This document shows, in pieces, positions 1 through 64,000 of a stretch of 64,000 nt of DNA (its first letter is position 1; every line of letters begins with the position of its first letter). The notes under the pieces were generated by a model. The model was not told where the DNA came from, ran no database searches, and worked only from the letters and a program-made list of their open reading frames with translations. The position numbers were made by a program, and so were the translations under genes. The stretch comes from Octopus sinensis (taxonomy: Eukaryota), in NCBI RefSeq assembly GCF_006345805.1, contig NC_043012.1, forward strand, positions 24,490,001 through 24,554,000. Direction: 5' to 3'.

Positions 1-329
1 GAAGTGGGTACTCCATGCACTGGTACAGAATACAATGCCATATATTGTCTATAGCAGAAGGAAAATTACACTATGTATATGTACATGTGTGTGCGTATGT
101 GTATTTACTTAATTTTTCTGGCAGAGTAGATGAAAAGGTTCATTTTATTCTGGTAGAAATGAAGTTTTCCACTATTACTACTACCACCACTACTACTATA
201 TCTACTACATTTACTTTTCAACATTTGAAGACTGAGACCCCTGATCGCTTTCAAGAGTAATTTGCTTCCTTCTTTGGTGATGCTTATTTCTTCTTCACTG
301 AGAAAAGATGTAAAAACGTGTTGTTAGGC

Positions 330-480
330 AGAGGCATGGCTATGTGGTTAAGGAGTCCAGTTCACAACTATATGGTTTCAGGTTCAGTCCCACTGCCTGG
401 TGAAACTCTGCTTTTCATCCTCCCAAGGGCCAATAAAATTAAGTTACCAGTCAAATACTGAACTCAATATAACCAACTAT

Positions 481-516
<36 letters not shown>

Positions 517-1210
517 ACAAAATTTCTGGCCTTGTGCTTCCGTAAGAAACCACCACCACCACCGTCACCACCACTTCTGAAGTGCTAGGTATGCTAGTGG
601 ATTTTAACATTCTGTGTTCAGATTCTACCAGGATTCGCTTAAGTTTCCTTCCCTGTCGTGTTGATGAATAGGTACTGTCTGTGTAATAGGTAACAAAAAT
701 AGAAAGTTGATTTACTCAATCTTACTCACTCCCCATCTTTAGAAATTAAGAGGTTTGTGCTAATGTTAGAGACACGATAGGATATAAAGTACACTAGAAA
801 TCACCAGTTTCTAAGTTCAAATTCTCATCTTAGTTGATGGTTTTTTTTTTCTTTCTTCACCGTAGTGTCAATCTCAAAAAAAAAAAAAAAAATGATACCA
901 GTTATATAATGTGGATTAAAGTCAATTCAGTTGACTATTCCATCTTTCACTTACAAATGTTGTCCTCTTTTACCCTCAACTAAGAAGAAACCATTATTAC
1001 AAGAGAAACAACGATGGTGTGAATTACTTGTGCTGTTCAATTTCTCTTCTATAAATTCAGATCCCACTGGAACCGACTCCGGATTGATGGAATAATAACT
1101 TTGAGTAATAAAATAGGATCCGACTACATTGCATCTCTCTCTCCTTCTCTCTCTCTCTCTCTCTCTCTCTCCACTTAAATAAAATTAGCATTGTGCTTAG
1201 TCCAAAAGAA
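330..1210 (+). mobile_element. Cluster of decayed SINE A/B fragments
   Basis: Several ttcaaattc / attaagtaccag / cacaaaatttctggccttgtgc remnants. Confidence 0.6.
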
Positions 1211-1409
1211 ATTATTATTATTATTGTATTAATATAATATGGTTACATTCAGGTCTGTTCTGTTTCATCCGAAACAGCAGAACAGCTTCAGTCCCCCCCC
1301 CTCCCAGATGAAATATATTCTTTTAGCTAATCTAATAAATTCCACTGCTTTTTACTTCACTGGGAAACAGTTCTGCTGTTAAACACAGCAGTATCCTTTG
1401 ACTTCTCTA

Positions 1410-1453
<44 letters not shown>

Positions 1454-1627
1454 ATACATGCATGTATATGCATGCATACCCACACCCACATTTCTGTGTT
1501 ATGGTAGTCACTACATACCAACCATTTCTGGTGGGATAGTGTTTTTATAGTTGCACTGCACAGAGTATATTTGTAATTGTAAAAGACTGTTTAATGTATT
1601 GGAATGTTTAATATTCTGTATAATAAT

Positions 1628-1660
<33 letters not shown>

Positions 1661-1899
1661 TTTTCTTTCTAATCCTGGCACAAGACCAGGAGGAGTCGAT
1701 TATATTGACCCCCAGTGCTTAACCAATACTTATTTTATCGTCCCTGAAAGTCAAATGTAGCAGAATTTGGATTCGGGATGTTAAGAACCAGAAGAAAGGT
1801 CTCTATCTATTTTGTCTGGTGTGCTTATGATACTGCCAGCTTGCTGACCTAAGTACTAACAACAACAACAACAACAACATCAATAATAATAATAACTAA

Positions 1900-2129
1900 T
1901 ACTCTTTACTCTTTTACTCTTTTACTTGTTTCAGTCATTTGACTGCAGCCATGCTGGAGCACCGCCTTTAGTCGAGCAAATCGACCCCGGGACTTATTCT
2001 TTGTAAGCCCAGTACTTATTCTATTGGTCTCTTTTGCCGAACCGCTAAGTGACGGGGACGTAAACCCACCAGCATTGGTTGTCAAGCAATGCTAGAGGGA
2101 CAAACACAGACACACAAACATATACACAC

Positions 2130-2170
<41 letters not shown>

Positions 2171-2330
2171 TACGACAGGCTTCTTTCAGTTTCCGTCTAC
2201 CAAATCCACTCACAAGGCTTTGGTCGGCCTGAGGCTATAGCAGAAGACACTTGCCCAAGATGCCACGCAGTAGGACTGAACACGGAACCATGTGGCTGGT
2301 TAGCAAGCTACTTACCACACAGCCACTCCT
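1900..2330 (-). mobile_element. Full-length tRNA-derived SINE family B (CORE-like ccttgggcaagtgtctt segment, internal TA/TG microsatellite)
   Basis: tactcttttacttgtttcagtcatttgactgcagccatgctggagcaccgcc...cttaccacacagccactcct; near-identical to 8224-8626 and 12902-13361. Confidence 0.9.
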
Positions 2331-2449
2331 ACTACAAATAATAATTGTAATCAACACCGAATGGCGGTGCCCCAGCATGGCCACAGCTCGTGAGCTGAAA
2401 CTAGATAAAATATAAAATATTAAAAAAATATATAAAATATATAAAATAT

Positions 2450-2680
2450 ATTCTAGTTTTGGCAGAAGGCCAACAATTTTGAAGTAAGTGGAGAGTCAAT
2501 CTTACTGACCCCAGTATTTGTCTGGTGCTTCATTTTATTGACCCTGAAAAGGTGAAAGGCAAAGTAGCCCCTAGCAGCATTTGAACTCAGCAGATTAAAG
2601 CTTGATAAAATGCCACCAAGCATTTTATCCAGCATGATAATGATTTTGCGAGTCTACTGTCATCGTCATTGTAATAACAA
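2450..2680 (-). mobile_element. Decayed SINE A (other minus fragments at about 1670-1850, 3128-3210, 3400-3470, 12700-12900, 19030-19180, 57270-57360; plus fragment at about 21300-21460)
   Basis: gaaaggcaaagtagcc...atttgaactcag motif shared with the full-length copies. Confidence 0.75.
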
Positions 2681-3306
2681 TAATAATAGCTTGCAGTACC
2701 TGTGGAAGCTCTGTGGTAAATACAAAATTTTTTAGATGGTTGGAAGTTTATATAGAACCATAAAAATTGGTGTTTCTTTTGAAATTGTATATTCTGCATT
2801 ATTTTCCCAATCTCTCAGTAGTTCAGATGTTCATTTATAGATCTAAGAGTTTCACAAATACTTTCAGAGAATATTCATGTCACCAATGTTGCAACCTTCA
2901 ACCATGTGTTTACAATTTTTTGATGTTCTCTCTCTTTTTCATTTTTAACTGCTTGATAACTATTGCTTTCCCCCTGCCTCATATCATTAACACTTCTCTC
3001 TCTGTCTTTTCCTCTCACTCATCACCTTCCCCTTCTACTAATAACCAAGTGACAGCATAACACATTCTGCTTCAGTGTATTAATATGTAGATAATAATAG
3101 CAATAATAATAATGATGATAATAATAATCTTTTCTACTATAGGCAGGGAACCTGATATTTTGGGGTTGAGGGCTAGTTTATTACATCAGCTCCAGTACCA
3201 GAGAGGTACTTAACAACAACAACAGCAACAACAACAACAACAACAATCTTCCCCTCTCCAAGCTTTCAGTTGTATTTCAACATGTCTTAATTTTCACTTC
3301 CCCCAG

Positions 3307-3323
3307 GGTGTTGGTGCGTCCCA
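3307..3323 (+). CDS. Candidate 17-nt microexon GGTGTTGGTGCGTCCCA
   Basis: Acceptor cttaattttcacttcccccAG with branch-like CTTAAT, and perfect GTAAGT donor at 3324. Such matches can arise by chance in 64 kb. Confidence 0.35.
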
Positions 3324-5259
3324 GTAAGTGATTGTATCCAACATGCAGATTAAAAGTAAAAAAACAGTGATGATGGTGATAATAATAACAAAAACAACAA
3401 CAACAAGGGCAGCAATTTGAGGGGAGGGGAATAAGTCGATTACATCAACCCCAACATTCAACTGGTACTAATAACAACATCAACAACAACAATGATAATA
3501 ATAGCAATGATGTCCATTTAAAACTTACATAAATTAACAGAAAAAAAAACAAACTGATTTATGTCGATACAATTTGGTGTTTATGGCAAGATTATGGCAA
3601 GATTATGGCAAGATGGCTTAAGATTGGTTTGTTTGCTCTAAGAGGCTATTTTGTGTATGCATCAGTATCACATATTTCTATGAATTAGCTTTCACTTCAC
3701 CTTTTTATGTTTGTTTATCAAATTCAGTGAAGTCCTCTTTCTAAGAAGGCGAGTTTGTAGGTCGATTTGAAACAGCATCTACTGCTTGAAACTATGATTT
3801 AAAGTTTAAAGTTTTCTGTTCATTAACAAAGATATCTTCAGATATCTTTGATGTGCTGATCTCCAAGTCTTTTTAAATTTTCTCTGCAAGTAGTAGTAGT
3901 AGTAGTAGTAAGAACATTGTTTTGTTGTTGACATTGAGAAGTCCTTTGCTGTTGTTGTTGTTGTTGCGTTCTTTTTTTATTATTTTATTTTATTATTTTT
4001 TTGATATCTCTGAGTCCTAATTAAATATTGATTTGAATTATTCCAAAGATTGTCAATGCTGCTTTTTTCTATATTCATCAGCACGTGCGCACGCACACAC
4101 ACACAGATTATAGACATATATATATCTAAGCCATTGGTAGCTACTGTGCACATGTAGGTTCAAAACACTACATGGTGGAGTCTATTTAATGAATGCACAC
4201 AAAACAAACCTCGAATGTAGAAGTAGGCAATGACGACGACAATGATGATGATGATGATGATGATAATCCACATAAAAGTTGTTGACCTACTTGACTTGAA
4301 GTAGGTCCTTCCTGCTAGTTCTCCTGGATTCCTACATATTCTACAGATCTCTTCAGAATTTTCAGGACCAATTAGGGCTACAGTATGATAGTTTTATTCA
4401 TGGCACCAGAACAATATTGATACTGCCTGTTAGAAATGGATTAGTTCATCACTTCAGATCTCCTGCATTTCATTGCTAATTCCACTTCACATTTCACTTT
4501 CCATATTCTTCTTAAAAGGCATTTTTTTTTATTTTGGTTTATTATTTCTAGTTTATGTTTTTCTATTTGTTTTTTTTTGTTCTTTTTGTTTTTGTTTTTA
4601 AAGAATTCTAACTAGATTCTCCATTCCCCATCATTTATTCTTTTTTATAGTTCTCTCCTTTCCAAACTTAAATTCCATCCCTTACCCCAATGTCAGTCTT
4701 CCTTATATTGAGCTTTCTGTAATTCCTATTTAGTTATTTATTCGTCAAGGTTATGTTAATAATAGTAAGAGCAGCAGTAGCAGGAAAAATAGTAGTGGTG
4801 GTAGTGGTAGTTGTTTTGGTGGTGGTAGTTGGAATATCATAAATGGTGATGACGGAATTGCTGTTGCAGCGAAATATCCAGTGAAATATCCAGAAGAGAC
4901 CACTTTTACAAAATTTCTGGTTCAGAGTCCAAGTCTAGCTTTACAGAACTGAGATTAAAATACAACTGGAGTCTCTGCTGTTCATAAGGACTCTCTGCCT
5001 ACAACTGATAACATCCCCATCTCTCTGCTGTTGATAATGGACCAGAGGCCAATGGTGGTTACAGTGCTGGGCTGACAACTGTACCATTGTTGGTTTGATT
5101 CCTGGACAGGCTGACTTATTATTCTGTCTTTGTCCAAGCTCATTTCGGATGTCGCTTCAGTCTTCTCAACTGAAAATCACTGTCATGAACATCACTTGAC
5201 TTCCAGTGCAGCCTTCTCTCACTCCAGTTGCCATGGATATTCTACTGGATATTCTACTG

Positions 5260-5512
5260 CAGCAGTTCCCAACCTTTTTCATACAAGACAATTTTTTCCT
5301 ATGGACTGAAGGATCACATGTGCAAAAGAAAAACATTTATTGGTGCATGAAAAAAAAATGAAAAACTGACTTTAAATAGCACAAGAAAGAGGCACAAGCT
5401 GTGATAGTTGTAGAATAGAAACAAAGTTTAAAAATTTATTGTTTCAGTGTGACCTGGTACCAAATGATTCCTGGTTCAAGATTGGTCTTTGCCCTTGCTG
5501 TTGGGACCCTTG
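5260..5512. mobile_element. hAT (Charlie-like) MITE
   Basis: Imperfect TIRs CAGCAGTTCCCAAC / GTTGGGACCCTTG; 8-bp TSD TTCTACTG / TTCTATTG. Confidence 0.6.
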
Positions 5513-6743
5513 TTCTATTGGGTCCAATATTGGAGGACTGAAAAAATATCTATGTCATGGTTACACAGGAGCCTAAAACTATAACAAAAGAATGGTACAT
5601 GGTGCCAGGTCAGAATCCCTTGTAAGTGACGGCTCTGGTATTGAATGTAGAGGGGAGAGGGGAGAAAGTGGGGATCAGTTCAGTTCTATCCAATTAATAT
5701 CTTCCCAGACAAATCAATAGCTATTGATCTGTCAGCAATACCTCTAATTATAATTAAACTCACACACACACACCAATCATCCTCATCATCCTTTAACATC
5801 TGTTTTGCATGCTGGTATGAGTTAGATGGGTTGACAGGATCTGGCAAGCCACAGATCTGTACCAAGCTCTGACATTTGCTTTGGCAAGTTCTTTATGGCT
5901 GGATGTCCTTCCTAATGCCAATCACCTTACAGAGTGGACTGGATGCTTTTGTTGTTTTTTTTTTTTTTATTAATGAGGTTGCCAAGTTGGTTGCAAGACA
6001 GAAAAGAACAAGAAAGAGAAAATCACCCCTGATTGAGGGGGTGGGATTAGGCAAGGGGTGGTGGTTATATGCCAGATGCTAAGAGACTAAATCTTTCTTA
6101 ATAAAAAGAAAGGGTTTGGCTGAGTTTGTTGAATATCCTAATTTTAAGTGTACAAGCACACTCCACCACCACCACCACCACCACCACTGCCACCAATATC
6201 TTACAAAAGCATTATACTTCTGAAAATCTTACCATAATGTGTGAAATTCTGTCATGAAATGTAATTTCTCATTGACTTCCAAGTTAAATAATATGTGAAT
6301 CCACTAGAAAGATTTTCAAAAACACAACACTTCCATAGTCCGGTGGGGTTGTCTTTAGAGAAATAATTCTGTTCCCTAATTTTGGTAGTCATTATGGTCT
6401 TCTAATTTTAGGAATGTTTTTTGTTTCATTTATTTACTTTTTGTAGATGACTAAATCAGACAATTTTTCTCTTGGAATGGTCAGCCAATTGACCATCTGA
6501 CCATCCCAGTTGTTTCTGAGAAAGTGACTGCATGGTTGATCTGGGAGTAACTCTGCAGTCTCTACCAATAATTCTTCCTGCAGCAGTTAATGGATCCTCA
6601 ATGTGGATTTCTGGATTGCAAAAAGCCAAAAAAAAAAAAAAGTAAATAAAGCAAACAAATTAAAGACAAGCGGAGACAATAAAACAAACAAAAAAAATTT
6701 CTTATCTGTGTTACAAGCTTAGTATTTTCCTCTCTCCTTCCAG

Positions 6744-6794
6744 ATAAGAAATGGAGGATGTAGTATTTATCTTAAGAGAGCAGTGTTCCACTGA
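6744..6794 (+). CDS. Candidate terminal exon (phase 0 IRNGGCSIYLKRAVFH*; phase 1 DKKWRM*)
   Basis: Strong acceptor agtattttcctctctccttccAG; early stop in all three frames; AATAAA at 7387. Confidence 0.3.
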   Translation: MRNGGCSIYLKRAVFH

Positions 6795-7742
6795 CTGCAG
6801 CAATGTCGGACGGTTGAAGCCGTGTGGGTTTATGTGTGCATGTGGTAGTGGTGATGGTGGTGGTGGTGATGGTGGTGGTGGTGGTGATGGTGGTAAAGTA
6901 GTTGTGTTGTGGGGTGGGATCAGAGGTGAGGGCCAGATCATCATTTCTATGGTGGAAGTTTTTATTTTTTTTAAAAATATTTTTGGTCTGGTCATTGGTC
7001 AGAATGATGTTTGAATGTTTTTAAACATGGCAAAAGATGTTGCATCGTTGCTTGTCTGTAATGGTTGGTGTTGCTAACCAAGTTTTTTTCTTTCCTCTTC
7101 TCTCTCTCTCTCGCTCTCTATCCCTTCCCCCTCCCCCTCCACCACACTCTCGTACATCAGTAACAACACCACTGCTCCAGGCTAAAATGGAAAGTAGCCA
7201 AGATTCACAACTATTGATACCACCACATTCTTCCTTCTATATTTATTTACTGCTTCTATTCTAGCCAGGCCACTACTACCGCTACTGCTACTGCTGCTGC
7301 TGCTGTTGTTGTTGTTGTTGTTAGTGCTGCTACTGCTGGTGATATGCCTGGTTCCTGAAGCCAACAGACTATACCTGATCCAAGGCAATAAAATGCAGAG
7401 ATGGACATGTTTGTAGCTCAAATTGCTTGCTTGTGTCTTAGCACGTTGCAAGTCTGTTAACAACCTGGGGCAAATATGGCCTTTGGTCATCATCATCTGT
7501 CCTAAGGAATTCTTATACAAGTGCTCTATACATTTTATCAGACTGTGGGCAAGTCAATCAAATCAGGCATTCTATACATCTCTCTCTCTCTCTTTCAAAG
7601 AATAAATTCCTTTGATTGTGCTTATGCAGCAAAATGATGAAAGTTCTCATATTTCGGTCAAGTCAAATTACAGAAATAATTTTTGTTTTTCAAGCCATGT
7701 CAAGGATACATATATAATTTTGGCTTATTATTTATCCTCCTC

Positions 7743-8929
7743 CTTGGGGGTGGTCATATTTGGCCAATTAAACACACACACTGTATATTTGGTCTTCACT
7801 TCAACTTTATTATTATTATCATTTTAGTTTTTGGACATCACGTGTATATATGTATGTGTCCTCGTGTGTCTGAGTGTATATATAATGGGTGTATATATGT
7901 AGGCGTCTCCGTGTGTCTGAGTGTGTGCACTTGAGCATGCTTTTTATGTGTGTATCTATGTGCACATGACTCATTTCTCTGTCTTCCATGCTGGCATGGC
8001 GCGGACAGTTTGTCAAGATCTAGCAAGCCATAGATGTTGTGTCAGAGGTTCTCGCCTCAGCTTTGGCATGCTTTCTACGGTTGGATGCCCTTCCTAACAC
8101 CAACTGTTATTTCTACCTTTCCACTTACTACGCATGTCAGTCATTACTACAACAAGTGGTGACTGAATCAATCTTTGGCACTTTGTGCCATATTCTGTGG
8201 CATCTATTATCCCCCTCAGTAGATACTCTTTTACTCTTTTACTTGTTTCAGTCATTAGACTGCGGCCATGCTGGAGCACCGCCTTTAATCGAGCAACTCG
8301 ACCCCGGGACTTATTCTTTTGTAAGCCCAGTACTTATTCTATCGGTCTCTTTTGCCGAACCGCTAAGTGACAGGGACATAAACACACCAGCATCGGTTGT
8401 CAAGCAATGCTAGGGGGACAAACACGGACACACAAACACACGCATATATATATATATACATATATACGACGGGCTTCTTTCAGTTTCCGTCTACCAAATC
8501 CACTCACAAGGCTTTGGTCGGCCCGAGGCTATAGTAGATGACACTTACCCAAGGTGCCATGCAGTGGGACTGAACCCGGAACCATGTGGTTGGTAGACAA
8601 GCTACTTACCACACAGCCACTCCTGCGTAAAAATAGCATAATGAACTGAACCACACACACATACATACACACACACAGACATATACTTGTTATGCTTGGG
8701 GATGGTCATATTTGGCCAATTAAACACATACACTGTATATTTGGTCTTCACTTCAACTTTATTATTATTATCATTTTAGTTTTTGGACGTCATGTGTATA
8801 TATGTATGTATCCCCGTGTGTCTGAGTGTATATATAATGGATGTATATATGTATGCGTCTCCGTGTGTCTGAGTGTGTGCACTTGAGCATGCTTTTTATG
8901 TGTGTATCTATGTGCACATGACTCATTTC
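7743..8929 (+). repeat. 235-bp direct duplication (7743-7977 and 8695-8929), about 97% identical
   Basis: Hand alignment gives 8 substitutions and no indels; SINE C and SINE B lie between the copies. Confidence 0.95.
8224..8626 (-). mobile_element. Full-length SINE family B
   Basis: Same consensus as 1900-2330; CpGs largely intact. Confidence 0.9.
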
Positions 8930-9211
8930 ACTGAACTATTGAGAAGCGATATCAGATCATCTACAAGGGGAATATCTAATATTTAAAAGGATTTATTTAA
9001 ATATCTATTCTACATAATGCTTCCATTATGGATTTATTATATGCTTATGTCATAAATATCCATTATTTGATCACCAGTTGAAATCTAAAGAAATGTTTAG
9101 AACAAAGAAAACTATAATATTTCTTATTACTTAAACAGTGAAGAGTATACATTGAATAACAATAACAACAACAACAACAACAACAACAATAATAAAAATG
9201 ATAATAATAGC

Positions 9212-9378
9212 AACAACATCGAAAAATACGTTAGGAATGAGAACCCAAGTTCGAAATTTCCCCAAGACACCTGATGAAGGCTGGAGAGTATATCAGCTGA
9301 AACGTTGTGTTAAGAACAAACAAGATGAGGACAAATAACCATCAAATGTAACCAATGTAAATATTGTAAATAATGTAC
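9212..9378 (+). mobile_element. Penelope-like solo pLTR fragment carrying the hammerhead
   Basis: Contains the hammerhead; ends in an (AATGTAAAT)-like tail; sits beside an (AAC/AAT)n microsatellite. Confidence 0.6.
9266..9311 (+). ncRNA. Minimal type I hammerhead ribozyme motif (Penelope-type)
   Basis: Stem I GACAC/GTGTT, core CTGATGA (9271-9277), stem II GGCTG/CAGCT, GAAAC, loopless palindromic stem III (AACGTT), GUU cleavage triplet. Confidence 0.7.
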
Positions 9379-10150
9379 TTCATATGTTGTTGCAAAAAAC
9401 AACCCAGAAAGCTTAAGGAAAATAACAAAATTCATACATTCTTTCTGTCTTCCCCCTTCTCTCTCTCTCTCTCTCTCTCTCCACACACGTGCGCGTGTGT
9501 GTTTGTGTGTGTGTGTGTGTGTTTGTGTGTGCGTGCGTGCGTTGAAGTAACCTCTGACCAGAGACATACAATGAAATAAATGTCATCTGGTTTGATATGA
9601 ACTGACAACCTAGTGAGTTGGAAATCCAATAACTTTATCTACCCTTTCAGCCATTTCACCTTCTATGCTGTTACTATTTATAACAACAGATAGTTAGTTA
9701 ATTAGTTAATTAAGCATTTCACATGCCATTAGCATCCAGACTGGGAGACACTTCATAATTTCAGTTTCTATTGTGTCAAGTTAATGTAGCACAAATCTGT
9801 TTTCACCCTAACCCCTAACCGTCTCTCCCTCGTTTCTCGTCTAGCTTTACTGAAATTTCATAGGTATCATCATCATCATCATCATCACCATCATCACCAT
9901 CATCATCATCATCATCACCATCATCATAGTCATTTTCATAACTTATCAACCTCATCACGATAGTCATAATTGTTTTAGAGGAACTCCTGAATCTGTATTG
10001 TGACCTGACCTGATAGAAATAACTGCTAAACTTTCTCTTAAGCCATACATGCTTTTTTCAAAAGAAAGGGACACATAAGGCAATGTAGTCTAAAAGACCG
10101 TGAATAATAAACTACACTGTTTAATGTGTCTTTTGTAGTGGTGTGTGTGA

Positions 10151-10399
10151 TCCGAAAAGCTCTATCTGCGACGATTTCATCTCAATCGAAGGAGAGGGGC
10201 TTTCTCCGTCCAGGGTGCGGATCTGTGGAATAAGCTGCCGGACAAGATAGTAAAGATGCTGACGACCGCTCGGTTCAAAGTCTCTCTTGACCAGAAATGG
10301 CCTGAACTATTTGCATGAACACCCTCCCTGTATATAACTCCATGTCCCCCTACATGGCCTTGCTTTTTGCTTTTTGAGCCAAAAAATTAACTTAACTTA
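10151..10399 (+). mobile_element. 5'-truncated CR1-clade LINE (ORF2 C-terminus, 3' UTR and tail)
   Basis: 10151-10318 reads SEKLYLRRFHLNRRRGAFSVQGADLWNKLPDKIVKMLTTARFKVSLDQKWPELFA*, matching the CR1 motif KL...R...FS.R...WN.LP..V....F K..LD..W; (AACTT)n tail. Confidence 0.85.
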
Positions 10400-10514
10400 T
10401 TTGAGAGGGATTTGGCAGCTATTACTAGTCAGTCAAGTCATCATAAAGACCCCTCAGCTGCTGGGTAATAATTCTGTTGGATCAGGACCGACCTGGGAAT
10501 AAACAAAACCAGCT

Positions 10515-10733
10515 TTAGCCCCCTAGTATTGAGGGCTGAATGCAATGATTTTTAATTCTTTGTTTTGAATTAATCCTGCGTTATCTTGTAGCTTTGAGAG
10601 TTTGGTGATGCGATTGTTTATTTTTAGAGTGACATTGAAGGGTACGTGTGAGAGACTGGATCTGGCCAGTTTGAACATAAAACTATTAAGATATTTCAGC
10701 CAGATGTGGTCTGTGTAACTACTGGAAGGTTGA
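10515..10733. mobile_element. Older copy of the TTAA MITE
   Basis: Shares ctggatctggccagtttgaacataaa with 23700-23922; ends decayed. Confidence 0.6.
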
Positions 10734-11874
10734 TGTCTAAACATCAGTTTTTCTTCTTGTTTGCATGGATCAGATGATTCAGCACTTGAACTACACATTG
10801 CCATTCCTCTTGACCCAGCATCTTTTCCCCTCTGATCTGACTTCACCAAAGCCATTATGTCTTTCCATGCCATTTTTATTCTGACAACCGCAGGTATCCT
10901 GTAGCAACACCAAGTCTTATCACAAGGCCTTTTCGTCAGACATTGGCAGAATGGAAAGTCTTTTCTTTAAGACACAATCTAACAGCCATAGTCCAGTGTT
11001 GGGGTGCTTCTACAGAGTTGTTCAACCTGCTAGAAACAGCAGCCAAATGTCTTTCGAATTACTCTATACCTTCTGAGATAAGAACACCATGTTGAACAAC
11101 GTAACCCTAGGTGATCATGGGTGGAACAGTATTGATCATAGGTCCACTTTGTCCGGCCTGACTTGTGGCTAAACAACACCAATAACAATGAAATAGCCGT
11201 TTCCTTCAGATCTGAACCCAAGAAGCCATTACAAAGTCAGCAATGAAGAATTCTTGTTCAACTTGGCAGCAGACTATATTCTCAGAACTGCTTTCTGCTT
11301 TTTACTCTTTTACTTTTCTCATTGTGTGAGATATATAAATGCGCGCGCACACACACGCACACACATACATACACACACACATGCATGCTTATTGATACTT
11401 TTTCACTCAACTTTGGTAGTACTTTCTTTCATTGCTGACCTTTTGTGCATTTGCTCCTTAATCTACTCAGTAACTAGATTTCTTATATATATATATATGA
11501 GTGTATATGTGTGTATTTATGTATTCGTTTGAAATGTTAGTTAGAAAGGTGGTTTCATTTCTGAGGAATAACATACAAAATATGTTTGATTTCTGACTGG
11601 AACTTTCAAACTTTTTATCATTTTTTTTTTGGCTTTGTTTCTTGTTTCTTGTTTTTTTTTTGGCTCTTGAATATTTACTTACCTCTTTAACATCCCTGTT
11701 CAAACAACATGCTTGAACGTCTAACGTCTTGGCCTATCACTTCGTTGGTCTTGAGTTCAAATGAGCTGCAACACATTAATTTTCATTGATAGTTAGATGC
11801 AGTACACCAACTGTTTGCATTGCTTCCGTTCATCTCAGTGTTAGGAACAAGTCTCCAAATACTTGGAAATCTAT

Positions 11875-12140
11875 CCGTCCAATTTTCTCTGTCACCTGTT
11901 CCCAGGAGGGTTGTCAGGGTAGAATCCTCAGGCACCCTGCTCCACACGGTCCTATCATTTACCTTTCCAGCTGGATTCCAAAGCATGACTAACCCAGACT
12001 ATGGACATGATCCAACCATCTCAAAGCATGACTATCTCAGACTATGGACATGATCCAAACATCTCATTCTTGGTCTACTGCTAAGTAGTTGACTTGGCCT
12101 GAAGAATCCGTCTTGGGATTCCTTCCTGAGATGTTCTAAT
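11875..12140 (-). mobile_element. Degraded RTE-clade LINE ORF 3' end, with an internal 43-bp tandem duplication (11979-12064)
   Basis: Frameshifted minus-strand peptides RIPRRILQAK, SRPRMRCLDHVHSL, LG*SCFGIQLE, DRTVW...LRILP*QPS resemble the RTE/Rex3 C-terminus GRPRTRW.D....LAW.RLGI....DR.VW..LL.LLPP.P. Confidence 0.6.
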
Positions 12141-12265
12141 CACATGTTACTTAAAAATGGATTTAACATCCTAACTAGACACTACATGTCTCATTTGCCA
12201 TTCAGAGTTTATGAAACTCTTTGACTGGATTTTCAAGACAGTGTAGCAACATATGCCACCATGGC

Positions 12266-12307
<42 letters not shown>

Positions 12308-12901
12308 ATGTCCATGTTCCATGCTGGGGATGGGCTGGACCACGTTTCTGTGAAGGCCCAGACATGAGCACTTTCACATATTTGAACAACAGACTTTTGG
12401 TCTTTGCCTCGAGGCTTTCATTGGTCTAAAGCTGGTGTAGAAGACCCTTGCCCAAAGTGCCACGCAGTGGGACTGAATCCAAAACCACATGGATTAGAAG
12501 TGATATTTTTAATGCCATAACCATGCCTGAACCTACATGTTGGATTGGATTGGATTGGATGAAGGCCTCAGCATGTTCTCTCCATCAAGTACAGTCTGAT
12601 GTGCAGGCCATGAATTTGGCCTTGAGGTCATTCTGGTTTCATGAGCCTACTACTCTGCCATACTGGCTCAGCATGACTTGGTAGAAGGATACAGTTTCTA
12701 TACTCAGGAGAAGGAACAAGTCGATTACACCAACCCCAGGGCTTGACTGCTACTTATTTCATCAATCCTGAAAGGATGAAAGGCAAAGTTGACCTCAGCA
12801 GAATTTGAACTCAGAACATAAGGACAGACAGACCTCAGCCGAATTTGAACTCAGAAAATAAGGACAGACAAACTACCACTAAGCATATAAGGTTTGCTGC
12901 C

Positions 12902-13128
12902 TTACTCTTTTACTTGTTTCAGTCATTTGACTGTGGCCATGCTGGAGCACCGCCTTTAGTCGAGCAAATCGACCTCCAGGACTTATTCTTTGTAAGCCTA
13001 GTACTTATTCTATTGGTCTCTTTTGCTGAAATGCTAAGTTATGGGGCCGTAAACACACCAGCATCAGTTGTCAAGCGATGTCGGGGGGACAAACACAGAT
13101 GTACAAACACATGCACACATACATATAT

Positions 13129-13199
<71 letters not shown>

Positions 13200-13361
13200 C
13201 GCGATGAGCATCTTTCAGTTTCCGTCTAACAAATCCACTCGCAAGGTTTTGGTTAGCCTGAGGCTATAGTAGAAGACACCTGCCCAAGGTACCACGCAGT
13301 GGGACTGAACCCAGAACCATGTGGTTGGTAAGCAAGCTACTTACCACACAGCCACTCCTGC
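12902..13361 (-). mobile_element. Full-length SINE family B
   Basis: Same consensus, with an expanded internal (CA)(TA) tract. Confidence 0.9.
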
Positions 13362-13526
13362 TTTATACATATATGCTTACATCAACCAAAATAAAAAGTA
13401 TATGTGTCTTCTGTTAGGTTTTATGTTGAATGTTCTAGTTGTTTGCTTAATATCAATTGATTGAGCCTCTGATTCTTGGCTGATGGTGTGAGAGAGTGAG
13501 TGCTTCACATCCAGGTGAACCTTTAA

Positions 13527-13742
13527 CCTTCCATCATTCAGGTTACTCACTTGAATGTTATGTTTATTTATTCATATTGATTTGAATTAGTCATGCATTG
13601 CTTTGTATCTTTAAGATTTTGATGATGTGAATGTCTGTTTCTAGAATAATATTGTAGGGTAAGTGTGAAAGGCAGGATTTGACCAACCTGGAGATAAAAC
13701 AGGATACTTTGACTGGATGTGACTGGTTTAAATGGGAAAAAG
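13527..13742. mobile_element. Older copy of the TTAA MITE
   Basis: TTAA at 13523-13526 and 13743-13746; shares ttatttattcatattg...tttagaat.acattgtagg. Confidence 0.6.
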
Positions 13743-13787
13743 TTAATGTAATTGTTAGGCTGAACCAGTGTGGTACAGTGTACAGGT

Positions 13788-14184
13788 GTGCAAGCCCCCC
13801 CCCCCCCCGCATTGAATCACAGGTATAGCTCATTTGACAGTGTTCTATACAGTTTCTGTCGACCCAATTTCAGCCACGAGGTTTGAGTCAACATAAGGCC
13901 CATGGTTAAAGAACACATGTCCAAAGACGTCACGCTGTGTGATTGAAGCTCAGAACCTCTTGGCTCCAAGGCAAACTTCTAAACCATTTGCGTGCAAGCC
14001 CCCATTGAATCACAGGTATAGCTCATTTGACAGTGTTCTATACAGTTTCTGTCGACCCAATTTCAGCCATGAGGTTTGAGTCAACATAAGGCCCATGGTT
14101 AAAGAACACATGTTCAAAGATGTCACAGCTGTGTGATTGAAGCTCAGAACCTCTTGGCTCCAAGGCAAACTTCTAAACCATTTG
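13788..14184 (+). repeat. About 195-bp tandem duplication of an already decayed SINE fragment (13788-13990, 13992-14184)
   Basis: Near-identical copies that differ mainly in a poly-C run. Confidence 0.95.
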
Positions 14185-14405
14185 GCCATCTCCAGAGCCA
14201 GTCATACCTGTAACTACTAATAGACGTGTAAACATAAACACACACACACACACACACACGTAGTCTACTGATGTAATTAAAGAAATGTCTATGTTGTTAG
14301 AAAATCATTCAGCAGTAATAATACATTCATCATTGATCCTGCGTGTATGTATTTCTGTGTCTCTATATACATATATATATGTATATATATGTATGTGTGT
14401 GTATG

Positions 14406-14479
<74 letters not shown>

Positions 14480-14658
14480 TATAGATAGATAGATACACAT
14501 ACACATTCTGCCTCTGTTTGTCTGTCTCTTGTTACCTTTACAGCCTCTATCTACCTCTCTTCAGTTTTGTGTTACTAGTGACATTGCAAGCATTTACATT
14601 TGATATTTAACATATTGATTTCTGAGGAGATTTTTTTTTTGTGTGTATGTATGTGTGT

Positions 14659-14707
<49 letters not shown>

Positions 14708-15091
14708 CTGACATACTTTTTTTATTATTTTTCTGGGGGATTTTTTTTTCTTCCTTTTTTTTTTTTTTTCTTTTTTTCTCCTCCTTTTGATATTCATCCT
14801 GATAATGTCAGTGGAACTGGTCTGTAAATGCCCTGCTACTCTGAGTGTGTTTGTATGTGTGCGCGCGCGTGTGTGTGTGTGAGTACGTGTAAATATATAT
14901 ATACGTATATGCAAATACATGTACACACACACACACTCTCTCTCTCTCTCTTTCTGTCTCTTTAATGAAATACCACCACTGCTTCTTTTTTATCCAGTTC
15001 AAGTTTTACTAGTATAGAGAAGTGGAAACACTGAATCACACATACCTTATGTGTGTGTGTGTATGCATATGTATGTGTGTGTGTATGTATG

Positions 15092-15122
<31 letters not shown>

Positions 15123-17439
15123 ATATGTATGTATGTGTATGCATATGTATGTGTGTGTATGCATATGTATGTGTGTATATATATGTGTGTGTGTGTAGTG
15201 TATTTGTATATGTATAAGTATGTATGTACATGTATATAATTTGTGTATATGCATGAATGTATGTATGTATGTATGTATGTATGTGTGGTGTGTGTGTATG
15301 TACATGTATATAATTTGTGTATATGCATGAATGTATGTATGTATGTGTGTATGTATGTGTGTCTGTGTGTATGTATGTACATGTATATAATTTGTGTATA
15401 TGCATGAATGTATGTATGTATGTATGTGTGTGTGTGTATGTATGTATGTATGTATGTATGCAACTATTGTGTACTCATATTCATCCCTCATCATATCTCG
15501 TCTACAGATACATTGGGAAATGGGGAAAAAAAAAAAATATATACATATATATACCCCCCACCCACCCCACCCCACCCCCATCACACCCATCCCAGCGATT
15601 GCACATCTTGTTTTTCTAGTGATTATTTTGTAAATATATATAAAGTAAAATAGTCGTATATACCACCACACGGCTGTAATGTTTGTCGTAATGTCTGTCT
15701 GCATTACACTACACACACACACATATATATACACACATACATAATGTCTGTCATCATCATTGCTGTTGTTGTTGTTGTCTTTCTTGTCTTTGCTTTTGTT
15801 GTTGTTGTTGTTTGTTTGATTTGCTTTATTATTTTTTTTTTGTAAGTCTTTTCGGTTTCTTTTCCTTTCCTTTGTTGTTGTAGTTTGTTTGTTTGTTTGT
15901 TTTTTTCCTTCTTCTTCTTCTTCTTCTTCTTCTCAGTTCAGTCCAAACTGCTTTTGTTAACATGGTACCAATAATTATATTGGTTTGTTCAGGCAGTTTT
16001 CTTCGCTCTGTCTGCCCGTCTATCTCTCTCTCTCTCTCTCTAGCCTTAGCCTAGCTGAAGCCTAGGCGCTTGGTTTTCGCTTCAGGCTGACATATACCCA
16101 TGATTTGTACGTACGTATGTATCCCACAGTCTGTTATTTAGAAAGAAAACTACTACTATTTTCTGACTATCTTGTTTGCTTGTTGCCATACATTATTGCA
16201 CTACTAACAGTACAGTTCTGGCTGCTGATGGCGCTGACGGGGCCCCCACTAAACCACCACCACCACCACCGCTGCTGCTGCTGCAACCACTGCTGATGGT
16301 GCCGTTCCATTACTGCTGCTGCTGATGGTGATGGGTGCGCTGCTGTTAATAGTGATTCTTTGGAAAATACATCCATCCAAACACACACATCTAGTTCTCC
16401 TCTTTGGTTTAGCAGATGTTATTATATAAGCAGGCTGCCATGGAGATAGATGCTATTATATAGCAGGAACTAACTGAAGGTAGAATACCCTAGCTTGGGA
16501 ATCTCTTGACAACACAATCATCTTCCTGGGTTTTGTTTCGTTTTCCTTTTCCTTTTCCCGTTTTTTTTTTTTTTTAATATTTTCCTCTTCCTTGTCTGAC
16601 TCCTAATCTCTCATTCTCTCCTTTAATTTAATCCCCTTTCTTTTTCCTTGTTTTTCATTGCCTTTCCTTTTACTTCTTCTTCTCTCCTATCTTCTAAGTC
16701 TTGTTTTCCTTTGCTACTCCAGAGAGACAGCAGCAGCAGCAGCAAGCTTGTCCAGGACATAGACTCTCCTTTTTCTATATTACATGTCTCCCTGTCCCTT
16801 CATTCTTTCCTGCTGAAATGAGTCACTCTTTCAGCTCTCCCTCTCTCTCTCTCTCTCTCTCCAAGCAACCCCCACCTCTTCTTCCTCTCCACCCCACAAT
16901 CATCATGTCTATAGCAATTAATATTATAATAGTACAGAGTTGAATTGATATAGTTTTTCTTTTGATTATTCCAAAGACACCAACGTAATTTCATTAACTT
17001 TACATTCACTTCTACACTTCCACCCCTACACCCCCCTCATTTCATTGTTGAGGTAAATTATCACAGGATTAAATCACATTGAGTAATCTTCAACGAAGGA
17101 ACTGAGTGTTAATAGTAAGGTAGTAGGGATCCAGTTTTTGCTTGTTCGGTGAAGCAATTTTCCTGATACGTAGCTATGACTGTGGAATTATTTCCCATAT
17201 ACAGCATTTAACTATTGCACTAGAAGCAGTCTTCCCCTAGAATCTATCCCCTCCCCACTCTTTGATGCGCTTGTACAAAATTTGGGATTGATTCAGCAGG
17301 AAGTAGGGTGTTTGGATAAAAGCTCATCTTTTTTTTTTTTTCATATCATATCTTTAAATCTATTTGATATTTCTGTAGCCCTGACTTGATAATCACTCTG
17401 GACCGTTGGGCCATTCATAAATCAAGCCTCAACTTGAAG

Positions 17440-17670
17440 ACGGATTAGCTAAAGAGAGGGAAGGTTGTACCTGGTTGTGCTACCTGCTAGAAATAGCAGT
17501 CAAATTTCCCTCAGATTACTCGTTACCATCTTGGAAAAAGATACATATTCAACTAAGTATTGAGCAAAATATACTAAACGTGAAAAAAAAAAAGCGTTGG
17601 AATGGTTATAGCTGAACTTTCTTTAGTCATAGATCTCATCCAGGTTTTGTTTGAGATTAAACAACAACAG
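17440..17670 (+). mobile_element. Interspersed family D ending (AAC)n; other copies at about 9975-10090, 10995-11190, 54870-55075 (+) and 57740-57960, 61440-61720 (-)
   Basis: Recurring cctgctagaaatagcagccaaat.tccctc and ctaaacaacaac motifs. Confidence 0.65.
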
Positions 17671-17733
17671 CATGATGGACAGTGAACATAACATACTGGG
17701 TATTGAAACTTAGTGTCCATTTGCTAAGAATTT

Positions 17734-18132
17734 CATCAGTCACCCCCATAGCATCACTCAACCTCATAGCATCAGTCACCTCCATAGCATCAGTCACCCC
17801 ATAGCATCAGTCACCCCCATAGCCACAGTCACCCCCATAGCATCAGTCACCCTCATAGCATCAGTCACCCTCATAGCATCAGTCACCCCATAGCATCAGT
17901 CACCCCCATAGCATCAATCACCCCCATAGCATCAGTCACCTCCATAGCATCAATCACCCCCATAGCATCAGTTACCCTCATAGCATCAGTCACCCTCATA
18001 GCATGTCACTTCCATAGCATCAGTCACCTCCATAGCATCAGTCACACCCATAGCATCAGTCACCCCCATAGCATCAATCACCCCCATAGCATCAGTCACC
18101 CCTAAAGCATCAATCACCCCCATAGCATCAGT
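17734..18132. repeat. 18-bp minisatellite AGCATCAGTCACCCCCAT, about 22 units
   Basis: Direct tandem units with occasional 16-17-bp units; source of the (MGVTDA)n ORF in the track. Confidence 0.95.
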
Positions 18133-19199
18133 TTGTTTCAGCAGGTTTTCACTGATACCAAGCAACACACTTTGATTCAAATATCACAAGTTGTGGTTCG
18201 AATACTTTTAACATAATTTTTGCTAAACTTTTCGATTAAAGGATATGAAACTCTTGCTCTAAATGTGTGGTATTTGGGTCTGATTTAGGATCAGGTGTGT
18301 TACAGGGTCCATCCCTGTAGTAGTTATCAGTTTGGTAACCATTTATTTGTGGTAGCTGCTATACGTTGTGGTCACCACTACGGCTCAGTGACCACTGAAT
18401 GTGTGGTATTTCAGTCTGATTTCGGACCATGTGTGTTCCAAACACAATCCACGTATCTGTTACCCATTTGAAGTGTATCACAGCAAACGACATGTGTGTG
18501 TGTGTATTAAGTGGTATCCAACGGGATCTAACAGACTTAGATTAAAGGAAAGAATGGAAGTGACACAATTTAATCACCTATAATATTGATTTCTTGCACA
18601 GATGAAAGAACACACGTTTTTGGAGTAGGTCTGTACTTAGTTCTGGGCAGCGCAAATCGATTCAGTTCTTGGAGCATCAGATAGATTACCTGGCAGTGTT
18701 CATGCCAGATCTGTTTTCAAATAGCACCAAGATCAGTTTGGCTTTTCATATCCTTTCAGGGTCTATGAAATCCTGTTGTTAGGTATTAATTCTTGTGTGT
18801 GTTTCTCTCTCCTTCTGCAAGGAATCAGGCATTTGAAGGGAAGGGTTCTACTTCACATATACTGTGTCATGATGACTTACTTAGGAGGAGGTGAGGGCCT
18901 AAGGCAAGACAAGGCAATTGTTGATTGTATTGGATCCAATACTTGACTTAGAGCTTTCACAAATCCTATGACTCATAAGGCCAAAGCAGAGCCTGATTTT
19001 CATGGGACACTGGCATGTTATCCCAGTAAATTACTGGTACTGTGTTAATACTTTGTAATTTATTGTATCAGCCTTGGAAAGATAAAAGGCAAAGTTAGCC
19101 TTGGTGAGATTTGATCCCTGAATATAAAGATATGAAATTAAATTCTTACAAGTATGTTGTTTGGTGCCTGACCAAGACGACCCTCTACCCTTACCTATC

Positions 19200-19540
19200 T
19201 TCTATCTATTACTTATTTCATTCATTGGGCTGTGACCATGCTGGGACACTACTTCAAAGGGCTCCATCAAGCAAATCGACTCCTGGACTTTTTTCATTAT
19301 GTCAGCCTCTTGTCTTGAAACTGCTAAGTTACAGGGACATAAACAAAGCAACATTGGTTGTTGAATGATAAAGGGGGGACAAACACACATACACAAAGAC
19401 GTGTGACTACCAAATTCACTCACAGGGTGTGGCATTGGTTGGACTGAGGAGTATAGTAGATGGTGCTCTGCAATGGGATTGAACCCAGAATCACGTAGTT
19501 GCAAAGTCATCTTCTTCACCACACACACACATGCCTCAGC
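19200..19540 (-). mobile_element. Decayed SINE family B
   Basis: ccatgctgggacactac...ctgctaagttacagggacataaac...ccaaattcactcac. Confidence 0.75.
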
Positions 19541-19619
19541 CTGCATCACAATAATCTATATATAAAACTAGCAGTGCATAAATTTAGATATGATGCAGTG
19601 TCCTGTAAAGAAGACATCA

Positions 19620-22200
19620 GATTTTCAGGACTTCGCTGATGTAATTCAGTCTCATGTGGCAGCCTCCTATTAGCTTCGGCCTTTACAGCGAGCCCCATGG
19701 GTCAGACTTTGGTGCAGAGGTAGAAACTGAACTGAGAATTGTTGATTACATTACTTAAAACAGTGGGGGGCTGACTGACCGATTTCATGGTACCTCTTAA
19801 CAGCTAGGCGAACTGGGACGTTTAAAGATAAATATCGATGCCAAAATTCAGTGCAACGTTGTACGTATACGTGATACAAATCTTTTGACCCCTAGGCGAG
19901 TTGGCTGGCATTTTTGCTCAGTCACCCAGCTGCAACACACCTGCATGCGTGAGTGCGTGTGGCTCCGTATTCTTTTAAAAACGTTCTCATTCAATATTTA
20001 TATATTCTTTAAACATGCCACATTTTGTCTAGGCCTATATCTTGTATGTGCGCATAATACAAATTAATATTATGTAAGTACGTGCGTGTGTAAGGTGGAA
20101 GTCTAGTGTAATCGAACAAAGAGTGAGAGAGAGAAGACTACAGTTCACCGAAGGACTTATAGTATAATATTCGTTATTAAAGTATACCTTACAAGTAATT
20201 GTACCATTGCAAAACTATACTTCCTTTATATATATAATATATAATATAATAGTGTCCTGTACTTACGTATATATATTTATATATGCATGTATATATACAT
20301 GTAGATGTAGGTACGTACATATATGTTTGTATGTATGCATATATTTTATTTATTACACTATATATATATATATATATACATACACACACAAACACAGACA
20401 CACAGAGACGTGTGTGTGTGTGGCAGTGTTTTGTATCGTGCATATGAATGCGTGCATACATACACACACCCTTTTTTCTTCTTTCACTCAGCGTCTTTCT
20501 CGCATGCGCGCGCGTACACGCACACACGACTGACATCCTTATTATTATGCTGACACACAAATGCTTCATCAGACTAGCATTATTTACTACCGATCCTGTC
20601 TGTTTGCCACTTGGAACTCTTTGATAAAATAATGTTCAACCTTGCATTTTAATTATAAAACATTATTTTAACTTCTTCCCGTTATCTTTGTTTTGATTTT
20701 GATTGCGTTTCCGAAAAAAGATAGCATTATACTATACGCATGGGTCCGGGTCGCAGTTTTAGTCAATATCTTATAAGACGAAAAGAATTGGAATAATTAA
20801 GAAATTCCACGACCCTGTTTGTCTTAGAAAAAATAGCTTCTACCTCTTAAAAACATATATATAGGGTACAAAGAAAATATGTTTGTTTATGTGTGTGTGT
20901 ATATATATATATATATAAATTTACATGTGTGTGTATATCTGTCTGTCGTCATCGTCGCTGTGACATTGAGCAGGTTGGAAATTAAGGGAAGTAACTCTAA
21001 TAGAAAATACCAAATATTAAATTTTCTTCTCTCTCTCTCTCTCTTTCTTTTGTCATTCTAATTTAAATTTTTTTTTATATATTTGTGACCTGGTAGAATA
21101 TTATTATAAAAAAGAAGTAACAAACTAGTATATATTCTCGTTAAATATTGTTTCTCCTAAATACAACAAAAAAAAAAATTAAATTTTTGGTGGTAAATTC
21201 GTTTATTTTGTTCTATTTTATTTGTGCTAAAATACACGACAGCCTATATTCTTTAGTTAACGCATGTTGTTATGGATTAAAATAATCATAATCGTTACTG
21301 TAATAAGAACGGTGTCGAAGCAGTTATTAGAGCTGCAGGTGAAATAAAATACCTTATTGTTAATTAGTTATCTTGTTTTATGTTCTGAGTCGAAATCTAG
21401 CTGAAGGCGACCGTCTCTTTTTATTCCTTTGGGATTGATAAAATTAAGTACCAGTCATGTACTGCGGACGATTTTTTTTTTATTACTTAATTGTTTATCC
21501 TCCCATTTTCGAAGAGTGTGTGTGTGTGTATATATCATCATCGTCATTTAACGTCCGCTTAACATACTAGCATGGATTAGACTGTTTGACTGGAACTGAT
21601 AGGCCAGAGAGCTGCACCGGGTTCCAGTCTGGTTTAGCATGGCTTCTATGGCTGGATGCCCTTTATAATGCCAACCACTCCAAGAGCGTAATGTGTGCTT
21701 TTTACATGCCACTAGCACACACATATACATATATATATATTTATATATATATATATAGGTAGAGTTTACGGAAAAAACAAAAGACGAAGACAGGTGGTGT
21801 ACAAAACAAACAGATGTATTAGTGTAACGCTCAGGAATAGAAAAAGTCTTTTACGTTTCGAGCCTACGCTCTCCTACAGAAAGGGACACAGAAAAAACAA
21901 GGAGAGAAATGAGGAGAGAAAAAAAATGTGTGTAGTGGCTAACGATCTATCATGGCGACTATATATATATATATGTTTTTCTTTTACTTGCTTCAATCAT
22001 TGAGCTGCGGCTATACTGGGGCACTGTCTTGAAGGGTTTAGTCAAAAGAATCAATCCTGGTCCCAGAACTTGCTTTTAAACCTGGTACTTTATCCCATTT
22101 CTTTTTCTAACGTAAACAAACCAGCACCAATTGTCAAACTCTGGCAGGGGCGTTAAACATACGTACACACACAAGCTTCCATACAGTTTCTGTCTCAAAT
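19620..22200. promoter_or_regulatory. CpG-rich (probably unmethylated) island: candidate promoter or enhancer
   Basis: Hand count about 46 CpG in 19621-20970 versus about 11 in 48000-50500. Direction and TSS not determinable. Confidence 0.45.
21758..21960 (-). mobile_element. Penelope-like pLTR fragment (family P2) with variant hammerhead at 21847-21884
   Basis: Minus strand reads ccttt CTGTAGGA GAGC-gtag-GCTC GAAAC GTA aaaga; flanked by (TA)n; homologous to 29530-29717. Confidence 0.6.
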
Positions 22201-22250
22201 TAATTCGAAAAGCATTAGTCAATCCTGGCCTATTGTAGAAGACACTTTGC
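21985..22250 (-). mobile_element. Decayed SINE family B
   Basis: tttacttgcttcaatcattgagctgcggctatactgg...tagaagacact. Confidence 0.7.
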
Positions 22251-23415
22251 CCCATACTTGACTTGCTTACTACAATGTAATATGATGGGATAAATGTGTC
22301 AGTTACCGTGAAGTCTGAGAGATTTAGTATTTAGTGGTTTTTGAGGAATATGCTGTAGGTTTGGTTAAATATTTGATATTTTTTTATATTCTAAATATTT
22401 TAAAATTTCATTATCTGAGAAATATTCTTTAAAATTACGGATAACTCACCCAATATTTTCTTTGAGAGCTTGTTTCTAAAATTATTTCTAAATAATTTCT
22501 AAAATTATTTCATCACCTCTAAATTTGGGTTAATAAAACTTTGGGATGTAGTTTTTTTCTTGCTGGATTTCTTACAGAATTAGACTAGTCACTTAATCTG
22601 GCTTTTCCTCGTCTTTCTGAAATTAAAAGAAAGGAAACCTGTTGTTCTCCCTCACTCTTGCTTCTCTTCCCACTAATCTGTTTAACCATTCTGAGTTTCA
22701 TCATCACTTGTGGTTTTCTCTCTTAAATATTAAGTTTTAGGATTTTGTTGTGTCTAGGGAGAGCCATAACTTAGCGCCATATTCCTGGTTATGACATCTG
22801 TTTATTATCCCTCAACCAAATCTTGTGAAAATGGTCAAAAGAAAAACATTGTTGTGAAGTTTGCCTTTTTCTTTTTTTCCAAAAGTTCGAATATAATGTA
22901 GTCTTAGCAAATGTGACCCATCAACTGTCACCACTCCCATCCACCTCATCATTCTATTCTAAGCCTCATCAAATGATGATGCGAATTGCTGTTGAGATAT
23001 AATGATGCTGACCCTCTGAGATCAAGATCCAATCGGTCATATACCGCTTTATGGATATTTTGTATGAAGCATACACATTGAAAGTACTTAGACCTCCACA
23101 GTGTTATCTACCTACAAATGAATTTAGACACTTCCCACACTATGGAAACATTGGATCCCTGAAGAATCTTCCTGCCATATGATGAAGTTACATTATCACA
23201 TGGCAAAGAATTACTCTTGGCTGTGGCTTGTCTTGCTAGTTACTTGGTGACCACACTAGTGCCGGTGCAACTCGGCAAAATGGTTGATGTAAGTAAGGGA
23301 CGGCAGCCATAGAAACCATCCCAAAGCTGACATTAGGGCCTGAGGTGACCCTACAGCTCACCAGACTCTGCCAAACCACCCAGCCCATGCCCACATGAAA
23401 AGAGAGCATCAAACA

Positions 23416-23513
23416 TTGATGATGATGATGATGATGATGATGGTGATGGTGATGGTGGTGGTGGTGGTGGTGGTGGTGGTGGTGGTGATGATGATGATGA
23501 TGATGATGATGAT
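23416..23513. repeat. (GAT)n(GGT)n(GAT)n microsatellite grown from a SINE C tail
   Basis: Directly follows aaacattgatgat; source of the poly-His ORF. Confidence 0.95.
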
Positions 23514-23699
23514 GTGAGACTGTGGCTAAGATTGCATTGCTGAGCATAAACCTTTCCAACAACCTGAAGTATTTCTAGCAGGACCCTCTACAACACTACA
23601 TTCTTATACTTTGTATAGGTAAATGAAGCCCCCAACAATACAATACGTTATGGGAGACAGTCACTTATTTCCATATTGGCTTCATATTATTTGCTTTAA

Positions 23700-23922
23700 C
23701 CCTTTAGCGCTCAAGTAATTCTGTAAAACATAAAGCTTATTTATTCATATTGTATTGAATTTATCGTGGTTTAGTTCACAGCTTTGAGATTTCAATGATG
23801 TGTTTGTTTATTTTTAGAATGACATTGTAGGTTAAGTATAAGAGGCTGGATCTGGCCAGTTTGAACATAAAGCATGTAGAATATTTAAGCTGGCTACATG
23901 GCTGCTTTAAATGTCGAAAGGG
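23700..23922. mobile_element. piggyBac-type MITE with TTAA target-site duplication
   Basis: TTAA|CCCTTT...AAAGGG|TTAA (TTAA at 23696-23699 and 23923-23926); internal homology to 10515-10733 and 13527-13742. Confidence 0.75.
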
Positions 23923-24211
23923 TTAAAGCATTCTTCATTGTAATATTTCCTGTTTGTGCGACTTTATTCTCCAATATCTTCTTCTTTCACTTCAAATTAG
24001 CTTTCAACTTTCTACAGATCTCACTGCTCCTTCCCATTATTCCATAACCGCTAACATATAGAAAAGTTTGTTTAGAAGAATGATTATATATACATGTATG
24101 AAAATTAAAAATTATAGATTATTAGTTTTGTAATATAACCATCAGGGTGAATAAACAAACTAACAAACAAACAAAAAAAGAAAGCAAGAAAGAATGAAGT
24201 TGCTATTTGTT

Positions 24212-24252
<41 letters not shown>

Positions 24253-24296
24253 GGTATTATTATCATTATTATTATTATTATCATTATTATTATTTG

Positions 24297-24329
<33 letters not shown>

Positions 24330-24923
24330 GGTATTATTATTATTTGTACCTTCTCTTACAAATATCTAATTTGATATTTCCAACTTATTTTCATTGGGGT
24401 AGGCCTTCCTTTCTCTACCCACCACCTATCTCTGCCTCTCTGATATAGAATAATAAAATGAATAAAAGTAAATAAAATAAAATAGTTCAGACTAATGAAG
24501 TGGTTTTAACATAGTTAATACTTTATTGTGTTGGTATGTATGTAGTATCTTCTGATCAATGACTTTTAATCTAATAGTGAGACTTTCTTTCTTTCTCTCT
24601 TTTCTTTGTGTATTGATTTTTTATTGTATCCTAAATTGTGAATATATTATAATAGAATGTGTTTGATCAGCAAGTTTTGGTGCCACAATGTCCGTCTGTG
24701 GTTGGGATAGCTGGAGATTTTTGTAAAAGTATTAAAATGGTGTACTGGAAAAGAAAGGAAGTATATAGGGAAAAAACAACAACAACAACAAAACAAATCT
24801 TAAGTTAACTGAGCAATATTTGATTAATTTACTTTCTTTCTTTGCTTCCTCTCATTCTCTCCTTCTTTCAGTCTGTTTTTATTTCATTCCCTATCTATAT
24901 TATACCGAGAGTCATTTTCTTTG

Positions 24924-24957
<34 letters not shown>

Positions 24958-25460
24958 GTGTGTGTCTTTGTTGCTAATATCATTCTTGGAATTTGAAAGA
25001 AAACTCTTTGGACAAGAAAGAATTTTTCACTTCCATATAAACTCCTTGAGTCTTTGTTCTCTTCAAAGTTATGGTTATTTAAAATTTTTCATGGAAAAAT
25101 ATTTGTTTAATTTATTCAAAATATTAGAAATGAAGTGTGTGTGTGTGTGTGTGTGTGTACGCGCATGTGCTTTATAACTAGTTTTATCTTGAGAAATCAT
25201 CCAAACAATTTTACAGATCTCTAAATAAAATCAACTTCCTAATTAATCACTTCAAAATTTAAAGATCAGAGAAGTTTTGTTTTTGTTATTTTTCAAATAT
25301 TTTTAAGAAACAAGCAATGAAATTAAGTCTTGGTGCTTTTTAATTTAATGGAATTGAAACAGGAAGAAAAAATTCCAAATTTTGGAATGAATTTTAATTT
25401 TTTTTTTTGTTTTATTTAGTTTTGTTTTGATAGCTTACTAATTAAACTAAGTTTTGTACC

Positions 25461-25521
<61 letters not shown>

Positions 25522-25522
<1 letters not shown>

Positions 25523-25735
25523 GGTGGTGGGGGCTAGTGGAATCAGCACACTGGTTAAAATACTTAGCTGTGTTTCGTCTGTCTTAACGTTCTGAGTTCA
25601 AATTCCGCCGAGGTCAACTTTGCTTTTTCATCCTTTGGGGGTCAGTAAATTAAGTACCAGTGAAACGCTGGGGTTGATATAGTCAACTAACCCCTTCCCC
25701 CAAATTTCAAGCCTTGTCCCTATAGTAGAAAGGAA
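25522..25735 (+). mobile_element. SINE family A, older copy
   Basis: gttctgagttcaaattccgccgaggtcaactttgc...taagtaccagt; follows an (ATT)n array. Confidence 0.85.
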
Positions 25736-26236
25736 TGTTGTTGTTGTTGGGATTAACTCCTTTGATTATTTGTCATTTCCACTGGATTTTAAAATACAGT
25801 TTGTCTCCAATTAAAGAGAATGTGCACACACACACACACTTCACTGTCCAGCACTTTGCATGCTTTTGCTTGTACCCAGGGGGTTTGTGTGGAGTCAAAT
25901 TATTTTTTTTTAAATTTAGTGTTTTTGAAACTTTTTATTTTTTTGGTGGTGGTGAAAATAATTCACGACATATTAGTTAGCTTATTATTATGCGTGTCTT
26001 CTTATTCTAAATATTTTTTTTAAGAATCATAAATCTAGTAGTACACCAACCCACCTAATTCTGGTTAATATTATCAAACATTTACACATAGGATACCACA
26101 TTCACAATAGGGTACCGTATGTAACATGTGGCATACTCTACAAGTGTCTCCCAGACACATGTTCTAATAGTCCAAGTATCCCAAACTCTATTTGGTATTG
26201 ATGACTGAAGATGTTTTCCAAGCTTTGTTATTGTTG

Positions 26237-26279
<43 letters not shown>

Positions 26280-26454
26280 AAGAATTATTTTGCCTATTTG
26301 ACATTGCCTCTTTATTATTATTTTTTTTGTTTGTTTGTTTCTGCATATTCTCTTTATGTTCCATCATGTGTTGTCCTGATTTTTTGCTTTATCCATATAT
26401 TTTGCTCACCATTCATCTTCAGTCTAACTTAGTGTTGTGTCCCCTACTCCACAG

Positions 26455-26532
26455 GGCTGGACAAATCCACTGGTGGGATGCCTAGGACTGCCCTAAAGGA
26501 CCAGGGTGAACTTTCATTTTATAGTAGCTCAG
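26455..26532 (+). CDS. Candidate internal exon A of unidentified gene (78 nt, phase 1-1): (G)LDKSTGGMPRTALKDQGELSFYSSS
   Basis: Branch-like CTAAC, acceptor tgtcccctactccacAG, donor CAG|GTTAGT. Length is a multiple of 3 and only one frame is open. Paralogous to 37101-37193. Confidence 0.55.
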
Positions 26533-26648
26533 GTTAGTGGCCAACGATTTCTAATCCCACTTCTCACTGTTTCCCAGCCAGTTCGTAGTACGTTCTTACT
26601 ACGCTGGTTGCTTTAACAGCTGCACAGTCTATATACATATATATATGT

Positions 26649-26703
<55 letters not shown>

Positions 26704-26825
26704 TATAATCTTTTTTTAAATGTTTGATCTAGGTTTTCTTTTTTTACATATCTACATACAAAAACACGTGCACTTATAAAATTATATATATATATATATA
26801 TAAATGTGTGTGTGTGTGTGTATAT

Positions 26826-26863
<38 letters not shown>

Positions 26864-27058
26864 ACACATGCACACACACGTACATGCAAACAGATTTTGT
26901 TCAACTGCGACTGTTCTCAACTGAATTCAACATGCCTGCGAATTTACTTTCATACTATTACAAATATTTATATATTGTGTCTATAAATACTTGCATGTAT
27001 CCCAATGTACGTGCATCACGTACACACACACACACACACTTACACATGTGGATACACA

Positions 27059-27090
<32 letters not shown>

Positions 27091-27226
27091 TACACAGACA
27101 AATGCACACATACAATGCAAACATTCAACATTTCAGAAAAAGAAAGAATAACGTTGGTTGTAAGCTTTTGCTTTGTTTGTGTGACTTTATATCTGTTTTA
27201 TGTTTGTTCTGTTGGGGTTTTTTTTC

Positions 27227-27264
<38 letters not shown>

Positions 27265-27699
27265 ATTTTTCATTTTACTGTTGATTGCTTTTTTTTTTCT
27301 TTTTCTTTTTTGCTTCAGAGTTTTATTATTACCTTTATTATTGCTATTGTTGTTGTTGTTGTTATTTCTCAATCCTGTCTCTCCTGTAAAGCATGTAATC
27401 TAAACTGAAGAATCAATATGAAGTCTGGAGGACGTCGAGCAGGGAAGGGAGGGCCGGGGTGGGAGCAGAAGACGGTTTAATTTTTTTTAATTTTTTTATG
27501 CTTTTTGTCTTCTTGTCTTTCTTTTTTTTGTTCCGGTTCTGTTTGACTTTCGATGATGGACAGATGTACATTTTCAGATATATTTCAAGCCAGATCCTTT
27601 TTGCTGTTGTCTTCACTCTTTATACGGAACAAAAATGCCCGTGACCAAACTTGAAATAATGCAGATGTGTGTCTTTCTCAGTCATATGTGCTGTATATG

Positions 27700-27743
27700 T
27701 TTGAGATGTGTGTGTGTGTATACGCATATGTATATATACATGC

Positions 27744-27781
<38 letters not shown>

Positions 27782-27867
27782 GAAAATATACATATGTAAT
27801 ATGTACATATGTATGTATATATGTATATATACATATGTATATATATATATGTATATATATATGTATG

Positions 27868-27898
<31 letters not shown>

Positions 27899-27957
27899 GT
27901 ATATATATATGTATATATGTATGTATATATATGTGTGTATATATGTATATGTATATA

Positions 27958-28040
<83 letters not shown>

Positions 28041-28132
28041 AATATATATATATGCATATATATATGCATATATATGTGTGTGTATATATGTTTATATATA
28101 TATGAATACGTGTATATGTGTGTATGTATGTA

Positions 28133-28175
<43 letters not shown>
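27700..28175. repeat. Compound (TA)/(TG)/(TATG) array; similar at about 14340-15460, 26630-27110, 34700-35600, 37300-37870, 42500-42730, 55370-55810
   Basis: Direct inspection; these produce the Y/I/M/C/V and H/T-rich ORFs in the track. Confidence 0.95.
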
Positions 28176-28176
<1 letters not shown>

Positions 28177-28453
28177 TTCTGGACCACATCCTAAATAAAT
28201 ACCATCCAGAAGACTTGTTCTCCATATGCTACAAACACTGGTGCTGCTGTTGCTGCAACTACTACCACTGCTACTACTACATGATCAAATCTGCTGAAAC
28301 CCACTTGTGGTGGTTGTATCTACCTCTCTCTTTTCCTCATTTCCATCCCACCATCTCCAAAGGTCTGCACAAAACACCTTACCTATCAATAGCTTTTTCC
28401 ACCTTGAGGACTGTGTCCTCTCTCTCTCTTCGTTATCCGTGTTTTTCCTACAG

Positions 28454-28533
28454 GCATCAATCTACCAAAGTTCAAGCTGTGCACTGACCACATCAACTTC
28501 AAAACAGTGGGACTGGAAAGGGTTTGGGCTTGA
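28454..28533 (+). CDS. Candidate terminal exon; phase 1 reads (G)[25 protein letters not shown]
   Basis: Strong pyrimidine tract ctctctctcttcgttatccgtgtttttcctacAG, non-repetitive sequence, phase compatible with exon A. No donor seen, and U-rich UTR-like sequence follows. Confidence 0.35.
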
Positions 28534-29477
28534 AGCATTGCGACCTCCTCAGAAAGGAAGAAGAAAAATACACAAATTTTTTTGCTTTTTACCAATTTTT
28601 GTATTTCAGACGTATATAGATATTTATTCCTGATGGTGTGTTTTTTTTTTAGAAATATGAGTGAATTTAGGGTTTTTTTTTCTTCTTACCTTGTTGTTGC
28701 TTCTCATATCTGTACATGTATTATTTAATCTGTGTGTGCTTATGTAATTTGTATATATATATTCTATATCTATTTATATATATCCTGCCATTTTAATCCT
28801 CTCCTGTTTTATTTATTTGTTTGTCGGGTTTTTCTGTTTTTGTTTTTTTTTATGGTTATATGGTCACCTGCGAAAGTTAATTAGTGAGGAGCATTATTGC
28901 CAATCTGTTGTCGTTCCTTCTTCTTTTACCTGTCTGTTGTGTCATGACTGGCTCACATGTCTTTCATTGCATTATCATCTACCATCATCTACAAACACTT
29001 TCACAAAACAGTATCATGTTAATACTAACCCAAACAATTTACTGCCCCCTCCCCCGAGCAATACATCTTTGCTACATTTTTTTTTTTCAATCCTTATTTG
29101 ACCATTAGCCATTAGTGGTGTGGTGTATATTCATACTTAATTTCTCTAATACAATCTCAACGATCTAATTAGATATTCTGTGAATTTCTATATTAAATTT
29201 GTACTTTTAATTTGAACGACATCGTTTCTAATCTAGAAATTAAAAGAAAAGACTAGAATTCTGAAATGAGATGCGAAACTTAATGAAAATTATATATATA
29301 TATATATTATATATATATATATATATCTGTGTGTGTGTATAATGAATGCATATATACGTAATGTATGCATGTATGCCGTTAATAGGCCAGTTACTGCAGT
29401 ATTCAGCTGTGTACATGCATACATTAAATATGATACAAAATGGTGTTATTTTAATTTCATACTATCACAATTGTGTC

Positions 29478-29515
<38 letters not shown>

Positions 29516-29529
29516 TGTGTGTGTGTGTG

Positions 29530-29717
29530 TAGGAAGAAGTGACAAGAAAACAAAAGACGAAGACAGGTGGTGTAGATAACAAACAGATGTATTGGTTTAA
29601 GGCTTGGGAAGTGAAAAAGTCTTTAATGTTCAGAACCTGCGCTCTTCCACGGAAAGGAGTGTAGAAAGAAACAAGGAGAGAAAATAAAAAATGTGTAGTG
29701 GCTAGCGATCTGTCATG
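29530..29717 (-). mobile_element. Second P2 pLTR fragment with decayed hammerhead (about 29620-29657)
   Basis: Shares caaaagacgaagacaggtggtgta...aaacagatgtatt and tgtagtggctaRcgatct with 21758-21960. Confidence 0.6.
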
Positions 29718-30483
29718 GTGAATGCTGGACAGAGATGTCACACAGGAGAGCTAGGAAGAAGGGGAAATAATAAAGTAGTGGTGATCCCAAAACAAAAGTT
29801 CGCGTGCATGTGTATAAGGGAGCATGTACATACGTGTGGAAGAGGGCCGGTGACCTTGATGTGTGCATGTGTAGCTGTGTGGATGATGGTGTGGGGCTGG
29901 GAAGGGGTCAGTGCTAGTGTGTGCATGGTGGTGTGATGTTATGTGGTGTGTGTGTATTGTGGTGTGGTAATGTGTGGGTGGTGTGGTGGTGTTAGGATGT
30001 GGAGGAGGCAAGAGTAGGGAAAGCAAGGGTGGGGTGTAAGTTAGGCTGAGGGGGTAGAGTGTGGGGTATGTGGGAGTGGGTGTAAGGGATGGGATGGATA
30101 GGGAAGGTGGAGTTACGAGAGAGGGATGATGATGAAGGGAGAGGGGAAAGGAGAAGGTGGGTAGGAATGAAGAGAAGAAAGAAGCAGGGTAGGAGTGAAG
30201 AGAAGTAAGAGTTGGAGAAAGAGAGGAGAAGTGGGTAGGAGGAAATAGGTGTGAGAGGAAGAGAGGAGAGGGGAGGAGGGTTAGATGAAGAGAAGAGGAG
30301 AGTTGAGCCCATGTGGCACAAAGGAGTAAAGGGAGAAGATTAATCCCTGTATATATATATATATATAGATTTATCTTTGTTTTATGTTACAATAATGTAA
30401 AAGTGGTCAATATATAGAATGGGAAACTCAACTATTCTAGAGTGGAGCTTTAGGTTTAGATAAAAGGATATATAAATATACCC

Positions 30484-30514
<31 letters not shown>

Positions 30515-30934
30515 TATTTTCAATTATGATGGTTACATTTCAAATGTTATGTTTAGACAAGAATCCGGAAAGAAGTAAGGATTAAAAAAAATATGCGTGT
30601 GTTAGTAGTTATTTTTATGTGTATGTATATGTGTGTGCATGCATATATATGTGTGTGTGTTCTATTATTCCGTTACTTGTGTCAGCCATTGGACCGTGTG
30701 AGTGTGTCTGTGTGTAGCTTCTGCATAGTTTACACTCACCAAATTCCACTTGCTGGACATTGATCAATTCAGTCCCACGGCTGATGATACCAAATATCGG
30801 TTGAAAATGCCATGCCATGCAGTCAGGAAGTGGGACTTGTTGGCAATACGGGGCCCATGTCTGAGAGAATGATATTAGTTCGATTATGTGTTGCGTCATT
30901 GGAACACTATTCAGATGGGTTCTCTGTGTCTTTG

Positions 30935-31207
30935 ATCTCTTACTTATTTCAGTCAGTGGACAATGGCCATGCTGGAGCACTGCCTTGAAGGGTTTTAGCC
31001 AAGCAGATCAACACCAGCAGCTTTATTAAAGTCTAGTACTCGTTCTGTCAGTTGTTTTACCGAGCTGCTAAGCTATGGGGACATAAACAAACCAGCACTG
31101 GTGGTCAAGCAATGATGGGATAACAAGAAACACACAGACATACACTCCATACCAGAATGAACAATGGACATTAAATGAGGGGGATACACTCATACATACA
31201 TACATAC

Positions 31208-31238
<31 letters not shown>

Positions 31239-31483
31239 CATACATACATACATACATACATACATACACACATACATACATACATGCATACACACACACA
31301 CACACTCACACACACACACATTCAGACAACTGTCTTCTATAAAGTTTCTGCCTACCAAATTCACTCACAAAGCAATGGTCACCTCAGGGCTATAGCAGAA
31401 GACACTTGCCTAAAGTGCTGCACGGTGGGACTGAACCTGAAACCATGTGGCTGCAAGGCAAGCTTCTTAACCACACAGCCATG
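30935..31483 (-). mobile_element. Decayed SINE family B with (TACA)n expansion
   Basis: ggccatgctggagcactgcc...gaagacacttgcctaaagtg...aaccacacagcc. Confidence 0.8.
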
Positions 31484-31908
31484 CTGAAAAAGAGGAATGG
31501 TAGGGTCAAGTGAAATAGACGAGCCTTGTCCTCTCCATTTCTCCCAGCTCACTTCTACATCCTGCAGCATTGTAGATGTTCAGACTTGTTCAGAGTACGT
31601 GTTATTGGTTCAGTGGGGTGGCCATGTAATATTTTAGCATTCTGTCATCTTTGGTAATTAATGGTGGGACCTTAATGAATTAGCTGGAAGATATGTTATT
31701 GAATGTCTTAGAGTGACACTTCTCTTATATACACAAGTGTATTCATGTGTATTTACATATGTATATTTGTATATGTGTATGTATATATATACATGTACGT
31801 GTGTATTCATATATATATACATATATACACACACATGTATACTCAGCTCTTTGTTTATATATGTATGTGTGTATATGTGTATGTGTGTATAAAGTGTATG
31901 TTTATTTA

Positions 31909-31944
<36 letters not shown>

Positions 31945-32229
31945 CCTATATATATCAACAGAACAAAATCAATATAATTAAATTTATTATTCATAGATTT
32001 CAAGTTATTAAATAGTATTTTGGACATTAATTGTAAATAGATAAATTCAAAATGATATTCGTACGAGTTTACCGTTGTGTTTTTCTTTTAGTTGGGTTTG
32101 TGTTATTGTTGTTTTGGTGTTTTTGGTGTTTTTTTTTTATTCTAAATATTTTAGACCAATGTCTCTGGAATTAGGGGCTGTTCTGAATTGTTTTGGTGTG
32201 TGAAGTCGCACATACACACACACTATGCA

Positions 32230-32266
<37 letters not shown>

Positions 32267-32639
32267 AACAATGAATCTTTTAATCAAATAAACAAGTGGT
32301 TCTCCTTTATTGACACAATAATTGAGAATGTATTGACAGAGTTGGGACATAAATGGAGCAAGCATTAATCTATACAACTTCCATAATTACAATCTATGCA
32401 TTTAATTCTCCTTTCCCCCACCTACCTCACTACTCATAACTCCCACTTCACCTCCCTTGTGTGTGTGTGTGTGTATTAGTTAGTGCCTGTCAATGAGCTG
32501 ATTTCAGTTTGTAATTATAGACATAAAACCCAGATTAATCACACTTGAAGAAAGAGTTGTCCAGGCTAAAATTTTCATTCTCTACTTGTAGAACTTATGT
32601 TGCCGATGACGTTGATGATGATGATGATGATGATGATAG

Positions 32640-32844
32640 GCCTTTCTACTATAGAAATTTTGAGGAAGGGGGTTGGTTGCTTACATCAGCTGCGATGTTC
32701 AACCAGTTATTTATAATATTGATCCCAAAGGGATGAATGGCAAAGTTGACCTCGGTAGAATTTGAACTCAGAATGTAAAAAAGGCAGACAAAATACCACT
32801 AAGCATTTTGTCCAGTGGGCTAATCAATCTGACAGCTCACCACC

Positions 32845-32882
<38 letters not shown>

Positions 32883-33400
32883 CCTTTCTACCATTAGCAC
32901 AAGGCCTGAAATTTAGATCAATCCCAGTATGCAACTCGTACTTAATTTATTAACCCCAATAGGATGAAAAGCAAAGTTGACCTCGGTAGAATTTGAACCC
33001 CAAATGTAAAGATGGACAAAATACCACAAAGCATTTTGCCCCACGTGCTAACGATTCTGCCAGCTTGCTGCCTTGATATAACGACTCATGTCCCTGCTGT
33101 TGATTGGCTTTTTATTTGCCCTTAGTTGGAAGAACAACAAGGCAGAGCTCACCTCAGCAGGATTCAAACTCAGAATGCAAAAGGTAATAACTAGAGACTG
33201 CACAGTATTTTTATTGAGTTGAGCCCCAGTATATGACTGGTATTCATTGCTTTCATCCTAAAAGAGCTGGATGAAAAGCAAAGGCTAAAGCTTACCAGAG
33301 TGAGGTTTGAACTCAGAGAAAGAGAGAGAGATAGAAGAAGTAAATGTGGTAAAGCATTTAGTCTGCTCCTGTACCATTCCTGTCCTGTCACCATCGCTAG
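32640..33400 (-). mobile_element. Stack of four same-orientation SINE A fragments
   Basis: Repeated ggatgaa..ggcaaagttgacctcgg..gaatttgaactcag motifs at about 32730, 32960, 33140 and 33270. Confidence 0.8.
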
Positions 33401-33990
33401 CAGGAATGATTAGAGGAGACATCTTTGGTATTAGGAAGGGCATCCAGCTGTGGAAGAGGCCATGCCAAAAGCAGACACTAGAGACTGAAGCAGTCCTCTT
33501 CTTCTTTGGATCCTGTCAAACCATCAAACGCTTGCCAACATGGAACTGGATATTAAATGATGTTTATAAAGGTTATGATGAGTTTACAGCATTGAAAAAT
33601 TTAGAGGGAAGTTCGTTGGACTGAACCACTGTACCACTGGCATTTATTGGCCCCTGGAGGACTAAAAGGTGTACTCAAGTTTTATATGATACGAAACCCT
33701 CCACCACCATAGGGAATAATAATCAGTGAGGTCGTTCTTTGTAGATAGATGCATTAATGTATTTAAGCATCGATGTGTATCTGCACACATCCTTTTGTGT
33801 GGTTATATATGTGATGGAAGTGGCTGGGGTCCTTGGAAGGACTGCATTCCTCTATTTCTTGGTTCTGTGGTGAAGAGGAATGCTTCATAGCAGCTAATCC
33901 TCCCCCTCCCCCACCAATCCTCACTTCACACACCTTGGTGTACATGCTCCTTGTTCCTGTAACCCAATTCAATCATTGTTATGGTTTGCA

Positions 33991-34038
<48 letters not shown>

Positions 34039-34769
34039 CACTCTCTCTCTCTTTCTATATACATACAACATATATATATATATATTTATATATATATACA
34101 CACACATATATATATATATATGTTTACACACACATGCCTTTATATGTCTTTATATAAATGTATGTAGGTGCAATGTATGCACACAGATGCACATACACAT
34201 GCAATGGTTTCCATAAGAAGACTAAATACTAAGATGCACATACTCCATTGCTTCACTGTATTTCTTGAAGCCTGAAGCCTGTCCACTAATATTCCTACTC
34301 CACTTATTGTGCTGGCCATTTCTACTCTGTGACTTGCCCTTTCTGCTAGAAGCAAAAATGGCTTTCCTTATATTTAGCAATCTACTGGCTTCCACCCAAG
34401 AGAAGTGCGCCTCCTCCTCCTCCTCCTGCTTTTTCTTTCAGCAATCCACCCATACCATCTCCACCTTTATTAATGCTCTCAGCGACAGCTGTAGTTTTCT
34501 TTCAACAAACAGCTTTTGCATTGCTTTGCTGCAGTTGAGTAGCTTTCAAAATGAGCATTAGTTCATCTTTTTGGATGTTCCACTTCTGTCTGTTTTTCTT
34601 CTTCAAGGTTGTATGTTATGGTTTTATGTTTAGTGTTTGCAGTTCTAATGTGTAAGTAAATTGGAAATATCTGCATCTGTGTGTGTGTGTGGTGTGCATT
34701 AAAATGTGCACTTACATGTATGTGTATGGTGCATAAATGTGTGCTTGTGTGTATTTATGTGTGTGTGTG

Positions 34770-34807
<38 letters not shown>

Positions 34808-34839
34808 TATATGTATGTGCATGTACGTGGTGGTGTATG

Positions 34840-34923
<84 letters not shown>

Positions 34924-35102
34924 CACAACATGCACGTACATATTCATATATATAATATATATATACACACACAAACGGACACATGTAGATATATTATTCA
35001 CACATATATGTATGAATGTATGTTTATGCGAATGGTAAAGTTCTATAGTTTACCTATGTTTGGTACATGTTTATTGCAAGACTTGATATAACTCCGCTAG
35101 AA

Positions 35103-35153
<51 letters not shown>

Positions 35154-35448
35154 ACTTGATAGACTTACACCCAGGAGAGAGCTTACCTGAGTTCTGTTGA
35201 TTTTGAATCCCTATTCCTCTTAATATATATAAATATAAAGATACACATACACACAGGACACCAAACACACACACATTCACACATTCTTGCATACACAAGG
35301 TGAGGGGTGTTTTTGGGGGGTGTTATATAAATATTTGTTTAGTTGTAGTTTATATATATATTATAGATATATATATATGTGTGTGGGGTGTGTGTATATA
35401 TTATATATATATATATGTGGGTGTGTGTGTATATTATATATATATATA

Positions 35449-35509
<61 letters not shown>

Positions 35510-35898
35510 GTTATATATATTATATATATAATATATATATATAATATATAGATATATGTATGTATGTATGTATGTATGTATATATAATCATTCATGCTAA
35601 ACCATTGTGTGTGTGTGTTTGTAGTGAAAATAGCTCAATTTTGTTGATTCTTCATGTTTTGAATCTTTAGATATCACTTTGAGGATAATGGATTCTTGTC
35701 TGAAAACATTTGCCATAATCTTTTCTTTTTAGATTCTTGCTTTGAATACTTAGACGAATAATAATGCGAACCTATATTATTAAAAACAACTACATTGGCA
35801 ATAAAGGCTTAACTTTCCTCTCCAGTTTTTGCTTGCAAAACTTTGTTTCAGTTCTCTTTTTTTTTTTTACATAAAGCTGATACTGAGATCATTTAAAA

Positions 35899-35950
<52 letters not shown>

Positions 35951-36558
35951 TTCACAACAGAAGCAGCTACAACAGCAGTATGAACACCACAGGCACCACT
36001 ATCACCATTGATTAATCAGTTGTTTCGACTGTGTTTTTGTTTGTTCTTTTATCTTTTCTTTTTTTTTTTTCTTTTTTTTTTTTTTTAGCTTTCTTTTGTG
36101 ATCTCCAATTGACTCTCTGAATAACTGGCTGTTTATGCTGACATTAGGTCTTGAAGTGCTTGTCTCCTGTGTTAAGTGTGTATATGTGTGTTCAATTGTG
36201 CATGTGTGTGTGTGTGTGTGTGTGTAGCCTTGTGAGTGTTTGTGTGTATGTCATATTTCCTCTGTGTAGGTCCTGTTCTTATCTTTTCTTATTATGATGT
36301 ATATATAATAGTTATTTAATAGTATTTAGTCTGAAGAATTTGGCTCAACTTATTTTAGACTAGAGAAAGAGTTTTCTCCTTAAAATGAGTATTATTATTA
36401 TTATTATTATTATTTGTTATGATTTTGTTATCATTACTGTTTATTATTATTATTATTAATATTATTTTTATTATTATTATTATTATTAATATTATTTCTT
36501 TATTACCTTTTTATTTTACCTTCTTACCTTTTTGTTTTACTTTATTACTATTTATCAT

Positions 36559-36590
<32 letters not shown>

Positions 36591-36600
36591 ATTATTATTA

Positions 36601-36643
<43 letters not shown>

Positions 36644-36660
36644 ATTATTATTATTATTAA

Positions 36661-36717
<57 letters not shown>

Positions 36718-37100
36718 GCTATCATTATATCATTATTTATTTAATTATTTATTATCATTATTGTTGATGTTTACAATCATTTTCTTCAATAAAAACTGTA
36801 GAAACTCTACTGATAAGATCTGAAGATAAATATACATACATATATACACACACATATATATATATATACATATACATATACATAAACATATATATATGTA
36901 TATATATATGTATATATATGTATGTGTATATATATATATATATATATTTGTATATCTACATCTACTAATTGTTAAAGTTAAGTCTCTGTTAATTGCTGTA
37001 TGCCATTATTTTCCCATTTTAATCGAGAGGTTTAGTCGTATTATTTTAGTGTCTTTAGTTTTTCCATTGTCCAATTGATGTTATGTCCCCTACTCCACAG

Positions 37101-37193
37101 GGTTGGACAATTCCACTGGCGAGGTGCTTGGGACTACCATTATGGAGCATCAGCTTGGGGGTGACATTTCATTTAATACTAATAGCCTTGCAG
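37101..37193 (+). CDS. Candidate internal exon B, paralog of exon A (93 nt, phase 1-1): (G)LDNSTGEVLGTTIMEHQLGGDISFNTNSLA
   Basis: Identical acceptor tgtcccctactccacAG and donor CAG|GTTAGT. Differs from exon A by 9- and 6-nt in-frame indels. Phase 0 is also open here (GWTIPLARCLGLPLW...). Confidence 0.55.
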
Positions 37194-37264
37194 GTTAGTA
37201 ATTATTTATGATCCCAATTTCATCATTTTATCTCTGGTTCTTTTAAGGACGTTCTAGTTTCATG

Positions 37265-37304
<40 letters not shown>

Positions 37305-37773
37305 AATTCTACAATTTATATATATACATACGTATATATATATATAATTTCTTTGTTTTCTATAATTTTTAAACATTGTTTTTATTTATTTATTTTATTT
37401 TTTTCCACGTTCTATTTTCTGCAAAATTTTACAAATGTAACATGTGTGTGTGTGTGTGGTGTGTGTGTATATATATATATACATATATATATTCTATATA
37501 TATATATATATATATATTGTGTGTGTGTGTACACATACATGCATACATGTGCACACATATGTACATATACATATATGCATACATGTACACATATATATAC
37601 AAATACATACATGCATTCACACATGTATACATATATATATATATATATATACATGTGTGTGTTTGAATATCTATACTTATATATATGCACACATGTATGT
37701 TGTGTGTGTATATATACGTATATGTATATATATATATAGTATGTATATATATACGTATGTATATATACATATG

Positions 37774-37806
<33 letters not shown>

Positions 37807-38329
37807 TATATCTATATATATGTATATATATGTGTATATATATATATATTATCTATATATATATATATATGATGGTTAAGAGATGTCCCATTTATGTTGA
37901 AGTTTAAAGCCAGATCGTTTTGCTTTTTTTTTTCACCCACTCCCAGTATATTTTTAGTTGTTTCTTTTCAAATTTTTAGTATTTACAAAAAAAAAAAAAA
38001 GAAAATGAAATTCTCTGAGAAAAATTTGAAAATGTTAGTTTTAATTTCTGCCATTGATTCTTCTTCCAATTTGTCTTTTGGTATGTTAGAATATCATGAG
38101 TCTTACTGCTTTCTCTCACTTTAGCTCTTTTCATTATTTTGGAAGACAGTTCATAATTTATCTCTTTTTCTTCTCTCTTCCCCCTCGTTCCCCACTTGAA
38201 GTCTACATTAGGCAGTAGTTATCTTATTGGTCTGTGGATAATCTCAGGAGGATATAATCTATTGATTAACTCTGATATTTTATTCCTAGTCCATTTTTAT
38301 CAGTTTCATATATATATATTATATATATA

Positions 38330-38382
<53 letters not shown>

Positions 38383-38706
38383 CATATATATGCATACATA
38401 CATGCATACATACACATACACATCCATATATGTATGTATCTCTGTATATATCTATATTCTCAAGAATCTCTTGGTTGTGTTCTAATTTTCCAAATGGCCT
38501 CACTATCTGCAACTGGTTCCCTTCAGCTGATTTCCTTTTTTTGTTTTGTACTTTTGTTTTGATCCTTTTTTTTTCTTCATTGTATTACAAATCCCTGGGT
38601 TAAATGATTCCTGTATTTATCATTGGTGTTGTGTTTTATTGTTGTTGTTGCTGTTATCATTATTGTTATCATTATGGCTTTGTGTTGTTGACTGCAGCTC
38701 TCTATG

Positions 38707-38739
<33 letters not shown>

Positions 38740-38999
38740 TTTGTTTATATAGATTTGTGTGCTGATGCTGTATTCTTGACTTATATATTTATATATATAT
38801 ATATAGTGACTGACTAAATTATATGCTGTGTAAAAATATTGTTGTATATTATTGGCAAAATATTCTGTTGTTTGATCTGAAGAGAAATTGTTATAATTTA
38901 TTGTATTAAAACAAAAATGTAAAATATATGAAAAAGAAAAAAGTTTGTTTATAAGATACTTTTGTACCATTGGTTAGTTTGCCTTCAAGAAAATATCAG

Positions 39000-39480
39000 G
39001 ATACCATCCAAGAAGATCATAATTTAATATCCGACCACACTACTCTACACTATTCTTAGCAAAATTGGAAATCTTCATTTTCAATTTCATTATTTGCTCT
39101 AACTGTTAACATGTATCATCCAAAAGTCCGACACATTTTCAGAGCCTCAAGTTCATTGTAAAAATTATCAAATGTTTTGTTGGTTTACTTTGATTTCAAA
39201 TTCTTCCACGATTATTATATCTTGAAGTGGAATCCATCAGGTTAATATATTTTCTCTTGAAGAATTCATTTTGATGTGCAAACAACCCGAAAATGATGTC
39301 CTCAAAAGACACTTCCCTGATCCATTGGGTTTTTATTCCAAACTTGTCATTCAGTAAAGAACTAAAGGAACTTTAATTTGAAAACAAATTCAAATCTCTT
39401 TGCTTGATTGTTCTGAAAAATATGTAAAAGTTTTGAGTGAAGTTCCAAGTGCTTAGAATAATTTAATAATTCTAAAATTT
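39000..39480 (-). pseudogene. Possible heavily degraded coding fossil (retroelement ORF?)
   Basis: Interrupted peptides such as SLLNDKFGIKTQWIREVSFEDIIFGLF and TFDNFYNELEALK; loose resemblance to L1/Tx1 ORF2 C-terminus only. Confidence 0.25.
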
Positions 39481-40341
39481 GGACTGGGGAGGGAAAAGAG
39501 TTGTGTATTTGGGTGATGTTTCTAGTTTCTTTCTGTGTTTGATGGGTTGATAGAATCAACATGCTTATTATGTATGATTAAATGATTGCATCTTCATCTT
39601 CACTGTATTTATTCTTTACACTGGTCTCAATCTTAAGAGAAAATTGATGGGTAACAAAACAATAAAAATAAAAGGACAGTGCTTAATTGAACTTAAGAAA
39701 ATTAATCAGAATATCTTACTGTATTTAAAACTTACGACCATAGAGTAAACACAAACATAACCTCCCCTCCCACCCATCCCCACCCCAGCTCAATTACTTT
39801 TGCAGTTCAAAATTTTGTGTAATCGCTATAAGCAAATGATATAAATAACTTGAATCTTGAAGTATATCTGTAATCATTTCTTGGGAGATGGGACTAAGCA
39901 AAAAGATGTGATAGGTACAAGGCACTAATTGAGATTATGGAGGTAATTATTAAAGAACTGTCTGCCTTATTTTCAGTAAAGTGGTCTTATTTATAGATTG
40001 TGTGAGTTCTGTAACAGCTGGTCACTTGAGATCTATAAAGAAAAATTTATATATTTTTCTGAAATAACTTCTAAAAAAAAATCATCTTCTTGAAAAACAA
40101 TGACTTAACTATTTGCCTCGCTCTTTCCAAAACAATTTGATTCCATATATATATATATTCTTTTAGTATTTATATCTTTCTTTTTTTTTTTTTAAAGAGC
40201 CATTAACATTTCGAACAGTGTGAGTGATGAGCATGAGTGAGTGCTCAACACAAGTGAGCAGATGTGCTTGGTTGGAGGTGTAGTACGTTTATACATAATT
40301 ATTATAATTACATATACATATATTTAGATACATGTCTCTTT

Positions 40342-40372
<31 letters not shown>

Positions 40373-40868
40373 GATATATACAATCACACACACATTCATA
40401 AGCATATAATCTTGCACTTATCAGTACAAGTAAAGGCAAATAAGTGAACATCAGTAAATAAATATATGAAAGCCACAACTTGCCTCTCCTCAGAGACGAT
40501 GAAATCAGTCAAGCATTGGTAGATATAACAATACAAGATGCCAATTGTCTTTATTCGTTTATTACAATTCCAAATACACACACACACACACACGTGTTTG
40601 TGTATTTGGACACAACAACTTGCACCAGATTCTGTTATTGTTGTTGTTGTTGCCAAAACTATGACATAATGTCTTGCTGATTGCTGCATCCAAATTGCTG
40701 GCAGATAGTGTGGAAAGAGCCATGGTAATTAAATCTTGATACGATTTTCTGCAAGTGCTTATTGAGCACTTCAGTGTTTCACATGGAAAACAAAGCAAAA
40801 AAACACACACATACACACACACACAGCAACCTCTAACCACATTGTTTACAACACAGATACATGTATAA

Positions 40869-41100
40869 GGCGGCGAGCTGGCAGAATCGTTAGCACGCCA
40901 GGCGAAATGCTTAGCGGTATTTCGTCTACCGTTACGTTCTGAGTTCAAATTCTGCCGATGAAGACTTTGCCTTTCATCCTTTCGGGGTCGATAAATTAAG
41001 TACCAGTTACGCACTGGGGTCGATGTAATCGACTTAATCCGTTTGTCTGTCCTTGTTTGTCTTCTCTGTGTTTAGCCTCTTGTGGGCAGTAAAGAAATAG
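40869..41100 (+). mobile_element. Full-length tRNA-derived SINE family A (octopus OR/OK-type), young copy
   Basis: A-box-like TGGCAGAATCGTT and B-box-like GAGTTCAAATTC; 11-bp TSD ATACATGTATA (40857-40867 and 41103-41113); CpGs retained. Confidence 0.9.
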
Positions 41101-41477
41101 ATATACATGTATACACTCACACACACATACATACATGCACACAAAACCAGAACAGGAGGAACATTTTGCAGGTTCTCTTAGACTGGTAAGATTGATGAAA
41201 TGTCAATGGGTGGAGTGGGTGGGGTTGGGGGGAAAAGGCTCAGCTCTGAATGTTTGTAATGTTGTGAACTCTGCTGAAAGCCTCCATGGAACCAATGGCA
41301 GACACTGTTACACCGGATGTGCATGTATCTGTGCATCTATATATATATGATACTGCACCATAGGATGTTTTCTTTTTTTTATCCCTTTTTGTAAAGTTAA
41401 CTGAAGTGATTGGTGTTTATTTGTCAGTGATTAAAACCTGAAGAGGGCAATGGAGAAGACTCGGTCGTTTGTTATTG

Positions 41478-41774
41478 TATACATTTTCTTTTATTATTAT
41501 TAGTATATTATTATTATTATTATTATTATTTATTATTTTATTTATTATTATTAATACATTCTATATTAGGAGTATTATTATTGTAGAAGACTACGCTACT
41601 ATCTTGATTATTATTACATTATTATTAGTATTATTATTATTATTATCATTATTATTATTATTATTACTACTAGGATTATTCTATTCATTATTATTATATT
41701 ATTATTATCATTATCATTATTATTAGTATTTTTATTATTCCTATACACTATTATTATTATTATTAGTACTTATT

Positions 41775-41805
<31 letters not shown>

Positions 41806-41857
41806 CTCTACTTTAGTAATTATTAGTATTATTATTATTATTATTATTATTATCTTA

Positions 41858-41891
<34 letters not shown>

Positions 41892-42030
41892 TACTACTAC
41901 TATTATTATTATTATTATTAGTTATTATTGTATTATTATATTCTATATTATTATACTACTACTATTATTATTATTATTATTATTATTACTACTACTACTA
42001 CTACTATTATTATTGTTATTATTATTATTG

Positions 42031-42064
<34 letters not shown>

Positions 42065-42095
42065 CATTATTCTTGTTGTCATTGTTGTTGTTGTT
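41478..42095. repeat. Long degenerate (ATT)n array; similar arrays at about 24208-24345, 25463-25520, 36388-36760
   Basis: Direct inspection. Confidence 0.95.
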
Positions 42096-42338
42096 GTTTC
42101 TTTCACCCATACTTAAAAGACTTAAAGCTCTGTCGCTGTGGTTGTAGTGTTATTGTGTGTGGATGTGTTGATGTTGGCTGTGTCGCTGTCTACTGATATG
42201 GTGGCCCATTTTTATGTGAGAATCCAGTTAAATAATTGAGAATTGATATTAACTTGACTCTCTAAGGTTTTTCTATTCAAATAACATGCATTGTACTGAC
42301 AACTGCTTTCTCAACACAACTCTCTACCTATCTACCTC

Positions 42339-42391
<53 letters not shown>

Positions 42392-43077
42392 TTCTCTTTC
42401 TCTCTCTCTCTCTTTCTCTCTGTGGGCTATTTACACTGTAAAGAAAAGTTCTCTTTTATCCCACTGTGAAATACATTATTCTGATTAAATCACATAAGTG
42501 TGTATGCACGATATATATATATATATATATACATACATATATATATATATGTATATGTATGTATATATATGTATATATATGTATATATGTATATATATAT
42601 ATATATATATGCATGTATGTATTTGTATGCATGCATATGTTTATGCATATAACTCTACATCATACACACACTTGCATGTGTGTATAATGTATGTATATGT
42701 GTGCAATACACACACACACACAAACATGTATATTTCCATATTTTTTTAATGACTCTCTTGAAAAGACCTTTTATCACTGAATGCTGTAGATTAGCAGATA
42801 ATCCCCCCCCCCCCCCCCGACATACACACATACAGCTACATTATTTTCCTTTCACTCTCTACATTTTTGATTTTTTCCCTTCTTTCTCCCTCTTTTTCCT
42901 TTGTTTTTTTTTTGGTTTTTTTTCATTCAATTTTTCTTTTCTTATTTTGTTTATTTAACACGTTCATCTTTCTCTCCTGTCTACAACAGTCATTTTTACT
43001 ACTCTGCCGATGTATATATTTTTCTGCGTCGTCTTATTTCTTCACTTGCTTTCTTGCATTACCATTTCTCAGTTTTC

Positions 43078-43123
<46 letters not shown>

Positions 43124-43216
43124 CTTTTCTACCCTTTGCATCACTTTGCAAATAATTTCTCATATCTGATATTTTTTCCTTTTTCATACACACGCACACC
43201 CGTATACATATATAAG

Positions 43217-43259
<43 letters not shown>

Positions 43260-43628
43260 TCATTTTATTCTGTCTGTTAATGCATCGCTAGATCTTTTAT
43301 TCATTAGTTGTTAGTATTTAACATTGCCATGAAGTTAGCACTAACCAAAATTCTTCAGAAACCTTTTTGTTATTTTCCGCACCCTCTCAACCCCCACCCT
43401 CATCTGTTCATGCAACATAGTTCAGGACCAAACTAGTAACTTCTCATTTGACCTACTAAATGTTTCTGCTTGTTCTCTATGGTCACAAACCCCTGCACTA
43501 TTAGAAATATGTTTTACCGGTAATACACAAAAACAGAATTCTGATTAAGGTAAAGGAGTTTCAGCCTCAAGATTCAAACTGTGAACATTAAAATGTCTCT
43601 CTTCTTTCTGTTGTCCTTCAATTTAAAG

Positions 43629-43664
43629 AGATGGCGGAAAGAGGAAGAACCTGTTAGTATTTAG
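43629..43664 (+). CDS. Possible 36-nt exon upstream of 44140
   Basis: Acceptor cttctttctgttgtccttcaatttaaAG, purine-rich body, donor TAG|GTTAGT (same hexamer as exons A and B). Confidence 0.2.
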   Translation, partial: RWRKEEEPVSI

Positions 43665-44139
43665 GTTAGTTCTGGAACCATGAACTTAGCCCAGCCACAA
43701 TTGTGTAGAAATGACTGTAAGATCAGAGTGAAAATAACTTCAGTTTAATAATGTATTGTAGTACCTAATACTCGAAGCTAGCGTCTGCATATTTCACTGT
43801 TAAGAGGTTAAATTGACCATGTCAAGTGTAAATATTCTTGGCTGGATATTCTGTTTCTGTGTTTTCTGGTAAACATGGGAGATAACACTGTACGTGTTTC
43901 TCCCTTTTTGAATGTTATCAGTGGAGATATTGACAGGCTCTAAACTGGCTGAAGTGGTAGCAAATGGATTATGAAGTAGATCTATGGAAATGAATGTTTG
44001 TCGGCCGAGAATGGAAAAAGTAATAAATAAAAAATAAAGAGTTGGAATAGAAATGAAATAATTCTGAGATGCTACCTACATGATAAATATTAAATGTGAA
44101 CCTGGTTTAGCATCTAGCTTGTGTCTTTTATCCTTGCAG

Positions 44140-44180
44140 ATGGATGGCTGTTGGGATGCTTACAACTAAAACGTTCTTAA
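44140..44180 (+). CDS. Candidate terminal exon (phase 0 MDGCWDAYN*; phase 1 DGWLLGCLQLKRS*)
   Basis: Acceptor gtgtcttttatccttgcAG; short stop-terminated frames; AT-rich UTR-like sequence follows. Confidence 0.3.
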
Positions 44181-46010
44181 ACATCTCATCTTTGTTGTCA
44201 AGTAGATACAAAAAAAAATAATATTGCTCCTGTTTTTTTTTCCTTTCATCAATGCCCTTCCTTTAAAAACATCTATTTGTTATTCTTTTCCCTAATTTAC
44301 TTTCTTAGGCTTCCATGCACAGATAGATACAGGCGTTTGTGGCTATGTTGATGCATATACATCTTATTACTGTATATCTAATTAGTGATATTAATAATAC
44401 CCATTCTATTTTTGCTGTGTAATAAACTATCTCTTTAATCTTGACTCTTTCATGCAAATAGACATTGAGAGAGAGATTGGGAGAATGTATACAGATACAC
44501 ATCAATATGATGTACTGAATGCATTTTCTATTGTCCTTAGTTTTATATTTCTATCCACTTCTTTTCTTTTATATTTTCATCCAAGTTCTTTGCATCTTGT
44601 TTGTAACTGTCAAGTTCCTCAATCTAACACCACTGTTTCTTTATCTTTGATTGCAAATGGGAAAGTTGTAAACTTCATGACTTCAACTGTTATATTGGCC
44701 ATAGATGTATGACATACTTACTGCAGGCTCACCATGACCTTACAACAAGGAGTAATTGCATAAGTACAATGCACTACACTGCGAAACACTAAAAATAAAC
44801 CCATAGAGAACATACACTAGTCACAAACAGAAATACCTGGATGCTGATGTATAAAACCAACAGTCATATTTAAAATTGGGCTGTAATGTTTATAATAAAT
44901 ACCTTGACCATATCTATTATGAAGAGGCAATTGCATACACTAACTTTACACTTTATCCTGAAGATGAGGCTGTGAAAGTCTAAGCATGTTGGTGATAGAA
45001 TTAGGAACTTTACTATTCCAAATGAATTCAAGGAATTCACATGATAAAAGTCCTTTGATAAAAATGGTAAAACCTATGTCATGTTCCCAATGCATATCTA
45101 ACAGAAAAGCTGTTGTTCCCTAAATAAGTGTGTGATCGTACATACATGCATATATATATATACATATATACATATATATATGCCTTCATTGCAGTTGGGG
45201 GTATTATTGTTATGCTTTCATTTGCATATTTATCTATCCTACCACCACCACCACCACCACCACCACCACATACCTCTCACCTCCACCCCAGCCCCACCAT
45301 CTAGTTAACATTGCTTTAAGTTTTATTGATTAATTAACACCATCTGGTATGTACTGTATAGCTACCAGACATTGACGATATTTTGGCATTCTCTGGTTAC
45401 GCACCACCACCACCACCACCACCACTATCACAACCATGACCATCACCAACAACAACGACATCATCATCATCATCATCATCATTACTTCTTACTAACACTA
45501 TAGCCATCATCACAACAACCATGGCTGTGGCCACTCTCTCTCTCTCTCTCTCTTTTGACAGCTTTATATAGCCTTGCCTCCTTACTACTGCTGTTTCTTT
45601 TAATACTGCTCTGACATCACCACCACCACCACCATCACCACTACCACCATCACCACTACCACCACAAACGATCATCACAACAATAATCACCACTAATACT
45701 GCTACTCTGTACCTGGTCCTCTTCTTTTCAATTCTGAATTCTTCCTCTGTCTTCTCCATTGCCACCACCTCCGTCATGCCATACACCACCACTACCACCA
45801 CCACCACCACCACCACCATCATCATCATCATCGTATCATCACCTTCACTGCTCTTTACCAATGCTACTTAGCTTTACAACTGTGCCATTGTATGCAACTA
45901 TAACAGCATTCATTGTAGCTACTTTTAAGTAGCACTGCTTCACACTGCTGCTAATGAAATCAATCATTCAGGGTAGGCCTATGTCAGAAAGCTTACCAAA
46001 CAACTAAACT

Positions 46011-46042
<32 letters not shown>

Positions 46043-46051
46043 GTTGTAGCA

Positions 46052-46104
<53 letters not shown>

Positions 46105-46667
46105 GGCTGGTTGCATTCTTTTCTTTTTTTCACTCCCCTATACCTAAAAGGGATACAACCATCCCCCCACCTAATTTTCATGAAGTATAAATTGTCTCTT
46201 TTATTCCGCAATTTCTAGTAAAATAGGATCATTCAAGTAAAACATTACATGCTGCTGCTGCTGCTGCTGCTGAAAATAATAATAATATAATAATAATAAT
46301 AATAATAGTAATAGTAATAGTAATAACAATGATGAGAGCAGGGAAGGAGGTGAAAAAATGCTAAAATTTTTTTTTACCTCTGTTGTTTATTAAGGGTTTG
46401 GTAATGTCTCCTCCTCCTGGACAGTTAGTGAGTTCCCTCATTTCTATAATGCATGATGTGTGATGTAGGGGAAAGCAAAGTGGATTTTGTTTCAATCCCC
46501 CTCTTACAATCATTTGGCTTCACTTCACTGAAATAGTTTTGTGTCTATGGGCAATGCATTCTTATTCATTACAACTTCCTCTCTTTCTCTCACCTAAATA
46601 TTTCAAGATATATATATATATATATAAAACAGTAGTACATCTCTAATTGTGCACACTGGAACTACTG

Positions 46668-46741
<74 letters not shown>

Positions 46742-46745
<4 letters not shown>

Positions 46746-46920
46746 TTAATCCAAACAAGAAAGCACAAAAAACAACAACGCGAGGACGTGGAACAAATAT
46801 AGTATTATTGGACGCTTAGGAAAGAAGGAGGGTTTAACGTTTCGAGCGGAGCTCTTTGTCGGAAACATAGGAGAAGGGAAGACAGAGGAAAAAAAATCGC
46901 CGACGGTACACAAGCGGTCG
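46742..46920 (-). mobile_element. Penelope-like pLTR fragment (P3) with mutated hammerhead at 46832-46866
   Basis: Minus strand reads gttt CCGACAA A GAGC-tcc-GCTC GAAAC GTT aaac; adjacent to (TA)n. Confidence 0.55.
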
Positions 46921-46934
46921 TGTGTGTGTGCTGG

Positions 46935-47252
46935 TGGCATGAAAAAGCATCATTCGAGCATGATTGCTGCCAGCGCCACCTTACTGGCACATGTGCCGGT
47001 GGCACGTGAAAAACAACATTCAAGCATGGTCGTTGCCAGTGCTGCTGGACTGGCCATTGTACCGGTGGCACGTAAAAGCACCCACTAAACTCTCGGAGTG
47101 GCTGGCATTAGGCAGGGCATCCAGCTGTAGAAACTATGCCAGATCAGATTGGAGCCTGGTGCAGCCTTCTGGCTCGCCAGTCCTCAGTCAAACCATCCAA
47201 CCCATACCAGCATGGAAAGCAGATGTTAAACGATGATGATGATGATGATGAT
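46935..47252 (+). mobile_element. SINE/LINE-tail family C ending in (GAT)n; other copies at about 5777-5955(-), 7978-8105(-), 12275-12360(-), 21533-21720(-), 23240-23440(+), 33395-33560(+)
   Basis: Shared ggcattagg(a/c)agggcatccagctgtagaaac and ccagcatggaaa..gaYgttaaacgatgatg. An RTE relationship is recalled, not verified. Confidence 0.75.
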
Positions 47253-47255
47253 GTA

Positions 47256-47450
47256 TTTATATATATAAATTCGTTCCCATGACTTTTCCTCCTATTCTTT
47301 TCCTCATTCTTTCTTTTCTTTCTTCTGATGAAGGGCTAGCATCTGATACATCAAAGACTCTTTCCTTTCCTTTTATTACTAATAACATCTTTGTTAAAAT
47401 TTGACCCCTTGTTTTGTTTTCTGTTTTTGCTCTCATTACTGTATATATAT
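47256..47450 (+). mobile_element. Penelope-like pLTR fragment with decayed hammerhead at 47321-47357
   Basis: tctt CTGATGA AGGGC ta GCATCT GATAC ATC aaaga; bounded by (TA)n on both sides. Confidence 0.5.
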
Positions 47451-48198
47451 ATATATATATATATCTTCTTCTGGACACATTCCAAACTATTGTTGAATTA
47501 ACTTAGATGTAACAGCCTATGAAACCCTTGTTGCTTTCACAGTGATACCGTGGCTGTTAGTTCTATAGTTGTTGTGGAATCCATATTCAACCAGATAAAC
47601 TTAGGCATTTCATAGTTAAGTGTGTTAGTCAATAGACACAGTATATTGGTCAGTAATGGTATAACATCTGTTAGCCTCTTGGGTGATAGTTTCCTTTTTT
47701 TCTGATGATGGCATTGCGATGCATACTCTGTCAGTTTTGAGCCTTCCATAGTTTGATCAACTGAACTATCTGTTTGTTAAATTACTGTATTAGTGGCTGA
47801 GTACTCCTCAGAGTTGGTTGAGACAAAATCTGCATGACACAGCATGTGACAAGGCTTGGACCTTTGAATTCCAGGTACAATCTATCTAAAGGACTGCCAC
47901 ACCCCATCACCATCTACTCAGTTTCATTCACAACATTTGAGTCTACATGAGTCTACCTGAGTCATTTTGCTTCAGATGTTATACATTAGGATTGAAACTT
48001 GAATCTCACTGTTACAAAGTGAACTTCTTAACCACTCGGCCATCTTATTGGCCAAATTATACACCCCTATCTATAATACCTCCCCGTTCCCCCTTTCTAA
48101 CCTTTAAGCTCTATCTTAAACTCTAACAAAATTATCTTCTGCTGGATAATTCAGACTAAAGACCAAAAAAAAAAAAAAAACAATTGATTTCATATTTA

Positions 48199-48258
<60 letters not shown>

Positions 48259-50871
48259 GTCTCTTTCTCCTACTCATGTATAACTCTGTCTTTGTCTTCA
48301 ACATATATACACTTCTTTTCTCTCAGTCTCTCTTTCATCTATTCTCTCTCTCTCTCTCTCTCTCTCTAATTCATTTTATGTCAATCTATTGTTTCTTCTC
48401 TTTCAACAACAATAAACTATTTAATATTCTCTCCTCTCTTTCCTCACATGCTCTCTCTCTCCCTCTCTCTCTCTCTATCCCTCTATTGTCTTTGGTACAT
48501 TCTCACATTATCTTCTGTAACACATCACCACCATTTTGTCTTCTTAATGTCCAAAGTTGATGCTGTTGCTGCAATTGTTGTTATTGCATTGCCATAGTAA
48601 TAGTTAATTAATAGTTAATGTTGTTGTTGTTATTATTACTATTATTATTATTATTGTCATAGTAATAGTTCATTATTGAATCGTTAACTATTTTAATGGC
48701 TTATTTAGACTTGTCTTTTGGATAGTAATTTTACAAGTTCTTTATTTCTCTTCTTAATTCTTTTTGTGTGTGTGTATGTGTGGGGGAGTCTGTGAGTCTG
48801 TCTGTGTGTCTGTCTACATTCCTTAGATTAAGAAATTATTTCCAGTAGTTTTTCTTTTTTTTTTTTAATTATCAAAATTTTAAAAAATAAAATAAAATAA
48901 ATAAGTGATGAAGGAAATTCTAACCTAGAGATTATTATTAAGTTTTATGTCTAGCAGGTAAACTAGGAAAGGTTGTGAAAGTTTATATTCTGAATATATA
49001 CATAACAATTTAGTCTTGCTCAGATAATTAAAAACCTTAGAATACATTTAGCTTGTCAATGTTTCTCTCTCTGTCTGTTTCACTTCCTCTCTTTCTCTAA
49101 CTCACTCACCTCACCTCTCATGAATTATTCATTATGTGCGAAAAGTTTTGGTAGCCACATCTTACCCTCCTCCTATAGACACGTTTACACACACACACAC
49201 ACACACACACCTAAATGAAATGCATTGAAACATGAAACGGTCAAAGACAAAATAATTTTTGGAGATAATAAACTTCTTTCAAAGGATCCATGTTTGAATA
49301 TTTTCATAATTATTCATGAAATCAGTTATGAATTATTATTATTATTATTTATTTTATTTTTTTTAATGTTTTATTGTTATCATCATCATCATCATCATCA
49401 CTGTCGTCATCATTACCATAGTCATCATTATCATTGTTATTTTGGCTGATAGTCTTTTGATTCATCTTGGGCTACTTTTCATTGCAAGTGGTTGTTGATT
49501 ATTACCAAAATATGTGCTTATCACATGAGTTAACAATGAAAAATTCCTAAATATGCAAATAAATAATTATGAAAAAAAAAAAAATTAAAACACACACCAA
49601 TACAGACAAACAAAACTACAGAATTTATTGTGTTTTGATTTTCTTTTATATTTTTGCTTAATTTAAAAGTTATATATTACAAAAAAAAAAAAAGATAGAA
49701 GGAAAAAATCTCTGGTCATCTTTTATATTGTAAATCATTAAAGATTGGTTGTGTTGTAGAGTTCTGGCCATCTGTGATACTATTAACCTCCACCAAGTCT
49801 TTGGATGTTTTAAATAGTTTTAGTTGTTGATACGTGTATGGGTGGGAGTGTTAATTGGTTAGTTACTATTGTACTTAGTCATTTATCAAATTTAGTAATG
49901 ATGGACTTGTTTATATATTGGTATACAATTCTTGCTGGTAAGAACAAAGTTTCTAAAATGAATGGAATAATTTGAAGATTGCTTTGGTACAATGGTAGAA
50001 CGTCTATCACATCTACAGAAAATATGGGTTCAAATCAAACATTCAGCTTTCACTTTTTCCATCCAAGGCTGTTTTTTTTTTCAACCTAATATTATTTAAT
50101 AGCTTGATCTACTTCAAGTTTACTAGTGAAATTATTTATTTTATGTCTATTACAGTTTCTAAATTCTTATGATATATGCATTTATATATATATATAGATA
50201 GATAGATAGATGTGGGTGTGTGTGTGTGTGTATGTATATATATATATAATCACCGGGTCAAAGGATTTGAGAAATTCATAGGTTATAAAAAATAAAAAAA
50301 AATAAGCTAAACAGGACAATATTCTAAAAGCAGAGCAGATTGTAGTTTATGAATTGTTTTCTTAGAAATTCACTTCGTGCATAATAACATTTAGATCTTT
50401 AGAAGTGTGTTGTATTAGGAAACATTTAATAAATAAATGCATGTGTGCTCACCCCCACATCTCTGAAATATGGCCTGCATAAATTGTGATGAAATCTGTT
50501 GATTTTTTAGCATTTTGACCGTTGATGATTATGTGTCAATGGCAGTCAACTGGTTGTCAGTAATGTGCAAGTGAGAGATTTTTCTGTAGTAATAAAACCT
50601 AAACATCTAATGGTATTATGGTATAGGCACCACAAATAGTAAATCAGTCTGTGCGTCATAGTTTGTCTATGTCTCTAGTTATGACTATTAAAGCTAAACT
50701 GTCTGGCCCCCTCTTAATCCTGTATGTAGTACCTCAGGGTTCCCCCTGCTTACTGCTGTGGTCACTGTCCTCTGTTGTCAGCAACAACAACAGTGCAATA
50801 AACCTGACAAGCATTTCATTTGTTCACTCTGTTTGTGATCAATTCTTCTGAAGGCCAAATGAAAGAAATAC

Positions 50872-51103
50872 CTATTTCTTTACTACCTACAAGGGGCTAA
50901 ACACAGAGAGGACAATCAAGGACAGACAAACGGATTAAGTCGATTACATCGACCCCAGTGCGTAACTGGTACTTAATTTATCGACCCCGAAAGGATGAAA
51001 GGCAAAGTCGACCTCGGCGGAATTTGAACTCAGAATGTAACGGCAGACGAAATACGGCCACACATTTCGCCCGGCGTGCTAACGTTTCTGCCAGCTCGCC
51101 ACC
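50872..51103 (-). mobile_element. Full-length SINE family A, young copy
   Basis: About 92% identical to 40869-41100 by hand alignment; 13-bp TSD AAATGAAAGAAAT (50857-50869 and 51106-51118). Confidence 0.9.
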
Positions 51104-51489
51104 TTAAATGAAAGAAATGAAAGAAATGGTTTAGTCCACCTCCCTACCTCTTGTGCAAAATATAGAATGGTATTCAATGAACTAACACCTAACTCCGTGT
51201 ATATGTGTGTGTGAGTGTGTGTTTTTATTTTTCTAAGATAGAAATTTCTGGGTGGGTGACAGCTGGAGATATTGGGAAATATGTAGAGAAGTTGGTTTTT
51301 TTCCTCTTCTTATTTTCATACTCATCCCTGCCACCCATCTTAATGCATTTTTACTAAATAAACATTATTCTGGATATTACAGGTTTTTAAAAGTGAGGTG
51401 TAAATTTCTGTTTGTGTAACAGTTAATGAGCATCAGTATTTGTTAATTATTCAAAACACTCATCACAATACTCTTGTCTGTGTCTCTCG

Positions 51490-51805
51490 GCCTACCAGCA
51501 CTCTGTCGGTTACGACAATGAGGGTTCCAGTTGAACCAATCAAGAGACTTGCCAGCTCGTGAAATTAATGTGCAAGTGGCTGAGCACTCCACAGACACAC
51601 GTACCCTTAACGTAGTTCACAGTGAGGGTGAGACTCAGTGTGACACAAGATGTGACAAGGCTGGCCCTCTGAAATTCAGGTATGACTCGTTTTTGCCAGT
51701 CGAGTGGTCTGGAGCAACGCGAAATAAAGTGTCTTGCTCAAGGAAACAATGTTTCACTGGGTATTGAACTTATGATTATGAGTGCAATACCCTAACCACT
51801 AATCC
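51490..51805 (-). mobile_element. tRNA/CORE-type SINE family E (fragments also at about 47790-47900 and 54540-54680)
   Basis: Minus strand has gtggttagggta...gttcaatacc head and ccttgagcaagacacttt CORE-like block. Confidence 0.65.
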
Positions 51806-52145
51806 AATACTTTCACTTGAACCAGTTTATAACAACAGTTTACACCTACATATCTGTCGACTATAAATATAGACATCTTTTAAATTTGTTCACAGGAAAC
51901 GTTTTGAATATGCAAATTAAGCTCCTATTCCATTTTGATGATCAATCCGATGTCCACGGATACCATGGACTACACTGTAATTATCCCAGGAATATGGACT
52001 GTGATCTTAAGAGTCATGTGATCTATGGAAATGAGCAATGCATTAAATGTATTTAAATTTCATCCAAGGATTATTGTTATTAACACCCTCTCTCACTATA
52101 TATATATATACATACACACATACATGTATACATATATACATAGAT

Positions 52146-52188
<43 letters not shown>

Positions 52189-53410
52189 TACATATATACA
52201 TATATATATGTTTGTATTTAAGTGTTTTTCTTTATGTTGAGTTATAAACAAAAGCAGTTTAGGCTTAAACGAAAGAAGTACTCAATACTTTCCATTTGAA
52301 GTATAACATATTTTGTTATGTTTTTACAAGAAGGGTAACAGCTAACTTCAAAAGACAGCAGACCAGTACTTCGAAGTCACTGTCATTCCTCTTCTTTTAA
52401 ACATATAATATATATCTGCATGCATGTGTGTGTGTGTGTGTGTGTGTAGTAGGCTCTTGGAGTTTTTTTTTTTTTTGCCTCTAAAGAAAATTCATTTGAT
52501 CCTAATGTATGAAGAAAGAAAAATGCTAGTGTCACAAATAACATGATATTCTTCGATTAATGAACAACAACAAAAAAGGAAAGCAAATTATTGTGAAATG
52601 TTTGAATAATTCTTCACACCCACCTACGAGTGTTCCACTATAACCACTCTCTCTCTCTCCCTCGCACTTTCTTCTCTCCATCATTTTCTCACTGTGTCTC
52701 TCTGTGTGTCTGTCTGTTTGTCTCTCTTTCTCTTCAGTTCTCTTTCTAGCTTAAGCTCTCTGCTTTGGTAGTTCGAAATACCAGTTTTAACTAAGAAACC
52801 TGTAAACACACACACACACACACACATACACACATACACACACACATTTATATATGTTTATGTGTGTCTGTTGATTGAGTATGTTTCAAAAACATAACCC
52901 TCCCCCCTCACACACACACACACACACACACAAAAAATGCTGTTAGATTCTTTCAAGAAAAGGAAGGAAAAAAGTTTAGAGTGTTAGTGGTGGTAGTGGT
53001 GGTGGTGGTGGTGATAGTGTCACTTTATTTTTTTAATTTTAATATATTTATTCCATCAAGTTCAAGATGTGATTTTTAGCTAGTAGAGGATGTTTTTTTT
53101 TTATCTTTTAAAAAACAAATTATTTATATTTTTAAAAATTTCTTTATTCTTCTTTTTGGTTAAATATTTATTTCTTATTTTCTTGATATACTGAAGTGGA
53201 CTATCTTCCACTGAGCTCAAGTAAAAGTTTTAATCCTATTTTCAAACTGCAATCTTTATGGTGTTGAATAAATTGATTTTTCTCTCCTCTTCCTAATTAT
53301 CCAAGTCATTTTAAGTTGTTTTAGCTTCATTTAGATCCCCTATCGGTGTGCAATACAAACATTTATAGAAATAACTGATTGCAAACACATTTCATTTCCA
53401 AGCTTTTTTT

Positions 53411-53424
53411 CTTCATCACCATCG

Positions 53425-53456
<32 letters not shown>

Positions 53457-53610
53457 TTCTTCTTCTTCTTCTTCTTCTTCTTCTTCTTCTTCTTCTTCTT
53501 CTTCTTCTTCTTCTTCTTCTTCTTCTTCTTCTTCTTCTTCTTCTTCTTCTTCTTCTTCTTCTTCTTCTTCCAATCTTTACATTATTATTATTATTATTAT
53601 TATTATTGTT
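53411..53610. repeat. Compound (ATC)n-(TTC)~38-(ATT)n microsatellite
   Basis: Pure TTC run at 53456-53570. Confidence 0.95.
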
Positions 53611-53835
53611 GTCGTTTTTTTTCTTCCTTTCTTTCATTTCATTCATCCCTCATTTCTTTCTGTTAATCTAATGATTCAAATATCTAACTATCCCAAACTA
53701 TTTTTCTATATTTATCCCCCTCCTCACTCTCCCTTATCACACTCTTTTTAAATGATCATATCAGCTAGTTTCATCATTACAATTATTATTATTATTATTG
53801 TTATATAAATAACGACTGTAAATAGTAAAGGTATA

Positions 53836-53869
<34 letters not shown>

Positions 53870-54054
53870 GCAGTAGTTCTAGCAGTTTTAGTAGTAAATC
53901 TGTTTTGGTGTTTTTTCCTGGTTAATTGAAGATGTTTCCTCCAAATCTAATTAGCATTCCTTTTAAGCTACAAATTTTTTTGTTTTTGTTTTGGAGGGCT
54001 GGTGCTATTTCAGTTTTTTGTGTACTTTTTTTTTAATCATACATACATATATAT

Positions 54055-54105
<51 letters not shown>

Positions 54106-55133
54106 TTTCTTTTCTTATTGCTACTTTGAGAAATCTTTCTGAATCTTGATCTGCAAAAATAAATTTTATTTGTTGATGTGATTATAAACTGGTTCCAGGG
54201 ATAGTTACCGATGAAATATTAACGTTTGTTTGACTCAAGATATGGTTGTTGTAATTATTTTAAAACAGTTGTTGTTACTGTTTGGGCCCTGGTTTAGAAA
54301 CCTGATAAACCAGACACACACTCAAAAGTATTTCAGCTGTGAGTCCCTTCTTGATTCTTTTGTTTTGGAGGCAGGGGTATCTTTTAATGTGAATCTAGGA
54401 CTAAATTATCCAGTATTTTATTTCTGTCTGTCTGTCTCTCTTTTTGTGAGACAGCCATGTGAGAGTTACCAAAGATTTCATTGTTATTTCTAATAGGTCG
54501 AGTAACCGTAGTAACCGTGCAGGAACTCCCTTGAGGGTTCAATACCATGCACTGTTAATACATAGTAAATCATGTGGTTTTTGATTCATGGATCAGGCAC
54601 TGCACTGTGTTCTTCAGCAAGACACATCATTGCATGTTGCTTCCCTCCACTCAACTGTAAACGGTTGACCCTGCTAGGGATTGGTAATATTGGGAGCTGG
54701 TCCAATTAGTCCTCAGACTTGGGGCAGCAATATCCATGGGTTGTTGATGATGATGACTGCAGAGAGGCAGGAACATAGGCTGTTGCTGTAGTCGTGCTTT
54801 GAAGAAAGCTTCTTTCATTGTACAATTCCTTGCAAAACATGGGAGCAAATGAGGAACTCTCTATTCACTCACACTCAAATGGCTTCCCAATTGCAGTTGA
54901 ATCACCTTCAAATTTTCAAATCTCATTCTTAATAAAAATAAAAAGGAAAGACACATCAGTTAAGTAGTCTTAGATACACAGCGTGGAAAAAGAAGGCAGG
55001 AGTGATGGTCATGTTTAGAAGCTCTTTGGTCATATGTCTGCTTGATTAGATCTGACCTGCAACTAAACAACTAGTAGACCATTTCTCACTATTTTTATTT
55101 TGTGGTGAAATGCTCACTGGTATATGCAAAATA

Positions 55134-55204
<71 letters not shown>

Positions 55205-55222
55205 GCTGTACTTAGTTATAGC

Positions 55223-55253
<31 letters not shown>

Positions 55254-55403
55254 AATAGATTTAATCATTCAGAAGACCAGGGCTTGTGGTTGGTTCCATA
55301 GGAACAATACTTTCAAGCTGATAGCCCAACTTACTTTCTCATATTCATATGATTACGTATGAACACGCATGTATATGTGTATATGCATGTATTTAAACAC
55401 ACA

Positions 55404-55451
<48 letters not shown>

Positions 55452-55706
55452 TATATATATATACATGATGTGCATAGTTCTTTAGATTGCTAACATATAT
55501 TTCACTAGTGCACTTGCTGCGTACTTTATATGTGCGTATGTACTTCACCTCTGACTCTGTCTTAGAAATATAATATACATGCATATACATATAAATATAT
55601 ATATATATATACATACATACATAAAACATATATACATTATATTCACAAAGATATAATATGTATCTGTATATCTACGTATATACATGAGTGTGTGTATATA
55701 TATATT

Positions 55707-55740
<34 letters not shown>

Positions 55741-56875
55741 GGTACATACAAACATACATACATACGTACGTACATACATGTATTTATTTATGTATGTATG
55801 TATATACACATTATGCCTGTCTGTATAATAAGGAGAAATTTAGCCTGGTCTACTTAACACCTCTCCTTTACCGTGGTCCTTTACTGCTGGTCCTTGATAT
55901 TAACTTCAAAGCAACCATATTCTTTTATGCTGATTTATGTGCAATCTAATCCAAGATTTATTTATTTATTTGTTTGTCTTTCTTTCTATTTTATCTTCTA
56001 TTCTATATAATTTATTTTGGTAGCAGTGGTCAGGGATGGGTGGGCTGGTTTCTGCTTTTCACACACACACACACACACATACAGCTTCTTACACATAAAC
56101 ACCTGATACATACATGCTCATTCACTCTACTACACATACCACCCGTTCATTCATTTACACACACACACACGCACACACTTAATTTCTTTACAAGGTGAAT
56201 TATGATAACATTTAGTAATGCAAGTGGTTTCAATGGTAATGTGTGTGTGTGCATGTATAAGTGTGTGTGTGTGTGTGTGTGTGTGTATAAGTGTGTCTAT
56301 GAGACTATATTAGCATTTAAACAGGTAGTAGTTGTAGTGGTGTTAGTAATAGATTGTGTGTGTGTGTGTGTAACCTTCCCCCCCCGCTACTTCTCTCTCT
56401 CTTTCTCTTTTTCTCTCCCTTAACAAATTACAGCTAACATTAATGCAGTTACTCAGATTTCACTCCTGTAACATACTCCTGTACACCTTAATTATTCATA
56501 AACAACATATCGCTATGGCAACCTTTGTTCCATAAATCAGACACTTAACCAAGCCCAACAATGGGGATATGTCAGTTTTTAACATCCTCACTTGATTGCC
56601 TGGCAATTCCTACCCACCTAACTACCCACCTCACCACTATCACTGCATCTCTCTCTTTCTCTCATTATTCACCCACCTGTCACCACCACCACCACCACCA
56701 TCATCATCAGGGCAGTGGCTGCACCCATTAGTCATCTGTTTTAGTAAACACTACATTTATCCTTAGAATTAATAACACAGCAACAAGAACAGAACAGTAT
56801 TTTTCCTTCCCTTTTATTTTTTCTTTCTCTTCTTTTTTTTTTTTCAAATTTTCCCTTCAATGCTGTCAGTTCTCT

Positions 56876-56913
<38 letters not shown>

Positions 56914-57515
56914 TGGCTGAGGCTTAATTTCTGAGAAATGAAATTTCCAAACACCTCCAACCTAACCCCTCCAGCCTCCATCCACTCCATCCCACCCTCA
57001 ACCAACTCCCCCACCATCTGGCATTTCAAGCTCTGTGGTGGTGGTGATGGGGAGTAGTGTTGCATGGAATTTTTTATTTTTTAAAAATTTTTCCTACTGC
57101 TCAAGACAATTAAAATAGAGAAATACCAGTAATATATACATATAGTGTGTGTGTGTACTGCTGTATTCTTTCTTGACTACATAAATACCTCAGAGACCAA
57201 GGGGTACTCAACTCTGAGCTTTGTAGTAGTATTAAAACTGAGCAAATCCAAGCCCCCATCCCCACCCCCACACACATCTTCATCTCTTTAGATCTGCTGG
57301 AATATTGTAAGTAGTTTTTGTTGTTACCAGCACAAAAGATATTTGAACTCAGAATTGAAGTCTCCACCCCCCACCCGGATCACCTACCCGGAGTTTGTCC
57401 CTTCATAGAATTAAATGGGAATATCCATAGATGTAACAATAGCAGTCCCATACTTGCTTCATTGCTTTCTTCTTTCTCTTTTGGTTCTTCCATTCCTGTT
57501 TTTTTTTTTTCTCAG

Positions 57516-57550
57516 TTAACAGAAATATAAGAAAAGTCAGATGCTTTTGA
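57516..57550 (+). CDS. Candidate terminal exon, phase 1 (V)NRNIRKVRCF*
   Basis: Very long pyrimidine tract ending ttttttctcAG, followed by purine-rich unique sequence. Confidence 0.2.
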
Positions 57551-58074
57551 TTTAGACTTAAGCGAATGAGATGGAGAAGAAACTTGACCCGCAAGAAAAA
57601 TTGACCTCAAAACATCCTAGAAGAAAAAAACAAAACTTCGAATAATATGGTGATGCTCTAGTATGGCCACAACCTTTGGGCTGGAACACATAAAGAAACA
57701 TAAAAGGAATATGGTCCTAGATATAATGTGACATCATTTTTCTCTATGTTAACCTTAGCTGAACAGACCTTTGTACTTAAGGGTATTCACTAAACTCTGA
57801 CCATCTGACAATTATTTTCTTTTGTGCAATCTGTTATTCCATTATTTATTTACCACTTTTTTTTTAAAAAAAAGGAGGGTGTAATTTCTGTAAGATTTGG
57901 CTGCTATTTCAAGTAGGTTGTATGACCATGCTGGTGGTTCCCACAGGGAGCTTTGTATGTTTGCTATGCCACAACCTATTCTGTTTTAAACTAATTACAC
58001 TTAAGGTTCTGACTCCACCACTGCAACAGGGGTTTGTCTTCTGCAGCTTTACTACATAGCTGTGCGTGTACTCT

Positions 58075-58440
58075 TCTTTTACCTCTTCTTGTATTCGTTT
58101 TAGTCATTGGATAGCAGCCATGCAGGGGCTTGGCTTTCAAGGCACAAATCAATGCCAGCACTCATTTTCACTGAATTGCAAAGTTACAGGGACATAAACA
58201 AACCAATACCAGTTGCCAAGTGGTGGTGGTGGTGGTGGTGACAAACATTCATAAAGACACACACATGCACACATACATATATACACATACACAATGGGCT
58301 TCCACACAGTTTCCATCTGCCAAATTCGCTCACACAGCATTGATTGTCTCAGGGTTATAGTGGAAGACGCCAGCCTAAGGTGGCATGCTGTGGGACTGAA
58401 CTTGAAACCACTTGGTTGGCAAGCAAACTACAAAGCCATA
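58075..58440 (-). mobile_element. Decayed SINE family B
   Basis: agttacagggacataaacaaacc...ccaaattcgctcac...gtgggactgaac. Confidence 0.75.
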
Positions 58441-59043
58441 CTTTTTATGCATATGTATGTCTGCATGCATGTGTGTGTGTGTGTGTGTGTGTATGCATAC
58501 CTGTGTGTATGCATACCTGTGTGTATGCATACCTGTATGTATGTATGTATATATATGCTATTTTTGTGTAGAAATGGTAACAAAAACACAAAGGAAATAG
58601 TTGGTGCAAGCCTTTTGTTAAATTTTCTTGTTTGAAGACTACTAAATCATCTTTATTAAAATTTCATTTTTTTGACAAGTATGAGATTTTGTAGTTTGGG
58701 TGGTGGTGGTGGTGGTGGTGGTAGTGGTGAGGAGGAAGAGGAGAATGGGGCGGGGAGAGTAGCAGAAGTTGTGCTTGTTGATTTGATGGCATCTTCTTGG
58801 TGTTTTTGAGGGAGGGTGGGGGTGTTGGGTTTTTTTTTGGGGGGGGGGGTGACTAAATAAAAAGAAGACACTTGGTGCTTCTTATTGACTTTTCAAACAT
58901 ATATTGCATTGTGGCAGCGGTGGAGGTGATGTATATGCATGCAAATGAGTGTGGGTTTTTTTGTATTTGCTTAGAAAAACACGAACAATGTACATACATA
59001 CATACATGTATATACGTACATATATACACATACATATGATATA

Positions 59044-59425
59044 TACACCCATATACAATTATATACATATATGATTATATATACACACATACTTTATATC
59101 TATATCTATCTATATATATATCTATATATTTATATATACACACATATACATTATATACATATATGATATATATACACACATACTTTTATCTATATCTATC
59201 TATATATATATATCTATATATTTATATATACACACATATACAATTATATACATATATGATTATATATACACACATACTTTATATCTATATCTATCTATAT
59301 ATATATATCTATATATTTATATATACACACATATACAATTATATACATATATGATTATATATACACACATACTTTATATCTATATCTATCTATATATATA
59401 TATCTATATATTTATATATACACAC
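59044..59425. repeat. Higher-order repeat: about 92-bp TA/CA-derived unit x4
   Basis: tacacacatatacaattatatacatatatgattatatatacacacatactttatatctatatctatc recurs with about 92-94 bp spacing. Confidence 0.85.
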
Positions 59426-60529
59426 ACGCACACATATATATTCATAGAATTACCTTATCTTCTTTCTTTATATTCTATTCATACACCCTGTATATACATC
59501 CTCAGTTGACATCTTTGACTCCGATTCTAATGATGTGAATACCTTTTACTTCTCTTTTCATGAACTTATCACTCATTATTATTGTTATCCTTGGTTAACT
59601 CCGTGCGTGTGTGGTGGGGCGAGGGTGTTATTTGCTTTCTCTCTCTCTCTCTCTCTCTTTTTCGACTTTTATGTATTTATTTCTTTATCCCACACTTACT
59701 TAGTGAAGCTAATGACGGGGAAAAGTTCTTCATTGTACAGCATTTTTTTTCTTTTCTTTCTCTATTTGTTTTAGTTTTTCTCTCTCTTTTTCTTTCTTTC
59801 TTTTTTTTTTCGCATTGAAACATTGGGCACTTATTCTTCGGCTATTGGCATTTAGTACTATTGATCTGTTTGGTTAGCGATGCTTGGAACTGTATATTAA
59901 TCTTTTAGTTCCTGATCATTGGATCTGTAACATCGATCTATTGGTTATAGATATTTGGAGTTTCTCACCTACTGACCCCCCCACTCTTTCTTCTCTCTTT
60001 CTCTCTCTCTCTCTCTCTCCTCAGGCTCAAGATAAAAAGTAAACAAACTCATAACCCCTTAGAGGGTCCACATATTGAACAGTGACTCAAAGTCAGAAGT
60101 CTAGATTCTGACTCATTAATTAAATAGGATGTTTTTAGTTGTGCTCTGCTAGCTCAGGCCATGAGAATGTGTTTTGTGCGTTTGTATCTGAGGAGGTGTA
60201 TTGGACAAGTGGCCAAGATGTCAAAGCACTTGTTCCATTCAGCTAAGAGGGTTCCATATCTTAGTTAAAGCCGCTTTTTCCATTGTGGTTAATTTCATAA
60301 ATATTTTGGTGGTATATTTTTCCTTTTTTGTCTCTTTTATTATTTTTTTTTTTCTGAATTTTTATGAATACCTTGGTCTTTCTGGTGGAAAATTAGATTA
60401 CAAGTCTTGTCAATAAAAGGAACAGCAGGTCTCAGAAGAGTTTTGTTACCACTGAACAACTCTTTTCGTCTTGTTTCTTTTTCATTTTTCTGTTTATTTT
60501 GCAAATGTTTTCAGCCGTGTCTCATATAT

Positions 60530-60905
60530 CTTTTATCTTTTACTTGTTTCAGTCATTTGACTGTGGCCATACTGGGGCACCTCTTTGAAGAATTTAAGTT
60601 GGTCAAATTGCCCCCCACCCCCAGTACTTATTTCTTTCTGTTTTTGTTGTTGCTTTTTAAGCCTGATATTTATTCTATTAGTCTCTTTTGCCAAACCACT
60701 AAGTTACAGAGATGTAAACACACCAACACCAATTGTCAAAGTGCAATGTGCTTCTTTCAGCTTCTGTCTACCAAATCCATTCGCAAGGTTCTGTTCAGGC
60801 CAAGAGTATAGTTGAAGATACTTGCCCAAGTTGTCATGCAGTGGGACTGAACCTGGAGCCATGTGGTTCGGAAGAAAACATCTTACCACACAGCCATGTC
60901 TGTGC
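60530..60905 (-). mobile_element. SINE family B; a further head half lies at about 61190-61355
   Basis: tttacttgtttcagtcatttgactgtggccat...cttaccacacagcc. Confidence 0.85.
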
Positions 60906-62691
60906 CTATATATATATATATATAAATACTCACACATGCACACACACCAGGTGTGGCATATATTTGTACCTATTTTACCATAAAATTAAAAAGTTTTGGG
61001 TTTTGGTTAATGAAAGTTTACTGGTTGATTGTTATATTGACAATATTTTACATATAATTTACAAGTCAAAATGGTTACCCTCTACTTTCATCACAACCCT
61101 TGATTGTTTTTCTCATCTGAAATGCAACAAGCAATCAATGTCAAGACAAGAGGCACAAACATACAAGCACTTACACACACAAACACACACATGAAGGGCT
61201 TCTTTCAGTTTCCATCGACAAAATCATTTCCACCAGGCTTTAGTTGACCTAGGGCTATAGTAGAAGACACTTGCCCAAGGCGGCACACAGTTGGACTGAA
61301 CCTGAAACCATGTGAGTGGAAAACAAGTTTCTCAAATGGAGCCACTCTTGTGCCTAAACCATTAAAAATTTTAAAAAAAAACACTTGTCATAACATTTCT
61401 TATTTCTTGAAAGAATTAAAAAGTAAACCAAATTGAAGGACCTTTAAGTAAGTAGATAGAGGTCAGACTGGGCTTAACTGGGTTTTTTCTTTTTGTGTGT
61501 AAGAGAATTTGCGACTGGTACTGTTGTTGTCTAGCCTTAAATTATTCTTGATCAAGTAGATTTATGGCTAAAGGCTTTTCACCTTTGGTAATCCTATCCC
61601 CCTAGTTTTTTTTCCACTGTTTGTGAGTATATTATCTATGGTGTAACTTTTTGTTAAAATAGTAGGATGTGATTTGAGTGAAATTTAGCTGCTGTTTCTA
61701 ATAGGTAGAGACTATCTGGCTGGTTTGTGAGTTCAACATTGGCTTTGTCTAGTACTTAGAATTATTTTTCCCAATGCAGCCTTCATTTATAAAGAGACTA
61801 GACTGTTGTTTGAGGGACATTTGAGAGATGAGAGAAGCAAGCTGTTAAGAAAAAGAGTCCTCCAAACAGAGCCATCACTATTCTGGTCTTGTTGGCTGGT
61901 CAACGCCATGTGTGTTCTGGTCTTGTTGGTTGGTCAAAGCTGTGTCTACATATTTTTACCTCTTTTACTTGTTTGCACATGGACAGCAGAAACTGTTGGT
62001 TATAACATTGGAACCTTGAAACTGATACAGCCAGTCATTGGTAGCCAATATTTATAATCTAAAGGTTCGTAACATTTGAACTAGTGTCGATCGATTTTAT
62101 CATTGGATAATATTTGAACTGTCATGTATTGATGTACCTAGAAATGATAATAATAATAATATTTGAATTACCATGTATCGATCTATTGGTTACAAATATT
62201 TTAAAGTGATAGATTATTGATATGTTAAACTATGTTTAAATTACCAGCAGCCAAGGTTGGATTGGATTTTGTATTGATTTTATTGGTTATTGATAGGTTT
62301 GTGTATTATCAGTTGATAGGCTATTTATAGTTAGTATTGATTATCGATTTATTAGTTATTGATAGTTGGAACTGTGTATTGATTTATTGGTCATTCCTCT
62401 ATGACACTCCGTATTGATTCCATTTACCATGTAGCTTTACGTATTTTGTATTAACAATAATACCCACCAATCCAAGATTTTTTGTTTCTTTTTGTTGTTG
62501 TTTTTTTTTTAATATCTAGAATTATTAATATCTTTCTCCTTTGACCTGTTTTCCTTATGATTCCCATAAAAATATATTAAAAAAGAAAAGTAAACTCTGT
62601 AGCCGTATGTAATAAGGCTTGTAAATTATTGCTTCAAGTCTGCGAACAAGCTGCTGGGATAACGAAGAAGGAAATCAAATATCCATCCCTA

Positions 62692-62913
62692 TTAAGAGAT
62701 TGCTTTGGTTGTTGGTGTTAACTGCTTTGTGGCAGATCTGTACTTTCCACTGTCACCCCGTTGCCATGTTCCCAAGGAGAATGCTTTCGTTGTATTAACG
62801 TCATCTATTTCTAGAGTCATATTCGAACTGGTTGATACTACTCCCACTGCATTCAAAGAATTTAATAACCTGCTCACATGTTTAGATTTAGGTAAACAGG
62901 TGTTTTGGAGTTT
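62692..62913 (-). CDS. Coding-like open frame, possibly the last exon of a minus-strand gene: KLQNTCLPKSKHVSRLLNSLNAVGVVSTSSNMTLEIDDVNTTKAFSLGTWQRGDSGKYRSATKQLTPTTKAIS*
   Basis: 73 open codons of non-repetitive sequence ending TAA TAG, with A/T-rich third positions. The acceptor is weak and the in-register + frame is also open, so strand is uncertain. Confidence 0.3.
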   Translation of the reverse strand, partial: KLQNTCLPKSKHVSRLLNSLNAVGVVSTSSNMTLEIDDVNTTKAFSLGTWQRGDSGKYRSATKQLTPTTKAIS

Positions 62914-63736
62914 CTATAACACATGGATTTTCTTTTTAGTACAAACCTAGACACACACACACACACACACTATGGGCTTGTGACCTTACATATTAACCAC
63001 ATGGCATAAATATATCACAGTTTGTAAGAAAGTACTAAATATTTGTAAAGAATTATTTCTGGTATTAATGTCATTTTCAGTTGTCTTTTCCTTGTTTTTC
63101 GTTAATGCTTTTTGTAATAATTACTCATTTTCTCTTCGCACTGCAATTAGATATATTAATTACTGTAATTATTATACATGTTGCTATGTGGTTAAATAAA
63201 AGTGAATCTGACATAAAAGGAGATCAAATTTAAAATTGCATTCAAATCAAAGTTTCTTGTTTTGTTTTTTGGTTTTTTTCTCTTTTTTTTTTCCTACTTT
63301 CCTTCCAAACTATTAAACTTTATTAATGTAACCTATTTTCTTCAAGAGTCTGCTCCAATTTGGTGGAGTGTGCAGGTGGAGTAGGGGAAGAAATAAAAAA
63401 AAAAATTACTATTAGATTTTATTTCCTTACTCAAAGTTGTTTCATTGAAATCTGTTAACTTTGTTAAACTGATAAATCTGACGATTAAACTGTTAATTTA
63501 TGGCAAGAATCTGTGCAAAGTCACTTGTTTATTGTTTTTAATTATCTATTTCCATCAGTGCTCACATCATAAATCTGTTTAGCATGCATTTTCTTTATTA
63601 GTTTAAAATTAATTCTTACCATTAAAGTAAATTAAGGAAGAAGGTATTTTTCTATGTTAGAACCATTATTCTTGTAAATGGAAATGATTCTTCAAGTGCT
63701 TCTTCACTAAATAAACACATTTCTTCTAATGATACC

Positions 63737-63810
<74 letters not shown>

Positions 63811-64000
63811 ATATGTATGTATGTATATATAAGTGTGCACACATAGTCACACATGCATGTACTTGCATACAGATAGTTATTCTTAGCTGATTCGGTTACA
63901 AGATCTAAACTCTTCTGCAGATATAACAATATATGATATATTCAACATGTATCATGTAGAACCACATGCAATAAATTTGGGTTTCTGGTTTCAAAGAATT

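What the first reader, a model, noticed from the sequence alone, without database searches (positions are those of the whole stretch)
26420..37260. Duplicated exon pair with conserved splice sites: candidate mutually exclusive or alternative 3' cassettes
Seen: two segments 10.6 kb apart share an identical 17-nt acceptor (tgtcccctactccacag), similar bodies and the donor CAG|GTTAGT. They are 78 and 93 nt long, differ only by 9- and 6-nt indels, and both are open in phase 1 (GLD[K/N]STG...G[E/D][L/I]SF). Weak similarity continues about 60 nt into the downstream intron. In both copies TGTCC-CCT/AGG-gYt-GGACA could fold over the acceptor AG, and their single difference there falls in the bulge. Known: tandem exon duplication is the usual origin of mutually exclusive exons. 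Inference: these are alternative exons of an unidentified + strand gene. I do not recognise the peptide.
Basis: partly seen in the sequence, partly recalled or inferred. Interest (0 to 1): 0.7.

Follow-up and report, generated by a model that had tools for sequence, protein, structure and literature searches.

The report
Duplicated linker exons of octopus onecut
The two look-alike segments are real, tandemly duplicated small exons of the octopus onecut (HNF6-like) transcription factor gene that lengthen the flexible spacer between its two DNA-binding domains; they are used in any combination rather than one-or-the-other, and both the exons and this type of spacer exon were already known.

Summary
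Segments A (26455-26532, 78 nt) and B (37101-37193, 93 nt) are homologous (blastn E about 1e-15). They share an identical 17-nt acceptor and the donor CAG|GTTAGT, and they are the only two copies in the window.

A search of 1.84 billion proteins found A joined directly to B at 100% identity in Octopus bimaculoides "homeobox protein onecut" (RefSeq XP_052829342.1). Thirteen RefSeq isoforms show that A and B sit in the linker between the CUT domain and the homeodomain. This is the position of the 26-residue HNF-6 beta exon of rat and the spacer exon of skate onecut1.

The isoforms carry A+B, A alone, B alone or neither, combined with two further cassettes (L1, L2) that lie outside the window. 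The exons are therefore combinatorial, phase-1 symmetric cassettes, not mutually exclusive exons.

A is 25/26 identical in Argonauta hians. An AlphaFold model predicts the insert to be disordered.

The proposed hairpin over the acceptor is no more stable than shuffled sequence. A candidate long-range pairing site at 63351-63390 is also not significant.

Verdict: a correct exon call, with the gene now identified. It is a new member of a known kind, already annotated, and of modest interest.

The parts
26429..26454 (+). Acceptor-side intron block of exon A (-26 to -1). It contains the 17-nt tract 26438-26454 that is identical to copy B, with AG at 26453-26454.
   Evidence: 23/26 identical to 37075-37100.
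26455..26532 (+). Exon A: a 78-nt phase-1 symmetric cassette encoding (G/W)LDKSTGGMPRTALKDQGELSFYSSS of the onecut CUT-homeodomain linker.
   Evidence: 100% match to XP_052829342.1. Present in X1, X3, X4, X9, X10, X12, X13 and X14; absent in X2, X5, X6 and X8. 25/26 identical in Argonauta hians.
26533..26597 (+). Donor GTTAGT of exon A and about 65 nt of intron that remain weakly similar to the sequence after exon B. Read-through gives GGT TAG.
26533..37100 (+). Intron between A and B (10,568 nt). It is rich in microsatellites and SINE-like repeats, and no further copy of the exon lies in it.
37075..37100 (+). Acceptor-side intron block of exon B. It contains the identical 17-nt tract 37084-37100, with AG at 37099-37100.
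37101..37193 (+). Exon B: a 93-nt phase-1 symmetric cassette encoding (G/W)LDNSTGEVLGTTIMEHQLGGDISFNTNSLA of the same linker. It is a paralogue of exon A.
   Evidence: 100% match to XP_052829342.1. Present in X1, X2, X4, X5, X9, X10, X13 and X14; absent in X3, X6, X8 and X12.
37194..37258 (+). Donor GTTAGT of exon B and weakly similar intron. The in-frame TAG at 37196-37198 is the stop codon of truncated isoform X10 (tail ...NSLAG), which reads through this donor.
   Evidence: sequence; X10 tail.

Best explanation
What it is. The window lies inside the very long linker introns of the octopus onecut (HNF6/ONECUT-class) homeobox gene, on the + strand. Segments A and B are two small internal exons that arose by tandem duplication of a unit of about 170-200 nt: exon, about 26 nt of upstream intron and about 65 nt of downstream intron.

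How the splicing works. Every intron in this part of the gene splits a codon after its first base. Both exon lengths are multiples of three, so each exon can be included or skipped independently without changing the frame. Together with two more cassettes (L1, 25 aa; L2, 23 aa) that lie upstream of the window, they give a family of proteins. In that family the spacer between the CUT domain and the homeodomain ranges, in the annotated isoforms, from 23 to 80 residues.

What it probably does. The inserted peptide is predicted to be disordered. By analogy with rat HNF-6 alpha/beta and skate Onecut1, changing spacer length and composition most likely tunes how the two tethered DNA-binding domains cooperate on different sites, or adds short interaction motifs. 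It does not add a folded domain.

Shown: exon identity, gene identity, position in the protein, frame logic, co-occurrence in annotated isoforms, conservation of A in Argonauta.

Inferred: that the annotated combinations are all real transcripts, and that spacer length changes DNA-binding behaviour.
For: -: phmmer against 1.84e9 proteins gives one strong hit (E 9.8e-28, 100% identity) in which A and B are contiguous.
- that hit is XP_052829342.1, homeobox protein onecut isoform X14 of Octopus bimaculoides.
- thirteen isoforms have module orders CUT-L2-A-B-HD, CUT-L1-L2-B-HD, CUT-L1-L2-A-HD, CUT-A-B-HD, CUT-L2-B-HD, CUT-L1-L2-HD and CUT-L2-HD, plus truncated forms. Their lengths fit 391 + 25/23/26/31 exactly.
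- the junction residue changes as a phase-1 split codon predicts. It is W after L2 and G after CUT or A. Before CKRK it is S after L2 and A otherwise.
- Pfam CUT at 217-292 and Homeodomain at 372-425 in isoform X4.
- rat HNF-6 structure 2d5v aligns to 216-295 and 351-433, so A+B is a clean 57-residue insertion at the CUT|HD junction.
- the AlphaFold2 model of X4 has pLDDT below 50 and no secondary structure across 294-366.
- Argonauta hians isoform X3 carries L2+A with one substitution in 26 residues.
- 42 other Onecut proteins from molluscs, nemerteans, a brachiopod, arthropods, amphioxus and vertebrates carry 9-82-residue inserts at the same LRLA|xCKRK site. These are often modular.
- Literature: rat Hnf6 exon 2 encodes the 26 beta-specific residues between cut and homeodomain (PMC11800625). 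Skate onecut1 has a 144-bp spacer exon there (bioRxiv 10.1101/2025.07.30.667746). The ONECUT2 linker is disordered, but covalent linkage is needed for high affinity (PMC11490551).
Against: - The isoforms are automated RefSeq models. I could not see the supporting reads, so some long-range combinations may be inferred rather than observed.
- A versus B shows no third-codon-position excess (8/6/8), so the paralogue comparison alone gives no evidence of protein-level constraint.
- No orthologue of B was found outside O. bimaculoides.
- No functional data exist for the octopus protein.
- No sequence similarity to vertebrate spacer inserts was detected.
Confidence: 0.82

Rival explanations
1. Mutually exclusive exons: exactly one of A or B enters each mRNA, enforced by competing RNA pairing or another mechanism.
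For: - They are tandem homologous exons with the same phase and identical acceptors.
- Isoforms with A only and with B only exist.
- A 13-nt perfect complement of the shared acceptor lies at 63376-63388. Extended pairing reaches -52.8 kcal/mol for A and -47.5 for B.
Against: - Six RefSeq isoforms and an older independent model splice A directly to B. Two isoforms have neither.
- Both lengths are multiples of 3, so double inclusion is in frame.
- The intron between them is 10.6 kb.
- Dinucleotide-shuffled versions of the acceptor block find equally strong partners somewhere in the window (-44 to -57 kcal/mol).
Confidence: 0.04
2. The nearly identical block across the acceptor (-17 to +19, 34/36 identical) is a cis-acting RNA element. 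It would be either a local hairpin that hides the AG or a binding site for a splicing regulator. It would be kept in both copies by selection and would make inclusion of A and B regulated, perhaps co-ordinately.
For: - The block is 94% identical against 76% for the rest of the exon, and against 53-59% for introns beyond about 60 nt.
- The hairpin appears in the minimum-energy fold of A.
- Both exons are skipped in some isoforms.
Against: - Fold energies are no better than shuffles (z +0.76 and +0.90).
- With only two almost identical copies, no covariation test is possible.
- The exonic half of the block also encodes the conserved GLD(K/N)STG. Two of its three differences there are synonymous, so protein constraint plus ordinary splice-site constraint may be enough to explain it.
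Confidence: 0.12
3. The 5' ends of A and B are kept alike by gene conversion between the paralogues, not by selection on that stretch.
For: There is a sharp contrast between the near-identical 36-nt block and the more diverged remainder within one short unit.
Against: - The copies are 10.6 kb apart and the identical tract is very short for a conversion tract.
- No second species was available to test for concerted evolution.
Confidence: 0.1
4. The segments are copies of an interspersed repeat, or splicing noise, that the annotation pipeline picked up and that has no protein function.
For: - Another isoform of the same gene (X11) ends in an exon that resembles a multi-copy repeat family of the window.
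- The A/B divergence looks neutral by codon position.
Against: - There are only two copies in 64 kb, both in sense orientation and both with strong splice sites.
- A is 25/26 identical in Argonauta hians.
- A resembles a linker segment of the gastropod Nucella (10/25 ungapped identities; 3 of 600 shuffles score as high).
- Frame and phase are kept despite 15 nt of indels.
Confidence: 0.04

Closest known systems
Rat HNF-6 (Onecut1) alpha/beta isoforms: exon 2 encodes the 26 beta-specific residues
   Same: - A small cassette exon lies in the long intron between the exon encoding the cut domain and the exon encoding the homeodomain.
- Including it lengthens the spacer between the two DNA-binding domains (PMC11800625).
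- Exon A also encodes 26 residues.
- The insertion point in the protein is the same (..SALRLA | ACKRKEQ..).
   Different: - Octopus has four cassettes (two of them, A and B, are paralogues) used combinatorially, not one.
- I did not have the rat exon 2 sequence, so I made no direct comparison. No similarity to the vertebrate inserts I did have was detected, so common descent of the exon itself is unsupported.
- The equal length may be coincidence.
Little skate onecut1 spacer isoform LSOC1X2 (144-bp exon, 48 residues)
   Same: - It is an alternatively spliced, predicted-disordered spacer exon between CUT and homeodomain.
- It is developmentally regulated in neural tissue (retina).
- The spacer form still activates a reporter (bioRxiv 10.1101/2025.07.30.667746).
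   Different: It is a single exon with a different sequence. The skate exon has read-level and functional evidence, which the octopus exons lack here.
Modular linker inserts of other molluscan Onecut genes (for example Biomphalaria GAITGV.. and GSAFKPS.. modules; bivalve GKSF..IKKE.. module)
   Same: - They occupy the same insertion site.
- The modules are of similar size (17-28 residues).
- They occur alone or together in different isoforms, and many begin with G, as A and B do.
- A resembles part of the Nucella lapillus insert.
   Different: Apart from the Nucella match, the sequences are not alignable. No within-gene duplicate pair like A/B was seen in the other linkers I parsed.
Mutually exclusive exon clusters made by tandem exon duplication (for example Dscam, 14-3-3 xi)
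   Same: A and B share a tandem-duplication origin, conserved splice sites and phase.
   Different: - A and B are co-included and co-skipped.
- There is no frame or steric bar to double inclusion.
- There is no significant docking/selector pairing.

Membership tests
ONECUT-class homeobox gene (host gene) | A single CUT domain upstream of a homeodomain | tested here: met
   Pfam CUT 117 bits at 217-292 and Homeodomain 44 bits at 372-425 in isoform X4. Best solved relatives are HNF-6 2d5v (E 6.8e-79) and ONECUT2 8t0f. Both domains are encoded outside the window.
ONECUT-class homeobox gene (host gene) | Divergent homeodomain with F48 and M50 (..NFFMNARRR..) | tested here: met
   The sequence STVANFFMNARRRS is present in all homeodomain-bearing isoforms. 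Its assignment to positions 48/50 rests on established knowledge of the class.
Onecut spacer cassette exon (HNF-6 beta type) | The exon lies between the CUT-encoding and homeodomain-encoding exons and inserts at ..LRLA|xCKRK.. | tested here: met
   Isoform alignment and a two-stretch alignment to 2d5v with a 57-residue gap.
Onecut spacer cassette exon (HNF-6 beta type) | In-frame cassette, with isoforms that have it and isoforms that lack it | tested here: met
   78 and 93 nt, phase 1 on both sides. Annotated isoforms have A+B, A, B or neither. This rests on annotation only; no reads were inspected.
Onecut spacer cassette exon (HNF-6 beta type) | Sequence homology to the rat or skate spacer exon | tested here: inconclusive
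   No significant similarity of A or B to the vertebrate inserts on hand (horse P0077, frog P0091). The rat and skate exon sequences themselves were not available.
Onecut spacer cassette exon (HNF-6 beta type) | Inclusion changes DNA-binding properties | not testable with these tools
   Only a structure prediction was possible, and it shows disorder across the insert.
Mutually exclusive exon cluster | Tandem homologous exons with the same phase | tested here: met
Mutually exclusive exon cluster | The variants are never included together | tested here: not met
   A is joined to B in X1, X4, X9, X10, X13, X14 and in A0A0L8GFN9.
Mutually exclusive exon cluster | An enforcing mechanism: frame incompatibility, a too-short intron, or docking/selector RNA pairing | tested here: not met
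   Both lengths are multiples of 3 and the intron is 10,568 nt. The best candidate pairing site is no better than those found by shuffled blocks. A docking site outside the window cannot be excluded.
Interspersed repeat | Many dispersed copies in both orientations | tested here: not met
   Two copies in 64 kb, both in sense orientation. A genome-wide count is not possible with these tools.

The most novel reading that the evidence does not exclude
Octopus onecut is expressed in most neurons of the paralarval brain. It may use four independently spliced linker cassettes as a combinatorial 'spacer code' that retunes the co-operation of its CUT domain and homeodomain in different neuron types. 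Under this reading the near-identical 36-nt block across the acceptors of the paralogues A and B is a shared regulatory RNA element that couples their inclusion, either as a hairpin or as a long-range partner such as 63351-63390. The A-type exon would be ancient in molluscs, given its resemblance to the Nucella linker.
Probability: 0.1. Interest if true: 0.55.

Novelty: new member of a known kind. Interest (0 to 1): 0.3.

Why it matters
Onecut factors are conserved regulators of neuronal identity. In Octopus vulgaris paralarval brain, 83% of cells are onecut-positive (PMC9712504). A gene that can place between 23 and 80 disordered residues (annotated range) between its two DNA-binding domains, in at least seven combinations, is a plausible way to diversify the target choice of one transcription factor across cell types.

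The octopus case adds a duplicated pair of spacer exons to a phenomenon so far described for one exon in rat liver and one in skate retina. My survey of predicted proteins suggests that the CUT|homeodomain intron gains cassette exons recurrently across bilaterians.

The exons are already in the public annotation and no new mechanism is shown, so the practical value is modest. The result identifies the gene, corrects the 'mutually exclusive' reading and points to a testable splicing question.

Tried and rejected
- Exon and ORF scanning of the window on both strands. Apart from A and B, only repeat-derived or low-complexity frames turned up. No other onecut exon is in the window.
- Rfam and tRNA scans of the whole window: nothing.
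- tBLASTn of both peptides against the window for a third, more diverged copy: none.
- Local hairpin over the acceptor: it folds, but z-scores are +0.76 and +0.90 against shuffles. Longer contexts are also unremarkable.
- Docking-site search. The best partner (63351-63390; 13-nt perfect complement; -52.8 and -47.5 kcal/mol) is matched or beaten by partners of dinucleotide-shuffled blocks. Rejected as evidence.
- Orthologous DNA. The gene spans about 347 kb in O. bimaculoides and about 499 kb in Argonauta hians, too long for the tool to return DNA. The old 61-residue model is not on record. Cross-species tests of the acceptor and of exon B could therefore not be done.
- A second homology search restricted to the linker, for proteins of 119-380 residues, found only the query's own cluster. 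No transcript-derived fragments from other cephalopods were found.
- To get past the length filter of the word-indexed search, I padded the query with X and scored only the real part. This worked and is stated here so the result can be judged.
- Similarity of B, L1 and L2 to other animals' linkers: not significant.


Full report
**1. The observation**

The 17-mer TGTCCCCTACTCCACAG occurs exactly twice in the window, at 26438-26454 and 37084-37100, both on the + strand. None is expected by chance, even allowing two mismatches.

Each copy ends in AG and is followed by a stretch that ends CAG|GTTAGT. Segment A is 26455-26532 (78 nt) and segment B is 37101-37193 (93 nt).

BLASTN of either segment against the window finds only the other (E 1.2e-15). 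tBLASTn finds no third copy.

In a crude splice-site scan of the + strand, A and B were two of the four best candidates.

Both are open in the frame that starts at exon base 3.

Anchored alignments give these identities:
- 23/26 for the last 26 intron bases;
- 34/36 for -17 to +19;
- about 76% for the rest of the exon;
- recognisable similarity for about 65 nt after the donor;
- near-random similarity beyond that.

The protein identity is only 38%. The nucleotide differences fall 8/6/8 on codon positions 1/2/3.

The two qualifications are that 'similar bodies' holds at the DNA level rather than the protein level, and that the second indel is not a clean 6-nt gap in a DNA alignment.

**2. What it is**

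I joined the two peptides in frame. The split codon G|GG gives glycine at the junction. A profile-free HMMER search of 1.84 billion representative proteins gave one strong hit: 100% identity, with A and B contiguous.

The hit is XP_052829342.1, 'homeobox protein onecut isoform X14' of Octopus bimaculoides. Its C-terminal part is a homeodomain.

The word-indexed search only considers proteins of similar length. I therefore padded the real sequence with X and scored only the real part. That search and the cluster look-ups recovered isoforms X1-X6 and X8-X14, plus an Argonauta hians orthologue.

An exact-substring module table reads:

| Isoform | Module order |
|---|---|
| X1 | CUT-L2-A-B-HD |
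| X2 | CUT-L1-L2-B-HD |
| X3 | CUT-L1-L2-A-HD |
| X4 | CUT-A-B-HD |
| X5 | CUT-L2-B-HD |
| X6 | CUT-L1-L2-HD |
| X8 | CUT-L2-HD |
| X9 | CUT-L1-L2-A-B, then a short alternative end |
| X10 | CUT-L1-L2-A-B, then G-stop |
| X12 | CUT-L1-L2-A, then the alternative end |
| X13, X14 | alternative N-terminus without CUT, then (L1)-L2-A-B-HD |

Isoform lengths fit 391 + 25 (L1) + 23 (L2) + 26 (A) + 31 (B) exactly.

The residue at each junction behaves as a phase-1 split codon should:
- W (T|GG) when A or B follows L2;
- G (G|GG) when they follow the CUT exon or exon A;
- S (T|C.) before CKRK after L2, and A (G|C.) otherwise.

The X10 tail ...NSLAG-stop is what the window gives if the donor of B is read through: GGT, then TAG at 37196-37198.

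None of the other exons (CUT, L1, L2, the alternative ends, HD) is in the window. The gene spans about 347 kb in the O. bimaculoides assembly. The 64-kb window is therefore intron plus these two exons. The 100% peptide match is consistent with the window coming from O. bimaculoides or a very close relative. I could not compare DNA.

**3. Where the exons sit in the protein**

In isoform X4, Pfam places CUT at 217-292 and the homeodomain at 372-425.

The solved rat HNF-6 DNA-binding region (2d5v) aligns as two stretches, 216-295 and 351-433. These are contiguous in the rat chain. A+B is therefore a clean 57-residue insertion exactly at ..SALRLA|ACKRKEQ...

An AlphaFold2 model of X4, built with a 49-sequence alignment, gives confident helices for CUT and the homeodomain. 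Across 294-366 the pLDDT is below 50 and there is no secondary structure. The insert has no Pfam match.

**4. Is it under constraint?**

Between paralogues there is no sign of protein-level constraint (8/6/8). Between species there is. Argonauta hians isoform X3 has L2+A with one change in 26 residues, similar to the rest of the protein at about 98%. I found no orthologue of B, so its age is unknown.

A also resembles part of the linker of the gastropod Nucella lapillus. The match is LDTKNGGMPNSADPYDNSSAFKPSS against LDKSTGGMPRTALKDQGELSFYSSS, with 10/25 ungapped identities. Only 3 of 600 shuffles of A reach that score against the 42 linkers. This is a lead, not proof, that the A-type exon is old in molluscs.

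**5. Comparison with what is known**

*Vertebrates.* Rat Hnf6 has three exons more than 10 kb apart. Exon 2 encodes the 26 HNF-6 beta-specific residues between the cut domain and the homeodomain (PMC11800625). Little skate onecut1 has a developmentally regulated 144-bp spacer exon at the same place, predicted to be disordered, and the spacer form still activates a reporter (bioRxiv 10.1101/2025.07.30.667746). In ONECUT2 crystal structures the linker is invisible, yet covalent linkage of the two domains is needed for nanomolar binding (PMC11490551).

*Other animals.* Among the predicted Onecut proteins fetched here, 42 have inserts of 9-82 residues at the same site. They come from chiton, gastropods, bivalves, nemerteans, a brachiopod, crustaceans, aphids, a fluke, amphioxus, a frog and the horse. 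The inserts are often built of modules that occur singly or together.

*Placement.* The octopus exons are a new member of this known kind. The additions are that two of the four cassettes are paralogues and that use is combinatorial. The equal length of exon A and the rat beta exon (26 residues) is not backed by any sequence similarity I could detect.

**6. The mutually exclusive reading and the RNA structures**

Co-inclusion in six RefSeq models and in an older independent model (A0A0L8GFN9) argues against mutual exclusivity. So do co-skipping in two models, lengths divisible by three, and a 10.6-kb intron.

The hairpin TGTCC-CCT/AGG-GYT-GGACA appears in the minimum-energy fold of A. It is not more stable than shuffled sequence (z +0.76 and +0.90). 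With two near-identical copies, covariation cannot be assessed.

Looking for a docking site, I found that 63376-63388 is a perfect 13-nt complement of the shared acceptor. Pairing extends over about 40 nt, at -52.8 kcal/mol for A and -47.5 for B. However, 28 dinucleotide-shuffled blocks found partners of -44 to -57 kcal/mol somewhere in the window. This is not evidence.

The high identity of the -17 to +19 block can be explained by ordinary constraint on a polypyrimidine tract and AG, plus the conserved N-terminal GLD(K/N)STG. Two of the three differences in that exonic part are synonymous. A dedicated regulatory element or a short gene-conversion tract cannot be excluded without other species.

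**7. Mechanism proposed**

Shown:
- A and B are phase-1 symmetric cassette exons in the CUT-homeodomain linker of onecut.
- They are annotated in all four inclusion states.

Inferred:
- Inclusion lengthens a disordered tether from 23 to as many as 80 residues in the annotated homeodomain-bearing forms.
- This changes how readily the two domains bind one composite site or sites with different spacing, as reported for HNF-6 alpha/beta. It may also add short linear motifs.
- The truncated forms (X9, X10, X12) would give CUT-only proteins.

Onecut marks 83% of cells in the Octopus vulgaris paralarval brain (PMC9712504). Cell-type-specific linker choice would therefore be a sensible thing to look for.

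**8. Verdict**

The gene is onecut. The exons are combinatorial cassettes, not mutually exclusive ones. The proposed hairpin is unsupported. The exons are already in the public annotation and belong to a known kind of spacer exon. Interest is modest (0.3).

Noticed in passing
window 63351-63390: This + strand segment carries a perfect 13-nt complement (63376-63388, GTGGAGTAGGGGA) of the acceptor tract shared by exons A and B. Extended pairing over about 40 nt reaches -52.8 and -47.5 kcal/mol. Equivalently, it is a degenerate inverted copy of the 5' part of the A/B unit. Shuffled controls find equally strong partners, so it is not significant on this evidence.
   Followed up: yes
window 12718-12829, 25557-25708, 32654-33078, 40866-41104, 50868-51106: A multi-copy interspersed repeat family occurs in both orientations (40866-41104 and 50868-51106 are 92% complementary). 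Its translation resembles the alternative terminal exon of onecut isoform X11 (..NQSQYITGTYFIDSQNDEKQKSTPSGFELRTVRY). That isoform therefore probably ends in an exonised copy of this repeat, located outside the window.
   Followed up: partly
window 1907-2345, 8224-8642, 12902-13362, 30929-31481, 58178-58431, 60529-60919, 61154-61335: A second SINE-like repeat family of about 440 nt has at least seven sense-orientation copies at 68-88% identity. It gives recurring pseudo-ORFs such as SFDCGHAGAPPLVEQ and HAVGLNLEPCG.
   Followed up: partly
window 17734-18132: A minisatellite: 22 copies of an 18-nt unit (CATCAGTCACCCCCATAG), 88% matches.
   Followed up: partly
window 7743-7981 / 8695-8933 and 13806-13990 / 13999-14184: Two young local duplications (96% and 97% identical). 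The second pair is almost adjacent.
   Followed up: no
whole window, for example 24200-24340, 36400-36780, 41500-41900, 53400-53650: Microsatellite load is very heavy ((ATT)n, (TA)n, (TG)n/(CA)n, (TC)n and a long trinucleotide run at 53400-53650). GC drops to 22-30% around exon B. No Rfam family and no tRNA was found anywhere in the window.
   Followed up: partly
proteins P0001/P0004 (O. bimaculoides X14/X13) and P0011 (Liolophura sinensis X2); not in the window: The alternative N-terminus of the CUT-less octopus isoforms (..MEMFYMAREAVVKYM) resembles the first residues of a chiton Onecut isoform (MERFYMSREAVVKFM). This suggests a conserved alternative first exon in molluscan onecut genes.
   Followed up: no
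proteins P0013, P0024, P0025, P0015, P0018 and others (gastropod and bivalve Onecut isoforms): The CUT|homeodomain junction of many non-cephalopod Onecut proteins carries modular inserts that occur singly or together (for example GAITGV..., GSAFKPS...). Cassette-exon gain at this intron looks recurrent across bilaterians.
   Followed up: partly
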